Assembly: GCA_045531965.1 (NCBI GenBank)
Contig: JAZSFA010000113.1
Coordinates: 29,962 to 93,961 of the forward strand
Origin: Eubacteriales bacterium
Lineage (GTDB): Bacteria; Bacillota; Clostridia; Oscillospirales; CAG-272
Length of the DNA stretch: 64,000 nucleotides
Direction of reading: 5' to 3'
This document shows positions 1 through 64,000 of this stretch, in pieces; position 1 is the first letter of the stretch; every line of letters starts with the position of its first letter. The notes beneath the pieces were generated by a model that did no database searches, was not told where the DNA came from, and worked only from the letters and a program-made list of their open reading frames with translations. Position numbers and translations under genes: made by a program.

Positions 1-822
1 TGCCTTAGGAGGGAAAATCAGCATATTATCCTCGGGCTCCAAAGAGTCGCTTCCCACGGGAGTCGTGGCATCGGCTTCACTGTAGCCGTACTTCAGAATG
101 GTAATCGCCTGGGTTGCATTTGAAACACCGCTGTGCAACGTTATACCTACGTAATACTCGCCGGACGCAATCCACTGCTGCAGCGCAGAGCTGATGGTCG
201 GAGTAGACACGAGCACGTCGTTGACCTTCATCGCGTAGGCGGAGCCGTCCCAGGAAATCTCAAACGTATAGATCTCACGGTCTTGGTCGTCCACAGGAAT
301 CGTGATGTGGGAAGCACCCTGACCGCTGAAGCTGCCGACGCGGTTCTCGGTAGTCTTGGTAGTCAGATAGCTTTCCATTAAAGCACTACCGTCACCTTCA
401 CCGCGAATCAAGCAAAGCCAATTGTTGCCCCACTCAATGGAACCGGGTTCAATGCCCTCCACATTAGAGACATTGAAAGAGATCCAGTGGTCGGCGCTTT
501 TGTCCTCTCCGCCATACGCATATTCATCAATGCGTACCTCCAAATACACGCCATCCTTTAGGGGTTGGGGTTCCTTGGTTTGGACGGTGAAGAAGGGGGT
601 GTAGTTCGTCCAGTCGGGGGCAATCGTGGTAAAGCCCTCGTCGGTGTACTGATAACCGGGATCGGGCTTGATTGCCTCGCCCTCTTCCACTTCGTACTTG
701 GCCGGATCGCGGAAAACAGTCCAGTCGCCTTCCACATCGGCGGCAGCGGTTGAAAACGTCATCACGGGAATCAGGGTCATCACCATAGCGACAGCGATGA
801 CAAGCGTAATCAGCTTTTTCAT
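1..822 (-). CDS. secreted protein of unknown function (3' end cut by window edge)
   Basis: Absent from the ORF track because it runs off the window. I translated the minus frame from ATG 822-820 to base 1 and found no stop (MKKLITLVIAVAMVMTLIPVMTFSTAAADVEGDW...). It has a hydrophobic signal-peptide-like N-terminus and AAAGGAG about 10 nt upstream. Confidence 0.6.
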   Translation of the reverse strand, partial: MKKLITLVIAVAMVMTLIPVMTFSTAAADVEGDWTVFRDPAKYEVEEGEAIKPDPGYQYTDEGFTTIAPDWTNYTPFFTVQTKEPQPLKDGVYLEVRIDEYAYGGEDKSADHWISFNVSNVEGIEPGSIEWGNNWLCLIRGEGDGSALMESYLTTKTTENRVGSFSGQGASHITIPVDDQDREIYTFEISWDGSAYAMKVNDVLVSTPTISSALQQWIASGEYYVGITLHSGVSNATQAITILKYGYSEADATTPVGSDSLEPEDNMLIFPPKA

Positions 823-981
823 ATTGAAAAAACTCCTTTCTTTTGTTTCGGCGTACATATTTGCCGATTTTTTTGTTTCTAGTATTGCGATCACATTATG
901 CCATAAGTTCAAGGTATTGTTAAGGAAGTAATCGAAAATCCGAACCGATGGTTGCCCCCATCCACCGACTCGCCATCCTCG

Positions 982-2379
982 TCACGCCTTAAAGAAAGCC
1001 TCGAACGCCTGATGGGCGGTGTAGAGATCAGCCTTGGAGATAATCTCGTAGGGGGCGTGCATGGCAATGACGGGCACGCCGAGATCGACGGTTTCGATGT
1101 TGTGCTTGGCAATAAACTTGGCCACGGTACCGCCGCCGCCCTGATCAGCCTTACCAAGCTCGCCGGCCTGCCATATGACACCGGCATCGGCCATAGCCTT
1201 GCGTACCCAAGCCACGAATTCTGCAGGGGCATCGTTGGCATCGAACTTGCCGTCGTGACCCATGTACTTGGACATAGCCACACCGCAGTTCAGCATGGCG
1301 ACGTTGCGGCGGTCAAAGACCTCGGGGAAGTTGGGGTCGAAGCAAGCGGTCACGTCGGAGGACAGGCACTTGGAATTCGCCTTCACCGTGGAGAAGTTGC
1401 CGCCCAGCGCCGTGGTGATCTCGGAGATAAGATCAGTCAACAACTCACTTTGCATACCTGTGTTGCCCTCGGAGCCGATCTCTTCCTTATCGGCGAGGAT
1501 CACCATAGCGGTATGATCGGCATCGTCGGTACCGAACAGCGCGGTAAGGGAAGGATATGCGCACACGCGGTCATCGTGACCGTAAGCGCCGATGAGAGAG
1601 CGATCCAGACCCACGTCGCGGGCTTTGTCTGCAGGAACAGCGGAGAGATCAGCCGAGAGGAAGTCCTCCTCGGTAATGCCGTACTTTTCGTTGAGGATAT
1701 TCAAAATGTTGAGGCGGATGGCATCCTTCTCACAGCCGGGGTAGGGACGGGAGCCCAAGAGAAGGTTCAGGTTCTCCGCGGGAATGGCGGAGCCCAGAGG
1801 TGCCTTGGACTGCTCCTGTGCCAGGTGAGGCAACAGATCGTTGATGTAGATAACGGGATCGGTGGGATCCTCGCCGATGCAAACGTTAACAACCTCACCG
1901 TCCTGTTTGACCACCACGCCGTGAAGAGCAAGAGGGATGGTCACCCATTGGTATTTGCGGATACCACCGTAGTAGTGGGTCTTGAAGAAGGCCATGCCTC
2001 CGTCCTCGTAAAGGGGAGATTGCTTCAGATCAATGCGAGGAACGTCCACATGGGAGGCCACGATGCGGATACCGTTGTTGATAGGCTCGGAACCTACGCG
2101 GAACAGGTACAAATTACGGCCACGGTTGTTATAGTAATACTTCCCGCCCGCGGTGAGCTCCATGCCGAAGGTGTAGGGAACGTAGCCCTCCTTTTCGGCC
2201 ATCTCAATAGAGACGGTCACAGCCTCACGCTCGGTTTTTGCGGCGTCCAGATAGGCCATGTAGCCCTTGGCATAATCGTAAGCATCCTTGATGGTCGCTT
2301 CGTCGGACTTCTCGTAGAAGTTGGTCTTTTTGTAGCCGAGCTTTGCTTCCAACTCGGCGGCAGTCATTTTGTTTTCCAT
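982..2379 (-). CDS. M18-family aminopeptidase
   Basis: 465-aa ORF. IVASHVDVPRIDLK, FKTHYYGGIRKYQW and the C-terminal GVPVIAMHAPYE are typical of M18 aminopeptidases. The overlapping plus ORF 952-2400 is a low-complexity shadow. Confidence 0.85.
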   Translation of the reverse strand: MENKMTAAELEAKLGYKKTNFYEKSDEATIKDAYDYAKGYMAYLDAAKTEREAVTVSIEMAEKEGYVPYTFGMELTAGGKYYYNNRGRNLYLFRVGSEPINNGIRIVASHVDVPRIDLKQSPLYEDGGMAFFKTHYYGGIRKYQWVTIPLALHGVVVKQDGEVVNVCIGEDPTDPVIYINDLLPHLAQEQSKAPLGSAIPAENLNLLLGSRPYPGCEKDAIRLNILNILNEKYGITEEDFLSADLSAVPADKARDVGLDRSLIGAYGHDDRVCAYPSLTALFGTDDADHTAMVILADKEEIGSEGNTGMQSELLTDLISEITTALGGNFSTVKANSKCLSSDVTACFDPNFPEVFDRRNVAMLNCGVAMSKYMGHDGKFDANDAPAEFVAWVRKAMADAGVIWQAGELGKADQGGGGTVAKFIAKHNIETVDLGVPVIAMHAPYEIISKADLYTAHQAFEAFFKA

Positions 2380-2430
2380 GACTATTACCTCGTTTTATGA
2401 ATTTTCTGTTGTTACTGTTTCATGCTTCCG

Positions 2431-3075
2431 TCAAACAACCCCACTGGGAAATTTACTTTTCAGATCAGCCAAATAATCGTTATACCCTATCAAAGAGAAG
2501 GAAAAATCGCCTTTCTCGTACATGCACACACTGACGCTCGCATTAGCCGTCCAAGGAACGTCCTTGGCAAAGGATACATCCCCTCTTTGGCAAACGGTTT
2601 GGAATGCTCGTATGGGTGTGGCGTGGGTGGAAATCAGAACCGTTTTTCCGGATTCCTTTTCTCCCAATTCCTTCATGCGGAGAGTCACCCGTTCGGCAAG
2701 CTCCCGAACCGATTCGCCCTCTGTACAGCGAGCGCGTCCAATATCGGACAACCAGCACGCGTAATCGTCCGCGTAAGTTTCCTTGATGAGCTCATAGGCC
2801 TGTCCTTGCCATCTGCCGGCAAAGATCTCACGGAAGCTCTCATCCTTTATGATATCTAAGCCCATTCTCCGGGCAACAGGCACCGCCGTTTGATAGGCGC
2901 GGCACAGGTCACTGGAATATATTTTGTCGATCGAATAATGCCCGGCAACCCATTCCGTCAACCTTTCGGCTTGCAGGACGCCTTGCTCGGTCAACGGAGA
3001 ATCTGACTGTCCGGCAAAACGAAAATCCAAATTGGCTTGGCTCTGTCCATGTCGGATCATAACGAAAACTGTCAT
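2431..3075 (-). CDS. histidine phosphatase family protein (phosphoglycerate mutase-like)
   Basis: The N-terminal MIRHGQSQAN (RHG catalytic motif) and the later STHATPIRA region fit the histidine phosphatase superfamily. Confidence 0.8.
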   Translation of the reverse strand: MTVFVMIRHGQSQANLDFRFAGQSDSPLTEQGVLQAERLTEWVAGHYSIDKIYSSDLCRAYQTAVPVARRMGLDIIKDESFREIFAGRWQGQAYELIKETYADDYACWLSDIGRARCTEGESVRELAERVTLRMKELGEKESGKTVLISTHATPIRAFQTVCQRGDVSFAKDVPWTANASVSVCMYEKGDFSFSLIGYNDYLADLKSKFPSGVV

Positions 3076-3199
3076 ACCACAACGAACCTTTCAATATATG
3101 TACATTCATAAATAGCAGTTTCCTATGCGAACCCTCAACTGTCCGAAATGTTCTTCTGATACTTTTGTAAAATATCTCGGTTGAGGTATGGCCTTTTGA

Positions 3200-5089
3200 T
3201 TATTCTTTTACGAGTTTTAATACCATGCAACAATTTTCTTTGAGGCCATTTACAAGTATACCGTTTTCTTTGATATCCTTTCCCGACAGAAGAACATCGC
3301 CATAACTATACTTCGCCTCCCCGCAAACTGCGGGATACAAATCAAGCACTTGGGTATAGATGGTTTTGGTAAAAATTTGAAGAACACACAGATCAAAAGT
3401 CTTGTCGGCATATTCAATGACAATAATACTGTCCGTATCCACCAAAATCCTTGCTGTTGCTTCCTTGTAGAACTCTCGATCCCTTTTGTACTGCTCGATT
3501 ACATCACTCCAACGTTTTTTGTATTCTGTCGGGAACGCATTGATATCGCAGGAGAAGCCCATCGGTCCGCCGTGCACAAACGCTTCAGAAAAAGAGTCTT
3601 CAATGCCAATTATAAATTCCCAAGTAGCGTTATTACAATGAATGATTCTGCCTGCAGTTTTGGATAGGGTTCGTTTGTGATAAGAGGGATTGAGACCCTC
3701 ACAGTATGCTTGGACGTTCCAACGTTCTATCAGTCCTGTTGGCATACGCTTTAAGGTATCCTTGACAATACGGATTCCCTCGTAGGGGCCTTGATTATCC
3801 GAAAGCCAAAAGCTGTCAAAAAGCATGCCTTGACCAAGCTCCATGCGGTAACCTCCGCTTGCACAATTCGTGATATACATATCGGGATAGCGCTCACGCA
3901 GTCGCAAGATAAACTCCTTCTGTCCTTGCATATACCGATAAAAAGCATTTCCGGAAGGATCGTATGGAATGGTGGCATTGAAGTCGAACTTCAGCCAACG
4001 GATGTCAAATTTATCGATCTGTTTTGACAGCACAGCAAGTATATAATCCACCGCCAGAGGATTTGAAAAATCAAGGAATTTGTTTTCGATATAGAAGTCG
4101 GGATGCTCTGCAAACGCCCGGCTGGCGGAAGACACACGCTCGGGTTCAAACCAAAGTCCGAAGATCATACCCCGTTCTCTAACTCGGTCAGAAAGTTCAC
4201 GTAACCGTCCGCGCGGACCGATAACCGGATTCTCTTCCCAATCGCCTATTTCGGCACCCCAATCGATTGCCTTGCCATAACCAAACCAGCCGGCGTCAAT
4301 CATAAACGCTTCGAAGCCCATATCTGCGGCGCAGTCGGCTTGTTGCAGAAGATCGTCAATATCAAGAATGTCATAACAATATAACCACGAATTGTAAAGA
4401 ATAGGCAAAGTCTTTCTCGGATAATTTTGGTTGTACCACTCATGAAGCTTATATGCATCAAGATCCGTCTTGCTCTCTGCGGAAAAAAAGACAATCGCGG
4501 GCAGTTCTATACTCTCTCCGGGTTTTACTTTCAGACGCAATCCCTTGTCATAAAAACCTGTTTCCAACACCACGATCTCACGGTCATCATGCGGAAATTT
4601 CTTTGCCGTCATCTGCCATTGGGCGTTCGGAATCAAATGAAATACAGTATTTCTACCCGTATAAAGATTATGAAATCCCATCATAGGCGTAGCGCCGTCG
4701 CAGGTTCGAATGCCTTGTGATGCTACCATAATCTGCGTTACGAGGTTTTGCCAAGCCCCCTTGCTCTCATGTTGCCAAGCATTGTATTGGGTGTAAACCT
4801 CGTATTCGTTACCTATCAGCGTAAAACGGCTTAACAAGGAGTTGATTTCCATCTCATTTTCAGAAAGATTGCAGATTCTGTCACGACGGATCATAACGCC
4901 GTTGTCTTGCGTAGTAAAATCTGCCTCCAAGCGGATCGATCCATCACTGTAAACAAAAGTCGTATTACCATTCTCTTCGATCCGATCGTAGCTTGCGGTG
5001 CCGTCTATGACACCGAAGCTTCCCGCGGCGAAAAACAAACCGGACATGCCCAGCATCCCATTTAAATTTATGTAACGTTCGATTTTCAT
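3200..5089 (-). CDS. GH36-family alpha-galactosidase-like glycoside hydrolase
   Basis: 629 aa. FMIDAGWFG, FGLWFEPE, WLKFDFN, CASGG and WLSDNQG are hallmark GH36 motifs. Confidence 0.8.
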   Translation of the reverse strand: MKIERYINLNGMLGMSGLFFAAGSFGVIDGTASYDRIEENGNTTFVYSDGSIRLEADFTTQDNGVMIRRDRICNLSENEMEINSLLSRFTLIGNEYEVYTQYNAWQHESKGAWQNLVTQIMVASQGIRTCDGATPMMGFHNLYTGRNTVFHLIPNAQWQMTAKKFPHDDREIVVLETGFYDKGLRLKVKPGESIELPAIVFFSAESKTDLDAYKLHEWYNQNYPRKTLPILYNSWLYCYDILDIDDLLQQADCAADMGFEAFMIDAGWFGYGKAIDWGAEIGDWEENPVIGPRGRLRELSDRVRERGMIFGLWFEPERVSSASRAFAEHPDFYIENKFLDFSNPLAVDYILAVLSKQIDKFDIRWLKFDFNATIPYDPSGNAFYRYMQGQKEFILRLRERYPDMYITNCASGGYRMELGQGMLFDSFWLSDNQGPYEGIRIVKDTLKRMPTGLIERWNVQAYCEGLNPSYHKRTLSKTAGRIIHCNNATWEFIIGIEDSFSEAFVHGGPMGFSCDINAFPTEYKKRWSDVIEQYKRDREFYKEATARILVDTDSIIVIEYADKTFDLCVLQIFTKTIYTQVLDLYPAVCGEAKYSYGDVLLSGKDIKENGILVNGLKENCCMVLKLVKE

Positions 5090-5130
5090 ATTTCAACCTC
5101 CTGCATATCTAAAAGATGTGCTTTTCATCA

Positions 5131-6045
5131 CTAAAAAGCAAATAAAACCGTCGCCAAAAATGCTCCGCCAATGGAGATCCATTCCTTGACGGACAATTTT
5201 TCTTTAAAAGCAAAAACCGATACCAATGCAGAAAGCACGATCACGCCGCCCGAAACCAGAGGGAATTGTACGGATGCGGGCACTTCGTTGGCGGCAAGCA
5301 GATGTAAAAAATTTCCCGTATAGGTCGTCGCGCCGATCAAAGCCATGACACACAATGGTTTGATTTTAAGCGTCGTCATCACCTGTCGGTACTTTTCATG
5401 ACGAGTGCGCAAGAAAGCAAACGCCAAAAGAATTAAGCTGAAAATCGCTGTCAGTGCGCAGGAAATGACGGTAAAACTAACCTCGTCCACCGCCCCCTCG
5501 CTGATCTGATGCGCCTTGGCGATCACGCCCGTAAAACCATTCAAAAAGAATATGATCAAACAAAGAACAAAAAAGATAACCTTTTTCTTTGCCGATTGCT
5601 TCATTGTATTTTCATCTTGCGAATTTGTTTGCGAGATTGCTTGTAAAACGATGAAACAAGTCAAAAGCACGGTACCGAGGATCTGTGCCACCGAAATCGA
5701 TTCCCGCAAAAAACAAATGCCGTAGAAAAAGGGAACCAACATACCGCCAAGCATCATAAACATTCCGTAGACCGCAAGACTGCCGAGAGAAAGCACCTTG
5801 ATGCCGATCATATAATACGGGATCATCACAAGGGCGAAAAGCACCGCCAAAAAGACCGACACTGCGGAAAACTCCACCCGAAATCCGCCAATGAACAGAT
5901 AGAGAACTATTCCAATCAAGCTTGTAACGACCAACATTACAAGAGAAGTGACCGTAGTTTGTCGAACTGAGCTTTCGTAGATTTTGGTAAAGGCAAACTG
6001 CCCCGCAAAGCAAAAGACAGCCAATAAAATAATGAAATATTCCAT
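5131..6045 (-). CDS. DMT/EamA-type integral membrane transporter
   Basis: About 10 hydrophobic helices. I prefer ATG 6045 (GAGGTG 9 nt upstream, overlapping the upstream stop as TAATG) over the GTG at 6057 used in the ORF track. Confidence 0.65.
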   Translation of the reverse strand: MEYFIILLAVFCFAGQFAFTKIYESSVRQTTVTSLVMLVVTSLIGIVLYLFIGGFRVEFSAVSVFLAVLFALVMIPYYMIGIKVLSLGSLAVYGMFMMLGGMLVPFFYGICFLRESISVAQILGTVLLTCFIVLQAISQTNSQDENTMKQSAKKKVIFFVLCLIIFFLNGFTGVIAKAHQISEGAVDEVSFTVISCALTAIFSLILLAFAFLRTRHEKYRQVMTTLKIKPLCVMALIGATTYTGNFLHLLAANEVPASVQFPLVSGGVIVLSALVSVFAFKEKLSVKEWISIGGAFLATVLFAF

Positions 6046-6737
6046 TATACATTCCACCTCGTCATATAAGGTAAACCCTGTTGAGGTGTGACAAGCTTTA
6101 ATACGAAATCAAAACGATCCGCATCGGTGCACATGGCAAAGTCGTCCATGGGAAAAACGTCACACTGCGCCGGATCAAAAAACTTTGCGCCCGACGTGTG
6201 CTTTAGCGATTCTATTTCCGACTTCAAATCCATCGGTCGATTCTCCAATATATGCTTGATGTACTCTGCGCACAGGGTATCTTCTTCGGTTGGAGCAAGC
6301 GCCTCCAGACCCATACATACCAAGGACACCTCTTCTGCTCCGCTACGACGGATATACTCTGCAGTTGCCCTTGCGTTGATAAGACTTGCGCCCAAAATTT
6401 CATCCGCATGAATCGCGTTGGCAATTCCCTGTGTACCTGCGCTGGTAGTGTGTACCACAGTCTTTCCCATTACGTTGAACGACCGATTCTCAGATGGAGA
6501 GTTTCCCATATCAAAACCCTCAAGAATTTTTCCGTGACGTTCCCCCGCCAAAAGAAAGCTTGGATTCTCTCTTTTCAGCCGATAGGCAAGATCAGCATCC
6601 CCCACAGGAACGATTTGATCCGCACCTTGTGCAAACAAATAGGCTTCGACCGAAAAGGCGCGAAACACATCAATAATCACGGTTAATCCTCTGGCGGCTT
6701 TCGCTCCATCAATCAACTGAAGAATATGAATTTTCAT
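6045..6737 (-). CDS. 2-phosphosulfolactate phosphatase (ComB) family protein
   Basis: VIIDVFRAFS and GERHGKILEGFDMGNSP motifs are typical of the ComB family. Its start overlaps the upstream gene by 4 nt. Confidence 0.75.
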   Translation of the reverse strand: MKIHILQLIDGAKAARGLTVIIDVFRAFSVEAYLFAQGADQIVPVGDADLAYRLKRENPSFLLAGERHGKILEGFDMGNSPSENRSFNVMGKTVVHTTSAGTQGIANAIHADEILGASLINARATAEYIRRSGAEEVSLVCMGLEALAPTEEDTLCAEYIKHILENRPMDLKSEIESLKHTSGAKFFDPAQCDVFPMDDFAMCTDADRFDFVLKLVTPQQGLPYMTRWNV

Positions 6738-7579
6738 ACGGTTTCAGCTTTCATCAACGACTCAAGGTACATCAAGCAATCGTAATTGTGCTTTACGAAA
6801 GAGCGAAGCAAAAAATCGTCATCATACCAGCAATGTGTTTCCAAAGTCAGAGGACCTTGATAACCAATAGATGCAAACGCAGACATTATGCGATCCCATT
6901 CAATGTTTCCGTAAGCAGGCGGAGCGTGGTCATCGTGATCACCTCCCCAGTTATTGTGAATGTGAGTGCATTTAATCTTATCCCCTAAAAAGGAAATAGC
7001 AGCCGCTTGATCTATTTTGTCAATGTTTGCGTGTCCTGTATCTAAGCAGATCCCTACATTATCCGCATGGAAGCTGTCACACAGGCGAACCAGCGTCTCA
7101 AAGCCGCCATACCACATGATCGAAAAGAGATTTTCGAGAGCTATTCCTGTTCCATATTTCTTTGCTTGCTCTATATAGTTAGATACTGTTTTGTGATTAT
7201 AGAAAAAGGTACGTTCCTCATCGTATGTGCCTGATCCAAAATCTTCGCCGAATTTATAGTAGCGAGGATGCCACACACACCAAGGGGCGCCAATTTTTCC
7301 GCTGACCTCAATCTCACGCATAATCCGATGCTCGAGCTCCTCCTCGATTTTATCGGCAGAGGAAAGCGTGAAATAATAGTAAAGGTGCGTCTGTACTACT
7401 TCAAGTTCATTTTGGGCAAGGATTGCTGAAATATGAGCGGGAGCCTTATCATATGTAGCATCGCACGGATTCGGAGTATCAGCTAAATTGATGGCGACGT
7501 ACCGGAATCCAACATCATGGGCAATTTTACATTTCTTTTCAAAAGCCTCATCATACACAATTTGGATCGCTTTTTTCAT
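6734..7579 (-). CDS. sugar phosphate isomerase/epimerase (xylose-isomerase-like TIM barrel)
   Basis: 281 aa. CLDTGHANI and HIHNNWGGDHDDHAPP metal-site motifs. First gene of the minus-strand operon. Confidence 0.8.
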   Translation of the reverse strand: MKKAIQIVYDEAFEKKCKIAHDVGFRYVAINLADTPNPCDATYDKAPAHISAILAQNELEVVQTHLYYYFTLSSADKIEEELEHRIMREIEVSGKIGAPWCVWHPRYYKFGEDFGSGTYDEERTFFYNHKTVSNYIEQAKKYGTGIALENLFSIMWYGGFETLVRLCDSFHADNVGICLDTGHANIDKIDQAAAISFLGDKIKCTHIHNNWGGDHDDHAPPAYGNIEWDRIMSAFASIGYQGPLTLETHCWYDDDFLLRSFVKHNYDCLMYLESLMKAETV

Positions 7580-7694
7580 AACGATTCTCCTTTCTTATTT
7601 TTCTTACCAATTAGATTATAACACCATATCGAACTGACCGTATATGAATTTCATCTCAAAAAATAGCATTATTTTCCCGCTATCAAAAAAATTG

Positions 7695-7723
7695 TTGACT
7701 TTTATTATTGTTTGTGTTACAAT
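7695..7723 (+). promoter_or_regulatory. sigma-70-type promoter of the AraC gene, probably giving a leaderless mRNA
   Basis: TTGACT (7695-7700), 17-nt spacer, TACAAT (7718-7723). The ATG at 7730 lies only 6 nt after the -10 box and has no RBS. Confidence 0.5.
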
Positions 7724-7729
7724 GTGCCT

Positions 7730-8575
7730 ATGGATTGCATATTTGATAAAGAAAAACTTACACAAGCTCTATCTCATTTTTATAACAGCACCGGCATTGC
7801 CGTTGCTCTGTACGATGCTTCCCAAAGAAGTGTTGCGGGCTCACCGATCCACTCTCCGTTTTGTACCTATATTCATAACCGCAAAGAATGTATCGATCAT
7901 TGCAGTCAATCCAACCTGATTCACATGAAGGAGGTGTCGTTGAATTGGCAGATCAGCCGTTATGCCTGTCATGCAGGGTTAATGGAAATGATTTTTCCAG
8001 TGATTTACGAGGGTGTTTTGATTGCTTATATCCAGATCGGACAGTTCCGTGATGCGGAGCATCAGTATTCGAGGGCAGACAAGCTGCCTGAAATTGCCGA
8101 ACAATACGGCTTCTCTCTCGAGCGATTACAAGCTCTTTACGATGATCTGTCTCTCGTTTCTGATGAAAGGCTGAATTCCTTGTGCCATATCGTGGATATT
8201 CTCGTAAAATCATTCTGGCAGGATGGCTTGATCACCTACAACCGCAGTATGCTATCAATCAAAATCGAAAACTATATTGACGAGCATCTTAGCGAAAAAA
8301 TTGGATTAAGCGATATTTGTAACGAATTTTTGATTTCCAAGAATTTGGCATATCAATTGTTCAGAAATGAGTTTAATACCACTGTAAACGACTTCATCAC
8401 ACAAAAGCGCCTTAACTATGCGCATGAATTGTTGCAAACGAAGCCTGAGCTAAACATAACGCAGGTAGCATTGCTTTGCGGCTTTTCCGATTATAACTAT
8501 TTTATTCGGTTGTTTAAAAAGCAATTTGGTATAACACCATTACAATTGCGAAAAGCAGGAAAGCAGAAAGGATGA
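7730..8575 (+). CDS. AraC-family transcriptional regulator with N-terminal PocR sensory domain
   Basis: The N-terminal half (GIAVALYD...FCTYIH...CHAGLMEMIFPV) resembles a PocR domain, and the C-terminal half has AraC HTH motifs (LCGFSDYNYFIRLFKKQFGITP). Transcribed divergently from the sugar operon. Confidence 0.8.
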   Translation: MDCIFDKEKLTQALSHFYNSTGIAVALYDASQRSVAGSPIHSPFCTYIHNRKECIDHCSQSNLIHMKEVSLNWQISRYACHAGLMEMIFPVIYEGVLIAYIQIGQFRDAEHQYSRADKLPEIAEQYGFSLERLQALYDDLSLVSDERLNSLCHIVDILVKSFWQDGLITYNRSMLSIKIENYIDEHLSEKIGLSDICNEFLISKNLAYQLFRNEFNTTVNDFITQKRLNYAHELLQTKPELNITQVALLCGFSDYNYFIRLFKKQFGITPLQLRKAGKQKG

Positions 8576-8831
8576 CCTGTTTTAAACATTTATGAAACTC
8601 GTCTGCCTCGCCTTCTATGCCATCAAAAACAGAAACGTTGGCCTCTTTCAGCGTGTCAGCAATGAATGTACATCACTGCGTGGAACACGTCAAAAGAGGC
8701 CAACGGCTCATATTCATGGGCTTGGGGGCATTACTTCATGGAGCGAGATTACAAGAACAGGGTGGACGAAATGTGTCAATATACGGACTAACTGAATACC
8801 GTTTCGGGGAGCTGTCAAAAGCTCCCCTTTT

Positions 8832-9821
8832 TTATTGATACTGACCCTTTATGCGCTCCAAATACTCTGCATACTGTACTTTGATCTCATCCGGGCCGAG
8901 GATGGTCAAGTCTTGACCGAAGGAGCTGCACCACCCGAAGAACAGGTCGCTGACCTGCACATCAGCCGAAAAACGGATTTTTTCCTCCCCATAGGGAAGG
9001 ATCTCGGTGTTCTCTCCGAACAGGTCGAATACCGCATCCATCAGGCGGCGGTTCATTTCCAAACTTACCATCGTAGCGGCTCCTGCAAACATTCCGAATA
9101 GCTGTTTCTTATGTGTCGCTATATCGAAGCCCAATTCCTCCGGAGGCATATCCGCTTGCTCGTCGATGATCTCCACCTTGTCCATGCGGTCAATGCGGTA
9201 GTGGCTGATCTTGTTGTAGCGATTGTCGTAAATCACCAGATAATAATGTCCGCCTGCAAATATAGTGGCAACGGGACTGACAATGTAGTGATGACCATTC
9301 CGGCGGTACACGCGCTCATGCTTTTCGTTGTAGTCGAAATACAGGAAGATGATTTTCTGTCGGTTGTTGATAGCCGTTACGATCTCATTGACCGAATAGT
9401 AGATGCTCTCATTGACGCTTTTCGTTGTGTTGAACTGCACGATGTTCTTTTTCAGTACCAGACCCTTTTGGCTACCTGCCAAATCAGCGATCTTATCTAC
9501 AAGCTCGGCGGTTTTCTTACGTGTGATGAAGCTGGCTGCCTGCACAGCGTCCATGAGTATGTGAATCTCGGGACTTGAGAACTGCCGATCTTCCACGTAA
9601 TACTGATTGCTTCTGCCACGGTGAACCATGACCTCATAGCCCCAATCGTTCAGAAGCTTGATGTCCTCATAGATGGTCGTTCTGTGTGCCTGGATCCCGC
9701 ATTCGGCAAGCTTGGCTCGAAGCTCCTCCGTCCCCATGGGGTGATCTCCATCGGTCTCGCACTGTAGGATCTCCCAGATCTTTAACGGTCGTATGCGGTT
9801 GTACTTTTCAGCGTTATTCAT
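8832..9821 (-). CDS. WYL-domain transcriptional regulator (N-terminal HTH, central WYL, C-terminal WCX-like)
   Basis: Start moved to M31 (MNNAEKYNRIRPLKIWEIL...) with AAAGGAA upstream. Layout is HTH, then a YIVSPVATIFAGGHYYLVIY WYL-type core. Lies beyond the trailer end of the CRISPR array on the same strand. Confidence 0.75.
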   Translation of the reverse strand: MNNAEKYNRIRPLKIWEILQCETDGDHPMGTEELRAKLAECGIQAHRTTIYEDIKLLNDWGYEVMVHRGRSNQYYVEDRQFSSPEIHILMDAVQAASFITRKKTAELVDKIADLAGSQKGLVLKKNIVQFNTTKSVNESIYYSVNEIVTAINNRQKIIFLYFDYNEKHERVYRRNGHHYIVSPVATIFAGGHYYLVIYDNRYNKISHYRIDRMDKVEIIDEQADMPPEELGFDIATHKKQLFGMFAGAATMVSLEMNRRLMDAVFDLFGENTEILPYGEEKIRFSADVQVSDLFFGWCSSFGQDLTILGPDEIKVQYAEYLERIKGQYQ

Positions 9822-9860
9822 ATGTAAATTCCTTTTCGTCACAAAAATCTTACGCCGAAT

Positions 9861-9889
9861 ATTATACCATTTTTTGCGTGTTTTGTAAA
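9861..9889 (-). promoter_or_regulatory. promoter of the WYL regulator gene
   Basis: Minus sense: TTTACA, 17 nt, TATAAT with an upstream TG (extended -10). Sits about 35 nt upstream of ATG 9821. Confidence 0.5.
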
Positions 9890-10114
9890 TCCCAAGACCA
9901 CGCCGTTTCAACCGCTTTTTCCTTCAATCAAAACGGCTTTTTCATGGTGGCAGTTCTGTGTGAGTATGTACGAAAGCTGTCCAATTCTGTAAGTGTTTGT
10001 CTCAAACGTGGTTGTTAGGCGTGTGCTTGTCTTGATACAAGTCGGGCTCGCTGCGCTCGCCCGAGACAAGCACACCCCTGCCACAACTTGACCGTCGCAA
10101 CGCGGAAAAATCAA

Positions 10115-10179
10115 GCGCCGACGGATGCGAGGCCGCCGCTGAGCCGCTTGGCGAGCCTTCGCATGATTCCCGTCGGCGC
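10115..10179 (-). terminator. long GC-rich hairpin, candidate terminator of the CRISPR array transcript
   Basis: Perfect 10-bp arms GCGCCGACGG / CCGTCGGCGC enclose further pairing (ATGCGAGGC / GCCTTCGCAT). In minus sense it is followed by CTTGATTTTT. It starts 12 nt past the last degenerate repeat. Confidence 0.4.
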
Positions 10180-10191
10180 GGGGTGATTTGC

Positions 10192-11880
10192 ATGATCCTC
10201 CCCTCCCCCGCGTGGGGGGTGACGCTATCGCTTTAGCGCAAGTACAGGAGCTATAAAAATTTCAATCCACACCCCCCGCGTGGGGGGTGACCATACAAGT
10301 GATCGATGTGCTATCCACTGTAGTGATTTCAATCCACACCCCCGCGTGGGGGGTGACTAACCCCCGCGCGTCTCTCTCCACGTTCTTCACAGATTTCAAT
10401 CCACACCCCCGCGTGGGGGGTGACACAAAGCAACCGTATCGGAGGCTACGACCATTATCATTTCAATCCACACCCCCGCGTGGGGGGTGACACATGACCT
10501 TGAGCTTGATGCTCCAGGCGTATATATTTCAATCCACACCCCCGCGTGGGGGGTGACAGAAACATTAGAATTATCCGGGATAGTGACAATAATTTCAATC
10601 CACACCCCCGCGTGGGGGGTGACCTTATATACTCGATCAAAATACTTTGGAGGGCGTTATTTCAATCCACACCCCCGCGTGGGGGGTGACGTTGGAATGA
10701 AAACGCTTGACCGTATTTCTGCGATTTCAATCCACACCCCCGCGTGGGGGGTGACATTATAAATCCAACACCCCAAGATATATGTCCCGTATTTCAATCC
10801 ACACCCCCGCGTGGGGGGTGACGCGGTTGCTCCGCCGTGTATTCTTCAATTATTTATTTCAATCCACACCCCCGCGTGGGGGGTGACGATCCAAGCGATG
10901 ATGTCCCCCTTGGCATCGGTATTTCAATCCACACCCCCGCGTGGGGGGTGACCTTACGTATAAGCTTCCAAGCGATTAAAGCTAAAACATTTCAATCCAC
11001 ACCCCCGCGTGGGGGGTGACTGCTCCGTGTTTATGATAAGTATATGCAGAAGTCATTTCAATCCACACCCCCGCGTGGGGGGTGACAAAAAGACCACCAC
11101 GGCCACCAACGTAATTGCCAATTTCAATCCACACCCCCGCGTGGGGGGTGACACGGGCGGTAAAGGCGTCCCTCACTAAATCATCAATTTCAATCCACAC
11201 CCCCGCGTGGGGGGTGACGAAGGCCAAAATTCTATGATCTCTGAAGGAATAGTATTTCAATCCACACCCCCGCGTGGGGGGTGACATAGACACCTGCTGT
11301 TTTACCATCTTCATAACCATTTCAATCCACACCCCCGCGTGGGGGGTGACCTTTACAACCAACACAATCACGAATCCAACGATTATTTCAATCCACACCC
11401 CCGCGTGGGGGGTGACGACCGTGGTTCGATGTTTACTAAATCCTTTGTCATTTCAATCCACACCCCCGCGTGGGGGGTGACCTCGTAGAGGCCGCAGGAG
11501 AGGAGGTAGTACATATTTCAATCCACACCCCCGCGTGGGGGGTGACCGTATGGTGTGAAAGGTATATATGGACGTGATACAATTTCAATCCACACCCCCG
11601 CGTGGGGGGTGACTCAAAGGCCATAGCTTCACGAGCGGAAGAACGCTATTTCAATCCACACCCCCGCGTGGGGGGTGACAGTTGCGCCAGGCTTTTGCCG
11701 TCCAGCGTTTGCTTATTTCAATCCACACCCCCGCGTGGGGGGTGACCAAGATTGCAAGTAGCTCCGATAACAACTAAGATATTTCAATCCACACCCCCGC
11801 GTGGGGGGTGACGTTTCTACAAGCCAGCCTTTAGAAAGTGCAGGCATAATTTCAATCCACACCCCCGCGTGGGGGGTGAC
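10192..11880 (-). CRISPR. type I-C CRISPR array, 26 repeats and 25 spacers
   Basis: 32-nt repeat, minus sense GTCACCCCCCACGCGGGGGTGTGGATTGAAAT: a 7-bp stem plus an 11-nt ATTGAAAT-type handle, the classic I-C form. Spacers are 33-36 bp and all unique. The repeat at 10192-10223 is degenerate and the next (10259-10291) has one extra C, so the trailer is at the low-coordinate end and the leader is next to cas2. Confidence 0.97.
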
Positions 11881-12048
11881 AGCAAAAGCTCACAAAAAGT
11901 GGGCTTTGGTTTTGTGCACGTAACACAGTTTTCAATCATTTCTCCGCAAAAACCCTTTTTGGATAAGCTTCCATGCCGAAATGATTGCCTTTACAGTGTG
12001 CGAACCTCTTACGGATCTCTGTGAGCTATGGCTTCGCACGTAGCAAAA
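11881..12048 (-). promoter_or_regulatory. CRISPR leader
   Basis: 168-bp non-coding, AT-richer stretch between the cas2 stop (12049) and the newest repeat (11849-11880). Confidence 0.6.
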
Positions 12049-12339
12049 CTAAATAATCATAGGATCGTCGGGCAGATAGGTTTCCTTACAGCCAAAATGT
12101 TCGATCTTGTTATCGTATTTGTTTCCAAGATAGTAAAACCGAAGGCTATCGGTCTCCTCGTCCATGAGGGATACCAATTTGGCTTGCAGGATTCGACACT
12201 GCGCCGCGTCCAATTTACATTCAAATACCGAATTCTGCACACGCTGACCATAGTTCACACATTGCTTGGCGATCTGCCGCAGGCGTTTCTTTCCTTGCGG
12301 GGTTTCGGTATTGACGTCATAGGTTATGAGTACCAGCAT
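12049..12339 (-). CDS. cas2: CRISPR-associated endoribonuclease Cas2
   Basis: 96 aa. MLVLITYDV...RLRQIAKQCVNYGQRVQNSVFEC is the canonical Cas2 fold signature. Confidence 0.95.
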   Translation of the reverse strand: MLVLITYDVNTETPQGKKRLRQIAKQCVNYGQRVQNSVFECKLDAAQCRILQAKLVSLMDEETDSLRFYYLGNKYDNKIEHFGCKETYLPDDPMII

Positions 12340-12348
12340 AATTCCGCC

Positions 12349-13380
12349 TCACTTCCACAAAAATGGCGGGTATTCATCCAAATCCCCCCGCAGGTACCGG
12401 GCAAGCAGAAGTGCTTGGGCGTATGGGACCATCCCCCATGCCAGCTTTTCGTCCAAATAGGGGTGGGTGATCTTTTCCTTCTTTCGCTCCTGCCACTGTT
12501 TCAAGAAAGTCTTTCTGCCTGCATCCGTCAACAGCACCGCTCCGGATGCTTGGTGATCAAAGTCCTTTGCGGACAAAACACGGTTGTTGATGAGGGTCAG
12601 CACGAATCGGTCAGCCATGCAGGGACGCAGCTCCTCCATCAGGTCCAGCGCCAGCGAGCTTCTGCCGGGGCGGTCCTTGTGCAAGAAGCCAACGTAGGCA
12701 TCCAACCCCACGCTCTCCAAGGCGGACGCGCAATCATGGGTCAAGAGGCTATAGGCAAAAGACAGCATCGCATTGACGGGGTCAAGAGGCGGTCGGCGGC
12801 TCCGTTGAGTGAAAGCGAACGTATCCTTTTGCCCGAGGATCATATGATCCAGCACACCGAAATAGGCCGCCGCTCCGACTCCCTCCAAGCCCCGTAGGGT
12901 CTCGGTATCCGTACAGGCACGAATCTGAGGATACAGGTTCTTTAGGATATCCTCCGCGTTCCGTAGGGCGGAGGTATCCACCCGCAGTCCATTGTCGCGG
13001 CAGGTGCGGGCGATGCTGTGAGCCGAGTTGTACAGCTTTCCGAAGATCATATTGCGAGCGATACGACAAGCCGATCGATCGTCATCCGCCTCCCGATATT
13101 GCTGACGGCGGAGCAGAACGTTTCCATTGTTCTCGCCGCTCACCCGCGCCAGGAATCTGCCTCGCGGCGTGCAGAAGGCCAGGCCGATCCCTTTATCCGC
13201 ACAAGCACCCATCAAGGCAGGAGACGCACCCGCGTAGGAAAAGGTGACGATCTCCTGCAAGGTATGCAGAGGGTAGCGTGCCGCGATATCGTCTCCCCGT
13301 TTGGCTATCACGTTTTCTCCGTCCAAGGCCAGATAGATATCCTCACTGGTCACGAACAGGGTGTTCAAAAGCTGCTTCAT
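12349..13380 (-). CDS. cas1: CRISPR-associated endonuclease Cas1 (I-C type)
   Basis: 343 aa. Conserved Cas1 regions (NAMLSFAYSLL, LDAYVGFLH, DLMEELRP). Confidence 0.95.
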   Translation of the reverse strand: MKQLLNTLFVTSEDIYLALDGENVIAKRGDDIAARYPLHTLQEIVTFSYAGASPALMGACADKGIGLAFCTPRGRFLARVSGENNGNVLLRRQQYREADDDRSACRIARNMIFGKLYNSAHSIARTCRDNGLRVDTSALRNAEDILKNLYPQIRACTDTETLRGLEGVGAAAYFGVLDHMILGQKDTFAFTQRSRRPPLDPVNAMLSFAYSLLTHDCASALESVGLDAYVGFLHKDRPGRSSLALDLMEELRPCMADRFVLTLINNRVLSAKDFDHQASGAVLLTDAGRKTFLKQWQERKKEKITHPYLDEKLAWGMVPYAQALLLARYLRGDLDEYPPFLWK

Positions 13381-14090
13381 TCGTCCCCACTCCCTTCTTC
13401 GGTCGATCCAATACGGTCACTTCCCCTCATGGCTTCCTCCATAGATTTGTCCAGATAGTCGCCCACTCGCTTTTGCTTGAGCATTTTGGGCAAGCAATAC
13501 TCTGCCAGGGAGCAGGCGTTACACCCTTTGAAGGGCTTGACCCGGGGCGTATGACCTCGCTTGAAGCAGTCATGCATTTCGGCAAGGTAACCCCGCACCC
13601 GATCGCGCAGCTCGGCGGTGAAGATCACCTCCTCGCGGCGGCGGGTTTCTCCGTAGAACAAAGCGCCTCGTTTGATCTCACAGGACAGCATCTCCTCCAG
13701 ACACATGGCCTGCCCGCAGAGCTGGAGACGGTCAGCATCGTTTTCCTTGGGCTGACCCCGCTTGTATTCTACGGGATAGGGCTGCCACAATCCTTCCTTG
13801 TCCTGCAACGGGATCCCATCCTCGCTACGGTGGAACTCGATCACGTCGCACTGTCCCGAAACACCCAGATCACGGGATTGGATATTGACCCCTCGCAGGA
13901 TATACAGGTCTCCGCGGCTCTCCCGATCGGCGCTGTCGTGGGCCTTGCGGTGGAGGAGATCCCCCTCCACCGTTCGCAGATTTTCCGCCCAGAGCTGTTC
14001 TATGTGGATCAAGGCCCACTGTCTGCGGCAGAAGGCAAAATGCTGAAGCCCCGAGAGCTGGAGCCATTCATCCTCCCGGTACTCCATCAA
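13377..14090 (-). CDS. cas4: CRISPR-associated exonuclease Cas4
   Basis: 237 aa. RecB-like core (CDVIEF, YPVEYKRG) and a C-terminal Cys cluster (CNACSLAEYC). Overlaps both cas7 and cas1 by 4 nt. Confidence 0.9.
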   Translation of the reverse strand: MMEYREDEWLQLSGLQHFAFCRRQWALIHIEQLWAENLRTVEGDLLHRKAHDSADRESRGDLYILRGVNIQSRDLGVSGQCDVIEFHRSEDGIPLQDKEGLWQPYPVEYKRGQPKENDADRLQLCGQAMCLEEMLSCEIKRGALFYGETRRREEVIFTAELRDRVRGYLAEMHDCFKRGHTPRVKPFKGCNACSLAEYCLPKMLKQKRVGDYLDKSMEEAMRGSDRIGSTEEGSGDE

Positions 14091-14980
14091 ATCATGCGGG
14101 TGCAGGTCACGCCGGCGGGGAGAGCCGCCTCGTTCACGCTGACCTCGTAATCGATATAGGCGCGGGCGGGCAGACCGCTGTCATCCTTGCGGGTGACCTT
14201 GACCAGATCGAAGAGCTTGTGAGCGGGAGCGTTGCCGAACTCGCTGTCGTGCTTGAAGACGATCAGCTCTCTGACCGCCATCTTACCGCGGGCGGCGGAG
14301 CGGTCCAGCTCAAACATATTGATGATGGCCTGCCAGAGCAGTGCCAGATCCTCCTCGGAGAAGCCCGTGGTCTTGCGGGCCAGGTTGGCGGAGACAAAGC
14401 CCTCGCAGCGATAGAGGCCGTAGGGGACGATGTATTTGCGGCCCATCTCGGTGTTCTTGTTGGCGGCATCCTCCTCGGTGGTAATGGCGACACGGGTGAT
14501 GGTCATCTCCTGCTGGGAGATCGGCTCAACGCTACGGGCAAATCCCAGCTGTACGGGACCGCGCACCTGCCCGCAGTTCAGAGCGTCCTTCACAAAGGTG
14601 GTCATGACGGCACCGAAGGTACGGATATCAAAGTAATTCTTGCACATCCAGTCCCGAACCTTCACGTCCAGATCGGGATCGTTCTTTTTCGCGTCCTTGA
14701 CTTTCTTCTCGTCCACCCCCAGAGCCAGATAGGCCTGCTTATCGCTGGTGTTCAGGGGGGCGTTCTCCTTGATATAGATCTTGTAGCCGGGCTCGTCCTC
14801 CTTGACCGCCTCCACAAAGTTGCGGATCTTGCGCTTGAGACAAACGTCGGTCACGATCCCGAGACCGGTCTCGGGGTCTACACGGGGCATATTGCCCGCG
14901 TCGGGGTCACCGTTGGGGTTTCCGTTCTCCACATCGAACAGAATGACGAACTCGTAACGATTCTTAATGATATCAGACAT
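14087..14980 (-). CDS. cas7: type I-C Cascade backbone subunit Cas7c (Csd2)
   Basis: Start moved to MSDIIKNRYEF (GGAGG upstream). FDVENGNPNGDPDAGNMPR is the Csd2 signature. Confidence 0.9.
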   Translation of the reverse strand: MSDIIKNRYEFVILFDVENGNPNGDPDAGNMPRVDPETGLGIVTDVCLKRKIRNFVEAVKEDEPGYKIYIKENAPLNTSDKQAYLALGVDEKKVKDAKKNDPDLDVKVRDWMCKNYFDIRTFGAVMTTFVKDALNCGQVRGPVQLGFARSVEPISQQEMTITRVAITTEEDAANKNTEMGRKYIVPYGLYRCEGFVSANLARKTTGFSEEDLALLWQAIINMFELDRSAARGKMAVRELIVFKHDSEFGNAPAHKLFDLVKVTRKDDSGLPARAYIDYEVSVNEAALPAGVTCTRMI

Positions 14981-15347
14981 TTTCCTGATCCTCCTTCTTT
15001 TGATACAGAGCAATATTTTGATGATAGTAGCCTAACTGGAACGAGCCTTGCTCGGCCAGAGTCAAGCGGGCGGGGAGGGCTTCCCCAAACTTGTCCATGA
15101 TCTCGCGGATCATCTTTTCATAGTAAGGTACCAGCCAATCCTTATCCGACCCCTTCAGCTTCTTCAGGTGGCTCTTGGACAGGCGGAGCAGAATGGCGAA
15201 GATCGACGCGGGGGTCGCCGCGGCAGATACAAAATAGTGGTCTTTGACAGTCGATGCTCCGTTGGCATCGTTTTGTAGTTTCTCCAGAACGGCAAACAAC
15301 CGTCCAAGACAATACGGAACGTTGTTGGAATTCCGATTCAGGGACAT
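14973..15347 (-). CDS. cas11: candidate Cas11c small subunit translated from an internal start inside cas8c
   Basis: An in-frame ATG at 15347 is preceded by AAGGAGGT 7 nt upstream and would give a 124-aa product (MSLNRNSNNVPYCLGRLFAVLEKLQ...). Internal Cas11 translation from cas8 is established for type I-C. Confidence 0.5.
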   Translation of the reverse strand: MSLNRNSNNVPYCLGRLFAVLEKLQNDANGASTVKDHYFVSAAATPASIFAILLRLSKSHLKKLKGSDKDWLVPYYEKMIREIMDKFGEALPARLTLAEQGSFQLGYYHQNIALYQKKEDQENV

Positions 15348-16721
15348 GGTCAATACCTCCTTTGGCACGGCGGGGTGCGTATTTTTCAAGTAGTAAGCTT
15401 TGATGATGGCGGCACGGCCGCGGGTGATCGCTCGTTCGGCACGGATCCGCAGGTTCACTCCGTTCAGGAGCGTCGCTGGATACGGCGTGTCGGTCAAAAT
15501 CGCCCGCAACACATCCCCCGCCATATGCGGTGACGGAGACTTATCCTTGGACTTTTGGTTGACGGTCTCATCCAGCAGCTTCCAGACCGGAACCGTCTCA
15601 TAGGAATCGTAAGAGGGTCGAACAATTCGTAGGCGCTCCTGATGCGCCCATACGTTTTTGAGGAAGGCACCAAAGGTGTTCCGATAGAAGAGCCGCACCG
15701 AGAGTCGCGCCGCATTGGGAGATAGTCCCAAAATGTAAAAGGGGCGTTCGGGGTCCAATCTCGTTCCGTCAAGCTCCACGGGTCTCCCCTCGGCCAGAGC
15801 CTTGATCTTTTCCCACAGTTCATCCTTTGTATAGTTAGCGGGAGGATCATCATCAAAGGCGAAGCCCACCAGCTGCTCTCCGGCTGTGTTTTCTCCGTTC
15901 ATCCAGAAAAGCACCGTAGTCTCTCCGATACGAACGCGGCGGTCAACATCCTTGATCAGGTAGTTGAGAGCGGAGGTATAGGCGAAGGACGCGTACTTTC
16001 CCGTAGGGGCATTCAGGTTCTGCTCCTTACCGTAGGATGTGAAGGCGGGAGCGTTAAAAGAAACCAACGCCGCGCCCGAGGATTGAGCGCCGACAACGCC
16101 ACGGATCTGGGGATGGGTCCGCTCAACCGCTCCGTATTGGCCTGTGACCAAGCAATAGCCCACATCCTCTCCGCTGCCTCCGTAATACTCATCCCACGCC
16201 TCCGCGACCGCGGGGTCATCTGAGGCAAGGCGCCCGTCACAGCGAAACAGCAGGTTGACACCCGAGATCACGTCGTCAAAGTTATCCTTCAAGGCCGGAT
16301 GCTCCTTCGCCTCTTCGGGCTGCCAATGATCAAAAAACGCGAGTATGGCCTGCGCTGCGTCCGAATCAACACCATCCAGAATGGTGTGATGCAATTCCCG
16401 GCAACGGTCAAAGCATTCTTTCGTTCGCTTGGGCTTTCCCTTGCTGTCCACACCCAGTATGTAACCCGAATGGTCGCAAAGGAAGTTGGACTCTACGCCA
16501 ACGGTACGGGACACCTGGGCGGGGCACTTACGGGGTACAGGCTTGAAAACTGTCTTTTTCCCCATCGTCACCTCGCTCGTGGTGTGGATCGCTCGGAGCA
16601 GGTTTCCATCCCGATCAACATCCAGGATATAGGAGACCGGCACCTGCATCCAGCCGAAAGGCGGCATCTTCCCTCTCGCGGCCATGCTTTCATAAAACTC
16701 CACCAATGCCTGCAGGATCAT
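14973..16721 (-). CDS. cas8c: type I-C Cascade large subunit Cas8c (Csd1)
   Basis: 582 aa. The N-terminus MILQALVEFYE...PPFGW is typical of Csd1. Positioned between cas5 and cas7. Confidence 0.85.
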   Translation of the reverse strand: MILQALVEFYESMAARGKMPPFGWMQVPVSYILDVDRDGNLLRAIHTTSEVTMGKKTVFKPVPRKCPAQVSRTVGVESNFLCDHSGYILGVDSKGKPKRTKECFDRCRELHHTILDGVDSDAAQAILAFFDHWQPEEAKEHPALKDNFDDVISGVNLLFRCDGRLASDDPAVAEAWDEYYGGSGEDVGYCLVTGQYGAVERTHPQIRGVVGAQSSGAALVSFNAPAFTSYGKEQNLNAPTGKYASFAYTSALNYLIKDVDRRVRIGETTVLFWMNGENTAGEQLVGFAFDDDPPANYTKDELWEKIKALAEGRPVELDGTRLDPERPFYILGLSPNAARLSVRLFYRNTFGAFLKNVWAHQERLRIVRPSYDSYETVPVWKLLDETVNQKSKDKSPSPHMAGDVLRAILTDTPYPATLLNGVNLRIRAERAITRGRAAIIKAYYLKNTHPAVPKEVLTMSLNRNSNNVPYCLGRLFAVLEKLQNDANGASTVKDHYFVSAAATPASIFAILLRLSKSHLKKLKGSDKDWLVPYYEKMIREIMDKFGEALPARLTLAEQGSFQLGYYHQNIALYQKKEDQENV

Positions 16722-17380
16722 CCGATCACCCCCCCTGAATCACGGGACGGGACCCGCATAACACCATCCTCCAGCACCGCGCAGAAGAAGAGGGGACGAA
16801 TATCCTCCTTGCGTGCGTAGTCCATGTCCCACAGCATATAGCCCAGATCGCGACGTCCCTTCAGCTCTTCGGGGCAAGACGGGATCTCCTCACAGGGAGC
16901 AAAGAAAACGGGAAATTCTCTGGTTCCGAAATAGGGCTGATGGTAGAATCTGCCCTTTTCAATGCGCCTTTTGATGATGTCGCAGAATTTTCCGGGGTTG
17001 TCGCTGGGAGCCGCTTGGTCGGTCATGTCGAAGTGGGCTTCGATGACGTAGTGGACGTTTCGCAGGAGCATGGCGGCTCGCTGTTGGATATCGTCCGAGG
17101 TGGCGATATATAGCTCCCCTTGCCCCTTGTCCATGACGGTCCTGGCGCTCCGTGCGCTGGCGGTAGACTTGACCTCGTTGCGCCGTATGTTGGCGAATCG
17201 GATCGGGGCGCACACGTGGATGCGGTCGATCCGATACACGAGTCCGGGGTGCCAGAAGATGGCTTCCAGTATCCCCCTCGCCGCCGAAGGCGTCATCACG
17301 TTATAGCTGACTCGCTCGGTCTTCATCTCGGGACGTGTAAACAAGGCGTAGTCGCCCCAGACCTCTAACTTGATAGACAA
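16718..17380 (-). CDS. cas5: type I-C pre-crRNA endoribonuclease Cas5c (Cas5d)
   Basis: 220 aa. VWGDYALFTRPEMKTERVSY and PSAARGILEAIFWHP are typical of Cas5d. Confidence 0.9.
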   Translation of the reverse strand: MSIKLEVWGDYALFTRPEMKTERVSYNVMTPSAARGILEAIFWHPGLVYRIDRIHVCAPIRFANIRRNEVKSTASARSARTVMDKGQGELYIATSDDIQQRAAMLLRNVHYVIEAHFDMTDQAAPSDNPGKFCDIIKRRIEKGRFYHQPYFGTREFPVFFAPCEEIPSCPEELKGRRDLGYMLWDMDYARKEDIRPLFFCAVLEDGVMRVPSRDSGGVIG

Positions 17381-17415
17381 TTTGGATCACTCCTTTCCGA
17401 TTGGTCATTACCCAC

Positions 17416-17444
17416 ATTATAACACATGATTCTTGTTTTGGAAA
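17416..17444 (-). promoter_or_regulatory. internal promoter for cas5-cas8c-cas7-cas4-cas1-cas2
   Basis: Minus sense: TTTCCA, 17 nt, TGTTATAAT (extended -10). Lies between the cas3 terminator and the cas5 RBS (GGAAAGGAG). Confidence 0.45.
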
Positions 17445-17549
17445 TACTTTTTTGAAAAATTCCCGTCAATTCTTTGACGATTTGCCATTTTTGGCATTTC
17501 GAACAATCCACAAGACGCACCTTTGTACACATTTTAACTGTGAACCAAT

Positions 17550-17583
17550 CAAAAAAGCCACTCTGCAACCGTAGAGTGGCTTT
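17550..17583 (-). terminator. rho-independent terminator after cas3
   Basis: Minus sense: AAGCCACTCT-acggttgc-AGAGTGGCTT followed by TTTTTT, starting 5 nt after the cas3 stop. Confidence 0.7.
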
Positions 17584-17587
17584 CATA

Positions 17588-19711
17588 TTAAATAAACATG
17601 GCTTTACCTTGGTCCACCTTGACCGAAAGCCCCGTCTCCTCGCAATACATCTCCTCATTCAGCAGCGCATACACCTCACCGCCCAGATCCTCCACGTCTC
17701 CGGCATCCAGTAGGGCCTTCAACCGGTTCGGATAGACGGTTACGCCATACCGCCCCAGCTTGCGCATCAGGGTGCGGTCGATCAGGCCGCTGCGATACTG
17801 CTCGATAAGGGGGCGGGACTCCTCGGTCGGGATATAAACCGTAACCGCGCCCGAGTCGATCAATTTGAATTCATGGGCTATATCAGCGAAGGGCAGGGTG
17901 GGCTTTTTCATCATGTTCATGATGCACTTGGCGTCCTGCGCATCTTCTCCCTTCAAGAATAGGTATTCCTCAAAGTAGCTATGGATGACCGACTCCTCTG
18001 ACGGATCAAGCATCCCATTCCATACGGATCGGCACGCGCCGATTGCGGTATCCAACATGGCGGGGGTCTTCCATTCCGACTCAAATACCCACACGTGGCT
18101 CTCTTCCCGTGGCCTTACACCGTTTCGATTGCACCGTCCCGCGGCTTGCAGGATGGAATCCAGACCCGCCATCTCACGGTACACCGTGGGGAAGTCCACG
18201 TCCACGCCCGCCTCGATCAGGGACGTAGAGACTACGCGGCAGGGATGACCGTCCTTGAGACGGGCTTTAATGATCCGCAGCTGCGTTTGCCGCTCCGCCG
18301 GGGGCATGAGAGTGGACAGATGGTATCTCCCCTCCTCCTCCAGCATCCCGTACAGCTCCTGGGCAGCGGCGCGGGAATTGACGATGCAGAGGACCTGCGG
18401 TTGACGGTTCAAGCCATCGGCCAGTTCATTTTTGGCCAGCTTACCGCTCTTATGGAAGGTAATGCGCTTGAAAATCTCCCCCTTTCGCAGCTCGGGCGGG
18501 CAGATCTCCCGAGGCGTTCTTTGCAGATACTCCGCAAATAATGAGCCGAGTGCGGGCTGGGTGGCCGTACAGAGGATCGCGGTCACGTTGTAGGCTCGTG
18601 TCAGCTCCGCGATGGCGTAGACGCAGGGCTTCAGATAGGGCAGGGGGAGCATCTGGGCCTCGTCGAAGATCACCACGCTGTTGGCGATATTGTGGAGCTT
18701 GCGACAGGCGGAGGGACGGTTATCGTACAGCGACTCAAAAAACTGCACCGCTGTGGTCACCACGACCGGCATATCCCAGTTCTCGGTGGCGTATCTCATT
18801 CGTTTCTGTTTGGCGTCAAGGCTCCCCTCCTCGGCGTCATCGTACACGATACCGCTATGGTGCTCCAGTACCACGTCCTCCCCCAAGATCTCTCGAAACA
18901 CCGAAGCGGTCTGTTCAATGATGGAGGTGTAGGGGATCACGTAAATGATACGGTCTTTTCCCGCCGCTTTGGCATGGCGCAGGGCAAAAGCCAGAGAGGA
19001 GACGGTCTTGCCGCCGCCTGTGGGAACGGTCAGGGTGAAAAGGGAGCCTGCCCCTGTTTCCCCCTGCGTCTTGCAGGTGTCCAGGATCGCGCAACGGATG
19101 CGGTTGAGCTCCCCCTTGGGCAGATACCATCCGCAAGTATATTCATCCAGCCGTTGATTCATCTCATCCCACTTGGCCGCAACGTGATCCCGCGGCGCTC
19201 CCATGAAGGCGGCGGTGTCCAGAAAGTCCGCGTCAACGAGGCAGGAGTAGAGCATACGGGTATAGAAAGCCATGTGCTTCCACTCCACGGACGGTACGCC
19301 AACCGAAGGAAGCTCTACCTCCCGTGACCATGCATCGTAGGCATACTTTTTCACCCCGGTGTACCGATTCATTCTACCGTAAAAACTATCCGCGTCTGCC
19401 AGATCGTCCCGACCGCCCAAATTCATCAGCCCGCCGTGATGTCCCATTACACACATGGCGGCAATGGCTTGGCGTTTTCGGAAGCACTCGATCGCGCCGG
19501 CTGAAGCGTGATCCACCTTGGGGCCGTCTTCCACGATGCGCCGCTGGAAGCCCGCGGAATACTTGCCAATGTCATGAGCCAGCCCGCACAGCCTTCCCAA
19601 TTCGCCCGCTCCAAAGGCTTCCGCAAAGGACGCGCTCAGGGTCGCGGTACCTTCCAGATGTTCCTTGACGGATTGTACTTTGTTTTCGGTTTTATGGGCA
19701 ACGTATTTCAT
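17588..19711 (-). CDS. cas3: CRISPR-associated helicase/nuclease Cas3 (HD domain plus DEAD/DEAH helicase)
   Basis: 707 aa. N-terminal HD motifs (LAHDIGKY, MGHHGG), Walker A (PTGGGKT), DEAQ box, C-terminal helicase lobe. Confidence 0.9.
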   Translation of the reverse strand: MKYVAHKTENKVQSVKEHLEGTATLSASFAEAFGAGELGRLCGLAHDIGKYSAGFQRRIVEDGPKVDHASAGAIECFRKRQAIAAMCVMGHHGGLMNLGGRDDLADADSFYGRMNRYTGVKKYAYDAWSREVELPSVGVPSVEWKHMAFYTRMLYSCLVDADFLDTAAFMGAPRDHVAAKWDEMNQRLDEYTCGWYLPKGELNRIRCAILDTCKTQGETGAGSLFTLTVPTGGGKTVSSLAFALRHAKAAGKDRIIYVIPYTSIIEQTASVFREILGEDVVLEHHSGIVYDDAEEGSLDAKQKRMRYATENWDMPVVVTTAVQFFESLYDNRPSACRKLHNIANSVVIFDEAQMLPLPYLKPCVYAIAELTRAYNVTAILCTATQPALGSLFAEYLQRTPREICPPELRKGEIFKRITFHKSGKLAKNELADGLNRQPQVLCIVNSRAAAQELYGMLEEEGRYHLSTLMPPAERQTQLRIIKARLKDGHPCRVVSTSLIEAGVDVDFPTVYREMAGLDSILQAAGRCNRNGVRPREESHVWVFESEWKTPAMLDTAIGACRSVWNGMLDPSEESVIHSYFEEYLFLKGEDAQDAKCIMNMMKKPTLPFADIAHEFKLIDSGAVTVYIPTEESRPLIEQYRSGLIDRTLMRKLGRYGVTVYPNRLKALLDAGDVEDLGGEVYALLNEEMYCEETGLSVKVDQGKAMFI

Positions 19712-20190
19712 GGCCGCTACTCCTATGTATGCTGTCTCATTTCTCCGACCCTCTCGCTAGAGTACGGAACTATGTATAGTGTACACTTTTTTCTGTCAAA
19801 TTGCAAGTGGTTTTCAAGATTTTCAGGCATATTTCGAATGTGTTTTTGTACGAAGATGATATCAGAAAAGCCTTCGCCGTCAAGGTGAAAAAACTTCGCA
19901 GAAAAACACAAATCAACAGACACGAATGCAAACTTTTTCCTTGTACTCAAAAATTGCTTGCTCTGTACCTTGACTGCTGTAGCCTTTTCTGATGTGGGGA
20001 GGGTGCCCTTCGGGCAGAAAGGAGAGTTGTGTATGCAGAAAACACGAATAATCAAATCAAGTCAAAGCCAATTCAAGCGCGTACCAAAAGTATGCAGTGT
20101 GAGATCAAAAGTCGCCAGTCCTGTAAGTTTACATTTTGCAAGCAAGGGTGTATGCTTATGGATGAAATCATGAGAAAGGAGTTCTCACAA

Positions 20191-21708
20191 ATGAAAACAG
20201 CAGTCATCTATGCCCGCTATTCCAGCGAGCGGCAAACCGAACAGTCCATTGAAGGTCAGCTCAGAGAGTGCATGGCCTACGCAGAGCATCACGATATGAT
20301 GGTCGTAGACACATACATAGACCGAGCCATGACCGGCATCAACGACAACCGAAACGATTTTCAGCGAATGCTGAAGGACGCGCAGAAAAAGGCGTGGGAC
20401 GTCGTACTGGTCTACAAGCTTGATCGCTTTTCACGTAACAAGTACGAGATGGCGACCCATAAGAAAACATTGAGGGATTACGGTATCTCCTTAGTATCAG
20501 CCAAGGAGCATATTCCGGAAGGCCCCGAGGGGATCATTCTGGAATCGCTCCTTGAAGGTATGGCCGAATATTACTCCGCTGAGTTGGCACAAAAGGTCAG
20601 CCGTGGTCTGCGCGAGACCCGGATCAAGGGCAATTATGCCGGCGGGGGGATCACCTACGGCTATGAAGTGGTCAACAAGAAATTTCAAATTTGCGAGACA
20701 GAAGCCCCCGTGGTTATCCGCATCTATGAAATGTATGCCTCAGGCATGATCGTCAAAAACATCATCAAGATACTGACCGACGAGGGGATCCTGTACCGAA
20801 ACGGAAAACCATTTGGGAAATCGGTTATATATGGCATCCTGCAAAATGAGCGATACTCCGGTGTCTACACCCACAAGACCGAAGGAACGTACACAAATAC
20901 GTTTCCCCGGATCGTTCCGCAACACTTATTTGAAACCGTACATCTCATGGTTTCCGAGAATCGGTACGGTAAGCATCCCGAGGATGTGGTCTACCTGTTA
21001 CGGAACAAAATGAAGTGCGGATATTGCGGCAAGTCCGTCACCTCGGAATCGGGGACGTCCCGAAATGGAACCGTAGTGCGTTACTACAAATGCAGCACAC
21101 GAAAGAAGGACTCGACCAAGTGCCACAAGGCTCCGATTCGCAAGGAAATACTGGAACAGCTCATTGTGGATGCTACCGTCAAGGTGCTGGACAATCCCGA
21201 GACCATTGACATGATCGCAGATCGGGTTCTCGAAGCGCACGAAAACCGCTTGCGGGATTCGTCGGTGGTCAACATTCTGGAAGCCGAGCGGGACAGGATC
21301 CGCAAGGCGTTGGATAATATGTTACACGCCGTAGAGCAAGGCATCATTACCAGCTCCACCAAGCAACGCATTGAGGAACTGGAAGCGGCTCTGGAGGTGG
21401 CCGAGGGAAAGGTATTGATCGAGAGGTCAAAAGACAAAGTACAGATCACCCATGCGGATATCAAGAAGTTCATCCGAAAGGCTCTGAAGAAGGAGCCGCG
21501 ACTGATGATCAAGCTGCTCGTCAAGGAGATCGTCCTGTACGACGACAAGGTAGAGATCTACTACAACTGCATAGACAAGAAAGGGCCTGATGACTTGGAT
21601 CATCAGGTCTTTTGTATTTATCGGCAGGACTTAGAGGTTGATCCCAAAGAGCTTGGATTTCGGCATAATGTTGTCGGATGTAAACTGGTGCTGGAGATGT
21701 ATTTTTGA
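20191..21708 (+). CDS. large serine recombinase (resolvase/invertase N-domain plus recombinase and zinc-ribbon domains)
   Basis: Start moved to MKTAVIYARYSSERQ (AAAGGAG upstream), which contains the catalytic-Ser motif. LVYKLDRFSR; CGYCGK...YYKC zinc ribbon; coiled-coil C-terminus. Confidence 0.9.
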   Translation: MKTAVIYARYSSERQTEQSIEGQLRECMAYAEHHDMMVVDTYIDRAMTGINDNRNDFQRMLKDAQKKAWDVVLVYKLDRFSRNKYEMATHKKTLRDYGISLVSAKEHIPEGPEGIILESLLEGMAEYYSAELAQKVSRGLRETRIKGNYAGGGITYGYEVVNKKFQICETEAPVVIRIYEMYASGMIVKNIIKILTDEGILYRNGKPFGKSVIYGILQNERYSGVYTHKTEGTYTNTFPRIVPQHLFETVHLMVSENRYGKHPEDVVYLLRNKMKCGYCGKSVTSESGTSRNGTVVRYYKCSTRKKDSTKCHKAPIRKEILEQLIVDATVKVLDNPETIDMIADRVLEAHENRLRDSSVVNILEAERDRIRKALDNMLHAVEQGIITSSTKQRIEELEAALEVAEGKVLIERSKDKVQITHADIKKFIRKALKKEPRLMIKLLVKEIVLYDDKVEIYYNCIDKKGPDDLDHQVFCIYRQDLEVDPKELGFRHNVVGCKLVLEMYF

Positions 21709-21893
21709 AGAATTATACGGGATTTTCGTATCGAACCTTTGAAAAAATGCAGGTTTTCGTTATAAGTGCAGGTGGTGATCCGTCAACAAGCAAGAAGCAA
21801 ATAATGATTGTGTGACAAGGATTATTTCGGCCTCAATACGAGAAGGAACAGGGGTGATTCTAATGATTCAACTGAGGTGTTTATAAGCCAGCC

Positions 21894-21928
21894 AAAAAAT
21901 CCTAAGAACTTTGTTCTTAGGATTTTTT
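21894..21928 (+). terminator. rho-independent (bidirectional-looking) terminator downstream of the recombinase
   Basis: AAAAAAT-CCTAAGAAC-ttt-GTTCTTAGG-ATTTTTT. Confidence 0.7.
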
Positions 21929-21931
21929 CAT

Positions 21932-22128
21932 TTGTGCCGTAAGGCACAACATCGTTTGCGTGGCACACGCAACATCATTTGACCGTTAGGTCAACATCAT
22001 TGCCGCTCGCGGCACAAATGAACGAGGTTGCGACAAGTCGCAAATGATGTGGGCTATCGCCCAACGATGTTACGCCTGCGGCGTAAATGATGTTGCGCTT
22101 CGCGCAAACGGAGCGATGGCCGTTCGCT
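21932..22128. repeat. tandem array of nine sequence-distinct GC-rich mini-hairpins separated by CATCAT/ATGATG linkers
   Basis: Hairpins at 21932-49, 21956-72, 21979-94, 22001-14, 22028-43, 22050-63, 22070-86, 22093-107 and 22112-28. Stems are 5-7 bp and most close with TTG...CAA. Linkers are CATCGT, CATCAT, CATCAT, then a centre, then ATGATG, ACGATG, ATGATG. Period is about 22 bp. Function unknown. Confidence 0.6.
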
Positions 22129-22146
22129 TGGATTGCTGATTTTTCG

Positions 22147-22175
22147 TTGATTTTTAACCAAAAGTATGATATAAT
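22147..22175 (+). promoter_or_regulatory. promoter of the four-helix-bundle gene
   Basis: TTGATT, 17 nt, TATAAT, followed by GGAAAGGTGG RBS and ATG 22200. Confidence 0.5.
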
Positions 22176-22199
22176 TAAATTTGGAAAGGTGGTGTGGTT

Positions 22200-22556
22200 A
22201 TGAAAGAGGATAAGCTCGGTGATCTGTCTATGGAATTATCCGTAGAGGTTTTGAAATTAACAAAAGAGTTACGCACAAAGCACGAAACCGTTATCTCAAA
22301 CCAAATCGGCAGAAGCGCGACGAGTATTTGTGCTAATATTGCCGAAAGCAAATACGCTCATAGCCGCGCCGATTTTATTGCAAAGCTTGAAATTGCGCTC
22401 AAAGAAACAAACGAAACAAGCAAGTGGCTTGAAATGCTTTGGAAAAGTGAATATATAGATGAAGCAAGGCATAAAGCAATTGATAAGAACTGTTCAACTA
22501 TAAGATTTTTGCTTGTTCGGTCCATTCAAACAGCAAAGCAAAATGCTAACAAATAA
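22200..22556 (+). CDS. four-helix-bundle protein (family of 23S rRNA intervening-sequence proteins / Avd-like)
   Basis: QIGRSATSICANIAES...ADFIAKLEIALKETNETSKWLEML matches the conserved core of this family. I prefer ATG 22200 over GTG 22194. Confidence 0.75.
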   Translation: MKEDKLGDLSMELSVEVLKLTKELRTKHETVISNQIGRSATSICANIAESKYAHSRADFIAKLEIALKETNETSKWLEMLWKSEYIDEARHKAIDKNCSTIRFLLVRSIQTAKQNANK

Positions 22557-22572
22557 TTTTCAAAAACTTTTC

Positions 22573-22600
22573 TTGCATTTCCGTTCCTTTTCGGTATAAT
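22573..22600 (+). promoter_or_regulatory. orphan promoter in front of a start-less gene fragment
   Basis: TTGCAT, 16 nt, TATAAT, then AAAGGAGA. No intact ORF follows. The open frame ending at TGA 22852-22854 (...EEEKYAYDIIQKAYEINEKKIAMLDFDKNKKLLEDYHRWLDSRQK) has no usable start codon. Confidence 0.35.
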
Positions 22601-22870
22601 GTGTTTACCACCCGAAAGGAGAACGAAATTGTCATAATCAAATTTATTACCATACTATCAAGTAAAATTAACCCTGCTGCGATGCAAACTGTCTTTTCTC
22701 GAAAATCCGCCGAAAACCGAGGAAGAGAAATACGCCTATGATATTATTCAAAAAGCGTATGAGATCAATGAGAAAAAGATAGCAATGCTTGATTTTGATA
22801 AGAACAAAAAGTTGTTAGAGGATTATCACAGGTGGCTTGATAGCAGACAGAAATGATAACGAAAGGCGGT

Positions 22871-23338
22871 ATGTATATGAACAACATAGAAATTTACGAT
22901 TATATTTTATCAAGAGTACAAGCAGAGCTTTTGGCATTCGGATATAGTTGAAGCGGAAAAAGCGGATTGTTTTACCGCTATTCTGCGGATAAAAAGGTCG
23001 GATGTGTGATTGAAATGCAAAAATCTGCATTTAATTATCCCGGAAGCTATTCATTTACTTTTAATCTTGGTTGTATAGCTCTTTATAATTTACGCGGATA
23101 CAATAAAGAAAAACTTACGCTTAGCACATTAAAACTCGCTCTTACATTTCAAGCTGGTGTTGAGCGCATCGGTATTCTTTGCCGTGGCACAGATTATTGG
23201 TGGGACATCACCGATGAAATTATGAAAGAATATAGTTTAGAAGAATACTACGATAGGTTCATTCAAAATGATATTAAAAAGTGTGCCGCTCACCTTGATG
23301 AGTTGGCAGCAAAAAAGGAAGAAGTTTATTCAAAATAA
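22871..23338 (+). pseudogene. DUF4304-like gene interrupted by an in-frame TGA
   Basis: ATG 22871 (AAAGG upstream) reads MYMNNIEIYDYILSRVQAELLAFGYS, then TGA at 22949-22951, then continues in the same frame as SGKSGLFYRYSADKKVGC... to 23338. The ORF track reports only the downstream part (22967-23338). Confidence 0.55.
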
Positions 23339-23368
23339 TATGTCATCTATTTCGGTCGCGTAACACAG

Positions 23369-23420
23369 ACCTTACTAATTTGAACCTACTTTTATGGTAG
23401 GCGGGTTAGTAAGGTTTTTC
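23369..23420 (+). terminator. rho-independent terminator
   Basis: ACCTTACTAA ... TTAGTAAGGT with an inner CCTAC/GTAGG pairing, followed by TTTTTCTTTTTT. Confidence 0.7.
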
Positions 23421-23558
23421 TTTTTTACAAATGATATGAATCCCGATTTTTTAGCCTTTCGGCGTGTCCAGCGTAGCATAGCTCTCGCAGCTGTCAACGT
23501 GAAAAATTATCGCTGAAAAAGGCAAAATCTTAAGAATCATTAAGAGTTTATAAATCCC

Positions 23559-23587
23559 TTGACCCCTCACACCGAATATGATATAAT
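23559..23587 (+). promoter_or_regulatory. promoter of the YwaF-like membrane protein gene
   Basis: TTGACC, 17 nt, TATAAT. It overlaps the ORF-track start at 23559, which argues for the later ATG at 23649. Confidence 0.5.
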
Positions 23588-23648
23588 GCTTTGGCGTTCG
23601 GCACTTTACCTGCCTAATGCTCAACGATCAATTTCAGAGGTGCCTTTT

Positions 23649-24467
23649 ATGAACAAAATGCTCGACTGGACTTGGGGTGACATCAACAACGGCGACGTCG
23701 GCCCGGGCGCATTCAGTTGGTTTCACCTGCTTTGGATCAGTATCATGATCATCGCTTGTGTCGCGATTGCGTCGACCGTCGCGCGCAAACACAGCGTCAA
23801 AGCTGACCGCATTGTCATTTCGGTTTTATCGGTTATTCTGATCGGTTGCGAGGTTTTCAAGCAGCTTTTCTGGTTTGAATTCTATGGCTATTACCGTTTC
23901 GAAATCTTCCCTTTCCAATTCTGTTCCGTACCGATCTACGTGGCGATCTTCGCCGCGGTGATCCCCTGGGACAAAGTGCGTGAAGTCTGTTATCGCTTTC
24001 TTGCCTTTTACGGCATCATCGGCGGGCTCGCTGTCATGCTGGTACCCAACGCGGTGCTGTATACCTATTTCGTGCCCATGTCGCTCCACGCCATGCTTTG
24101 GCACACGGTTCTTGTGGTCATGGGTGTATATCTGATGATTTCCCGCGGATATGGCAAGCATTTTCGTGAAATGTTCACCCCAGCCGCCATATTCTTGGGT
24201 TTTGTGGCTCTCGCCATCATAGGAAATATTCTAGTATACAAGCTTCATCTTAACACCCCTGCGTGCCAACCGGGAGATCGCCTCAGTATGTTCTACATCT
24301 CCCCCTACTATCCCACCGAGCTGCCGCTTTTGGGTATAGTACAAAAGATATCCTATCCCCTGTTCCTGCTCTGTTATCTTCTTTTCTTCAACGGCTTCGC
24401 ATCCATTGTTTGGGTTGTGACTCATCTCATCCGTAAGCTCCAAAGAAAAGGCAGCAAAAACGCATGA
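23649..24467 (+). CDS. YwaF/TMEM164-like integral membrane protein
   Basis: Start at MNKMLDWTWG (AGAGGTG upstream). Multi-pass membrane protein with the FPFQFCSVPIY motif. Paralogous to 54653-55471. Confidence 0.65.
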   Translation: MNKMLDWTWGDINNGDVGPGAFSWFHLLWISIMIIACVAIASTVARKHSVKADRIVISVLSVILIGCEVFKQLFWFEFYGYYRFEIFPFQFCSVPIYVAIFAAVIPWDKVREVCYRFLAFYGIIGGLAVMLVPNAVLYTYFVPMSLHAMLWHTVLVVMGVYLMISRGYGKHFREMFTPAAIFLGFVALAIIGNILVYKLHLNTPACQPGDRLSMFYISPYYPTELPLLGIVQKISYPLFLLCYLLFFNGFASIVWVVTHLIRKLQRKGSKNA

Positions 24468-24522
24468 TTTTTATCAATTCAAACCGCCATTTATGATTGA
24501 AGAATCGCTTCCCGCACTAAAG

Positions 24523-24559
24523 AATCTTGATCATTTCTACTTGAAATGATCAAGATTTT
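24523..24559 (+). terminator. hairpin terminator overlapping the queH promoter
   Basis: AATCTTGATCATTTC-tactt-GAAATGATCAAGATT followed by TTTA. The right arm also supplies TTGAAA-17-TATAAT (24541-24569) for queH. Confidence 0.55.
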
Positions 24560-24597
24560 ATGCTATAATAAGGGTAGCCACAGATAGGGGGGATTTC

Positions 24598-25239
24598 ATG
24601 AAAAAGAACTATCATGCCGAAACAGAGGCACTGATCGCTACGCACCAAGCGAATGGCGAAGTGCCTACCCTGATCCTCCACAGCTGCTGCGCGCCGTGCA
24701 GTAGTTACGTTTTGGAGTTTCTGTCGCAGTATTTTAAAATCACGGTTTTTTACTACAATCCCAATATTTATCCGGACGAGGAATATTTCCACAGAGTCAA
24801 GGAACAACAGGCATTTATCCGCCGATTCCCTGCCCGCCATCCCATTGATTTTGTGGAAGGTGACTTTGACAAGGACAGCTTTTATGCCGCAACCAAAGGC
24901 ATGGAACACCTGCCTGAAGGCGGCGCTCGCTGTTTTAGTTGCTATGAACTGCGCTTGCGTAAAACTGCTGAACTTGCTCAAGCACAAAACGCTGATTATT
25001 TTTGCACAACCTTGTCCATCAGTCCTCTGAAAAACGCCGAAAAGCTCAACGAGATCGGTATGAAACTGAGTACCGAATACGGGATCCGTTATCTTCCTTC
25101 CGACTTCAAAAAGAAAAACGGCTACAAGCGATCGGTGGAGATCTCCCGCGAATACGGCATGTACCGTCAGGATTATTGCGGCTGTGTTTTTTCCATGCGC
25201 GAGCGAAAAAATCAAGAAGATAAAAGCCAAAACCATTAA
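24598..25239 (+). CDS. queH: epoxyqueuosine reductase QueH (DUF208)
   Basis: LHSCCAPCSSYV, FYYNPNIYP and CFSCYELRL Cys motifs are typical of QueH. Confidence 0.85.
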   Translation: MKKNYHAETEALIATHQANGEVPTLILHSCCAPCSSYVLEFLSQYFKITVFYYNPNIYPDEEYFHRVKEQQAFIRRFPARHPIDFVEGDFDKDSFYAATKGMEHLPEGGARCFSCYELRLRKTAELAQAQNADYFCTTLSISPLKNAEKLNEIGMKLSTEYGIRYLPSDFKKKNGYKRSVEISREYGMYRQDYCGCVFSMRERKNQEDKSQNH

Positions 25240-25281
25240 AAAGGATCGGTTCACTTTCGTGTTCCGATCCTTTTGGATATA

Positions 25282-26586
25282 TTACTCAGCGTACTCAAAC
25301 GTACAATTTCCGATAAGATAATCATACATTTTTACCGCAAACGCCGATTCTCGGAGATAGCTCTCACCGATGTTCTCGAGAATATCCTCCTTGGTCACAT
25401 AACCACCGTAATATTCGATCCAGTATTCGATCTCCTCCTCCAGCTCTTTATCGGTCACCGTCTCGAGACCTTCCCACTCGGCGATGGCATGAACCAACAT
25501 ATCCTTCTTAACCATCAGCTCAGACATTTTTTTGATTTCATCTTCCCAGTTGGCACCCTTTTCAAAGCCCATATAGTAAACCGCAAAGTCACCAATGGTA
25601 GGATACACCTTGGAAAACTCCTCGCCATAGCGAGACTTATAATATTCGTAAGCGGATTGCAGTTCGTTCTTGTAGGAGGTGGCATAATAGTCCAGCTCCA
25701 TCTGAGGCAGATTGGTGCAAACCACCTGTTCGGTCAGATACGTCCAAAGTGCATCCGTCTTGGCAGATTCAATATACTCTGCGTTCTGCTTTTCCAAGTC
25801 CGTTTTGAGATATGCCTCAAATTCCGCAAGGAAAGACGCTTCGGTTGCGTGAACCTTCTCGGACGTATACTTAAAGACGTTTTCTACCAGCTCTCGGTTA
25901 TATTCAGGAAGCGTATACTGCACAGCATATTCCACAACAACATAGAAAATGGCATCTTTACCGCCAAGCTCTTCGTTATATCCCTCGGGGAAGGTCACAT
26001 GAACCTCGGCAGGTTTTTCCTTGGAGGTTTGGTTGGGAACCACACCCACCAAGCCTGCTTCAAAGCCGGGGATAAAAGATCCCGAGCCAAGCCCCAGTCC
26101 GTAGGGGGTCTTGTCGTCCATGTTGGAGCCGCCGTCAAATTCCTTGCCGTCAATCGTGCCCTTATAGTAGATATATGCCGTGTCGCCCATCTTGAGCGCT
26201 TGATCGTATACTTTGGTTTCCCCATTCACAGCTGCGCGCTCCTGGAAGATCAGGTACTGCAAATGAGACTGTACTTCCTCATCGGTAATCAAAAGATCCG
26301 GTGAAAGCTTCAACTTCATCGAAGAATAAATAGACTTATCGAGCGTCACATCCTTGCCAACGTCAGCTTCAAAATAATCGTAACGAGGCATCTGCGTTTC
26401 TTCTTCCTTGGTATCGGCAGTCGTACCGTCGGTTGTACCCGTCGTAGTACCGGCTTCACCCGTTCCCGTTTCGTTAGTGGTCGTATTTTGGGTATCCTTA
26501 GGATCACCCTCGCCGCCGCAGGATGCCAGCACAGCCAAGCTCAGAAGCACGGCGGAAAGAATCAATAAAAGTTTACTTTTTTTCAT
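25282..26586 (-). CDS. FKBP-type peptidyl-prolyl isomerase / trigger-factor-like lipoprotein
   Basis: Start at MKKSKLLLILSAVLLSLAVLASCGG (lipobox). FKBP core GDTAYIYYKGTIDGKEFDGGS...FIPGFEAGLVG, then a trigger-factor-C-like helical domain. Confidence 0.7.
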   Translation of the reverse strand: MKKSKLLLILSAVLLSLAVLASCGGEGDPKDTQNTTTNETGTGEAGTTTGTTDGTTADTKEEETQMPRYDYFEADVGKDVTLDKSIYSSMKLKLSPDLLITDEEVQSHLQYLIFQERAAVNGETKVYDQALKMGDTAYIYYKGTIDGKEFDGGSNMDDKTPYGLGLGSGSFIPGFEAGLVGVVPNQTSKEKPAEVHVTFPEGYNEELGGKDAIFYVVVEYAVQYTLPEYNRELVENVFKYTSEKVHATEASFLAEFEAYLKTDLEKQNAEYIESAKTDALWTYLTEQVVCTNLPQMELDYYATSYKNELQSAYEYYKSRYGEEFSKVYPTIGDFAVYYMGFEKGANWEDEIKKMSELMVKKDMLVHAIAEWEGLETVTDKELEEEIEYWIEYYGGYVTKEDILENIGESYLRESAFAVKMYDYLIGNCTFEYAE

Positions 26587-26823
26587 GTAGATTTCTCCGA
26601 TTTCCTTAAAATACCGATCGCGGATACCTCTGCGCTCGGTTAATAGAACAAAGTATATCATACACTTTTTTGCAAAAAAAATCAAGAGGTTTACTTATAA
26701 ATTCACAGAACATTCAGTTATTTTTCGTTTTTTCTCTCTACCAAGTTCGATTGTTTACAGATCGTTCATACAAGACAGGACACCCCGTGGTATCATTAAA
26801 TATCATATCCCAAGGAGTTTTCC

Positions 26824-27642
26824 ATGCCACAGATCAATCATCTGCATCTCAATGCCGAAAAGATCCGCCCCCATTTACCGAAAGAATTGTTTCTCATGCC
26901 CGTGGAGGTTTTTGACACCATAGATTCCACAAACAGCGAAGCTCGTCGCCGTCTCTCCCAAGGCCTCAAGCCCCCCTTTTTGATGATTGCACTTAGCCAG
27001 ACGCAAGGGAGGGGACGATTGGGGCGCAGCTTCTTTTCACCTCACGGAAGCGGTCTTTACATGACACTGGTGCTTGACTCTCAGGATCAACTCGATCGCC
27101 TGACCGTTGTCACCCCTACCGCCGCCGTTGCTGTAGCGGAGGCAATCGCTGACGTATGCCATAAAGAAGCCAACATCAAATGGGTCAACGATCTGTACCT
27201 GAACCATAAAAAAATCTGTGGCATTCTCACAGAGACCGTCGCTTTTTCAGGTGGCTATCACGTCATGATCGGCATCGGCATCAATTTGACCACAGCCCAT
27301 TTTCCCGAGGGGTTTCGCAACCCCGCAGGCGCTGTTTTTTCAGAGAATGAATCCCCCGCTGACAGTTCCCTGCTATGCGCCCGAATCGTAACAAAGCTGA
27401 TACACTATCTGACCCCCGAAGCATCCAAAGCATGTCTTCCGGCTTACCGAACACGCCTGTGCATGGTAGGGGAACGGGTCATCTGCACCCATCATTTTCC
27501 GGGTGATGGAGAAACAGCGGAGGAAGACGGTATCGAAGGAATCATGCTTGGGGTCGATGACGATTACGGTCTGATCCTGCAACGAAACGACGGTCATATA
27601 GACATCCTTCGAGGCGGAGAGGTATCTGTTAAACGAGTCTAA
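26824..27642 (+). CDS. birA: biotin--[acetyl-CoA-carboxylase] ligase (no HTH domain)
   Basis: QTQGRGRLGRSFFSPHGSGLYMT (the GRGRxGRxW/F motif) and KWVNDLY. Confidence 0.85.
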   Translation: MPQINHLHLNAEKIRPHLPKELFLMPVEVFDTIDSTNSEARRRLSQGLKPPFLMIALSQTQGRGRLGRSFFSPHGSGLYMTLVLDSQDQLDRLTVVTPTAAVAVAEAIADVCHKEANIKWVNDLYLNHKKICGILTETVAFSGGYHVMIGIGINLTTAHFPEGFRNPAGAVFSENESPADSSLLCARIVTKLIHYLTPEASKACLPAYRTRLCMVGERVICTHHFPGDGETAEEDGIEGIMLGVDDDYGLILQRNDGHIDILRGGEVSVKRV

Positions 27643-27653
27643 CAAGGCTTTAC

Positions 27654-27697
27654 AAAAAGAAACGCAACTGTATCCAAACGGTTGCGTTTCTTTTTTT
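27654..27697. terminator. bidirectional terminator between convergent birA and argD
   Basis: AAAAA-GAAACGCAAC-loop-GTTGCGTTTC-TTTTTTT. Confidence 0.75.
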
Positions 27698-27704
27698 GTA
27701 CACG

Positions 27705-28880
27705 TTATTCGGCGCATGCCGCTTTGATGATCTCCACGGCTTCTTTTAAAACTTCCATGGGAATGTTCAGAGCCGGCAGAAGCCTTACCTTGTCCTTGGC
27801 TGTCAGGCACAGCACGCCCTTCTCCATGCAAGATTTGAGCACGTCCCCCGCGGGCTTGACCGTCTTGATGCCGATCATGAGTCCCATGCCGCTGACGGAT
27901 TCCACGCCTTCGGCGTCTTCCAGAGCAGAGAACACATACGCGCTCTTGACACGGACATCAGAAAGAAATGCCTTGTCCAAACGCTCAATGACCGATACAG
28001 CCCCCGCGCAGGCGATGGGGTTACCGCCGAAAGTGGAGCCGTGGTCGCCAAAGCCCAGCACGTTCTGTACCTTTTCGGACATGAGGGTAGCGCCCAAAGG
28101 CAGACCGCCACCCAGACCCTTGGCGGTGGACACCACGTCGGGGGTAATGTCGAAATTCATGTAAGCATACAGTGCGCCGGTGCGTCCGTTGCCCGTCTGC
28201 ACCTCGTCGATGATGAGGATGATATCGTTTGCCTTGGCATACTCAGCCACGGCGGTAACGAACGCTTTGTCCAAGGCGATGACGCCGCCCTCGCCCTGCA
28301 CGCACTCCAGCATGATACCCGCCACCTTGTCGGCACCCACGGTCTCTACGGTGGTCTTGAAAGCCTCGAAATCATTGGCGGGGGTGTGGACAAAGCCGGG
28401 CGTCAACGGCTGGAACAGCTTGTGGAAATGATCCTGTCCCGTGGCGGCAAGGGTGGTCAAAGTACGGCCGTGGAAGGATTTTTCCAGGGTCACGATGGTA
28501 TAGCAATCCTCGCCCTTATGCTCGGTGGCGTACTTTCTCGCCACCTTGATGGCGCACTCGTTGGCCTCGGCACCCGAGTTGGCGAAGAACACCTTGCTCA
28601 TGCCCGTGCGGGTGCAGAGCATCTCGGCCAGCTTGGCGCAAGGCTCGGTGTAGTACAGGTTGGACATATGCTGCACCTTACCCAGTTGGGCAGTTACGGC
28701 GGCGACCCAGTCATCGTCCGCGATGCCCATAGCGGTGACACCGATGCCCGAGCCCATATCGATGTAGCGCTTGCCGCTGTCGTCATAGACCTCGGAGCCC
28801 TTGCCCGAGACGATGGTCACGGGGAAGCGGTTATAGGTATTGGCAACGTATTGCTTGTCGGTGGATTGGATATGACTCAT
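27705..28880 (-). CDS. argD: acetylornithine aminotransferase
   Basis: 391-aa class-III aminotransferase (NSGAEANE, DEVQTG, STFGGNP) in an arg gene neighbourhood. Confidence 0.85.
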   Translation of the reverse strand: MSHIQSTDKQYVANTYNRFPVTIVSGKGSEVYDDSGKRYIDMGSGIGVTAMGIADDDWVAAVTAQLGKVQHMSNLYYTEPCAKLAEMLCTRTGMSKVFFANSGAEANECAIKVARKYATEHKGEDCYTIVTLEKSFHGRTLTTLAATGQDHFHKLFQPLTPGFVHTPANDFEAFKTTVETVGADKVAGIMLECVQGEGGVIALDKAFVTAVAEYAKANDIILIIDEVQTGNGRTGALYAYMNFDITPDVVSTAKGLGGGLPLGATLMSEKVQNVLGFGDHGSTFGGNPIACAGAVSVIERLDKAFLSDVRVKSAYVFSALEDAEGVESVSGMGLMIGIKTVKPAGDVLKSCMEKGVLCLTAKDKVRLLPALNIPMEVLKEAVEIIKAACAE

Positions 28881-28906
28881 TAGATTACCTCTTATCTGTG
28901 GATTCC

Positions 28907-30115
28907 TTAATCATCAGGAAAAGAATTGTTGATCTTTTGCTGATTAATATTGTAATATTTGGGACGGAGAACATACTCACCCGACGCGTTGATCACGCCG
29001 TATTTATCTCCTACCTGCACTATGGCATATCCGTCCCCAAAAAAATTACCTGCCTTGCTGAATTGGGGGTCAATGACTTCTTTACCGGTGCTGTCAACGT
29101 ACCCCCATTCTCCGTCACCCCCATCTTCCTGTACCAATGCCAAACCAAAATCAGAAAACTTGATGGCTTTTGCATAGGTGGGCTGCAGCAGGGTCTCTCC
29201 TTTGGCATCTATGATACCGTACAGCTCTCCCACCTTAAACCAGGTCACGCCGTGGGATGACATGGCGCTGCTCCATTGATACCGGGGCGGGATCACTTCC
29301 TCGCCTTGCTGGTTGATGTAACCAAAGGCGCCGTCCTTCTTCACCAGACCCATGCCGCCACTGATGCTGCCTGCCGCATCGTAAATAAAGTCACAGACCA
29401 CCTTGCCGGAAGCATCAATATAGCCCCAATACTCGCCCTTCTGAACTGCCACGATAGAGCACCCTTCAAAGGAACGAGCCACGTCGTACTGAGGTTCGAT
29501 CACCATCTCGCCCGAGGTGTTGATAAATCCCCAGAGGTCATTCAGTTTAACCCTTGCCAAACCGTTCTCCGAAAAAGCACCTGCGTCCTGAAAGGTTTGA
29601 TCAAAAGCCTTCTTGCCCTGCTTGTTGATAAAAAACGCCTTGTCATCATGCTTGACCAATGCCAGACCGCAGTCCGTAAAGGCATAGCAGGATTCGTATT
29701 GAGGGACAAATAAATATTCACCCTTTTCATTGATTGCGCCGTACAAATCGTTGGCTTTGACATAGGCATAATCTCCACGGAAATCATACGCCAGCTCATA
29801 CCTGTAATCAATCACCAAATCTCCCTTGGTGTTAATATAACCCCACTTGTCTTCCTTCTTCACACGAGCCAGCCCGTTTTCGGTAAAATTATAAGCTTTG
29901 TCAAAGGCAGGTTCAATGACGTATTCACCCTTGGCATTCACAAATCCCCATTCGCCGTCACCGCTGTCCTCTTGCACCGCCAAAAGACCTTGGTTGAAGA
30001 GGATATCCTCCTCTGAGGCACTACCCGAATGCTTTTGATGATTACAGCCTGAAAACAGGGTGACCACGCACATAACAGCCATAAGAAATAGAAAAAATCT
30101 GCTTTTTTTCATCAT
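28907..30115 (-). CDS. WG-repeat (KWG) lipoprotein
   Basis: Signal peptide ending in SGC, then about 10 repeats of the ...KWGYIN/WGFIN..G..VI.P.Y... unit. Confidence 0.8.
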   Translation of the reverse strand: MMKKSRFFLFLMAVMCVVTLFSGCNHQKHSGSASEEDILFNQGLLAVQEDSGDGEWGFVNAKGEYVIEPAFDKAYNFTENGLARVKKEDKWGYINTKGDLVIDYRYELAYDFRGDYAYVKANDLYGAINEKGEYLFVPQYESCYAFTDCGLALVKHDDKAFFINKQGKKAFDQTFQDAGAFSENGLARVKLNDLWGFINTSGEMVIEPQYDVARSFEGCSIVAVQKGEYWGYIDASGKVVCDFIYDAAGSISGGMGLVKKDGAFGYINQQGEEVIPPRYQWSSAMSSHGVTWFKVGELYGIIDAKGETLLQPTYAKAIKFSDFGLALVQEDGGDGEWGYVDSTGKEVIDPQFSKAGNFFGDGYAIVQVGDKYGVINASGEYVLRPKYYNINQQKINNSFPDD

Positions 30116-30284
30116 TTGTTTCTCCTTTTATGGATTAGAGACATTTTGCATAGCCTCCTATCACATCAGACGATGTTTTCGGGGAGAATCTTACAAGATT
30201 TTTAAACAAATTTGAACTTTCAAAAAATGATCTGATCTCTCGATCCTATCCTTCTTTTTGAAAGTTCTTGAAAGGGGGGCCGGG

Positions 30285-30329
30285 GGGGAAAACTTCTTTC
30301 AAGGAACTGCTTGCAGTTCGGTTTTCCCC
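30285..30329 (-). repeat. post-argB hairpin of the arg-locus palindrome family
   Basis: GGGGAAAAC ... GTTTTCCCC arms with an inner GAACTGC-AA-GCAGTTC, 12 nt downstream of the argB stop. Confidence 0.5.
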
Positions 30330-30340
30330 AGCCGTACGCC

Positions 30341-31210
30341 TTATTCCTTATTCCCCACCACCATGGTGCCTGCTCCCTCGTCGGTGAGTAGCTCCATAAG
30401 GATGGCGTGAGGGATACGGCCGTCCATGATGGTGACGGTTTTCACACCCGCGTTGATGGCCTCGATACAGCAGTCCACCTTGGGGATCATGCCGCCCGAG
30501 ATGATGCCTTCCTCGTACAGCTTGCGTGCTTCGGGAACGGTGATACCCGTGATGAGGGTGGAGGGATCGTCCTTGTCTCGGAGAATACCTGCCACGTCGG
30601 TCATCATGATAAGACGGGCGGCGCCCAAAGCGCCTGCGATATAAGCCGCGGCGGTGTCACCGTTGATGTTGTAGACGTTGCCCTGATGGTCGCTTGCCAC
30701 GGTGGACACCACGGGGATGTAGTTCTTTTCCAAAAGGTCGGTGATAGGGCGGGTGCGGATCTTGGTGATCTCACCCACATAGCCCAACCGCTCGTCCTTA
30801 ATACGCGCCTCGATGATGCCGCCGTCCATGCCCGAAAGACCCACGGCATGACCGCCCTTCATCTGGAGCAGGGTGACGAGAGACTTGTTGACCTTGCCCG
30901 CCAGCACCATCTGCACGATGTCCACGGTCTCCTTGTCGGTGACTCTGAGGCCGTCCACAAACTCAGGCTTCTTGCCCAGCTTTTTCATCATATCGCTGAT
31001 TTCGGGGCCGCCACCGTGGACAAGCACCACCTTGACGCCAATGAGCCAAAGCAGGGCGATGTCCTCCATGACCTGCTGCTTCAGCGTCTCGTCGATCATG
31101 GCGTTTCCGCCGTACTTTACCACAACGATCTCGCCATTGTATCTTTTGATGTAAGGCAGCGCCTGGGTCAGCACCTGGGCGCGCTGTGCGTTGGAAAATT
31201 GGTTGTTCAT
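30341..31210 (-). CDS. argB: acetylglutamate kinase
   Basis: Start moved to MNNQFSNAQRAQVL...VVVKYGGNAM (AGGAGA upstream). The ORF-track N-terminal extension is encoded by the palindromic element. Confidence 0.9.
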   Translation of the reverse strand: MNNQFSNAQRAQVLTQALPYIKRYNGEIVVVKYGGNAMIDETLKQQVMEDIALLWLIGVKVVLVHGGGPEISDMMKKLGKKPEFVDGLRVTDKETVDIVQMVLAGKVNKSLVTLLQMKGGHAVGLSGMDGGIIEARIKDERLGYVGEITKIRTRPITDLLEKNYIPVVSTVASDHQGNVYNINGDTAAAYIAGALGAARLIMMTDVAGILRDKDDPSTLITGITVPEARKLYEEGIISGGMIPKVDCCIEAINAGVKTVTIMDGRIPHAILMELLTDEGAGTMVVGNKE

Positions 31211-31230
31211 AGTGTCTCCTGTGGGGGACG

Positions 31231-31263
31231 CCAAGGGAACTTTTTTAAAAAAGTTTCCCTTGG
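31231..31263 (-). repeat. arg-locus palindromic element, copy upstream of the argB RBS
   Basis: CCAAGGGAAC-TTTTTTAAAAAA-GTTTCCCTTGG, flanked by GACG on one side and AACCCTTCAAAAACTTTTAAA on the other. Confidence 0.7.
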
Positions 31264-31360
31264 AACCCTTCAAAAACTTTTAAAACAGAATAATTATTTT
31301 GGACAACAAATGGGTAGAGCACAGTATCTCTACCGTTATGTTATACTTTAAGATTTTTGC

Positions 31361-31386
31361 GGGGGGGCTTTTTTCAAAAGCTCCCC
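31361..31386 (-). repeat. post-argJ hairpin of the same family
   Basis: Minus sense: GGGGAGC-TTTTGAAAAAA-GCCCCCC, 13 nt after the argJ stop. Confidence 0.5.
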
Positions 31387-31398
31387 AAAAACGTGCTC

Positions 31399-32613
31399 TT
31401 ACGTTCTATAATCTCCGTTGATCTTCACGTAATCATAAGTCAGATCACAGCCCCAGGCAGTGGCTGTCACGTCTCCGTCGCCCACCGACACGAGAATCTC
31501 GATCTCGCGCTCAAGCAGGATCTCCTTGGCGATCTCCTCGGAGAATTCCACCCCTGCGCCGTCCTTGCAAACAAGGATCTCGCCCTTTGCGGAACGGAAG
31601 GACACGTCCACGCGGTGAACGTCCACGTCGGCACCGCTGTAGCCGATGGCACACAGCACACGACCCCAGTTGGCATCCGCGCCGAACATGGCGGCTTTGA
31701 GGAGGCTGGAGCAGATGACGCTCTTCGCCACGGTACGGGCGGTTCCCACATCAGCAGCACCGCTGACGGTACATTCCAAGAGTTTGGTGGCACCCTCGCC
31801 GTCTCCCGCAATCATGCGGCAGAGGGCAACGGTAACGGTGTTAAGTGCCTTCATAAAGGTGGCGAAATCCTCACCCTCGGCGGATACGGTTTCGTTGCCT
31901 GCCATACCGTTGGCAAGGACGGTAACCATATCGTTGGTGGAGGTGTCGCCGTCCACGCTAACCATATTGAAGGTGGCGGAGATGTCGGTGGACAGCGCCT
32001 TTTTGAGCATCTCAGGAGTGATAGCAGCATCAGTGGTAATAAATACCAACATGGTTGCCATGTTGGGGTGAATCATGCCGCTACCCTTGGCAATACCGCC
32101 CATGCGACAGGTCTTTCCGCCCAGCTCAAACTCCACAGCCACTTCCTTCTTGACAGTATCGGTGGTCATGATGCCCTCGGCGGCAGCGTCACAGCCGTCG
32201 GCAGACAGCCCTGCCACCAATGCGGGAATACCCGACTTGATGGGTTCGATGGAGAGAGGCTGACCGATGACACCTGTGGAAGCTACCACAACGTCGGAGG
32301 GGATGATGTTCAAAGCAGCACCCAACAGATCGCACATCTCTTCGGCGATCTCAATGCCGTTGGCGTTACAGGTGTTGGCGTTGCCGCTGTTACAGATAAC
32401 CGCCTGTGCCACACCGTTTTCGATATGCTTTTTAGTCACGTCCAAGGGCGCGCCCTTGACGAGATTGGTGGTATAGACCGCCGCACAGGATGCAGGCACC
32501 TCGCTGTAGATCAGCGCCAGATCCTTCTTGGTGCGATTCTTGCGGACGCCGCAATGCACGCCGTTTGCCGTAAATCCTTTCGCGGCGCACACGCCGCCAT
32601 TGATCAGTTTCAT
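31399..32613 (-). CDS. argJ: bifunctional glutamate N-acetyltransferase / amino-acid acetyltransferase
   Basis: Start moved to MKLINGGVCAAKGF (AGGAGG upstream). Autoprocessing-site region GMIHPNMATML. Confidence 0.9.
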   Translation of the reverse strand: MKLINGGVCAAKGFTANGVHCGVRKNRTKKDLALIYSEVPASCAAVYTTNLVKGAPLDVTKKHIENGVAQAVICNSGNANTCNANGIEIAEEMCDLLGAALNIIPSDVVVASTGVIGQPLSIEPIKSGIPALVAGLSADGCDAAAEGIMTTDTVKKEVAVEFELGGKTCRMGGIAKGSGMIHPNMATMLVFITTDAAITPEMLKKALSTDISATFNMVSVDGDTSTNDMVTVLANGMAGNETVSAEGEDFATFMKALNTVTVALCRMIAGDGEGATKLLECTVSGAADVGTARTVAKSVICSSLLKAAMFGADANWGRVLCAIGYSGADVDVHRVDVSFRSAKGEILVCKDGAGVEFSEEIAKEILLEREIEILVSVGDGDVTATAWGCDLTYDYVKINGDYRT

Positions 32614-32633
32614 ATGTCCTCCTTTGGGGCACG

Positions 32634-32687
32634 CCAAGGGCGCCGCCCTTGGAACCCGCTCAAACCCTTTTGCAAAAAGGGTTTGAG
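32634..32687 (-). repeat. arg-locus palindromic element, variant copy upstream of the argJ RBS
   Basis: CCAAGGG-cgccg-CCCTTGG (32634-52) has the same flanks as the argB copy. It is followed by a perfect 13-bp-arm palindrome CTCAAACCCTTTT-gca-AAAAGGGTTTGAG (32659-87). Confidence 0.7.
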
Positions 32688-32772
32688 AATCCCAAAAACT
32701 TTTAAATAATTTATTCCTTGGAAAATTTTTTTGATCCTTCATAATCCTTTGTTAAAGGTTTTTGAAGGGTTT

Positions 32773-32808
32773 CCAAAGGGAAACTTTTTTCAAAAAGTTT
32801 CCCTTTGG
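32773..32808 (+). repeat. arg-locus palindromic element, inverted copy just after the argC stop
   Basis: CCAAAGGGAAAC-TTTTTTCAAAAA-GTTTCCCTTTGG. Its flanks match the argB copy in the opposite orientation. Confidence 0.7.
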
Positions 32809-32816
32809 CGTCCTCC

Positions 32817-33740
32817 TCAAACACACAGCCCCGTGGCCTCGTCCACACCCAGCACGATGTTCATGTTCTGGATGGCAGCGCCCGATGCGCCCTTGCCGAG
32901 GTTATCAAAGCGGGCGACCAGCAGGATGCGGTCGTCGTTGCCCGCGACGGTCACTTGCAGATCGTCTCTACCCGCCATGGCAGAAGCCGAAAGGAAGCCA
33001 CTCTCGGAAGCGTCCTCCGCGTATTTCACAAGCCCCATGGCATAGTAGGACTTATAAAGTGTCTTTACATCCTCCACAGTTCCCTTGAGTTGACTCGCAA
33101 ACAGGGGCACTGTCACCTCCATGCCGCAGGGGAAATCCGCCACGATGGGGCAGAACAGAGGGGCGTTGTCCAAGCCGCAAATCACGCCCATCTCGGGCAG
33201 ATGCTTGTGGGTTTGGGTCAATCCATATTGACGGGGCGCGTCCAGCAGAGGATCACGTCCTTCGGCCTCGTATTCAGCGATCATCTTCTTGCCACCGCCC
33301 GTATAACCCGTGAGGGAGAAGCAAGAAAGTGCTACGGACTTGTCCATCAGCCCGTTTTCCACCAAGGGCGCGATCAAAGACACAAATCCGCTGGCATGAC
33401 AGCCGGGGTTGGCAATACGGGTGGACTTGGCAATGATCTCTCGCCGCCCGCCCAGCTCGGGGAAACCGTATGTCCAGCCGTCGGCGGTGCGGTGGGCGGT
33501 AGAGGTATCAATAATCACCGTATGAGGATCGGTTGTCAGAGCGACTGCCTCTCTTGCGGCGGCATCAGGCAGACACAGAAAAGCGATATCCGCGGCATTC
33601 AATGCCTCTCGGCGGGCGTTTTCGTCCTTGCGAAGCTCGTCGGGGAGAATGATAAGGGACAGATCGGCGCGGTCTGCCAACCGCTCGTGGATACGGAGTC
33701 CCGTAGTACCGGCACTTCCGTCAATAAAAACCTTTTTCAT
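32817..33740 (-). CDS. argC: N-acetyl-gamma-glutamyl-phosphate reductase
   Basis: Start moved to MKKVFIDGSAGTTGLRI (AGGAG upstream). Active-site region NPGCHASG. Confidence 0.9.
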   Translation of the reverse strand: MKKVFIDGSAGTTGLRIHERLADRADLSLIILPDELRKDENARREALNAADIAFLCLPDAAAREAVALTTDPHTVIIDTSTAHRTADGWTYGFPELGGRREIIAKSTRIANPGCHASGFVSLIAPLVENGLMDKSVALSCFSLTGYTGGGKKMIAEYEAEGRDPLLDAPRQYGLTQTHKHLPEMGVICGLDNAPLFCPIVADFPCGMEVTVPLFASQLKGTVEDVKTLYKSYYAMGLVKYAEDASESGFLSASAMAGRDDLQVTVAGNDDRILLVARFDNLGKGASGAAIQNMNIVLGVDEATGLCV

Positions 33741-33803
33741 GGAACTACTCCTGTGCGGGAGCCGACAAATAAACACGCCCCCACTTTATATTCAACAGGG
33801 TAT

Positions 33804-33832
33804 ATTATACACACAACGCCGAAAAATGTCAA
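33804..33832 (-). promoter_or_regulatory. argC operon promoter
   Basis: Minus sense: TTGACA, 17 nt, TATAAT. The palindrome TTCATGcaaaatCATGAA (33841-33858) lies directly upstream. Confidence 0.6.
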
Positions 33833-34198
33833 GCCAATTATTCATGATTTTGCATGAAAATCGCATTTTTGTGCATAGACCCAAATTCCCTACCCTTTGG
33901 CGCATTGCTTTTGGCAATTATCACAATCTGGCGAATTTTCTTTCTCAAGCAACCTGTTTTTTCATCGAATCCGCAACTCGGTTTATGAGGAAATTTTCCT
34001 TTTCAGTAAAAATATCCGCTCACAATGTTGCATATTTATTCGTTTTTCATCCGCAATTTATGCAAGCTTTAGGTTTTTGGGGGTTTCCTGTAAGATTTTC
34101 TCACAAACGTCGTCTTATTTTATGAGTAGCGATGTTCTTGCCTTTTGAAACCACTTATCTTGCCCACCGGCAGGCAAAGCCAAATTCCCTCGACAACC

Positions 34199-34227
34199 TT
34201 GACGAGTCGTCCAATTTATGGTATCAT
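34199..34227 (+). promoter_or_regulatory. promoter of the tandem lipoprotein genes
   Basis: TTGACG, 17 nt, TATCAT, followed by AAAGGAGA RBS and ATG 34278. Confidence 0.5.
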
Positions 34228-34277
34228 ATAGACGTTCGCTTAACCCCACCTTGTTATTCTGAGAAAAGGAGACCCAC

Positions 34278-36044
34278 ATGAAAAAAATTTTTGTTACCCT
34301 TCTCTGCCTCTTTTTGCTACTGACGGCGGCAGCCTGCACCCAAGATCCCGAAAAATCCTACGAAGAGCAAAAATCCCTGTACGACGGCATCATCGAGGAG
34401 TACACAGCCCTCCTGACCGCCAAGCAAAACGGCGAGGAATTGCCCGCGCCCGATACCGAGGGCATGGACGAGCGAGAGGCCGCGATTACCGATGCGCTTT
34501 ATCTTGTTGTCACAGCATGCGAGAGTCCCGAAAACATGGCCTACACCTACAAAGACATGGACAGCAACGGCACGCCGGAGCTACTGCTTTTAACCTACCC
34601 CTACGTCACGCCCTCTTTACCCTCCCTGCGAGCTATCTTTTCCCTTGACAAAAAATCCCCCGTTCTTCTGGCCTGCGCGGGCGAGGAAGAAGACTGGTAC
34701 TTCGACACAAAAGGTCAGGTGTTTGTTACCACCTATACTGTCCTCGACGAAGAAAAGAAGCAATGCGAGGCCACAAACGCCCACTTTTACGTAAAAGATG
34801 CCAAGCTGGTACAAGACACCCTGTACGGTCTATCCTGGATCATCAAAAACAACCGTCACGAATCATATCAATACTTTGAACTGATAGACGGCCAACGCCA
34901 ACCCGTTGACGAGGAACGCTATCACATCCTTTCCTCGGATTTCGACGAAGCGATCGAATACGCCGAGACCCTCGAGCAGAAGCTGAACTCTCCCCGCATC
35001 TTCTATCCGCTGACCGAACAGACCGAGTCCCCTCCCGCAGCGGATTTCTCCACCTACGCCGCCATCCGCGAGACCTACAAGGCCATTTCTTCCTGCATCG
35101 AGGATTATGATGATTCCAAGTGGTACGCCGGGAAATACGATCATCTCTTTTCCTACCCCGACGAGCAATCCTTTAACATTTATAACCGTCTCCTGTACAC
35201 CGCCTACAATGGCGCATACGACGAAGGCTATGATGAGATCGACCTCAACGGAGACGGGCAGAACGAGCTGGTGATCATGAACGAGGACTACACCATCAAG
35301 GCCATCTTTACCCAAAAGAAAAACAAGCCCGTGATGCTGGGAGCTTTTCCCAATGCGAGCTGCTGGCTGGACGACCAAGGACTCATCCATGTAGACCGCA
35401 TTGACTACTACGAATTGGAATACAGCTTGTATGAATTCACGAAGGATGGGAACTTCAACCTCATATATTCCCTCCTCCTGGCCGAGAACGGCAATCGCTA
35501 TCTGACGAAGGACGGCAAGACCGAGAAGATCTCCTTTGAGGAATCGCTGGAAATCTACTATGACGATTACTGCCGCTATACCGAGCCCTTCGAGGCCCAC
35601 GAGTATACCAGAAGCGTATCCGACCTGACCTATACGCCCCTTTTTGAGATGACAGACGATTTCCGAAAGGCCGCCACCGAGAAAACCTGGCAAAAACACG
35701 CCTCCTTGGACAAGACATCCGGAAAGGAATGGGGCGCGTGGAGCAACACCTACGTAACCTTTGAAAACGTCACCGACACTCAAATGGATGTGAATTTTAA
35801 ATACGTTTTTACCTTCAGTTACCCCGATCCCGACAGAGAAAACTACCTTTTGAACGATTCCACCGAATCAAACCTGAAGCTCACAGCAAGCAACCGGGAC
35901 GGCGTGTGGGTCTTTGAGGGAGAGGGTGTCAAAGGACACCTTGAGTTCAGTCATAAATACCTGTGGATCATCATCGATGAAAGCACCGACGAGCGGTTTC
36001 CCACAGGCTTCCATTGTTATGGACATAGCGAAAGCGAATCGTGA
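34278..36044 (+). CDS. lipoprotein of unknown function, paralog A
   Basis: 588 aa. Signal peptide ending LLTAAAC, and two DxDxNGxxEL calcium-site-like motifs (DMDSNGTPELLLL, DLNGDGQNELVIM). No family recognised. Confidence 0.7.
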   Translation: MKKIFVTLLCLFLLLTAAACTQDPEKSYEEQKSLYDGIIEEYTALLTAKQNGEELPAPDTEGMDEREAAITDALYLVVTACESPENMAYTYKDMDSNGTPELLLLTYPYVTPSLPSLRAIFSLDKKSPVLLACAGEEEDWYFDTKGQVFVTTYTVLDEEKKQCEATNAHFYVKDAKLVQDTLYGLSWIIKNNRHESYQYFELIDGQRQPVDEERYHILSSDFDEAIEYAETLEQKLNSPRIFYPLTEQTESPPAADFSTYAAIRETYKAISSCIEDYDDSKWYAGKYDHLFSYPDEQSFNIYNRLLYTAYNGAYDEGYDEIDLNGDGQNELVIMNEDYTIKAIFTQKKNKPVMLGAFPNASCWLDDQGLIHVDRIDYYELEYSLYEFTKDGNFNLIYSLLLAENGNRYLTKDGKTEKISFEESLEIYYDDYCRYTEPFEAHEYTRSVSDLTYTPLFEMTDDFRKAATEKTWQKHASLDKTSGKEWGAWSNTYVTFENVTDTQMDVNFKYVFTFSYPDPDRENYLLNDSTESNLKLTASNRDGVWVFEGEGVKGHLEFSHKYLWIIIDESTDERFPTGFHCYGHSESES

Positions 36045-36063
36045 ATGAAAGGAAGCAATCAAC

Positions 36064-37827
36064 ATGAAAAATTTTTTTGTCTCCCTGCTCTGCCTCTGTC
36101 TGCTTTTATCGGCGGCAGCCTGCACCCAAGACCCCGAAAAATCCTATGAAAAGCAAAAATCCCTGTACGACGGCATCATCGCGGAGTACACAGCCCTCCT
36201 GACCGCCAAGCAAAACGGCGAGGAATTGCCCGCGCCCGATACCGAGGGCATGGACGAGCGGGAGGCCGCCATTGCCACCGCCCTCCACGGCGTCGTAGAT
36301 GCCTGCAAGGATGCCGAAGTTGCCAAAACCCTGGGCTACGGCTACAAGGACATGGACGGCAACGGCACCCCCGAGCTGATCCTGCTGTCCAAATATGCCG
36401 GCGTTAAGGCCCTCTTTACTATTTCGGGCAAGAAACCCATCCTGCTGGAGGCCAATTACGGGAAAGGCGGTGCCTTCCTGTTTGGTACAGATCACCGCTT
36501 CTTTATAGAGCGTTCAACCGTCGAAGGCAACATCGAGGAAAGTATTGTTTACATCGGCCGCGTGGACGGAGACAAAATGGCCTACAGCGCCATTTACGGC
36601 GGTCTCTATGACATGGATAAGAGAGAAGTTCTTGAATATTTCCAAATCGCAGACGGAGAGCGGACGACCATTGACAAGGAGACCCACGACGAGCTGAATC
36701 GGGAATACCGCCGTATCACCACTACCACGGACTACGGTCGAACCGTCAAATTGCTGACGCCTTACATCCACCTCCCGTTGGTTGACAAGGCTTTGGCCGA
36801 GGATCTTCCCGTAGCGGATTTTTCAAGCTACGCCGCCATCCGCGAGACCTACAAGGCCATCTCCACCTGCCTGGAGAAATTTGATCACGCCAAATGGCTT
36901 CAGGGAGAATACGACGATCTCTTTACCTTCCCGAACGATCTTTCATTTGAATATTATACCCAACTTCTTTACACCGCCTATCGGGGTGCCTCCCACGAGG
37001 GCTACGACGAGATCGACCTCAACGGCGACGGGCAGGACGAGCTGGTCATCATGAACGAGGACTACACCATCAAGGCCATCTTTACCCAAAGGAACGGCAA
37101 GCCCGTCCTTTTGGATGCTTTCTTCGACATGAACGCCTGCTGGCTGGACGAGAAAGGGCTGATCCACGTGGACCGCACGGATTATTACGAGTTGGAATAC
37201 AGCCTGTACGAATTCACGAAGGAGGGAGACTACAATCTCGTTTATTCCATTCTCGCGGCCGAGAACAGCAATCGCTATCTGACGAGGGACGGCAAAACGG
37301 AGATCATCTCCTTTGAGGATTCCCTGACGCTCTATCACGACGAATACTGTTGCTATTCCGAACCGTTCTCACCCAACGAGTATACCAGAAACGTATCAAG
37401 CCTGACCTACACCCCTTTGGTCGAGCCGAAGGAGGATCTCCGCAAAGCCGCCGCCGATACCACGTGGCACAAAAATGCCAATTTGGAAGAGACTTCGGGC
37501 AAAGACTGGGCGTATAGCAACACCTACGTGACATTCGACAACGCAACGGACACGCAGATGGACATGAACGTCAGATACGCCTTCACCTTCCTTTATCCCA
37601 ACCCCGACGGAGATAATTCTCTCTTGGACGATACCACCGAATCCTCGTTGAAGCTCACAGCAAGCAACCGGGACGGCGTGTGGGTCTTTGAGGGAGCGGG
37701 TGTCAAAGGACACCTTGAGTTCGGACAGGAGCGTCTATGGATCATCTTTGATGAAAGCTCCGACCAGCGGTTCCCCGCAGGCGCGTACTGCTACTTCGCG
37801 CAGGAAGATTCCGACGATATGCCCTGA
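36064..37827 (+). CDS. lipoprotein of unknown function, paralog B
   Basis: 587 aa, collinear with paralog A. The first ~65 residues and several internal blocks are nearly identical. Separated from A by 19 bp. Confidence 0.7.
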   Translation: MKNFFVSLLCLCLLLSAAACTQDPEKSYEKQKSLYDGIIAEYTALLTAKQNGEELPAPDTEGMDEREAAIATALHGVVDACKDAEVAKTLGYGYKDMDGNGTPELILLSKYAGVKALFTISGKKPILLEANYGKGGAFLFGTDHRFFIERSTVEGNIEESIVYIGRVDGDKMAYSAIYGGLYDMDKREVLEYFQIADGERTTIDKETHDELNREYRRITTTTDYGRTVKLLTPYIHLPLVDKALAEDLPVADFSSYAAIRETYKAISTCLEKFDHAKWLQGEYDDLFTFPNDLSFEYYTQLLYTAYRGASHEGYDEIDLNGDGQDELVIMNEDYTIKAIFTQRNGKPVLLDAFFDMNACWLDEKGLIHVDRTDYYELEYSLYEFTKEGDYNLVYSILAAENSNRYLTRDGKTEIISFEDSLTLYHDEYCCYSEPFSPNEYTRNVSSLTYTPLVEPKEDLRKAAADTTWHKNANLEETSGKDWAYSNTYVTFDNATDTQMDMNVRYAFTFLYPNPDGDNSLLDDTTESSLKLTASNRDGVWVFEGAGVKGHLEFGQERLWIIFDESSDQRFPAGAYCYFAQEDSDDMP

Positions 37828-37834
37828 CGAACAT

Positions 37835-37875
37835 AAAAGCGCACACCCGCCCTTGGCAGGTGTGCGCGATTTTTA
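37835..37875. terminator. bidirectional terminator between convergent genes
   Basis: AAAA-GCGCACACC-loop-GGTGTGCGC-GATTTTT. Confidence 0.7.
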
Positions 37876-37885
37876 TGGATCAAAA

Positions 37886-39517
37886 TTACTTTTTGCCTTC
37901 CTCCAAAGAGCTCATCACCGACACGGTGACTTCCTTGTCATAGCAGGCAAACATTTCGTTCACGCCCGAAGGAGCGGTCTTCTGCGTCAGCAGGCTGACC
38001 ACGGGAACGATGACCAGACCCACCAGCATGGCCAGCATACCCGCGTTGATGGACGAACCGCAGAAGTAAGCCAGTACAGGATTCTCGAAGGAAATCTTGA
38101 GCACGGCGTTGAGGATGAACTGGGTCAGGGTAATGCCAAGACCCGTGGCGAAGGACACCCATACAGCGGCCTTGGTAACCTTCTTCCAGAACAGACCGTA
38201 CAGGAAGGGAGCCAGGAAGCAGCCCGCCAACGCGCCCCAGGAGATACCCATGAGATCGGAGATGTAGAGCTTCTTGGCAAGCTCGGCGTTACCGACCACC
38301 AAAATGGCGATAGCGGCGGCAATGACAATAGAGATAGCCAGCAAGACACGCATGATGAGCATACTGGACTTCTCGTTTTTTTGCTTTTTGGAGAGCGGCG
38401 CGATCAGGTCAAGGGTGATGGTGGAAGCAGAAGTCATAGCCAGAGACGACAAGGTGGACATGGACGCTGCCAAAACCAAAATTAGCACAAGACCGATGAG
38501 CCACGCGCCGCCGTTGCCCATGCCCTTCTCGATGGCACCCAGCATGGCGGGGATGATGGTATCGAAGGAAGCGGGCGCGGTACCTGCGGCGTTCATGGCC
38601 ACGCTGTCGGCGTACAAACGGCCAAAGCCGCCTAGGAAGTAGCAACCACCTGCCACAATGACAGCAAAGACAGTGGAAATGACAGTACCCTTATGGATGG
38701 CACCCTCGTCCTTGATGGCGTAGAATTTACCCACCATCTGGGGCAGACCCCAAGTCCCCAGGGAGGTCAGAATGACCACGCCCAAAAGCTGTAGGGGATG
38801 AGGGCCAAGGAAGGAGGTGTACGCACCGTTGAAGGCAGTACCGTCAGCGGTGACGGTGGAGCCTTCGGACAGCTTTGCGATAGCCTCGGTGAGTCCGCCG
38901 TTGGATGCCAGCATAGCACCGATCACAGCCACGATACCCACCAGCATGATGATGCCCTGGATAAAGTTATTCATAGCGGAACCCATGTAGCCGCCAATGA
39001 TGACGTAAACACCCGTCAAGACGGCCATGATCAGCACCCATCCCCAGTAAGGAACGCCCGCGAAGGAAGCCGAAAACAGCCAGGAGAGACCATTGAAAAG
39101 GGAGGCGGTGTAGGGGATCAAGAACACGAAGACGATGACGGCGGCCACCAAACGCAAAGCCTTGGAATTGAAGCGAAGACCGAAAAAATCGGGCATGGTG
39201 CGGCTGCCGAGATGCTGGGTCATGATACGGGTACGACGACCCAGGATAACCCACGCCATCAGCGAGCCAATGAAGGCGTTGCCCAGACCAATCCATGTGG
39301 AAGCAAGACCAAAATTCCAACCGAATCTACCTGCGTAGCCAATAAAGATAACGGCGGAAAAGTAGGATGTGCCGAATGAAAAAGCGGTAAGCCAGGGACC
39401 GACCGAGCGACCACCCAAAACAAATCCGTCCACGCCCTTGGCAGAGCGGCTGGACAACACACCGACTACGATGGTGACGGCAAAGAATACCACGATCATG
39501 AGAAGCTTGACAAGCAT
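37886..39517 (-). CDS. sodium:solute symporter (SSS) family transporter
   Basis: 543 aa, about 13 TM helices. The N-terminal GGRSVGPWLTAFSFGTSYFSA motif is typical of the SSS family. AAGGAGGA RBS. Confidence 0.85.
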   Translation of the reverse strand: MLVKLLMIVVFFAVTIVVGVLSSRSAKGVDGFVLGGRSVGPWLTAFSFGTSYFSAVIFIGYAGRFGWNFGLASTWIGLGNAFIGSLMAWVILGRRTRIMTQHLGSRTMPDFFGLRFNSKALRLVAAVIVFVFLIPYTASLFNGLSWLFSASFAGVPYWGWVLIMAVLTGVYVIIGGYMGSAMNNFIQGIIMLVGIVAVIGAMLASNGGLTEAIAKLSEGSTVTADGTAFNGAYTSFLGPHPLQLLGVVILTSLGTWGLPQMVGKFYAIKDEGAIHKGTVISTVFAVIVAGGCYFLGGFGRLYADSVAMNAAGTAPASFDTIIPAMLGAIEKGMGNGGAWLIGLVLILVLAASMSTLSSLAMTSASTITLDLIAPLSKKQKNEKSSMLIMRVLLAISIVIAAAIAILVVGNAELAKKLYISDLMGISWGALAGCFLAPFLYGLFWKKVTKAAVWVSFATGLGITLTQFILNAVLKISFENPVLAYFCGSSINAGMLAMLVGLVIVPVVSLLTQKTAPSGVNEMFACYDKEVTVSVMSSLEEGKK

Positions 39518-39581
39518 AGTGTCCTCCTTGAAATGCGCCCAAAGGCTGAAATATGGGAGACAGGAGGATTATGAGAGCAAT

Positions 39582-39905
39582 AAAAAACCACCCTCGCTCC
39601 CCTGTCTAAAATAAGGGAAGAGGGCGGATATACCGCGGTACCACCTCTTGTTTATTTCGGCCTTACAGTCGAAACCTCGTGAAGCACGCCCGCGGAAATG
39701 ACCGCAAGGTTATGCCTCCGCGCGATAACGGACGCCTCCGATGACCCCTTGACCCCCGCTGCAGACAGAGGCTTTCAGCATCACAGCTCCCGGGATGTAT
39801 TTCTTCGGTGCTCACCTCCGTCTCACACCAACCGACGGCTCTCTGTAGGGTCACATCCGAATACTTCTTCCCGATCATCACTTTTGTTTCCGACAATCTC
39901 TCGGA
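39582..39905 (-). promoter_or_regulatory. T-box riboswitch leader (specifier read as UAC, Tyr)
   Basis: Minus sense, stem I: GTGATGA K-turn, AGTA, AGAGAG, GGTTGGTG distal motifs. Specifier loop GAAAUACA with UAC at 39799-39797. T-box core AGAGGTGGTACCGCGG at 39648-39633. Terminator 39627-39582 (CCGCCCTCTTCCC...GGGGAGCGAGGGTGG then TTTTTT). Confidence 0.85.
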
Positions 39906-39913
39906 ATGCTGAC

Positions 39914-39942
39914 ATTATACACGATTTCCTTTAGTTTGTCAA
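39914..39942 (-). promoter_or_regulatory. promoter of the T-box leader
   Basis: Minus sense: TTGACA, 17 nt, TATAAT. Confidence 0.6.
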
Positions 39943-40074
39943 GGGGGGATATTCAAAAAAATATCAAAATCTCGTTTTTTATGCAATTCTTTTTTCCATC
40001 GCCATCAAATATTTCCTTGAGGCGGCGCCTTTTAGAGAATTACTAAAGATTTTTGCCTAATTTATCGTGTCCCC

Positions 40075-40103
40075 TTGCAATATTCGCCGTTTTATGGTAT
40101 GAT
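40075..40103 (+). promoter_or_regulatory. promoter of the 40136 gene
   Basis: TTGCAA, 17 nt, TATGAT, followed by AAAGGAGA RBS. Confidence 0.5.
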
Positions 40104-40135
40104 AAATTGAAAAGATACCCCAAAGGAGAACGGCT

Positions 40136-41644
40136 ATGAAAAAACGTGTCATGAACCTTGTAAACTTCGTTCGTGGTTGTGAGCCTCGCCAGCCTTGGCA
40201 GGATCTTTATACGCCCATCAAGGAAGAAATCGCCATCAACAAGCATTATGGTTTTGATCATACCGTACTGATGCAGTACGATGCCCTCATTCGGTCTGAC
40301 ATGGTGGAACTGATGAAAACCGAAATGGATGATCATATGGAGTTGGGTCTTTGGTTTGAGATGGGACGCCCTCTTGTTGAGGCTGTAGGGATTGAATGGC
40401 GCGGTCGTCCCGGGTATGATTGGGACTGGTTTGTCAATCCCGGATTCTTGCCCGCCTATACCCCCCGGCAGAGAGAAGCGATCATTGACGAGGCCTTCCG
40501 ACTTTTCAAAGATACTTTCGGATATTATCCTCAGGTGGCAGGCTCTTGGCTTATAGATATACACTCCCTCGCCTACATGAGCGACAAATACGATATGAAG
40601 GCTTTTTGTGTGTGCCGCGAGCAGTTTGCCGTGGATGCCTATACTTTGTGGGGGGGCTACTACAGCGGCGGTTTCTATCCTTCTCGCAAGAATATGCTCT
40701 GTCCCGCCCAAACGCCCGAAGCTGGCATCACCACCCCGTTGTTTCGTATGCTGGGTCTTGACCCCATGTACGGCTACGACGAGCAGAAATACACCGACAA
40801 GATCTGGGGATGTCCCACCATGGAACCTGTTTGGGGTCCCGGAACCAACCCCAATGTGGTGGATTGGTATTTGGACACCTATTACAAGAACCCCTGCCTG
40901 ACCTTGTCTCAAATGACCACAGGGCAGGAAAACAGTTTTGGGTGGGATATGATTCAAAACGGCTACCGTATGCAAGCCAAAAAGATCGCCGCATATCGTG
41001 ACAAGGGACTTATATCCGTGGAAAAGCTGGGAGATACGGGCGAAGCTTATCAGAAAGCGCACAAGATCACCCCCGCCTCGGCTCTTTGCGCCACTACCGA
41101 CTGGACAGGGAACGGACATCAGTCCGTATGGTACAGCTGTGCCAATTATCGTACCAACCTATTCCTTCACGAGGGGCGGCTTTTCTTTCGCGATATAACC
41201 AAATTCGACGATCGCTATGCAGAGCGTTATCTGACCGAAGCCTGCACAGCATGGGATGCGCGCTATGATAATCTTCCCATGGTGGACGGAAGACTTTGGA
41301 GTAAAGACGGCAAGCATAGCGAGCTGGTCGTCTCTCGCCCCGTCAAAGCCATGACTTGCATTGAAAAGGGACAATCTCTCGAAATAGACCTCTTGTTTGC
41401 CGACGGTTGTCATGGACTCATTCTCTTGACGCCGGAACGCATTCTGACGCAAGCTTGCGGTAATCTTTTCTACCGTTTAGGCACCCCCGATGCCAAAATT
41501 ATATGTGACAAAGATAACTTCTCCTTTGTCTATCATAATTTCTCCTACAGCATAGCCGTTCAAGCCGGCGTGGCTGCCGACGAAGATGGCTATATACTCA
41601 GCGAATCAGAAGGCAAGATTCTCCTTGAAATGGCGCTGAAATAA
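40136..41644 (+). CDS. hypothetical cytoplasmic protein (possibly carbohydrate-active, family not recognised)
   Basis: 502 aa with a good RBS, normal amino-acid composition and no signal peptide. The antisense ORF 40043-41119 is low-complexity and rejected. Confidence 0.6.
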   Translation: MKKRVMNLVNFVRGCEPRQPWQDLYTPIKEEIAINKHYGFDHTVLMQYDALIRSDMVELMKTEMDDHMELGLWFEMGRPLVEAVGIEWRGRPGYDWDWFVNPGFLPAYTPRQREAIIDEAFRLFKDTFGYYPQVAGSWLIDIHSLAYMSDKYDMKAFCVCREQFAVDAYTLWGGYYSGGFYPSRKNMLCPAQTPEAGITTPLFRMLGLDPMYGYDEQKYTDKIWGCPTMEPVWGPGTNPNVVDWYLDTYYKNPCLTLSQMTTGQENSFGWDMIQNGYRMQAKKIAAYRDKGLISVEKLGDTGEAYQKAHKITPASALCATTDWTGNGHQSVWYSCANYRTNLFLHEGRLFFRDITKFDDRYAERYLTEACTAWDARYDNLPMVDGRLWSKDGKHSELVVSRPVKAMTCIEKGQSLEIDLLFADGCHGLILLTPERILTQACGNLFYRLGTPDAKIICDKDNFSFVYHNFSYSIAVQAGVAADEDGYILSESEGKILLEMALK

Positions 41645-41670
41645 AGTTTTGAAAAGAGGCGACTATATCC

Positions 41671-42459
41671 ATGACGATCAATTATCATACACATACCGTC
41701 CGCTGCTGTCATGCATCTCAAGATAACGATGCCACATATGCAGAGGTAGCACACAACACGGGTCTTCGGGAGTTAGGGTTTTCAGATCACGTGCCCTACC
41801 CCTTTGAAGATCAGCATTTTTCCGGTTGCCGCATGAGATGCTCGGAGCTTTCCGATTACATGAGCAGTCTCACGGCATTAAAGTCCGCCTACGCGGGTCG
41901 CATGGATATCCACATTGGCTTTGAGGCAGAGTATTATCCCGCCTATTTTGACAAGTTGCTTGACCTACTGGCACCATATCCCTGCGAGTATCTGATCCTC
42001 GGTCAGCATTTTATCAATAACGAGATCGGCGAACCCTATAACGGTGGAGTTACAGACTCGGCGGAGCGGTTACACATATACACAGAGCAATGTAAGCGCG
42101 CTATGGATACGGGAAGATTCACCTATCTTGCCCACCCTGATCTACTGCATTTCATCGGAGATGAATCCTTCTACCGCCGGGAAGCCCGTGCCTTGTGCCG
42201 CGCCGCCAAAGACCATGGGATGCCCATAGAATTCAACTTATTGGGTTTCATTCAGAATCGTCACTATCCTCGCCGCGCTTTTTGGGAAGAAGCCGCAGTG
42301 ATCAGCCCTCAAGTCATCCTTGGCTGGGACGCGCACTCCCCTCAATGGATGGAGCAACCTGAAAAGGAAGCTGAGGCGCGCGCCTATCTGCTTGAATTAG
42401 GTATGACCCCCATAGACAACCTCACCTTGGTCGATCCTTTATTTGACAGAAGACCATAA
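41671..42459 (+). CDS. hisJ: PHP-family histidinol-phosphatase (HisJ-type)
   Basis: NYHTHTVRCCHA, GFSDHVP, GFEAEY and AHPDL metal-ligand motifs of the PHP/HisJ family. Confidence 0.75.
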   Translation: MTINYHTHTVRCCHASQDNDATYAEVAHNTGLRELGFSDHVPYPFEDQHFSGCRMRCSELSDYMSSLTALKSAYAGRMDIHIGFEAEYYPAYFDKLLDLLAPYPCEYLILGQHFINNEIGEPYNGGVTDSAERLHIYTEQCKRAMDTGRFTYLAHPDLLHFIGDESFYRREARALCRAAKDHGMPIEFNLLGFIQNRHYPRRAFWEEAAVISPQVILGWDAHSPQWMEQPEKEAEARAYLLELGMTPIDNLTLVDPLFDRRP

Positions 42460-42470
42460 AACTGAACGCC

Positions 42471-42499
42471 AAAAGCCTGTTCGTTTGAACAGGCTTTTT
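42471..42499 (+). terminator. terminator after hisJ
   Basis: AAAAGCCTGTTC-gttt-GAACAGGCTTTTT. Confidence 0.75.
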
Positions 42500-42550
42500 G
42501 TTCGGCCAAAGATCCCCCTGTGAAGGATTCAACCGTTCATGTGGCAAAAC

Positions 42551-42582
42551 AAAAAAGCCTCCACCAAAGTGGAAGCTTTTTT
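42551..42582 (-). terminator. terminator after rplA
   Basis: Minus sense: AAAAAAGCTTCCAC-tttg-GTGGAGGCTTTTTT. Confidence 0.7.
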
Positions 42583-42603
42583 ATCAATGTTTCTCAGCTC
42601 AAA

Positions 42604-43299
42604 TCAGCTCAGCTTAGACTGGTTGATCTTGATACCGGGGCCCATGGTGGAAGCAATCACGCAGGACTTGATATACTGACCCTTAGCAGCAGCGGGCTTA
42701 GCCTTAATAACTGCGCCAACCAGGGTATCGAAGTTAGCCTGGAGCTTCTCTGCACCGAAGGATGCCTTACCGATGGGGCAGTGGATAATGTTGGTCTTGT
42801 CGAGACGGTACTCGATCTTACCGGCCTTAGCCTCGCGAACAGCCTTGGCAACATCGTTGGTAACGGTGCCTGCCTTGGGAGAGGGCATCAGACCCTTGGG
42901 ACCCAGAACCTTACCCAGACGACCGATGGTACCCATCATGTCGGGGGAAGCAATGACGACGTCGAAGTCGAACCAGTTTTCCTTCTGGATCTTCTCGGCG
43001 TACTCAACACCACCAACGTAATCTGCGCCAGCCTCCTGAGCCTTGGCGATGTTATCGCCCTTAGCGAATACCAGGATCTTCACAGTCTTACCGGTACCGT
43101 TGGGCAGAACAACTGCACCACGAACCTGCTGGTCAGCGTGACGGGAGTCAACACCCAAACGGATGTGGATCTCGATGGTCTCATCGAACTTTGCCTTGGA
43201 AGTCTGGCAAACCAGAGCCAGAGCCTCGGCGGGATCATACATTTTGCTCTTGTCGATCAGCTTTACGCTGTCGGAATACTTCTTTCCTACTTTAGCCAT
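42604..43299 (-). CDS. rplA: 50S ribosomal protein L1
   Basis: 231 aa. MAKVGKKY...[14 protein letters not shown]...RGAVVLP is the canonical L1 sequence. Confidence 0.97.
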
Positions 43300-43316
43300 T
43301 TCCGTACACCTCCGAA

Positions 43317-43742
43317 TTAGTCTACCACGGTGATACCCATGGAACGAGCGGTACCTGCGATCATGCTCATAGCAGCCTCGAGGGAACCTGCGTTCAGGTC
43401 GGGCATCTTGGTTTCTGCGATCTTCTTCACCTGCTCCTTGGTGATGCTTGCCACCTTGGTCTTGTTGGGCTTGTCGGATGCAGTCTCGATGCCGGCAGCC
43501 TTCTTAATCAGGACGGGAGCGGGGGGAGTCTTGGTGATGAAGGTGAAGGAACGGTCAGCGTACACAGTAATGACAACGGGAATGATCAGACCGATGTCAT
43601 TCTTGGTGCGCTCGTTGAATTCCTTGGTGAATACGGGAATAGCCACACCGTACTGACCCAGAGCGGGACCTACGGGAGGCTGAGGGGTTGCCTTACCGGC
43701 AGGAAGCTGGAGCTTGATATAACCCATAATTTTCTTTGCCAT
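43317..43742 (-). CDS. rplK: 50S ribosomal protein L11
   Basis: 141 aa. [22 protein letters not shown] is the canonical L11 sequence. Confidence 0.97.
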
Positions 43743-43897
43743 AATTGAATTCCTCCATTTGTGGTACTTGTGCGGGAGATTTGCCAGAGGCGATATTTTC
43801 TCCCTCCCACGGGCGACAGCTTAATGGTGTTGCGTCGCCGTTATTTTGTCAGTTTTAGCGGATAACGCCGCCAAAGCTTGCCATTTAGCAGCTTTGT

Positions 43898-44437
43898 TTA
43901 TTGCGCGAGCTTGATATCAGAGCTATCAAGCTCCACGGGGATGTCACGGCGGCCTCTCTTGACCAGAACCGTAACCTTCCGAAGATCTTCGGAGATGGAT
44001 TGGATGACACCTTGGTAACCTTCAAACATACCGCTAACGATAGATACTTCGTCGCCTTCGTTGAAGTTCAGATGCACCTTGACCTCTTCAAAGTTCAGTC
44101 GAGCCACCTCTTCTTCGGTAAGAGGGGTGGGACGAGAGCCGGGACCTACAAAGCCCGTGACACCGGTGATGTTTCTGACCGCGTGCCAGCTCTCACCCGT
44201 CATGATCATCTTAATGAATACATAGGTAGGGAACACCTTGACTTCCACAGTCTTTTCCTCAGCACCGTTCTTCTCAATGACCGTCTCAACGGGTATGCGG
44301 ATGTCGAAAATCAAATTTCCGAGACCGCGGTTTTCAACAATTTTTTCAAGGTTCGCTTTAACCTTGCTTTCGTAGCCGGAATAAGTATGCGCCACATACC
44401 ATTGCAGGCCTTCATTCAGTTCGTCGATATTGCTCAT
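43898..44437 (-). CDS. nusG: transcription termination/antitermination factor NusG
   Basis: 179 aa. WYVAHTYSGYE NGN domain and a C-terminal KOW motif (GDEVSIVSGMFEGYQGVI). Confidence 0.95.
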   Translation of the reverse strand: MSNIDELNEGLQWYVAHTYSGYESKVKANLEKIVENRGLGNLIFDIRIPVETVIEKNGAEEKTVEVKVFPTYVFIKMIMTGESWHAVRNITGVTGFVGPGSRPTPLTEEEVARLNFEEVKVHLNFNEGDEVSIVSGMFEGYQGVIQSISEDLRKVTVLVKRGRRDIPVELDSSDIKLAQ

Positions 44438-44464
44438 GACACTTCCCTATCCTTGAACCACTGA

Positions 44465-45052
44465 TCACTGGAACAGATCTCTCAGAAGCATGATACCTCT
44501 GGAGAAAGCAAAGTCCATCAGACCAATAGCTACTGCCAGGATGAGAATGATCACAAGAACGACGATGGAGTTTTTCTTCAGCTTGTCCTTAGGACACCAG
44601 ACGATCTTGCCGCATTCGCTCTTCAAGGCTTTGACATAGCCGGGGATCTTCTTACGGAAGACGATCAGCAGAGCAACAGCCGCAAGAATGATCACAGCGC
44701 CTACGCCCAGGTTGATCACCAAACGCTTCACATCCTCGGAGGACATACCTTCGTCCTTCTTATCAGAGGAAGTCGTACCGGCGGTCGTGCCCGCAGTGGT
44801 ACCGGCGGTCGTGCCTGCCGTAGTACCGGCAGTCGTGCCTGCAGTAGTACCGGCAGTCGTTTCATCGGATGTACCGTCAGCCTCAGTTACGGCTTCGGTA
44901 ACAGCCTCAGTCACAGCTTCGGTATCAACAGTACCCTCGGCTTCGGTTGCATCTTCTGCAAAGCCGGGAAGTACAGCAAAGGACAGGAGCATCAGCACAG
45001 ACAGAACAGCCGCAAGGAGGGCAAGTCTTCTGCTCGTGTTTTTAGCAGTCAT
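44465..45052 (-). CDS. secE: preprotein translocase subunit SecE with a long N-terminal extension
   Basis: The C-terminal ~60 aa (VKALKSECGKIVWCPKDKLKKNSIVVLVIILILAVAIGLMDF) is a normal SecE. It is preceded by two extra TM segments and an acidic T/A/E-rich repeat linker. I prefer ATG 45052 (GGGAGG upstream) over TTG 45067. Confidence 0.75.
   Translation of the reverse strand: MTAKNTSRRLALLAAVLSVLMLLSFAVLPGFAEDATEAEGTVDTEAVTEAVTEAVTEADGTSDETTAGTTAGTTAGTTAGTTAGTTAGTTAGTTSSDKKDEGMSSEDVKRLVINLGVGAVIILAAVALLIVFRKKIPGYVKALKSECGKIVWCPKDKLKKNSIVVLVIILILAVAIGLMDFAFSRGIMLLRDLFQ
44771..44854 (-). repeat. 7 tandem 12-nt units encoding (AGTT)x7 inside secE
   Basis: Plus-strand units: agtcgtaccggc, ggtcgtgcccgc, agtggtaccggc, ggtcgtgcctgc, cgtagtaccggc, agtcgtgcctgc, agtagtaccggc. 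An adjacent TEAV x3 repeat lies at about 44880-44925. Confidence 0.85.
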
Positions 45053-45067
45053 GTCATTTCCTCCCAA

Positions 45068-45229
45068 TTACTTAGACTCTCTGTGCAGAGTGTGCTTGCG
45101 GCAGAATTTGCAGTGCTTCTTCAGCTCAAGTCGATCAGGGTCATTCTTCTTGTTCTTCATTGTGTCATAGTTTCTCTGCTTGCACTCGGTGCAGACCAGA
45201 GTTACTCTGACTCTTACATCATTAGCCAT
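45068..45229 (-). CDS. rpmG: 50S ribosomal protein L33
   Basis: Start moved to [21 protein letters not shown] (GGAGG upstream). CxxC...CxxC zinc-ribbon L33. Confidence 0.9.
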
Positions 45230-45383
45230 GTTTTCGGCACCTCCCATATTAAATTTTGCAATATCACCCGACATGAGTGATCTTGCCGTGTGTACCTCCC
45301 TCCGGAAGCGGTATTGCCGACTTCAAATTCGTGGCGCAAATTTGAAAGCGCGACAAAAAAGCCCAATTCGCAGAGGTAACGAC

Positions 45384-45412
45384 ATTATATCATAGATCAA
45401 GTCGTATGTCAA
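45384..45412 (-). promoter_or_regulatory. promoter of rpmG-secE-nusG
   Basis: Minus sense: TTGACA, 17 nt, TATAAT, giving a 5' UTR of about 150 nt. Confidence 0.55.
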
Positions 45413-45519
45413 TGGTATTTTTATGGATTTTCCAAAGTTTTTTTGCGTTTTTATCATACATTTATCATAAAAACACGGCTCTCAACTACATCTTTACAAG
45501 TTGAGACATTTTTGGGGGC

Positions 45520-45557
45520 AAAAAAACAGGCAGTCCTTTAACAGGGCTGCCCATTTT
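45520..45557 (-). terminator. terminator after the XRE/S24 repressor gene
   Basis: Minus sense: GGCAGCCC-tgttaaa-GGACTGCC followed by TGTTTTTTT. Confidence 0.65.
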
Positions 45558-45593
45558 TGCGCTTATGTTTTCCGTTATATAAATTAGGTAGTC

Positions 45594-46610
45594 TTATTTT
45601 CTTTTGAGCTTGCCGACAACACGACCACAGCAAACAACTTGGTTGAAATCCTTCAGCATGATCGGTGCATAGGCATCGTTGAGAGAGATCAGGCAATCGC
45701 CACCATATTTTTTGAAATAACCCGAACCATCCAGCACGAAAATCCCCAGCTCGCCCTCTTCAACGTATTCGCAGTTCTCTACCAGCAGCACATCACCGGA
45801 ATGATATTTAGGCTCCATACTATCGCCCGCAATACGCAGGGCAAAATCCGCCTCTTGGGTCTTCGGAGTATCCGGAATCATGATCTCCGATCTTGTGCTC
45901 TCGGACAAAAATTCACCCACACCGGCAGACACAGGCAAATCGTAAAGCGAGATGCGGCGGCGCTCCAAACCCGTGGACAACCCTCCTCGCACAATACTGC
46001 GTTCGACCACAGGCGCAGATCCGCCGGTGGCAGGTACCCCGGACTCAGCAGACGAAAGGTTGGTCGCTGCTCCCGGCGTTGTTAAGAAGTGGTATCGATA
46101 AGCTTCGCTTTGCTTGCTGACAGACTCCACCACACGATCGGAAGCCAAAGTTTCCTGCTCCGCCCGGCGGGTGCCAACACGGCGAGAAGCACGCTTTTGT
46201 TCCGCCATATTTCGAAGCAGGAGTGCTTCCTCAGCCGACTGTCGGGCTGTCCTGTCACGTTCCTTCTCCATTACCACAGCAATCAAAGAACGACCGTAAT
46301 CATCCAGCATACGATAGGTTTCTACCCATTGAATTTCCTCGGCAGCGAGAGTATAATTATGGGTGTTTTCAGGTTCCCCTGTAATAATATAATCCAAAGA
46401 GCAATCCAATGCGCGGCAAATCGCCACTATGTTCACAAGCTTGGGAGAATCGCTGATCCCCGCCAAAAGCTTTGACAACGTTCCCAATGGGATCCCCGTC
46501 ATATCCGACAGCTTTTCATTGGTAATTTTTCGTTCGCTTTTAATTTTCTTAATTCGATCCAGATAGGTTTCCTGCACCACAAGCACCTCCGCACGGCGCA
46601 AAACGCGCAT
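45594..46610 (-). CDS. XRE-family HTH repressor fused to an S24 (LexA/CI-like) peptidase domain
   Basis: N-terminal HTH (ITNEKLSDMTGIPLGTLSKLLAG) and C-terminal S24 motifs (IAGDSMEP...GDVLLV...GELGIF...KK). An alternative GTG start at 46580 has a better RBS (GGAGG). Confidence 0.8.
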   Translation of the reverse strand: MRVLRRAEVLVVQETYLDRIKKIKSERKITNEKLSDMTGIPLGTLSKLLAGISDSPKLVNIVAICRALDCSLDYIITGEPENTHNYTLAAEEIQWVETYRMLDDYGRSLIAVVMEKERDRTARQSAEEALLLRNMAEQKRASRRVGTRRAEQETLASDRVVESVSKQSEAYRYHFLTTPGAATNLSSAESGVPATGGSAPVVERSIVRGGLSTGLERRRISLYDLPVSAGVGEFLSESTRSEIMIPDTPKTQEADFALRIAGDSMEPKYHSGDVLLVENCEYVEEGELGIFVLDGSGYFKKYGGDCLISLNDAYAPIMLKDFNQVVCCGRVVGKLKRK

Positions 46611-46699
46611 CGTTCTTTATTTGGAATTATTATAGCACACTTTTTTTGATTTGTAAATAGGTTTTTAAAATATTTTTCCGCTTTCGAGCAATTTTCGTT

Positions 46700-46735
46700 A
46701 AAAAGAGTCGGAATCCCGCATAAGGATTCCGACTC
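46700..46735 (-). terminator. terminator after the large surface protein gene
   Basis: Minus sense: GAGTCGGAATCC-ttatgcg-GGATTCCGACTC followed by TTTTT. Confidence 0.8.
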
Positions 46736-46744
46736 AGCAGAAAA

Positions 46745-49700
46745 TCATCTCTTTTGTTTCTTTTTCAAGGCAAGCCATGCCAAAGGCAAGAACGCGGACC
46801 ATGCACCAATAACGATGGAAGCACAACCTTGACCATCCACGTTTTGGGTGTCGTGGTTTTCCGTCGTTGTCGCCTCGAGCGTACCCGTTTCATCGGTCAC
46901 CACAGGTTCTTCAGGTACATCGGTGGTCGGCTCTGTGGGATCATCGCTTTCGGGAAGAGTCGTCTCCTCCTCCACAGGAAGCAGTGCCAAAAGTTTTTCC
47001 GCAAAGTCATTGGCTTGAGACTGAGTCAATGTTGCGTCTTCAAGGGCGGCTTTGGCATCTGCATATGCTTTGATGCTCTCGTCGCCTATCTCCGTCATGT
47101 ACTTGGAGATGGCTTCTTCAATCACAGTTTTATCGCAGATGGGCTTTCCGTAGGCTTCGATCTCACTAAACTGCAAGAGGTAGCCGTCCACGCCGCCGCC
47201 ACGGAGCTTGGTGCCCATAAAGCGGAGGAATCGGCCGTTGACGCTGCCACCCTCGGGGGTCACTTCAAGGGGAGCGGAGGGGCTTGCGGCGCCTGTAACT
47301 TGGGAGAAATCTGTCCAATTTTTGCCGTCTGTAGAGACGGACAGGGTGTAATCCTCGGGGAACGCGCCCAGAGGCGTGATCTTAACTTTTTCCAAAGCAA
47401 AGATATCACCAAAGTCGATGATGACGTACTCGGTGCCGTCGGGGGTGGGGTTACGGCCCACGTTGGAGGTGTAGCCGTTGCCGTCACCGGCGATACCGTC
47501 GTTGATGTAGCTCTGGGACCAGCCCCATTGCTTATAGGGGGAATCGGGAGCGGCGGAGGACACGTAGGTGGTCTTGTTCAGGGCGATGTTGTCGCCGTCC
47601 TTGTAATCCACCACGATATTTTCACCGATGATCTGACCGATGGCCTGCATGTCGCCCAGAGTGCCGTCATCGTTGTAGACCTCGATCTCGCAAATGGCAC
47701 CGGCGCGGCGGCCTTTGGGAATGTCGATGCGGATATACCGGGCTTTCTTGGTATCAAAGGTGACAGAGATACCCGAGTCTCCCGTGATCTTGCAGTCCTT
47801 GACCTCTGCGGCGGTGGTGTAGCTCTTGCCGTCCTCGGAAACAGAAACCGTGAAATCCGTGGGGAAGGTCTTACCGTAATCAAAAACATCGCCACTGGGG
47901 TAGAAGTCCATGCGGTTGACATCACGGACAGCGCCCAGATCTATGGTGATCTGCCCCTCGGCTCTGTTGTTGGTAGCCCAGCCCATAAGTGAGCCATCGG
48001 AGAAACGAACACCGTCGGTGAGCAGGTCGATATAATAGCCGTTGGCACCCTGGGAGGTGGTAGCGGTAACCGAAGCCTCGGGAAGAACCGCCAGATTGGT
48101 GTTAGGCGCGGGAGTCTCGGTGTTCGGGGCCTTATAGTGATCAAAGCCCTCGGGGAGAGCGATGAGCATACCGTCGCCGGCTGCCAATTCCAGGGTCAGG
48201 TTCTGACCGTCCATGGTCAAGGCCTTGAGAGAGCCGTCCACACGGCTGACCTCGTGGAGGGATGTTATCGCCTTATCGAAAGTCAGCTTGACAGTCTGCT
48301 TTTGGGAGAAGTTGTTGTTGACCACCATCAGGTAGTTGCGTCCTGTCTCCTTGTGACGGAGGAAAGACACGGTGTAATTCTTTTGGTCGGTGGGCTGAAC
48401 GAAGAAGTCCTCAGGGATGGCGGGCTGACCCCAAGTCTCACCGTTGAGGTAGATCTCCAGGGCGTCGCACTTGACCAGCGTCTCGCCGATAGCCAAGATC
48501 TCATGGTTAATAGTCTTGATGGTCTCATAGTGGGCATTGGGCTTGCCGTCGGCAGAGATGATACCATCCGAGAAGGGCTCAGAGCGGTTCACGGGTGTAA
48601 ACCACGTAAAGAAGGAAAGCTGCTTGAATCCGAACGCCAAGGACAGATACATCTCATAACGGATCTCGGAGTCGGTGGGACGGCGGAATGCCACGTCCTG
48701 ACGCACAGTTTGAATGTAAAGACCGGTCTTGACACTGTTATCCAAACCCGCGTCATGGACGGTACGCATATTGGCCATGAAGGTATCTCTTGCCATGACT
48801 CCTGCCTGGAGCAGGAAGGGATAGTGGTCGAACATGATGTAGTCCAGAGGATAGCCCGAATTGGCACACAGCTTTGCCCAGTCGTTTATCTGATTATAGT
48901 ACTGTTTCTGAGAAGAGTAAGCGTGACCGGGCAGGAAATTCAGATGCATATAGGCATCGGGCGCCGCCTTTTTCAGCGCGATATAGGCGGGAACAAATTC
49001 ATTGGCGTTGAAGGGCTCGTCAAGGATATAGAAGCCGTAAGCGCCGGGGACGTTCTTGTATTTGTTCACGTATTCTGCGATCTGCGCCTCGGACTTACCT
49101 AAAAGATTGCGTCCGAAATTGCCGTCGGAGACGGTCATACCGATGCCGTATTTGGCACACAGCGCCAGCATCTTGGCTTGATTTTCAGGGGTGGCAAGGG
49201 TCTCCTCGCCTGCGCCCAGCACCCAGTTGACGCCCGCGTCGGCAATGAGCTTATACTGCTCGTCGGTGATGTACTCGGGTGTGGGGGGCCAGAAGATGGA
49301 GATGAGGATATTCTCGTCAAAGTCGAATTTCTTGTCTACAACCGACACAGCAACCTCGGAGGAAAGACCCAAAGAAGCGCAGGTCACGGTAATAGTGGCC
49401 TTACCCAGCTTCTTGGCGGTGATCTTGCCGCCCGCATCCACGGTGACCACGGAGGTGTCGCTGCTCTTGTAGGTCACGGCAGGGGTGTCGCTGCCCGTGC
49501 CGATAAAGGTGGGCGTGATGGTATCGGTATCACCCACCAGCAGCTCGTATGCCGAGCGATTCGTAGACATGGACGCATTGGCTTTTCCGTAAACCGCGAC
49601 TTCTCCAAGCTGCACCAAAGCGCCGTCGCCCGTGACAGTATGGCTTCGCTCAGTCACGTGGATCTGCACGTAGGCAGCAGTCATAGTGGCAAAGGAGTGA

Positions 49701-50179
49701 ACGGCGGGCTCGGTAGGCTTGCCCACGTCACAAGTGCCGTCGGCAACTTTGGTGTAGGTCTTACCGTCCGCAGATACGGAAACCGTATACTTGGCAGGGA
49801 AGCATCCGTTGGGGAACAGAGCAATACAGGAGATCTCGGAGGGAGAGGGAAGCTGAAGGGTGACGGTCACAGGTTCGTTGCGATCCATTTCCTTGTCGTA
49901 AGGATCGGTAGACCAACCGTTGCCCAGCTTGCCATCCACCAACATAGCCTTAGACCAGTTTTCGGTGGGCATCTCGTAGCTGTTTTGTCCACCCGCTCGA
50001 TTTTCTGTACATTTGGACAGGGTAACGGTAGAGCCTACAGCCACGTTGGCTGTGCCCTTGGGCGCGCAGGATTCAATGGTCGCGGAGGCAGACACAGGAA
50101 GCACAGTCAGCGTGCCCAGCAGCAGAATCAGCGCGAGAATCCCCGCAAGGGTTTCCTTCATGGTGGTTTTCTTTGTCAT
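46745..50179 (-). CDS. large secreted, membrane-anchored protein with discoidin (F5/8 type C) domains, a Big_2 domain and a central TIM-barrel-like glycosidase-type region
   Basis: 1144 aa. Signal peptide, three or more F5/8-C-like modules, Big_2 (VTYKSSDTSVVTVDAGGKITAKKLGKATITV), and a C-terminal TM helix plus KKKQKR stop-transfer. The three long antisense ORFs are shadows. Confidence 0.75.
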   Translation of the reverse strand: MTKKTTMKETLAGILALILLLGTLTVLPVSASATIESCAPKGTANVAVGSTVTLSKCTENRAGGQNSYEMPTENWSKAMLVDGKLGNGWSTDPYDKEMDRNEPVTVTLQLPSPSEISCIALFPNGCFPAKYTVSVSADGKTYTKVADGTCDVGKPTEPAVHSFATMTAAYVQIHVTERSHTVTGDGALVQLGEVAVYGKANASMSTNRSAYELLVGDTDTITPTFIGTGSDTPAVTYKSSDTSVVTVDAGGKITAKKLGKATITVTCASLGLSSEVAVSVVDKKFDFDENILISIFWPPTPEYITDEQYKLIADAGVNWVLGAGEETLATPENQAKMLALCAKYGIGMTVSDGNFGRNLLGKSEAQIAEYVNKYKNVPGAYGFYILDEPFNANEFVPAYIALKKAAPDAYMHLNFLPGHAYSSQKQYYNQINDWAKLCANSGYPLDYIMFDHYPFLLQAGVMARDTFMANMRTVHDAGLDNSVKTGLYIQTVRQDVAFRRPTDSEIRYEMYLSLAFGFKQLSFFTWFTPVNRSEPFSDGIISADGKPNAHYETIKTINHEILAIGETLVKCDALEIYLNGETWGQPAIPEDFFVQPTDQKNYTVSFLRHKETGRNYLMVVNNNFSQKQTVKLTFDKAITSLHEVSRVDGSLKALTMDGQNLTLELAAGDGMLIALPEGFDHYKAPNTETPAPNTNLAVLPEASVTATTSQGANGYYIDLLTDGVRFSDGSLMGWATNNRAEGQITIDLGAVRDVNRMDFYPSGDVFDYGKTFPTDFTVSVSEDGKSYTTAAEVKDCKITGDSGISVTFDTKKARYIRIDIPKGRRAGAICEIEVYNDDGTLGDMQAIGQIIGENIVVDYKDGDNIALNKTTYVSSAAPDSPYKQWGWSQSYINDGIAGDGNGYTSNVGRNPTPDGTEYVIIDFGDIFALEKVKITPLGAFPEDYTLSVSTDGKNWTDFSQVTGAASPSAPLEVTPEGGSVNGRFLRFMGTKLRGGGVDGYLLQFSEIEAYGKPICDKTVIEEAISKYMTEIGDESIKAYADAKAALEDATLTQSQANDFAEKLLALLPVEEETTLPESDDPTEPTTDVPEEPVVTDETGTLEATTTENHDTQNVDGQGCASIVIGAWSAFLPLAWLALKKKQKR

Positions 50180-50205
50180 AGGTTTTCCATCCTTTCATTA
50201 AAATC

Positions 50206-50913
50206 TTAATTGGGAATAACGAAACAGACCTTTTCCATGATAACGTCCTCTACGGGGTCAGACAATTCACCGACTCTGTTGTACTGCACCTCCACGTTTG
50301 CGATGGAATCCACTGTTTCAAGACCTGCCACAACATATCCGAACGCGGCATAGCTACCGTCAAGAAACGTAGAATCAGCGTCACAAATAAAGAACTGGGA
50401 GTAGGCGCTGTCGGGAATTGTGGTCCGTGCCATGGAAACGACACCGCGAAGATGTTTCAAATGATTGGGCACACCGTTTGCCAAAAATTCTCCCTTGATG
50501 GCAGGCGCAGAGGGATCGCTGATGCCGTCGCCGTCGGGGTCGCCGCCCTGGATCATAAAGCCCTTGTAAATGCGGTGGAAGGTAACGCCGTCGTAAAAGC
50601 CCTGACCCACCAGTTTTTGGAAGTTATCCACCGTAATGGGTGCCACTTCAGCACGAAGTCGCAGGATGATATCGCCATGATCTTTCACGGTGATCTTGAT
50701 ATATTCGGTGATCTCCGTCGTTTCGGTAAAGTCGGAAATCTCTTTGCTGTCGATCTCCGCTTTGACTTCCGCCATGGTCAAGACGTAAATGGTCTCCGCT
50801 TCGGTGGTCTCTTCCGCCTTTTGAGAGCCGGCCTGATCACAGGCGACGCAGACAAACGTCGAAACAGCCGCCATAAGCAGGGACAAAACACATTTGATTT
50901 TCATAAGTTCCAT
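50206..50913 (-). CDS. cyclophilin-type peptidyl-prolyl isomerase, lipoprotein
   Basis: Signal peptide with Cys (FVCVAC). FHRIYKGFMIQGGDP cyclophilin core. Confidence 0.85.
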   Translation of the reverse strand: MELMKIKCVLSLLMAAVSTFVCVACDQAGSQKAEETTEAETIYVLTMAEVKAEIDSKEISDFTETTEITEYIKITVKDHGDIILRLRAEVAPITVDNFQKLVGQGFYDGVTFHRIYKGFMIQGGDPDGDGISDPSAPAIKGEFLANGVPNHLKHLRGVVSMARTTIPDSAYSQFFICDADSTFLDGSYAAFGYVVAGLETVDSIANVEVQYNRVGELSDPVEDVIMEKVCFVIPN

Positions 50914-50983
50914 ATTCCTTTTTTATGAAAAAGGCTTCCCGAGGAGTCAGCCTATGGATGACGCTGGAAAGCCTTTCAAATAA

Positions 50984-51700
50984 TCAATGATTGTGGTTGT
51001 CTTTGACAAAGACGATCTTTTCGATGATCACGTCCTTGATGGGATCCGACTTTTCACCAGAGCTGTTCGCCTGCACCTCAACGGCGGCGATGGAGTCAAC
51101 GGTATCCATACCTGCCACGACGTAACCGAAAGAGGCATATTTACCATCCAAGTGATCGGAAGTCTCGTCGCAGATGAAGAACTGGCAGGACGCACTATCA
51201 GGCTCGTTGCCGCGAGCCATGGAGATGACGCCGCGGACGTGCTTCAGGTTGTTCTCAAAGCCGTTCTCGGTAAATTCGCCCTTGATTTTCTCACCGGAAT
51301 CTCCCGTGCCGTTACCCTTAGGGTCGCCGCCCTGGATCATAAAGTTCTTGTATACGCGGTGGAAGGTGAGACCGTTGTAGAATCCGTCTGCTACCAGCTT
51401 TTGGAAGTTCTTTACCGTTTCGGGCGCGATGTCGGGACGGAGACGAACCACGATATCGCCATGATCCTTCACCGTGATCTTTACGTATTTGGTTTTAGAG
51501 GAGGTCTCCGTAAAGTCGGTAACCTTATGACTGTTGATCTGTGCTTGGATCTCCGTCATATCCACCTCACCGCTGGGTATCAGCATAGCGGCAACAACAA
51601 CACCTGCCATGACAATAACCGCGGCAACGACAATGATGACGACCAGTACGGCATCACTCATTTTTTTCTTTTTGGGCTGTACATTCTTTTTTGCAGACAT
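50984..51700 (-). CDS. cyclophilin-type peptidyl-prolyl isomerase, N-terminal membrane anchor
   Basis: Start moved to MSAKKNVQPKKKKMSDAVLVVIIVVAAV. FHRVYKNFMIQGGDP core. Tandem paralog of 50206-50913. Confidence 0.85.
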   Translation of the reverse strand: MSAKKNVQPKKKKMSDAVLVVIIVVAAVIVMAGVVVAAMLIPSGEVDMTEIQAQINSHKVTDFTETSSKTKYVKITVKDHGDIVVRLRPDIAPETVKNFQKLVADGFYNGLTFHRVYKNFMIQGGDPKGNGTGDSGEKIKGEFTENGFENNLKHVRGVISMARGNEPDSASCQFFICDETSDHLDGKYASFGYVVAGMDTVDSIAAVEVQANSSGEKSDPIKDVIIEKIVFVKDNHNH

Positions 51701-51863
51701 ACGTCTTTTTCCTTTCTTTGACACACGGACAGTATCCGCTTTATGATATATATTCATTATTGTATCATTTTTTCTCGGGATTGTCAAGGAAAATCCGTCT
51801 AACAGGAAATATTTGTGCATCCCGATGCCATACTATGGTAGCAAAACCCCGAAAGGAGGCATT

Positions 51864-52979
51864 ATGTTATCCTCATCCTCTCACGATCATCGCCTATACC
51901 GTGCCGCCGCCATTCTATTTCTAATAATCAGCGGTGTGCTCGGCGTGTTTTTTTGCCTGCGCTATCTTTTCCCCATACTTCTGCCCTTTCTTATCGCATG
52001 GTTGCTTTCGCTGGCGGTGCGACCTTTGGTCAATAAGATTGCCGGGAAACGGCGGTTGTTCCGCGGTATCGTCACCGGAATTTTGGTGTTGCTCTTCGTG
52101 GGGCTGTTGGTCTTTGGTTTGATCAAAGCTTGCGAGCAGGGGGTAGAAGAACTTGGAAAGCTAATGGAGCGGCTTGCCTCGGAGGAGGCGGACGGTCACG
52201 GCTTGTTTTCGTCTCTTTCCGGTTGGATCACTTCCCTTTCAGAGCACCTGCCCTTCTTGGATCGGTTTTCAGATCATCCTGCTTTCGATCAGTTTTGCGC
52301 TGCGTTGGACGAGGCAGTCCGTACCGCCGCTGAATCTTCCCTCAAGCTGTTAGGAGAGAAGATCCCTGCCGCCATCCTGTCTTTTGTCAGCCGATTGCCG
52401 TCGGTGCTGATCTTTTCCACATCCCTGTTGCTCTCCTGCTACTATTTCAGCGCTGACACAGACAAACCCGGCGATCAACTGAGCCGACGGTTACCCGAAA
52501 ACTTCAGAACTTCCTTTTATATATGGCAAGCCAAAATCCAAAAGGCTTTGGGACAATATCTCCGCGCCTACCTTCTTCTGAGCGCGTTGACCCTCGGAGA
52601 AATGCTTCTGGGACTGACGTTGCTTAGAGTTCCTTACGCCTTTCTTTTAGCGATTGTCATTGCGCTGGTGGATTTTCTGCCTCTGCTGGGAGCGGGGACA
52701 GTTCTGATACCCTGGGCATTATTTTGCCTTGTGACAGGCAATGGCGGTCTCGCCACAGGGCTGCTTATCCTGTTTGGTATCCATACGTTGTTTCGCCAGA
52801 TCGCCGAGCCTCGCCTTGTCAGCCGGGAGCTGGGACTTCCCCCTGTTACGTCTCTTATCGCCGTCTATGCGGGATGGCAGCTATTGGGCGTGGGCGGCAT
52901 GTTGATCGCCCCCTTGATCGCCATGGTCATCAAGGAGCTTATGACAGCTCAAGAAACGGCACCCCATACTAAAACCTGA
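51864..52979 (+). CDS. AI-2E family transporter (YtvI-like sporulation membrane protein)
   Basis: Start at MLSSSSHDH (GAAAGGAGG upstream). About 8 TM segments. The C-terminal ...PLLGAGTVLIPWA... motif is typical of PerM/YtvI proteins. Confidence 0.75.
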   Translation: MLSSSSHDHRLYRAAAILFLIISGVLGVFFCLRYLFPILLPFLIAWLLSLAVRPLVNKIAGKRRLFRGIVTGILVLLFVGLLVFGLIKACEQGVEELGKLMERLASEEADGHGLFSSLSGWITSLSEHLPFLDRFSDHPAFDQFCAALDEAVRTAAESSLKLLGEKIPAAILSFVSRLPSVLIFSTSLLLSCYYFSADTDKPGDQLSRRLPENFRTSFYIWQAKIQKALGQYLRAYLLLSALTLGEMLLGLTLLRVPYAFLLAIVIALVDFLPLLGAGTVLIPWALFCLVTGNGGLATGLLILFGIHTLFRQIAEPRLVSRELGLPPVTSLIAVYAGWQLLGVGGMLIAPLIAMVIKELMTAQETAPHTKT

Positions 52980-53069
52980 CAGATCCGTACCTTCTCTGTA
53001 AAAAGCAGTTGACAAGCCTCTCTTTTCGTGATACAATGAACACAGTTCGAATATTTCGGAGGAATTGCT

Positions 53070-54611
53070 TTGAAAAAACAACTTCTTTTGCTGTTACTGG
53101 CTTTTTTGTTTGCCTTTAAAGGATGTCAGACTCCGCCCCCCGAGGAAGAACACCCCACCGAACCTCCCGTTTGCGAAGCCGACGCACACGAGGATGCGGG
53201 CGATGATGGGTACTGTGATCTATGCGGAGAATATGTCATTGTTCTTTTGGATTTTTATGCCCTCAATGACTTGCACGGCAAATTTGCCGATGGCAGCAAC
53301 CATATTGGACTGGACGAGATGACCACCTATCTGAAAACCGTCATGGCGGCGGACGAGGAAGCCTTCCTGCTGTCGGCAGGCGACATGTGGCAAGGCAGTG
53401 CAGAATCCAACAACACCGACGGTCATATCATCACTGACTGGATGAACGCCCTGGACTTTGATGCCATGGTGCTTGGCAACCACGAATACGACTGGGGTGA
53501 GGATGCCATCAGGTCCAATGCTGAAATTGCCGACTTTCCCTTCCTTGCTATCAACATCTACGAAAAGGCGGACAATCGTCTCGTTGACTATTGCCAGCCC
53601 TCGATTCTGATCGACCGCGGGGACGTGCAGGTTGGTATCATTGGCGCGATGGGAGACTGCTATTCCTCCATTTCCGGAGATAAAACCCAAGACATCTACT
53701 TTGTCAACGGCAGCCGTCTGACGGCGCTTGTGAAAGAAGAAGCTAACCGTCTGCGTGCTGAAGGCGCCGATTTGATCGTTTATGTCATTCATGATGGCTA
53801 TGGTAAAAGCAACTCCGGCGGAACCTCTTTTGTCACAGATGCCGCGCTGTCTTCCTATTATGATATTGCCCTGTCCGACGGCTACGTGGATCTGGTATTC
53901 GAGGGACACACCCACCAGCGTTATGTCATGAGAGACAGTTGGGGGGTGCATCACCTTCAGGGCGGCGGAGAAAACAAGGGACTGTCCCATGCCGAAATTG
54001 CGGTCAACATCGCCAACGGCACCCACAGCCTCAACAACGCCGAGTTTGTCACCTCATCTCAATATCAGAACATGGAAGACGATGCCCTGATCAACGAGCT
54101 TTTGAACAAATACGCCGATCAGATTTCCGATGCCCAACGGATCGTGGGGCACAACAGCCGCTATCGCAACAGTACCGAACTACGCAATCTGGTTGCCGAG
54201 CTTTACTACAACGCGGGCATAGACGTTTGGGGCGAGGACTACGACATCACCCTCGGCGGCGGCTTTATTTCGGTGAGAAGCCCCTATGAACTGCCCGCGG
54301 GCGACGTCTCTTACGCTACGCTTCAGTCCATCTTCCCCTTTGACAACGATCTGGTTCTTTGTTCTATTCAAGGAAGGGATCTGTTGTCCAGATTTATCAA
54401 CACCTCCAACAGCAATTATTTCATCTATCCCAATAAGGGGCAGCTCAACGCGTCGCAAACCATTGATCCCAACAAAACCTACTATATCGTCACCGACACC
54501 TATTGCTCCACCTACGCCCCCAACCGATTGACCGAGGTGGCGCGCTATGAAGCGGGGGTCTACGCCCGGGATCTTTTGGCAGATTACATAGAAGCCGGCG
54601 GCATGAACTAA
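53070..54611 (+). CDS. bifunctional metallophosphatase / 5'-nucleotidase lipoprotein
   Basis: TTG start with GGAGG RBS. Lipobox LFAFKGC. LNDLHG, GDMWQGS and GNHEYDWG calcineurin-like motifs plus a 5'-nucleotidase C-terminal domain. Confidence 0.8.
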   Translation: MKKQLLLLLLAFLFAFKGCQTPPPEEEHPTEPPVCEADAHEDAGDDGYCDLCGEYVIVLLDFYALNDLHGKFADGSNHIGLDEMTTYLKTVMAADEEAFLLSAGDMWQGSAESNNTDGHIITDWMNALDFDAMVLGNHEYDWGEDAIRSNAEIADFPFLAINIYEKADNRLVDYCQPSILIDRGDVQVGIIGAMGDCYSSISGDKTQDIYFVNGSRLTALVKEEANRLRAEGADLIVYVIHDGYGKSNSGGTSFVTDAALSSYYDIALSDGYVDLVFEGHTHQRYVMRDSWGVHHLQGGGENKGLSHAEIAVNIANGTHSLNNAEFVTSSQYQNMEDDALINELLNKYADQISDAQRIVGHNSRYRNSTELRNLVAELYYNAGIDVWGEDYDITLGGGFISVRSPYELPAGDVSYATLQSIFPFDNDLVLCSIQGRDLLSRFINTSNSNYFIYPNKGQLNASQTIDPNKTYYIVTDTYCSTYAPNRLTEVARYEAGVYARDLLADYIEAGGMN

Positions 54612-54652
54612 AAAAGTCTATCCCCCGAAAGGAGATAGACTTTGCTTGCGAA

Positions 54653-55471
54653 TTAAGATCGTCTCTGCGAGGCGGTCTTTTTTCGTTTTTGATGTATGAA
54701 GTAACCGGGCAGATACGGTGCCGCGTGAATGATCAGATACAGGACATAAACCATCAACACCGACAGCCAATCCGGGGTTGCTGCGCCGATGGGCGCAAAG
54801 AAGAAGGAGCTGAGCTTGAAAAACATATAGTCCGAGCCAATGCGCGAAAAATTCACCAAATTTGCGACGATAGACACGCCCAGCGCAGGAATCGCAGGCA
54901 ACAGCAGGTCTGTCACGGTTTGGGCATTTTTGTAAGAGTGGAAACCCGATTTCAGCATCACAAGAGCACAAAAAACAATGGCGCTGTGATAGAAAAAGGT
55001 ATGAAAGCCCGCAAAAGAAATACAGGAATAGCTGTTCAGTACCGTGGCGGGGTATACGTAATTGATGATACCCCCCAGCAGTCCTAGCGAGCAAACGTAA
55101 CCGCAACCCATGTAGCGCAACTTCCCCTTGCCCCAAATGGCAAAGGGCATGGCATACATAAAAATACTGCAAGGGTATAGCGGAAGAATCCCGCCCCACT
55201 CAAAGCTGACCGTCTTTCCCGAATAGGTTTCCCATAGGATTTTAGCAACCTCAAGAACCACCGTCAGTCCCCAGATCACCCCGAAAACCACCCGGATTGT
55301 CTTCTCATCCTTCTTCGCCAGTCGCAATCCCCCAAAAATCACCAGTCCCAAAACAACTGCCGCAAAAATCAGATGCAGCGGTGTGAACATGGTTCCCGGA
55401 AGTTCGGACGCAGGGGGGAGAAAATCCTTATGCGTGAAAAAATGCTTCAAAAGCTCGGTCAAATGATGCAT
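54653..55471 (-). CDS. YwaF/TMEM164-like integral membrane protein (second paralog)
   Basis: 272-aa multi-pass protein. The LPLYPCSIFMYAMPFAI motif parallels FPFQFCSVPIYVAIFAAV in 23649-24467. Confidence 0.65.
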   Translation of the reverse strand: MHHLTELLKHFFTHKDFLPPASELPGTMFTPLHLIFAAVVLGLVIFGGLRLAKKDEKTIRVVFGVIWGLTVVLEVAKILWETYSGKTVSFEWGGILPLYPCSIFMYAMPFAIWGKGKLRYMGCGYVCSLGLLGGIINYVYPATVLNSYSCISFAGFHTFFYHSAIVFCALVMLKSGFHSYKNAQTVTDLLLPAIPALGVSIVANLVNFSRIGSDYMFFKLSSFFFAPIGAATPDWLSVLMVYVLYLIIHAAPYLPGYFIHQKRKKTASQRRS

Positions 55472-55687
55472 ATTCGTTTCCTTTAATCAAGTTGTCGTTT
55501 GCCACCCATTATACACGATCCCGAAAGCAAAAACAAGAAAGCTGCCGGATTCTTCATAAAAATTAAGAATTGAGGAAGCGGCTCGGCACAAGATGACATC
55601 ACCATATAAGAAAAAAAAAGGCAAGGCTTGACAACAGAAACCTCGTATGCTATAATGAAATAAACTGAACGATTAAGGAGGAACGCA

Positions 55688-56611
55688 ATGAAAAAACGCA
55701 TAAGTATCATGATGGCTCTTTTCCTCATCGCAACGTTTTTGGGCAGTTGCCAAGGTCTTGGCAGTCCAATAAATACCGAAGATTTCGGGGATATTCAAAC
55801 CGAACAAGCAACCGGCATCACCATGGCAGAGATTGTTCACGCCAACAGTACCGTTGAACTGCTCAAGCAATACGACAGCTTCCACATCACATATACCTAT
55901 AATGGCGAATACGGTTATGAATACTATGCAGACGACACCATGGTATTTACGATGGACAACACCTCCCGTGCTCTTTACGTAGGTACGGATTGTGTATATT
56001 GGGAAAACGATGCTTACACAAGAGTGTTGTATGCTGGCATTGAACCTGATACAGAGTGGTATCATTGGTTGACGCTTAATGCCTATACATCTTTATGGGG
56101 AACGGTTAAAAACGTCTCCCGGGATGGGGGTAAGCTCTATGTCAATACCGTCTTGCCTGCAAAATACATGAATGATATCTATTACGAAGAAGATGGGCTT
56201 GCCGCGGTTTTGACGGACTATGTGTTGGACGCCGATACATACGTCATCTTGGAATCTACCACAACTTACAAATATATCGACGGTTATCGTTTGATCGTAG
56301 AGACCCACATTCAAACCGACGTAGAGGTTCCTGACCTCGCCGATGAGCTTGCATCCCACATGAACGCCACCACGGATACCCGATCCTTCACGATTATTCT
56401 TAACCCCGACACTTCAAAGGAAACATCATATTCCGTGACCCTCCCTAAAGAAGACTACGTAGAGTTCTATTATCCCAATGATTATACCGAGCTTTATCTC
56501 GACCGCGCTTGTACTCAAAAAGCCACCCCGGAAGATTTGGAAACACAAAAAGATCTGATATTATACGCCAAAGCACTTTATCCCGAAGCAGAAACAGCAG
56601 GCTCATTTTAA
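55688..56611 (+). CDS. lipoprotein of unknown function
   Basis: AAGGAGGA RBS. Signal peptide with lipobox (FLGSC). No recognised family. Confidence 0.6.
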   Translation: MKKRISIMMALFLIATFLGSCQGLGSPINTEDFGDIQTEQATGITMAEIVHANSTVELLKQYDSFHITYTYNGEYGYEYYADDTMVFTMDNTSRALYVGTDCVYWENDAYTRVLYAGIEPDTEWYHWLTLNAYTSLWGTVKNVSRDGGKLYVNTVLPAKYMNDIYYEEDGLAAVLTDYVLDADTYVILESTTTYKYIDGYRLIVETHIQTDVEVPDLADELASHMNATTDTRSFTIILNPDTSKETSYSVTLPKEDYVEFYYPNDYTELYLDRACTQKATPEDLETQKDLILYAKALYPEAETAGSF

Positions 56612-56626
56612 GCCTGCTGTTTCTTG
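56595..56626 (+). terminator. terminator overlapping the stop of the 55688 gene
   Basis: CAGCAGGC-tcatttta-GCCTGCTG followed by TTTCTT. Confidence 0.6.
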
Positions 56627-56727
56627 TTAATGGGATAGTGTCAATTCACCATGCAGGCAAGGAAAACATTCCAACTTTTTCATGTTAAAAATGTTTTGCA
56701 AATGAAAACACCTCAGCGAGAGTCAAT

Positions 56728-58323
56728 TTAGTTTTCGGTTTTTCCCTTGCCGGAGCTATCAAATTCAACGCCGACAACGGTCATGGGAATATCGGTGTCG
56801 GAGAAATGCAGTTCAGCCAACTGGCCGTTGTCATAGATCCAGGTTTCGTCCACGACCACCTGACGCCAACACTCGTAGGTGTCACCGTATCGGATGGTCA
56901 TGAGGTTGGGACAATGGGCAAAGGCCTTGAATCCGATGCTTTGGAGGCCTGCGGGGAGGTTGATCTCGGTCAGCCCTTGATTCCAGGCAAAAGCAAAATC
57001 ATCAATGTGGGTGACATTCTCGGGGATAACGCTGTTGGCGCATCCCAGCACCACCGTGCTCCTGTATTGTGTCAGCGAAGAATACTTGATGTTATCACAC
57101 TCATAGATCAGGCAATTGTCCTTGACGTAGTAGCAGGACCAATACCCGCTTTCATCGGGATCCATGATCGGCTCACTCAGGTCTCCCGTGATGCTCTCCA
57201 AATCGGGATTGTTCCAGAACGCCAACCTTCCGACATTCTGCACCGAGGCGGGGATATGGATGCTGGTCAGTCCCGCGCCCTCAAAGGCGTAGGGGGCGAT
57301 GGCGGTGACCCCGTCGGGGATGATCCGATTGCCACCTTCACCGACGATAAGTGTTCCCGTGGACTTCTCTATGACACAATTAAACGAAGAGTCATAATTG
57401 GGATTATCCTCAGACACACTGACACTGGCTTGACGGCGAGATCTAGATAAAAATTTACTTTCTAACACTTCCACGGATGCCGGCACAGAAAAACTAACAT
57501 AGAACCCCGTCGGCAATCCTGTCGGGTTATAGGGAGAAAGTGCATTTTGCGCAATACACTTTACCGTTGAAGGGATCACATATCTGTCATGCGGAGCCAC
57601 TTGCAGAGACATTTGAGGGTTTTCATTTCCCCAATTCACGCCCGGGTGATAGGTAAGATAAGCATATATCACCCGCTCTCCCTCGCGCTCGATGAGGCAA
57701 CTCCCTTCCGCCCTATACACAGGATTATCCTCGTCCACCGTCAATTCGGTCAGCCCCGTCATCTCATGAAGCGTGTTGATATGGATGCTTGTCATGGATG
57801 CAGGGATATGGATCCCCTTGACCTGGAACAGATGCACGCCATTGGGCACCATCAAGGAGGAGGTCATGGTCATGTCCCGCAGGGCGATGACACGGTCGCC
57901 GTTCATGGCGGTCTCGGGAATGGTCAGCACCATGTCCTCGGGCAGGGCGGCAATGCCCACCAGAGAGCAGGTTCCGTTGCCGTGGCTGACGTAATACAGA
58001 TCGTCGTGACGGACGACATCCCCAACGTAAGTAAATTCCGTTTCATTTGAAGGATGGTCGCTGTCTTCCGTTGCGCTGATCGGCGGAACAGGTCTGTTCG
58101 CGGCGCGCCCCGCCATAACGATCCCCGTCACCGTACCCAGAGCTACGATCGCGCAGATGGCCGCCACCACGGCGGGTTTTTCAAAGAAGGCAGCCAGGGT
58201 ATGGCGGCGCTTGGGGCGTGACGCCGTAGCGATGGCATCATCGGAAATCATAGCATCGGCTACGGCATCGTCGGAAACACAGTCAATGGCCTTCAAAAGT
58301 GTATAGCCTTGCGAGTTTTTCAT
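56728..58323 (-). CDS. membrane-anchored anti-sigma-like protein with an extracellular BspA-type leucine-rich-repeat domain (module 1)
   Basis: Translationally coupled (ATGA overlap) to the sigma gene. Short cytoplasmic N-terminus, one TM (AVVAAICAIVALGTVTGIVMAG), then repeated IP..V..I...AF motifs. Confidence 0.65.
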   Translation of the reverse strand: MKNSQGYTLLKAIDCVSDDAVADAMISDDAIATASRPKRRHTLAAFFEKPAVVAAICAIVALGTVTGIVMAGRAANRPVPPISATEDSDHPSNETEFTYVGDVVRHDDLYYVSHGNGTCSLVGIAALPEDMVLTIPETAMNGDRVIALRDMTMTSSLMVPNGVHLFQVKGIHIPASMTSIHINTLHEMTGLTELTVDEDNPVYRAEGSCLIEREGERVIYAYLTYHPGVNWGNENPQMSLQVAPHDRYVIPSTVKCIAQNALSPYNPTGLPTGFYVSFSVPASVEVLESKFLSRSRRQASVSVSEDNPNYDSSFNCVIEKSTGTLIVGEGGNRIIPDGVTAIAPYAFEGAGLTSIHIPASVQNVGRLAFWNNPDLESITGDLSEPIMDPDESGYWSCYYVKDNCLIYECDNIKYSSLTQYRSTVVLGCANSVIPENVTHIDDFAFAWNQGLTEINLPAGLQSIGFKAFAHCPNLMTIRYGDTYECWRQVVVDETWIYDNGQLAELHFSDTDIPMTVVGVEFDSSGKGKTEN

Positions 58324-58871
58324 GGATTGTAACCCTCCTTTATCAAATAGTCCCGCAGCTTTTCGCGGATACGCATGAGGCGCAGGGAGACGGTGTTGGG
58401 CGTTATGCCATAGGTTTTGGCAAGCGAGGACACAGAGTAGAGGTGGAAATACCGTCCCAAAAACAGCCGTCTGTCAAGGTCTCCGAGCCCTCGGATGTAG
58501 CTGTTTAACAGCTCGCCGAGTATGATGTCCGGTTCCTCGTCGGCAGGCAAGACCTCGGAAAGCTCGTGGAGTGCCACGGTCATGCGTCTGTCCCGCATTT
58601 TTTGGTGCATGGCGCGCCAACGGCTGATGGACAAGTTTCTCGTGATGCGGCAGAGGAACGCTGCCAACTGAGTCGGTCTTTGGGGTGGGATGCTCTGCCA
58701 CGCCTTCAGCCACGTGTCATTAACACATTCTTCGGCGTCGGAGTGGTTGCCGAGAATCCGCATGGCGGTGTGCATACAGATCTGCCTGTACTTGGCTTCG
58801 GTCACCTTGATGGCCTGTTCGTCCCGAGCAAAATACAGTTCAATAATATCTTTGTCATCCGGGTGGCTCAT
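58320..58871 (-). CDS. sigma-70 family (ECF-like) RNA polymerase sigma factor (module 1)
   Basis: Start at MSHPDDKDIIELYFARDEQAI (GAAAGGAGA upstream). Region 2 (DAEECVNDTWLKAW) and region 4 (SLAKTYGITPNTVSLRLMRIREKLR). Confidence 0.85.
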   Translation of the reverse strand: MSHPDDKDIIELYFARDEQAIKVTEAKYRQICMHTAMRILGNHSDAEECVNDTWLKAWQSIPPQRPTQLAAFLCRITRNLSISRWRAMHQKMRDRRMTVALHELSEVLPADEEPDIILGELLNSYIRGLGDLDRRLFLGRYFHLYSVSSLAKTYGITPNTVSLRLMRIREKLRDYLIKEGYNP

Positions 58872-58995
58872 GGTCGTCTCCTTTCTTTTGATGTCAAAGG
58901 TACCTTCATCTATCATGACGCATTGGAGGGGTACAATCTTTCATGAGTTTTGATTTTTTTATTATATCACGAAAGTCTTGGAGCGTCAACAGGCA

Positions 58996-59032
58996 GAAAA
59001 ACGGGCAGACTCAACGATGTGAGCCCGCCCGT
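58996..59032 (-). terminator. terminator separating the two sigma/anti-sigma modules
   Basis: Minus sense: ACGGGC...GCCCGT followed by TTTTT, directly after the stop at 59037. Confidence 0.6.
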
Positions 59033-59036
59033 GATT

Positions 59037-60785
59037 TTAATTGTTTACAGTTGTCTTTGGCTCCCACGCCACGATCTCGGTACCGTCGGCGCAGTAAACG
59101 GTGACGGTTTCCTCACAAGAGGTGAAATCGAAAAATTGGCTGTAATGTTCCCACTGTTCAGCGGTGCCGCCGTAGTGGATTTCCGAGAGCGGACCGTGAC
59201 ATGCTATCGTGATTTCATGCGCCTGCGCCTCGCCGATCAAGCCGTCTCTTTGAACCAAAATATCCGCCGGCAACGTGATGAAGGTACAGTAGTAAACGCC
59301 AAGATCACCGCCTCGACCGATGACCAGGCGATCGGCATCGATCACCAGCCCCGTACCGTCAAAAAGAAGTGAGTTATTCAAAATCACCGATTTCTCGCTC
59401 CGAAGGGTCAGATGCGTGTTGCCAAATCCGTCAAAGGCACCGAGATAAACGGTCAGATCATTTTCAAGCGCATCGATGGTCAACGTTTTGGGTGTTTCAC
59501 CGTTGTAGTTTAGAAGGTTTACTCCCAAAAATTCCACCGAAGATACGCCTTCAATGCGATCCGGAGGATTTCGGGTAAGGACTAACGCTCGGTCATGGTA
59601 GACCCAGGCGTTTGAACCGTTCAAGCTCGATGACAGACCTGGCGACATCACAGGATCGCAGCGATAGAGGCAGTTATCCTTGGCATAGTACACAGGCGGT
59701 GCTTCAGATAAAAACGGCACGGTGACGAATCCAGAGGGCGGGCCTTCAAGCGTAGAGGTGATGGTCGTCAGCTTGGATTTGTAACCGAAGAAGACATCAA
59801 AATCGGTGAGTGTAGATGGAACGTGCAGATTGTGAACCGTCCATGAAAAGGTGAAGATGCCCGATTTTGCGGCCACGACGCCTTCGGGGATGATGCAGTT
59901 GACCGCGCCAAGCACCGCGGTTTGTGTACTTCGCTCAACGAGACACCCTCCCTCGGCATAATACACGGGATTGTCGGGATGAACCGAAATCTCCGACAGA
60001 GGACAAACGGAATCGTTATGGCCAACGGGATCGATCCGCGTCAAAGACGCAGGCACATACATAGGAACAGGCGTATCCGGGTCAGCCTTATCCCCGCGAA
60101 AAGCGTTTTCTGCAATATGCACCACACCTTCGGGGAAAATATATGCGTTGTGGCAAGCATAGATGAGAGACCGGCTCTCCCTTAATATCAGGCAGTTGTT
60201 TTCAGCGTAATACACGGGGTTATCCGCATCTACCGTCAGTTCTTTGAGTGGTGCCCCCCATAAGCCCTCGAGATGGATGGTCGTCACCGTATGGGGCAAA
60301 TGGAGAGAGGTGAGTTCCTTCATGGAGATAGGCACGATCCCATCCCACGAGGATACGGTCATATACATCCATCCCGAGCCTGTAAACTCCGTCACAACGT
60401 CTCCTTCCGGAGACGTTGCCGGCACAACGAGCTTGCCGTTTTCAGGCGCGCTTTTTACCCCTACCGAACAGGTTCCGTCACCCTGGGAGGTAAACGTCAA
60501 ATGCACTAACATCTCCTCGGGGCTGATCGTCTCCGCATCCGAGTCGGCAGTCGCAGGCGGCATTTGATTGGCGTTAAATCCCGCCGCAACGATTCCTGCC
60601 ACCGTGCCGAATGCCACGATCGCGCAGATGGCCGCCACCACGGCGGGCTTTTCAAAAAACGAGACGATGGCGTGGCGGCGCTTGGGAGGGCTTACGATGG
60701 ACCCCTCGGGAAGGGCGGATTCGTCAATAAAAGCATCATCCACCTCCCCAAAGCGGGCGAAAATTTGTTTTTTGTTCAGCTTCAT
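59037..60785 (-). CDS. membrane-anchored anti-sigma-like protein with an extracellular leucine-rich-repeat domain (module 2)
   Basis: Start moved to MKLNKKQIFARFGEVDD (ATGA overlap with the sigma stop). The same FFEKPAVVAAICAIVA TM segment as module 1. The ORF-track extension to 61016 overlaps the sigma gene out of frame. Confidence 0.65.
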   Translation of the reverse strand: MKLNKKQIFARFGEVDDAFIDESALPEGSIVSPPKRRHAIVSFFEKPAVVAAICAIVAFGTVAGIVAAGFNANQMPPATADSDAETISPEEMLVHLTFTSQGDGTCSVGVKSAPENGKLVVPATSPEGDVVTEFTGSGWMYMTVSSWDGIVPISMKELTSLHLPHTVTTIHLEGLWGAPLKELTVDADNPVYYAENNCLILRESRSLIYACHNAYIFPEGVVHIAENAFRGDKADPDTPVPMYVPASLTRIDPVGHNDSVCPLSEISVHPDNPVYYAEGGCLVERSTQTAVLGAVNCIIPEGVVAAKSGIFTFSWTVHNLHVPSTLTDFDVFFGYKSKLTTITSTLEGPPSGFVTVPFLSEAPPVYYAKDNCLYRCDPVMSPGLSSSLNGSNAWVYHDRALVLTRNPPDRIEGVSSVEFLGVNLLNYNGETPKTLTIDALENDLTVYLGAFDGFGNTHLTLRSEKSVILNNSLLFDGTGLVIDADRLVIGRGGDLGVYYCTFITLPADILVQRDGLIGEAQAHEITIACHGPLSEIHYGGTAEQWEHYSQFFDFTSCEETVTVYCADGTEIVAWEPKTTVNN

Positions 60786-61312
60786 GGGCTGATCCCCCTT
60801 TCTTCCAGATAGGCGCGGAGCTTTTCTCTTGTGCGCATGAGACGGAGAGACACTGCGTTGGGCGTAAGACCGTAAGCTTCCGCCAGCCGACCCACCGAGT
60901 AGGCGTGCCAATAGCGTCCCATGAACAAGCGGCGCTCCAAGGACGGCAGGGCAGCAAGGAAACTGTTCAGAAGATCTTTCAGATCCTCGGCATGTCCTTC
61001 GTCCACCGCAAGACACTCCGCAAGCTCGTCCAGCGCCACGTCAAAGGCGCGGTTTTTCCTTGCGTGATACACGTTGATGGCTTGATTTCGCGCGATACGG
61101 CAAAGATAAGCCGACAGAGAACGGGGTCTTTCGGGCGGGATACTGTTCCATGCTTTTACCCAAGTATCGTTGACACATTCTTCAACGTCAGCATGATTAC
61201 CCAAAATACGCATAGCCGTAGCAAAACACTTTTTTCCGTGCGCTTTTTCTACTTCTTGTATGGCGCGCTCGTCCCGGGCGAAAAACAGCTCAATGATGGT
61301 CTTGTCGTCCAT
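60782..61312 (-). CDS. sigma-70 family (ECF-like) RNA polymerase sigma factor (module 2)
   Basis: MDDKTIIELFFARDERAI..., paralogous along its length to 58320-58871. GGAAAGGAGA RBS. Confidence 0.85.
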   Translation of the reverse strand: MDDKTIIELFFARDERAIQEVEKAHGKKCFATAMRILGNHADVEECVNDTWVKAWNSIPPERPRSLSAYLCRIARNQAINVYHARKNRAFDVALDELAECLAVDEGHAEDLKDLLNSFLAALPSLERRLFMGRYWHAYSVGRLAEAYGLTPNAVSLRLMRTREKLRAYLEERGISP

Positions 61313-61424
61313 ATGCTTCTCCTTTCCTGCGTTACTTGGGTCTCGAGTCCCTTCATCTATGTAGACAGAAAAAAAGGGGAGAATCTTTCATGCATCAAAA
61401 AATAATTTTCTGCAGAGAATATAT

Positions 61425-61458
61425 AAAAAAACACCTCGCGGTTATGACCGCGAGGTGT
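61425..61458 (-). terminator. terminator after the Nif3-family gene
   Basis: Minus sense: ACACCTCGCGG-tcataa-CCGCGAGGTGT followed by TTTTTTT. Confidence 0.8.
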
Positions 61459-61470
61459 TTCGGCATCATA

Positions 61471-62265
61471 TCACACCGCAAAGAGTCTGCAATGCTCCCC
61501 GATAATGACCGGCACAGCCTCTTCGTCAGCCTCGTCATAGATGTCCTCCACCATGTCCCTGAGAACGGCACACACCGGAAACTCCGTGTGATAATGACCC
61601 GCCGCCAAAAGGCTCATTCCCTCAAAGGGAATATCACAAAGCTGATGGTATTTCAACTCCCCCGTAACATACACGTCGGCTCCTGCTGCCAGCGCCGCAT
61701 CCACATCGCCGTCGCCCCCGCCGCCCAGCACCGCCACGCGGGTGATCAGCTCGTCGGCAGACGCGCACAGCACCGAGGGGGCGTTGAGCTGCTCCTTGAC
61801 AAAAGCGGCAAACTCCTCAGGGGTCAGAGGCGCGGGCAGATCGCCGATTCGTCCCATCTCCTTCCCTTCCGCGTTATCATGATCTCCGAAGGACGAGATG
61901 TTTTGCAGTCCCAAGCGGGCTGCCAACACGTCGTTGACGCCGCCGTCCACTGTATCCAAGCGGGTATGAAATGCCATAGCGGACAGACCATTCATGATGA
62001 GGTCTATCACCTTTCGAGAAACGGTATTTCCTCCGCTGATCTCCTTGATGCCTTTGAACAACAAGGGGTGATGGGTCAGCAGAACGTTGCAATCATAGTC
62101 CAACGCCGCGTTAACTGCCTCCTCGGTTGCGTCAAGGGCAATATACACGCCTGTCACAGGCGCATCCTTATCAGGACAGACCGAGAGTCCGTCGTTGTCC
62201 CAAGGGCAGGACAGCGTGCGGGGGATTCGGGCTTCCAAGGCTTCGTAAAGTTCAATCACGGTCAT
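61471..62265 (-). CDS. Nif3-like dinuclear metal centre protein (GTP cyclohydrolase 1 type 2 homolog)
   Basis: 264 aa. LLTHHPLLFKG and the C-terminal GHYHTE motifs. Lies downstream of trmK as in many Firmicutes. Confidence 0.85.
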   Translation of the reverse strand: MTVIELYEALEARIPRTLSCPWDNDGLSVCPDKDAPVTGVYIALDATEEAVNAALDYDCNVLLTHHPLLFKGIKEISGGNTVSRKVIDLIMNGLSAMAFHTRLDTVDGGVNDVLAARLGLQNISSFGDHDNAEGKEMGRIGDLPAPLTPEEFAAFVKEQLNAPSVLCASADELITRVAVLGGGGDGDVDAALAAGADVYVTGELKYHQLCDIPFEGMSLLAAGHYHTEFPVCAVLRDMVEDIYDEADEEAVPVIIGEHCRLFAV

Positions 62266-62269
62266 GGCT

Positions 62270-62992
62270 TTAGCCTCCTAAAGAATCAAGTTGACTGTTG
62301 AGAGAAGCGAGTAAGATGTCCGATTCAGACGTATCCTGTCCTGCAAGATTGCGGGCATTACGGGCACGGGACTCCTTTTTTACAGCCTGTTCGATCAGCT
62401 GTTTATGGAGTTTTCTTTGTTCCGCGGAATAGAGATGTCCTGTCAGCGCCTCGGCAGGACTTCTCGGCAGAACGGCGTTTTCAGGATCATAGTCAGCACA
62501 CAGGATCTGATACAGACGATCACCTTCGGCACAAAGAGTTTCCCCTGTCAGCGCAAAGCCCATTTTTGGCAACGCTTCCCGAACTTTTTCGGGGTGGGTC
62601 ATGGGTTGGAGAATGAGACGAACGCCTGCCTTTCGGATCCAGGGAGCTGCATCCAGGATGGATACGATCAGCTCGCCACCCATACCGAAAACAATGATCG
62701 TCCCCGGGTCATAGATATCCAAACCGTTAAGACCGTCTGTACAAACCGTTTTAATTGTCTCCGACAACCGTTCGGATTTGATGTGTTGCTCAGCGCGCTC
62801 CACAGGTCCTCGGTTGATATCCGAGGCAACGGCGGACAGCCTCTCGCCGTTTTTCGCCGTGACAGGCGTAAGGATGCGTTTCTGACAAAGATAGATGGGA
62901 AGATAGGCGTGGTCGGTGCCTACATCGGCAAGTAAAATGCCCTGCCGCACGTACGGAACAGCACAGGACAACCGGGGAGACAAGTGAATCAT
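62270..62992 (-). CDS. trmK: tRNA (adenine(22)-N(1))-methyltransferase
   Basis: LADVGTDHAYLPIYL, ASDINRGP and FGMGGELI motifs of TrmK. Confidence 0.85.
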   Translation of the reverse strand: MIHLSPRLSCAVPYVRQGILLADVGTDHAYLPIYLCQKRILTPVTAKNGERLSAVASDINRGPVERAEQHIKSERLSETIKTVCTDGLNGLDIYDPGTIIVFGMGGELIVSILDAAPWIRKAGVRLILQPMTHPEKVREALPKMGFALTGETLCAEGDRLYQILCADYDPENAVLPRSPAEALTGHLYSAEQRKLHKQLIEQAVKKESRARNARNLAGQDTSESDILLASLNSQLDSLGG

Positions 62993-63080
62993 ATATCAAG
63001 CTACCTCTCAAGGGATAGGTCGTGAAATGGGTATTGAAAAATGCAGAAGGTCGGGCAATCCGCAACCTTCTGCAAAAGGA

Positions 63081-63281
63081 TCAGTTGTCAGCGAGATGGG
63101 CGTTGATCTTCTCCACCAATGCGTCGGCATCTGTGCCGTGAACGGCGCAAGCCTGCTCGATGGACTCGCCACGGGCAGAGGGACAGCCCAAACAGTGCAT
63201 ACCAATCTCAAAGAAATACACAGCGGTGTCGGGCGCCATGTCCAAAACGTCACCGATGATGGAATCCTTGGTTACTTTCAT
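63081..63281 (-). CDS. DUF1858 / hybrid-cluster-associated redox disulfide domain protein
   Basis: Start moved to MKVTKDSIIGDVL (GGAGG upstream). GMHCLGCP motif. 66 aa. Confidence 0.7.
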   Translation of the reverse strand: MKVTKDSIIGDVLDMAPDTAVYFFEIGMHCLGCPSARGESIEQACAVHGTDADALVEKINAHLADN

Positions 63282-63528
63282 TCTATAATACCTCCATGGG
63301 AATTTGCTTTCAGCACATTTATTATACACGCTTTTTCTCCTGCTGTCAAGAGGAGTGAGAAAGGAATCTTTGGGTTTTTCGCCAAGAAACGGCACATTTT
63401 TTTCTTTTACACGCGGAAAAATTTTCTTATCTCCATTGACAAAGGCGCAAAAATGTTGTAAAATATAATTATCTATGGATAATGCGATAGAATTTCGTTA
63501 GATATATCATCAAAGGAGTCCTTGTCTC

Positions 63529-64000
63529 ATGAGAAGTATGACCGCCTTTGGGCGCGCCGTAGTCACCACCGAGCAAAAAGAAATCTCGGTAGAGCTACGT
63601 TCCGTCAACAACCGCTATCTGGATTGGAACATCCGTCTCCCCCGTGCGTATATCAGTTTGGAGGAGCGGGTAAAGTCCCATCTCTCTGCCGCAGGCATTA
63701 CCCGTGGCAAGGTAGATGTGACCATCTCCTTGTCAGACACCAAAACCACCGATAAAGCCGGTCTGGAAGCAGACGTGGACGCAGCCCGCCGTTATTTGGA
63801 GGCAGCGCAAGCGCTGGAAACAGCCTTGGGTGTTACGAACGACCTGACCGTTTCGAAACTTCTGACCCTGCCCGGTGTCATGGTTCCCGTCAAAGAAGAA
63901 GCCGCCGATGACGATACCGTTTGGACCGTGATCGCCCCGGTGCTCACCGAAGCCGCCGCCCAGTTTATCGCCGCTCGCGAACGGGAAGGCGAACGGTTGG
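63529..64000 (+). CDS. yicC: YicC-family stress-induced protein (5' part, cut by window end)
   Basis: Not in the ORF track because it runs off the window. ATG 63529 after AAAGGAG. MRSMTAFGRA...ELRSVNNRYLD is the YicC N-terminal signature, and the frame stays open to 64000. Confidence 0.8.
   Translation, partial: MRSMTAFGRAVVTTEQKEISVELRSVNNRYLDWNIRLPRAYISLEERVKSHLSAAGITRGKVDVTISLSDTKTTDKAGLEADVDAARRYLEAAQALETALGVTNDLTVSKLLTLPGVMVPVKEEAADDDTVWTVIAPVLTEAAAQFIAAREREGERL

Follow-up and report, generated by a model that had tools for sequence, protein, structure and literature searches.

The stretch of DNA analysed here (the window, 64 kb from the genome of a Eubacteriales bacterium) contains at positions 21932–22128 an array of nine GC-rich mini-hairpins joined by short linkers, located between a large serine recombinase gene and a gene for a four-helix-bundle (4HB) protein. 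The locus raises the question of what such an array is for and which protein, if any, reads it. Direct reading of the window confirmed the hairpins and linkers at these coordinates, and the analysis suggests, with a probability of roughly 0.45, that the array might be a DNA-level recognition or operator array for a cognate 4HB oligomer, controlling the promoter on which it abuts.

Anatomy of the array and its flanks

The first component of the conserved module is a bidirectional intrinsic terminator at 21894–21928, which is composed of an A6 tract, a 10-bp stem, a TTT loop and a T6 tract, and which forms a perfect 16-nt inverted repeat (21894–21909 with 21913–21928). It adjoins the last 7 nt (CCAGCCA, 21888–21894, + strand) of a tRNA-Gln(CTG) gene. 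The left block of the array (21926–22014, + strand) contains the degenerate linker TTTCAT at 21926–31, CATCGT at 21950–55 and CATCAT at 21973–78 and 21995–22000, together with hairpins H1 (21932–49), H2 (21956–72), H3 (21979–94) and H4 (22001–14), whose + strand loops are of the G..A type (GTAA, GCA, GTTA). The unit polarity flips at the centre CAAATGAACGAGG (22015–22027, + strand), which is kept in homologous arrays as CAAATGAACGAGG / CAAATGAACGATG. The right block (22028–22128) consists of inverted units on the − strand; on the + strand its linkers read ATGATG at 22044–49, ACGATG at 22064–69, ATGATG at 22087–92 and a degenerate ACGGAG at 22108–13, and its hairpins are H5 (22028–43), H6 (22050–63), H7 (22070–86), H8 (22093–22107) and H9 (22112–28). 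Here the + strand loops are mostly T..C (TATC, TGC, TTC), which corresponds to G..A on the − strand. The linkers thus switch from CATCRT on the left to AYGATG on the right of the centre, and the degenerate copies lengthen the pattern to about four on the left (adding TTTCAT) and about five on the right (adding ATGAAC at 22018–23 and ACGGAG). The linker start-to-start spacing is 20–26 nt, and the nine stems all differ from one another, while H8 (TTGCGCTTCGCGCAA) is near-invariant at its position among homologous arrays.

A 13-nt perfect inverted repeat, TTCATTTGTGCCG / CGGCACAAATGAA (21927–39 with 22010–22), brackets the left block, and the centre carries an inverted copy of the first linker and the first stem arm. 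A bracketing repeat of this kind (perfect, ≥10 nt) was also found in 13 of 35 arrays with other linker types, and its GTGCC and GTGTCC variants co-vary across many loci.

Just downstream of the array lies a sigma-70-type promoter on the + strand (22147–22175; TTGATT, 17 nt, TATAAT and an upstream TG), for which the promoter scan gave 10 of 12 matches plus the TG. The same scan showed no + strand promoter upstream of the array, in agreement with the original prediction that none obviously drives it. This promoter and the RBS GAAAGG(C/T)GGTG are kept in homologous modules even with a different downstream gene. The 4HB gene itself (22200–22556, + strand, 118 aa; TIGR02436, PF05635 23S_rRNA_IVP) is followed at 22557–24467 (+ strand) by low-GC accessory genes of the same islet, which has a second promoter, small ORFs and a GC content of 0.39–0.42; Pfam identified among them a DUF4304 ORF (22967–23338, +) and a TMEM164-like acyltransferase (23559–24467, +). 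No defence-system model of PADLOC matched the 4HB, recombinase, DUF4304 or TMEM164 proteins.

The hairpins exceed what chance would give. Folding of a 211-nt stretch against dinucleotide shuffles gave z = −5.4 for RNA of the + strand, −4.8 for RNA of the − strand and −5.3 for ssDNA, and 0 of 200 shuffles folded as well. A total of nine non-overlapping perfect hairpins (stem ≥5 bp) fall within 220 nt at the array, against a maximum of six elsewhere in the window and of 4–6 in 20 block-shuffled windows, and the array is the sole cluster of the 12-mer CAACATCATTTG (≤2 mismatches) in the window. Across the family described below, 295 of the 378 unique inter-linker segments form hairpins, compared with 13% of shuffled segments; for 44 unique units, 91.7% of cells are paired versus 67.8% in shuffles, and double changes occupy 71 cells versus 24.8. 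These figures bear out the earlier suggestion that selection acts on pairing rather than on sequence. The hairpin loops are at least 3 nt long, mostly 3–4 nt, and the linker spacing is unphased, ranging from 15 to 28 nt; the alternative that the 6-mers could be iterons on one face of the helix is not supported, since neither the family nor the window shows the constant spacing of an iteron or phased duplex array.

The loop polarity follows the linkers. Blocks with xxTCAx linkers carry G..A loops (46:0 and 33:3) and those with xTGAxx linkers carry T..C loops (32:0 and 32:0), so the loop polarity reverses when the linkers do (Fisher p = 1e-22 and 3e-16), and the linker flip at the centre, read at first from this locus, holds as a general family feature. 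Long-range linker–linker pairing, which would build the putative junction ladder of the original prediction, is present in the MFE folds of the window array. The linkers within one array are nevertheless identical, and linker–linker pairing alone needs no such identity. Among about 1700 stem pairs family-wide, G.T (10) was no commoner than A.C (12), and with no wobble bias the strand test is not usable as positive evidence for RNA, although wobble pairs may in any case be disfavoured in short GC hairpins.

A family of tRNA-associated modules in gut Clostridia

A family pattern scan with one genome per species yielded at least 119 loci, nearly all from gut Clostridia MAGs and with one terminator–array–promoter layout. 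The array is a member of a large and hardly described family of DNA elements of uncultured gut Clostridia (Oscillospirales-like), in which the module order is terminator, two inverted blocks of hairpins and linkers, promoter and, in many cases, a 4HB gene. Some 40% of the arrays lie directly after a tRNA gene (37 of 90 type-1 arrays among the matches listed and 20 of 44 protein-selected cassettes), and at least 12 tRNA identities precede arrays or cassettes. Upstream of other arrays there are tRNA-like 3′ fragments with CCA ends, and near-identical terminators precede arrays behind different tRNAs as well as in non-tRNA contexts. Type-1 arrays contain 166 unique stems among the matches listed, and the hairpin modules form a limited vocabulary that is reshuffled among loci. 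Across linker types, the linker sets of the left and right blocks are always complementary. Arrays with differing linkers coexist on one contig at two loci (L121 and L036), with the linkers within each array alike, which indicates that the linker is not set by a host-wide factor.

The window holds a single copy of the array, while one locus (L121) has four arrays within 8 kb, fragmentary MAGs carry up to three pattern-positive contigs each, and many arrays are located at contig ends. The possibility that the motif is a dispersed extragenic repeat, raised at the outset as an argument against a link with the neighbouring genes, was thus partly realised: the element is multi-copy and occurs in many genomes and contexts, but its ties with 4HB genes and tRNA flanks set it apart from a generic repeat. 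A blastn search of the region against phage and plasmid collections gave no match, and a pattern scan of viral contigs gave 10 matches, all coding or simple tandem repeats, with no hairpin array.

The comparison with one homologous locus (L011) separates the array from the recombinase. In that locus, terminator, array and 4HB gene are present at 99.4% identity behind an intact tRNA-Gln gene (L011 positions 9620–9695), without a recombinase. The homology starts at window position 21888, 7 nt short of the tRNA-Gln end, and collinearity at 99.4% identity reaches 25189; no tRNA body was found anywhere in the 64-kb window. As read from this alignment, 21888–21894 is the right junction of an inserted recombinase-bearing segment, and the serine recombinase is part of a distinct insert, ≥21.9 kb long, in the 3′ end of tRNA-Gln. 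As L011, which lacks a recombinase, aligns from 21888 onwards, the array lies outside this insert. The original prediction had considered a link of the array to the recombinase and had assigned the terminator to its gene; the link is not supported, and the terminator belongs to the tRNA/array module, the recombinase gene ending at 21708. That the array might be an att or accessory site of this large serine recombinase is effectively refuted: the two are physically close (~220 nt between the gene end and the array), but L011, like dozens of further loci behind tRNAs, has the array and no recombinase. The att sites of large serine recombinases are, moreover, single imperfect dyads of 40–50 bp.

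Association with the 4HB gene and covariation with the linkers

The 4HB protein matched PF05635 with E = 3.5e-26 (92 bits, cut-off 33.8), TIGR02436 with 97.4 bits (cut-off 24) and the PDB entry 2RLD with E = 7e-24. The solved homologues 2RLD and 2GSC contain five chains per deposited entry, and an AF2 monomer model built from a shallow alignment was of low confidence (pLDDT 64). The family is widespread and includes ORFs of 23S rRNA intervening sequences (IVSs), and its members recur within CRISPR and restriction-modification loci. Such 4HB genes are known within unrelated operons and 23S rRNA IVSs (PMC3936711), and in Monoglobus we located one between hsdS and hsdR. The TIGR02436/23S-rRNA-IVS-type proteins are an orphan family of stand-alone relatives of Avd in thousands of genomes, and no functional study of TIGR02436 or PF05635 was found in the literature.

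The proposal that the 4HB gene is the relevant neighbour gained support. More than 560 metagenomic 4HB loci exist, 80 of which were retrieved; in a sample selected on the protein only, an upstream linker flip was observed for 49 of 59 4HB genes versus 8 of 70 control regions, at least six linkers for 35 of 59 versus 0 of 70, and a median hairpin count upstream of seven versus two. Each of the 26 4HB genes in the pattern-scan loci listed has an upstream array. Genes downstream of type-1 arrays were 4HB in 20 of 84 cases among the matches listed, with singletons making up the remainder, so 64 of 84 are without a following 4HB gene. The 4HB genes that had not been selected for carry arrays with other linkers (GTGAAAT, ATGAAAT and GTGATGT). 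The stop codon of the 4HB gene often overlaps the ATG of a cargo gene.

Linker types map onto 4HB clades. The base before TGA in the linker (A or G) is best predicted by 4HB residues 4, 7 and 2, with MI/H of 0.89, 0.76 and 0.64, respectively, while all remaining columns reach at most 0.36. At residue 4, linker A goes with N or D in 46 of 46 cases and linker G with S in 15 of 17, and this rule recurs within three linker-tail classes. It also held in later viral-contig loci, several of which resemble sequences already sampled. The most conserved 4HB residues (Q35, R38, S39, T41, S42, A45, N46, I47 and E49) are invariant across linker types and therefore cannot carry specificity. Both codon families occur for Ser (TCN and AGY) and for Arg (CGN and AGA), so the constraint acts on the protein; RNA–RNA pairing of the linkers with the first 4HB codons was rejected as the cause of the covariation on the same grounds. 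That the linkers change together with the 4HB protein suggests that the protein reads them. Part of the covariation could stem from close linkage between the array and the 5′ end of the 4HB gene, and L052 compared with L053 shows that 4HB genes do recombine internally.

Proposed mechanism, rival explanations and known systems

From these associations we infer physical binding of the 4HB protein to the array, the form of nucleic acid bound and a regulatory outcome. The array would be the cis element of a small cassette, prone to recombination and composed of the bidirectional terminator, two inverted blocks, the abutting sigma-70 promoter, an RBS and the TIGR02436 4HB gene, often ending in a translationally coupled variable cargo gene and usually sited immediately behind a tRNA gene's CCA end. 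Each oriented unit consists of a GC-rich mini-hairpin and a 6–7-nt A/T-rich linker. The cognate 4HB protein might recognise the linkers, about four to five per block, by their sequence, with the variable hairpins acting as spacers that loop out, which would give a constant inter-linker geometry at any stem length. Reading of the two blocks on opposite strands points to a DNA-level element (extruded hairpins or transient ssDNA) and not to an RNA of one strand. By binding, the 4HB protein might then regulate its own 4HB–cargo operon at the adjacent promoter, or insulate that promoter, in the manner of C-protein/C-box or ParR/parC arrays. We know of no demonstrated sequence-specific DNA binding by a 4HB fold, and the extrusion of 5–7-bp hairpins from duplex DNA is energetically costly, which counts against the extruded form.

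The nearest catalogued relative is Gut-1. Rfam Gut-1 (RF01706) corresponds to half of a sister array whose linkers are GUGAAAU; its entry covers that half only, as an sRNA of three hairpins. This kinship was absent from the earlier description of the array. Like the window array, Gut-1 has at least three short, GC-rich, variable hairpins with an invariant A/U-rich linker (the heptamer GUGAAAU), and its habitat is gut Clostridia metagenomes; Gut-1-type loci (L036, L052 and L121) share the context of tRNA, terminator, array, promoter or RBS and 4HB gene. The window array differs in its linker (CAUCAU/AUGAUG) and in the block order, which is reversed in its clade. True Gut-1 matches were obtained in L036, L023 and L121, whereas the Gut-1 model (gathering score 50 bits) gave no match on window positions 21600–23700 at E ≤ 10, nor on the whole window at the gathering threshold, and Rfam searches of the array at the gathering threshold and at E ≤ 10 gave chance miRNA-level matches only. 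Gut-1 was catalogued in 2010 and, in the main text and searchable supplement of that report, is rated as likely RNA from covariation (Weinberg 2010, PMC2864571). The same text and searchable supplement mention no dyad layout, tRNA link or 4HB link for Gut-1, and no function is stated in the main text, in 200 of its 438 supplementary files or elsewhere in the literature found.

The likeness to Gut-1 gives weight to the explanation that the array is a structured ncRNA, in which left and right linkers would pair into a branched rod, perhaps with the 4HB protein bound to it as an Avd-like RNA chaperone, and which would be transcribed, for instance by read-through from the tRNA or as the 5′ leader of the 4HB mRNA. 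Avd, a fold relative of the 4HB protein, works with RNA in DGRs. The architecture of Gut-1, a likely RNA on the above rating, is identical, RNA folding of the window array gives a good structure, its MFE form including long-range linker pairing, and the invariable complementarity of left and right linkers fits such pairing. Some arrays end 12–26 nt from an ATG, which leaves no room for a promoter, so that the array would be transcribed there, and one (L026) lies directly ahead of the dnaN RBS. We nonetheless consider this explanation unlikely. The rarity of G.U, at the level of A.C, is atypical for RNA helices, the flip of loop polarity and linkers makes each block the sense one on a different strand, and pairing does not need the identical linkers seen within an array. 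The window array, moreover, has a strong terminator before it, a consensus promoter after it and no + strand promoter upstream.

Two further explanations are improbable in our view. The array might be a REP/BIME-like structural or selfish repeat with 4HB genes as merely frequent neighbours and with roles in supercoil or gyrase handling, transcript insulation or 3′-end protection. Its dispersal and multiple copies, up to three pattern-positive contigs in a MAG and four arrays close together in L121, its frequency at contig ends, its position behind terminators between transcription units, the reshuffled module vocabulary and the type-1 arrays without a downstream 4HB gene all agree with this. 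They are set against the one copy in the window, the strong 4HB association in the protein-selected sample, the presence of several linker types per genome, each beside its own 4HB clade, and the residue–linker covariation at the protein level. Equally, the array might be a site of recombination or mobility, with its inverted blocks acting like abutted transposon ends or attP arms for insertion of a terminator–array–4HB unit beside tRNAs. The tRNA adjacency, the CCA-ending fragments, the near-identical terminators behind different tRNAs and the 4HB genes inside unrelated operons, 23S rRNA IVSs and the Monoglobus hsd locus all speak for it, and the ends of Tn7- and Mu-type elements are indeed inverted blocks of direct repeats. 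However, the unit encodes no transposase or integrase, both blocks are on one side of the gene, and known arm or end sites are without hairpin spacers.

The earlier statement that the element is not CRISPR, REP/BIME, attC or oriT was borne out. Enterobacterial REP units, which are associated with RAYT transposases, are near-identical imperfect palindromes of ~35 nt that number in the hundreds. Like REP/BIME, the array is an extragenic mosaic of palindromes of alternating orientation, with short defined linkers and variable unit number, placed after transcription units; unlike them, its stems all differ, its linkers are conserved, its copy number seems low and its linked gene is a 4HB gene, and the unique stems of the type-1 arrays and the nine of the window are not the near-identical units of REP/BIME. 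A CRISPR array requires identical 25–40-nt repeats that alternate with unique spacers of about the same length, while here the constant part is 6–12 nt and the variable parts are palindromes of 9–19 nt from a shared vocabulary. In integrons, IntI recombines attC sites, each of them one long imperfect hairpin that carries R/L boxes and extrahelical bases. Such a site shares with the array a structure-based recognition, DNA-level hairpins with strand polarity and flanking variable gene cassettes, but the array has at least eight mini-hairpins with invariant linkers and no tyrosine integrase in its neighbourhood.

A further likeness is to operator or centromere arrays of small oligomeric proteins, such as parC/ParR of R1 and the C-protein/C-box controllers of restriction-modification operons, which also have two clusters of about four to five short repeats by the promoter of the gene for their binder; this regulator gene heads its operon and is translationally coupled to a downstream, often toxic, gene, and the Monoglobus 4HB gene stands in a restriction-modification locus. 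In those systems RHH or HTH proteins sit on phased duplex repeats without hairpin spacers, whereas the array is unphased, has covarying hairpin spacers and is paired with a four-helix-bundle protein of putative binding. Avd and the 23S IVS ORFs share the PF05635 superfamily with the window 4HB protein, but nothing like the hairpin array is described for DGRs or IVSs. The protein was rejected as a DGR Avd, with no RT domain or TR/VR nearby, neighbours of the DUF4304 and TMEM164-like types and no Avd structure matched in a profile search with the 4HB protein, and as an IVS ORF, with no rRNA in the window and the 4HB gene following a tRNA terminator.

A broader reading, which we regard as possible but doubtful, joins these parts: TIGR02436/23S-IVS-type 4HB proteins would be pentameric, sequence-specific readers with an N-terminal code, the cassettes would home to tRNA 3′ flanks as orthogonal units, and Gut-1 would be half of a DNA element and not an sRNA. 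Pentamers would bind the four to five hairpin-spaced heptamer linkers of each block on opposite strands of the dyad array, with a predicted code of N/D at residue 4 for A, S at residue 4 for G and R/K at residue 7 for G, and array and protein together might form orthogonal, self-contained cassettes controlling variable cargo genes. Gut-1 and PF05635/TIGR02436, two orphans, become testable together, and if the protein reads the array, the observed covariation gives concrete mutational predictions. The reading, on both strands, of invariant linkers set between looped-out hairpins whose own sequence is arbitrary might represent a new mode of recognition, which would explain the insulation or control of accessory-gene cassettes beside tRNAs in abundant uncultured gut Clostridia. 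The modules are compact terminator–insulator–promoter units, and they probably cause assembly breaks in gut metagenomes. The window also carries a genuine type I-C CRISPR array at 10199–11903.

Architecture of the hairpin array and its family

Nine short GC-rich palindromes, each with a different stem, were read directly from the sequence between positions 21932 and 22128, and they stand with their linkers exactly as the original prediction had described. The left linkers are CATCGT, CATCAT and CATCAT, followed by a 13-nt centre and by the right linkers ATGATG, ACGATG and ATGATG; with the degenerate copies TTTCAT (21926-21931), ATGAAC (22018-22023) and ACGGAG (22108-22113), the totals come to about four on the left and about five on the right. 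The left block is flanked by a perfect 13-nt inverted repeat (21927-21939 with 22010-22022), and the array is the sole cluster of the 12-mer CAACATCATTTG within the window. Chance falls far short of accounting for the pattern: the fold of the 211-nt array stretch beat 200 of 200 dinucleotide shuffles, with z-scores of -5.4, -4.8 and -5.3 for plus-strand RNA, minus-strand RNA and ssDNA, respectively, and nine non-overlapping perfect hairpins were counted per 220 nt, against a maximum of six in the rest of the window and of four to six in shuffled windows.

A pattern scan (CAACATCRTTTG-N8-13-CAACATCRT) of one genome per species matched at least 119 loci. The loci listed come nearly all from uncultured gut Clostridia (Eubacteriales, Acutalibacteraceae and Oscillospiraceae MAGs from humans and ruminants), and share a layout that runs from an often present tRNA gene ending in CCA through a terminator (A-tract, stem, T-tract), CATTTG and the first hairpin to CATCAT-joined hairpins, the centre GGCACAAATGAACGAKG, ATGATG-joined hairpins, a nearly invariant final hairpin (TTGCGCTTCGCGCAA), a consensus promoter (TTGATT, 17 nt, TGnTATAAT) and the RBS GAAAGGCGGTG. 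The stems form a shared vocabulary of modules reshuffled from locus to locus, with 166 unique stems among the matches listed. Many arrays lie at contig ends, and several can occur inside 8 kb (loci L121 and L034).

Among the matches listed, a same-strand tRNA gene lies directly 5′ of 37 of 90 arrays, with 11 tRNA identities, and some other arrays are preceded by tRNA-like 3′ fragments. Different tRNAs carry near-identical terminators 3′ of them, as seen for tRNA-Asn in L158 and for another tRNA in L164 and L190. The apex of the terminator hairpin before many arrays is conserved as TTTGTC-(n3-5)-GACAAA, while pairs in the outer stem covary (L149, L152, L158, L164, L187, L193, L199, L204 and L209). 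One locus, L026, has a one-orientation array of seven CATCAT-joined hairpins that stops roughly 10 nt short of the dnaN RBS; it leaves no promoter space, so it would be in the transcript or in the dnaA-dnaN origin region.

The original prediction had linked the array to a large serine recombinase gene (20029-21708; Resolvase, Recombinase and Zn-ribbon domains) and had assigned the preceding terminator to that gene, and both assignments proved wrong. A protein identical to the four-helix-bundle (4HB) protein of the window (22200-22556, plus strand) is found on the MAG contig L011 (GCA_045541375.1), in which an intact tRNA-Gln(CTG) gene is followed by the matching hairpin terminator, array, promoter and 4HB gene, and the recombinase is absent from that locus. 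Window positions 21888-25189 align with L011 9689-12990 at 99.4% identity; to the left of 21888 there was zero alignment to L011, and no tRNA gene was found in a search across the window. Since L011 carries the array module without the recombinase, the homology starts at 21888 and the window has no tRNA, the recombinase gene sits at the right edge (20029-21887) of an independent segment, at least 21.9 kb long and missing from L011, with its junction 7 nt short of the tRNA-Gln 3′ end. Judged from this alignment, the terminator (21894-21928) is part of the tRNA/array module. The tRNA-Gln body lies outside the window, which makes its gene look split or displaced.

Association and covariation with four-helix-bundle genes

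Among the matches listed, 4HB proteins (TIGR02436/PF05635) account for 20 of the 84 ORFs downstream of arrays with CATCRT/AYGATG linkers, and each of the other ORFs occurs once, among them dnaN, thioredoxin and membrane proteins. An array with a linker flip was located upstream of 26 of 26 4HB genes in the listed loci, including five unselected ones with other linkers. A sample free of array-based selection was drawn by protein only and comprised 80 metagenomic loci, of which 59 have 260 nt or more of upstream sequence. The linker flip, defined as an identical 6-mer at least twice and then its reverse complement at least twice, was observed upstream in 49 of these 59 loci and in 8 of 70 of their control regions, while at least six such linkers were found in 35 of 59 and 0 of 70, respectively; the median number of hairpins was 7 upstream of 4HB genes versus 2 in controls. 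A tRNA gene lay 5′ of 20 of 44 protein-selected cassettes (12 identities).

Linkers are uniform inside any single array and vary between arrays (ATGATG, GTGATG, ATGAAG, GTGAAG, RTGAAAT and ATGATAT). Since arrays with differing linkers coexist on single contigs, the linker is not set by a host-wide factor. Linker types follow 4HB clades, and the window clade has the two blocks in the reverse order of all other clades. The base 5′ of TGA (A or G) was best predicted by protein positions 4, 7 and 2 (MI/H 0.89, 0.76 and 0.64, respectively; remaining columns ≤0.36), in a modest sample and with statistics that ignore kinship. With an A base, position 4 is N or D (46/46); with a G base it is S (15/17) and position 7 is mostly R or K, and the position-4 rule is repeated inside each of three linker-tail classes. 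It also held in viral-contig loci retrieved later, several of which resemble sequences already sampled. RNA pairing of the linkers with the coding sequence was excluded as the source of the covariation because both TCN and AGY codons are used for Ser and both CGN and AGA for Arg, so that the constraint acts on the protein. A further caveat on the covariation is that no other part of the gene is in tighter linkage with the array than the 4HB N-terminus, and that recombination takes place inside the gene: two loci, L052 and L053, have an identical 4HB 3′ end and cargo gene and differ in the 4HB 5′ part and array type, which indicates such an event.

An ATGAAAT/ATTTCAT hairpin array also lies 5′ of a 4HB gene on a human-gut phage-like scaffold (MT835590, L133). 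More distant 4HB genes, among them those of a Treponema plasmid, Monoglobus and viral-contig loci (L221-L223), have plain upstream repeats without hairpins. In the Treponema saccharophilum plasmid pTS1 (L132, 1640-1985), about 25 tandem RTGAAAG/GGAAAG repeats and then about six inverted copies (CTCTCCGCTYTCC) stand directly upstream of the 4HB gene, a hairpin-free counterpart of the linker flip. In Monoglobus pectinilyticus (L131, NZ_OY725736.1, 80876-81193), a 4HB-like ORF that lacks annotation, looks truncated (its translation meets a stop after 35 aa) and is preceded by two copies of TAATTAGGAATGAG, occupies the 466-nt hsdS-hsdR gap of a type I R-M operon. The 4HB clade of the window is very abundant in ENA gut assemblies, with 1359 matches, the best 120 of which are all at least 81% identical; their contigs are mostly 0.5-1.3 kb, which suggests that the cassettes break short-read assemblies.

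Form of the array and competing explanations

Hairpins were formed by 295 of 378 unique inter-linker segments, compared with 13% of shuffled segments. In 44 unique units, 91.7% of cells were paired, versus 67.8% in shuffles and 27-40% in slid-register controls, and double changes occurred in 71 cells versus 24.8 in shuffles; the stems covary strongly across the family, as the proposal of selection on structure had implied. The alternative proposal of phased iterons failed, with linker spacings of 15-28 nt across the family that are out of helical register. Loop length is 3 nt in 54% of cases and 4 nt in 33%, with 3 nt as the minimum, which together with the unphased spacing suggests that the spacers really loop out. 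With 10 and 12 cases, respectively, in about 1700 pairs, G.T is no more frequent than A.C. Linkers of the form xxTCAx go with G..A loops (46:0 and 33:3) and xTGAxx with T..C loops (32:0 and 32:0; Fisher p = 1e-22 and 3e-16). As loop polarity flips with the linker, every unit has a direction, and each block reads as "sense" on a different strand; this is hard to square with an RNA copied from one strand and suggests instead an element that works at the DNA level through both strands.

The Rfam search of the window array itself returned neither Gut-1 nor any other family. Gut-1 (RF01706), a family with a consensus of three variable hairpins and GUGAAAU linkers, was matched in three of the loci examined (L036, L121 and L023). 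In L036 (4775-4984), the match makes up the left half of an array with dyad symmetry, in the order tRNA-Trp, terminator, four GTGAAAT, centre, three ATTTCAC, promoter, RBS and 4HB gene, and the right half also matches on the minus strand with a sub-threshold score of 35 bits. The Rfam description of the family as an sRNA of three hairpins thus appears incomplete, since it takes in only half of the dyad. ATGAAAT/ATTTCAT is a third linker type, which lies 5′ of the L121 4HB gene and is also present in L028, L076, L023 and L117. The passages on Gut-1 in the 2010 paper and its supplement state only that it occurs in human-gut sequences (PMC2864571). Since its architecture is common to Gut-1 loci and its linker differs, the window array is a new linker variant of this catalogued, functionally orphan kind.

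The array adjoins the -35 element of the consensus promoter, and a variable cargo gene often follows with an ATG that overlaps the stop codon of the 4HB gene (AAGGAG..AAAATGA; L036, L050, L058, L075 and L121). Solved homologues (2RLD and 2GSC) have five chains per deposition. In the best-supported reading, a cognate 4HB oligomer would read about four to five linkers per block, displayed between looped-out hairpins, and would thereby control or insulate the 4HB-cargo promoter, a layout reminiscent of C-protein/C-box and ParR/parC systems. We infer that the protein binds, which form of the array it binds and how this affects regulation, and give this reading a probability of roughly 45%. The consistent pairing of the array kind with an orphan protein family offers a testable function for both.

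A Gut-1-type RNA would suit the constantly complementary left and right linkers and the arrays that stop 12-26 nt from the ATG, but it sits poorly with blocks that are "sense" on opposite strands and is considered unlikely. Somewhat less probable still is a REP/BIME-like repeat, which would have no dedicated partner, to be set against the recurrence of 4HB genes behind the arrays; we rank equally low a mobility or recombination site aimed at the tRNA flanks. A site for the recombinase is highly improbable, and the array as a recombinase-linked element is ruled out by the recombinase-free L011 module behind its intact tRNA-Gln.

Other features of the window

A complete type I-C CRISPR-Cas locus occupies 10199-19711 on the minus strand, with cas3 (HD plus helicase, 17588-19711), cas5d (16718-17380), csd1/cas8c (14973-16721) and additional cas ORFs that extend to about 12050; its CRISPR array (10199-11903) has about 26 repeats (GTCACCCCCCACGCGGGGGTGTGGATTGAAAT on the minus strand). 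This locus may belong to the recombinase-bearing insert. Downstream of the 4HB gene, a DUF4304 ORF (22967-23338, within the span 22860-23338) has a TTG start, and 5′ of it a good RBS and an ATG at 22878 open a different reading frame, which is closed by a stop after 24 codons, so the gene looks frameshifted. A T-box leader (RF00230, 110 bits) was also detected at 39617-39887 on the minus strand, upstream of the ORF at 37886-39517.
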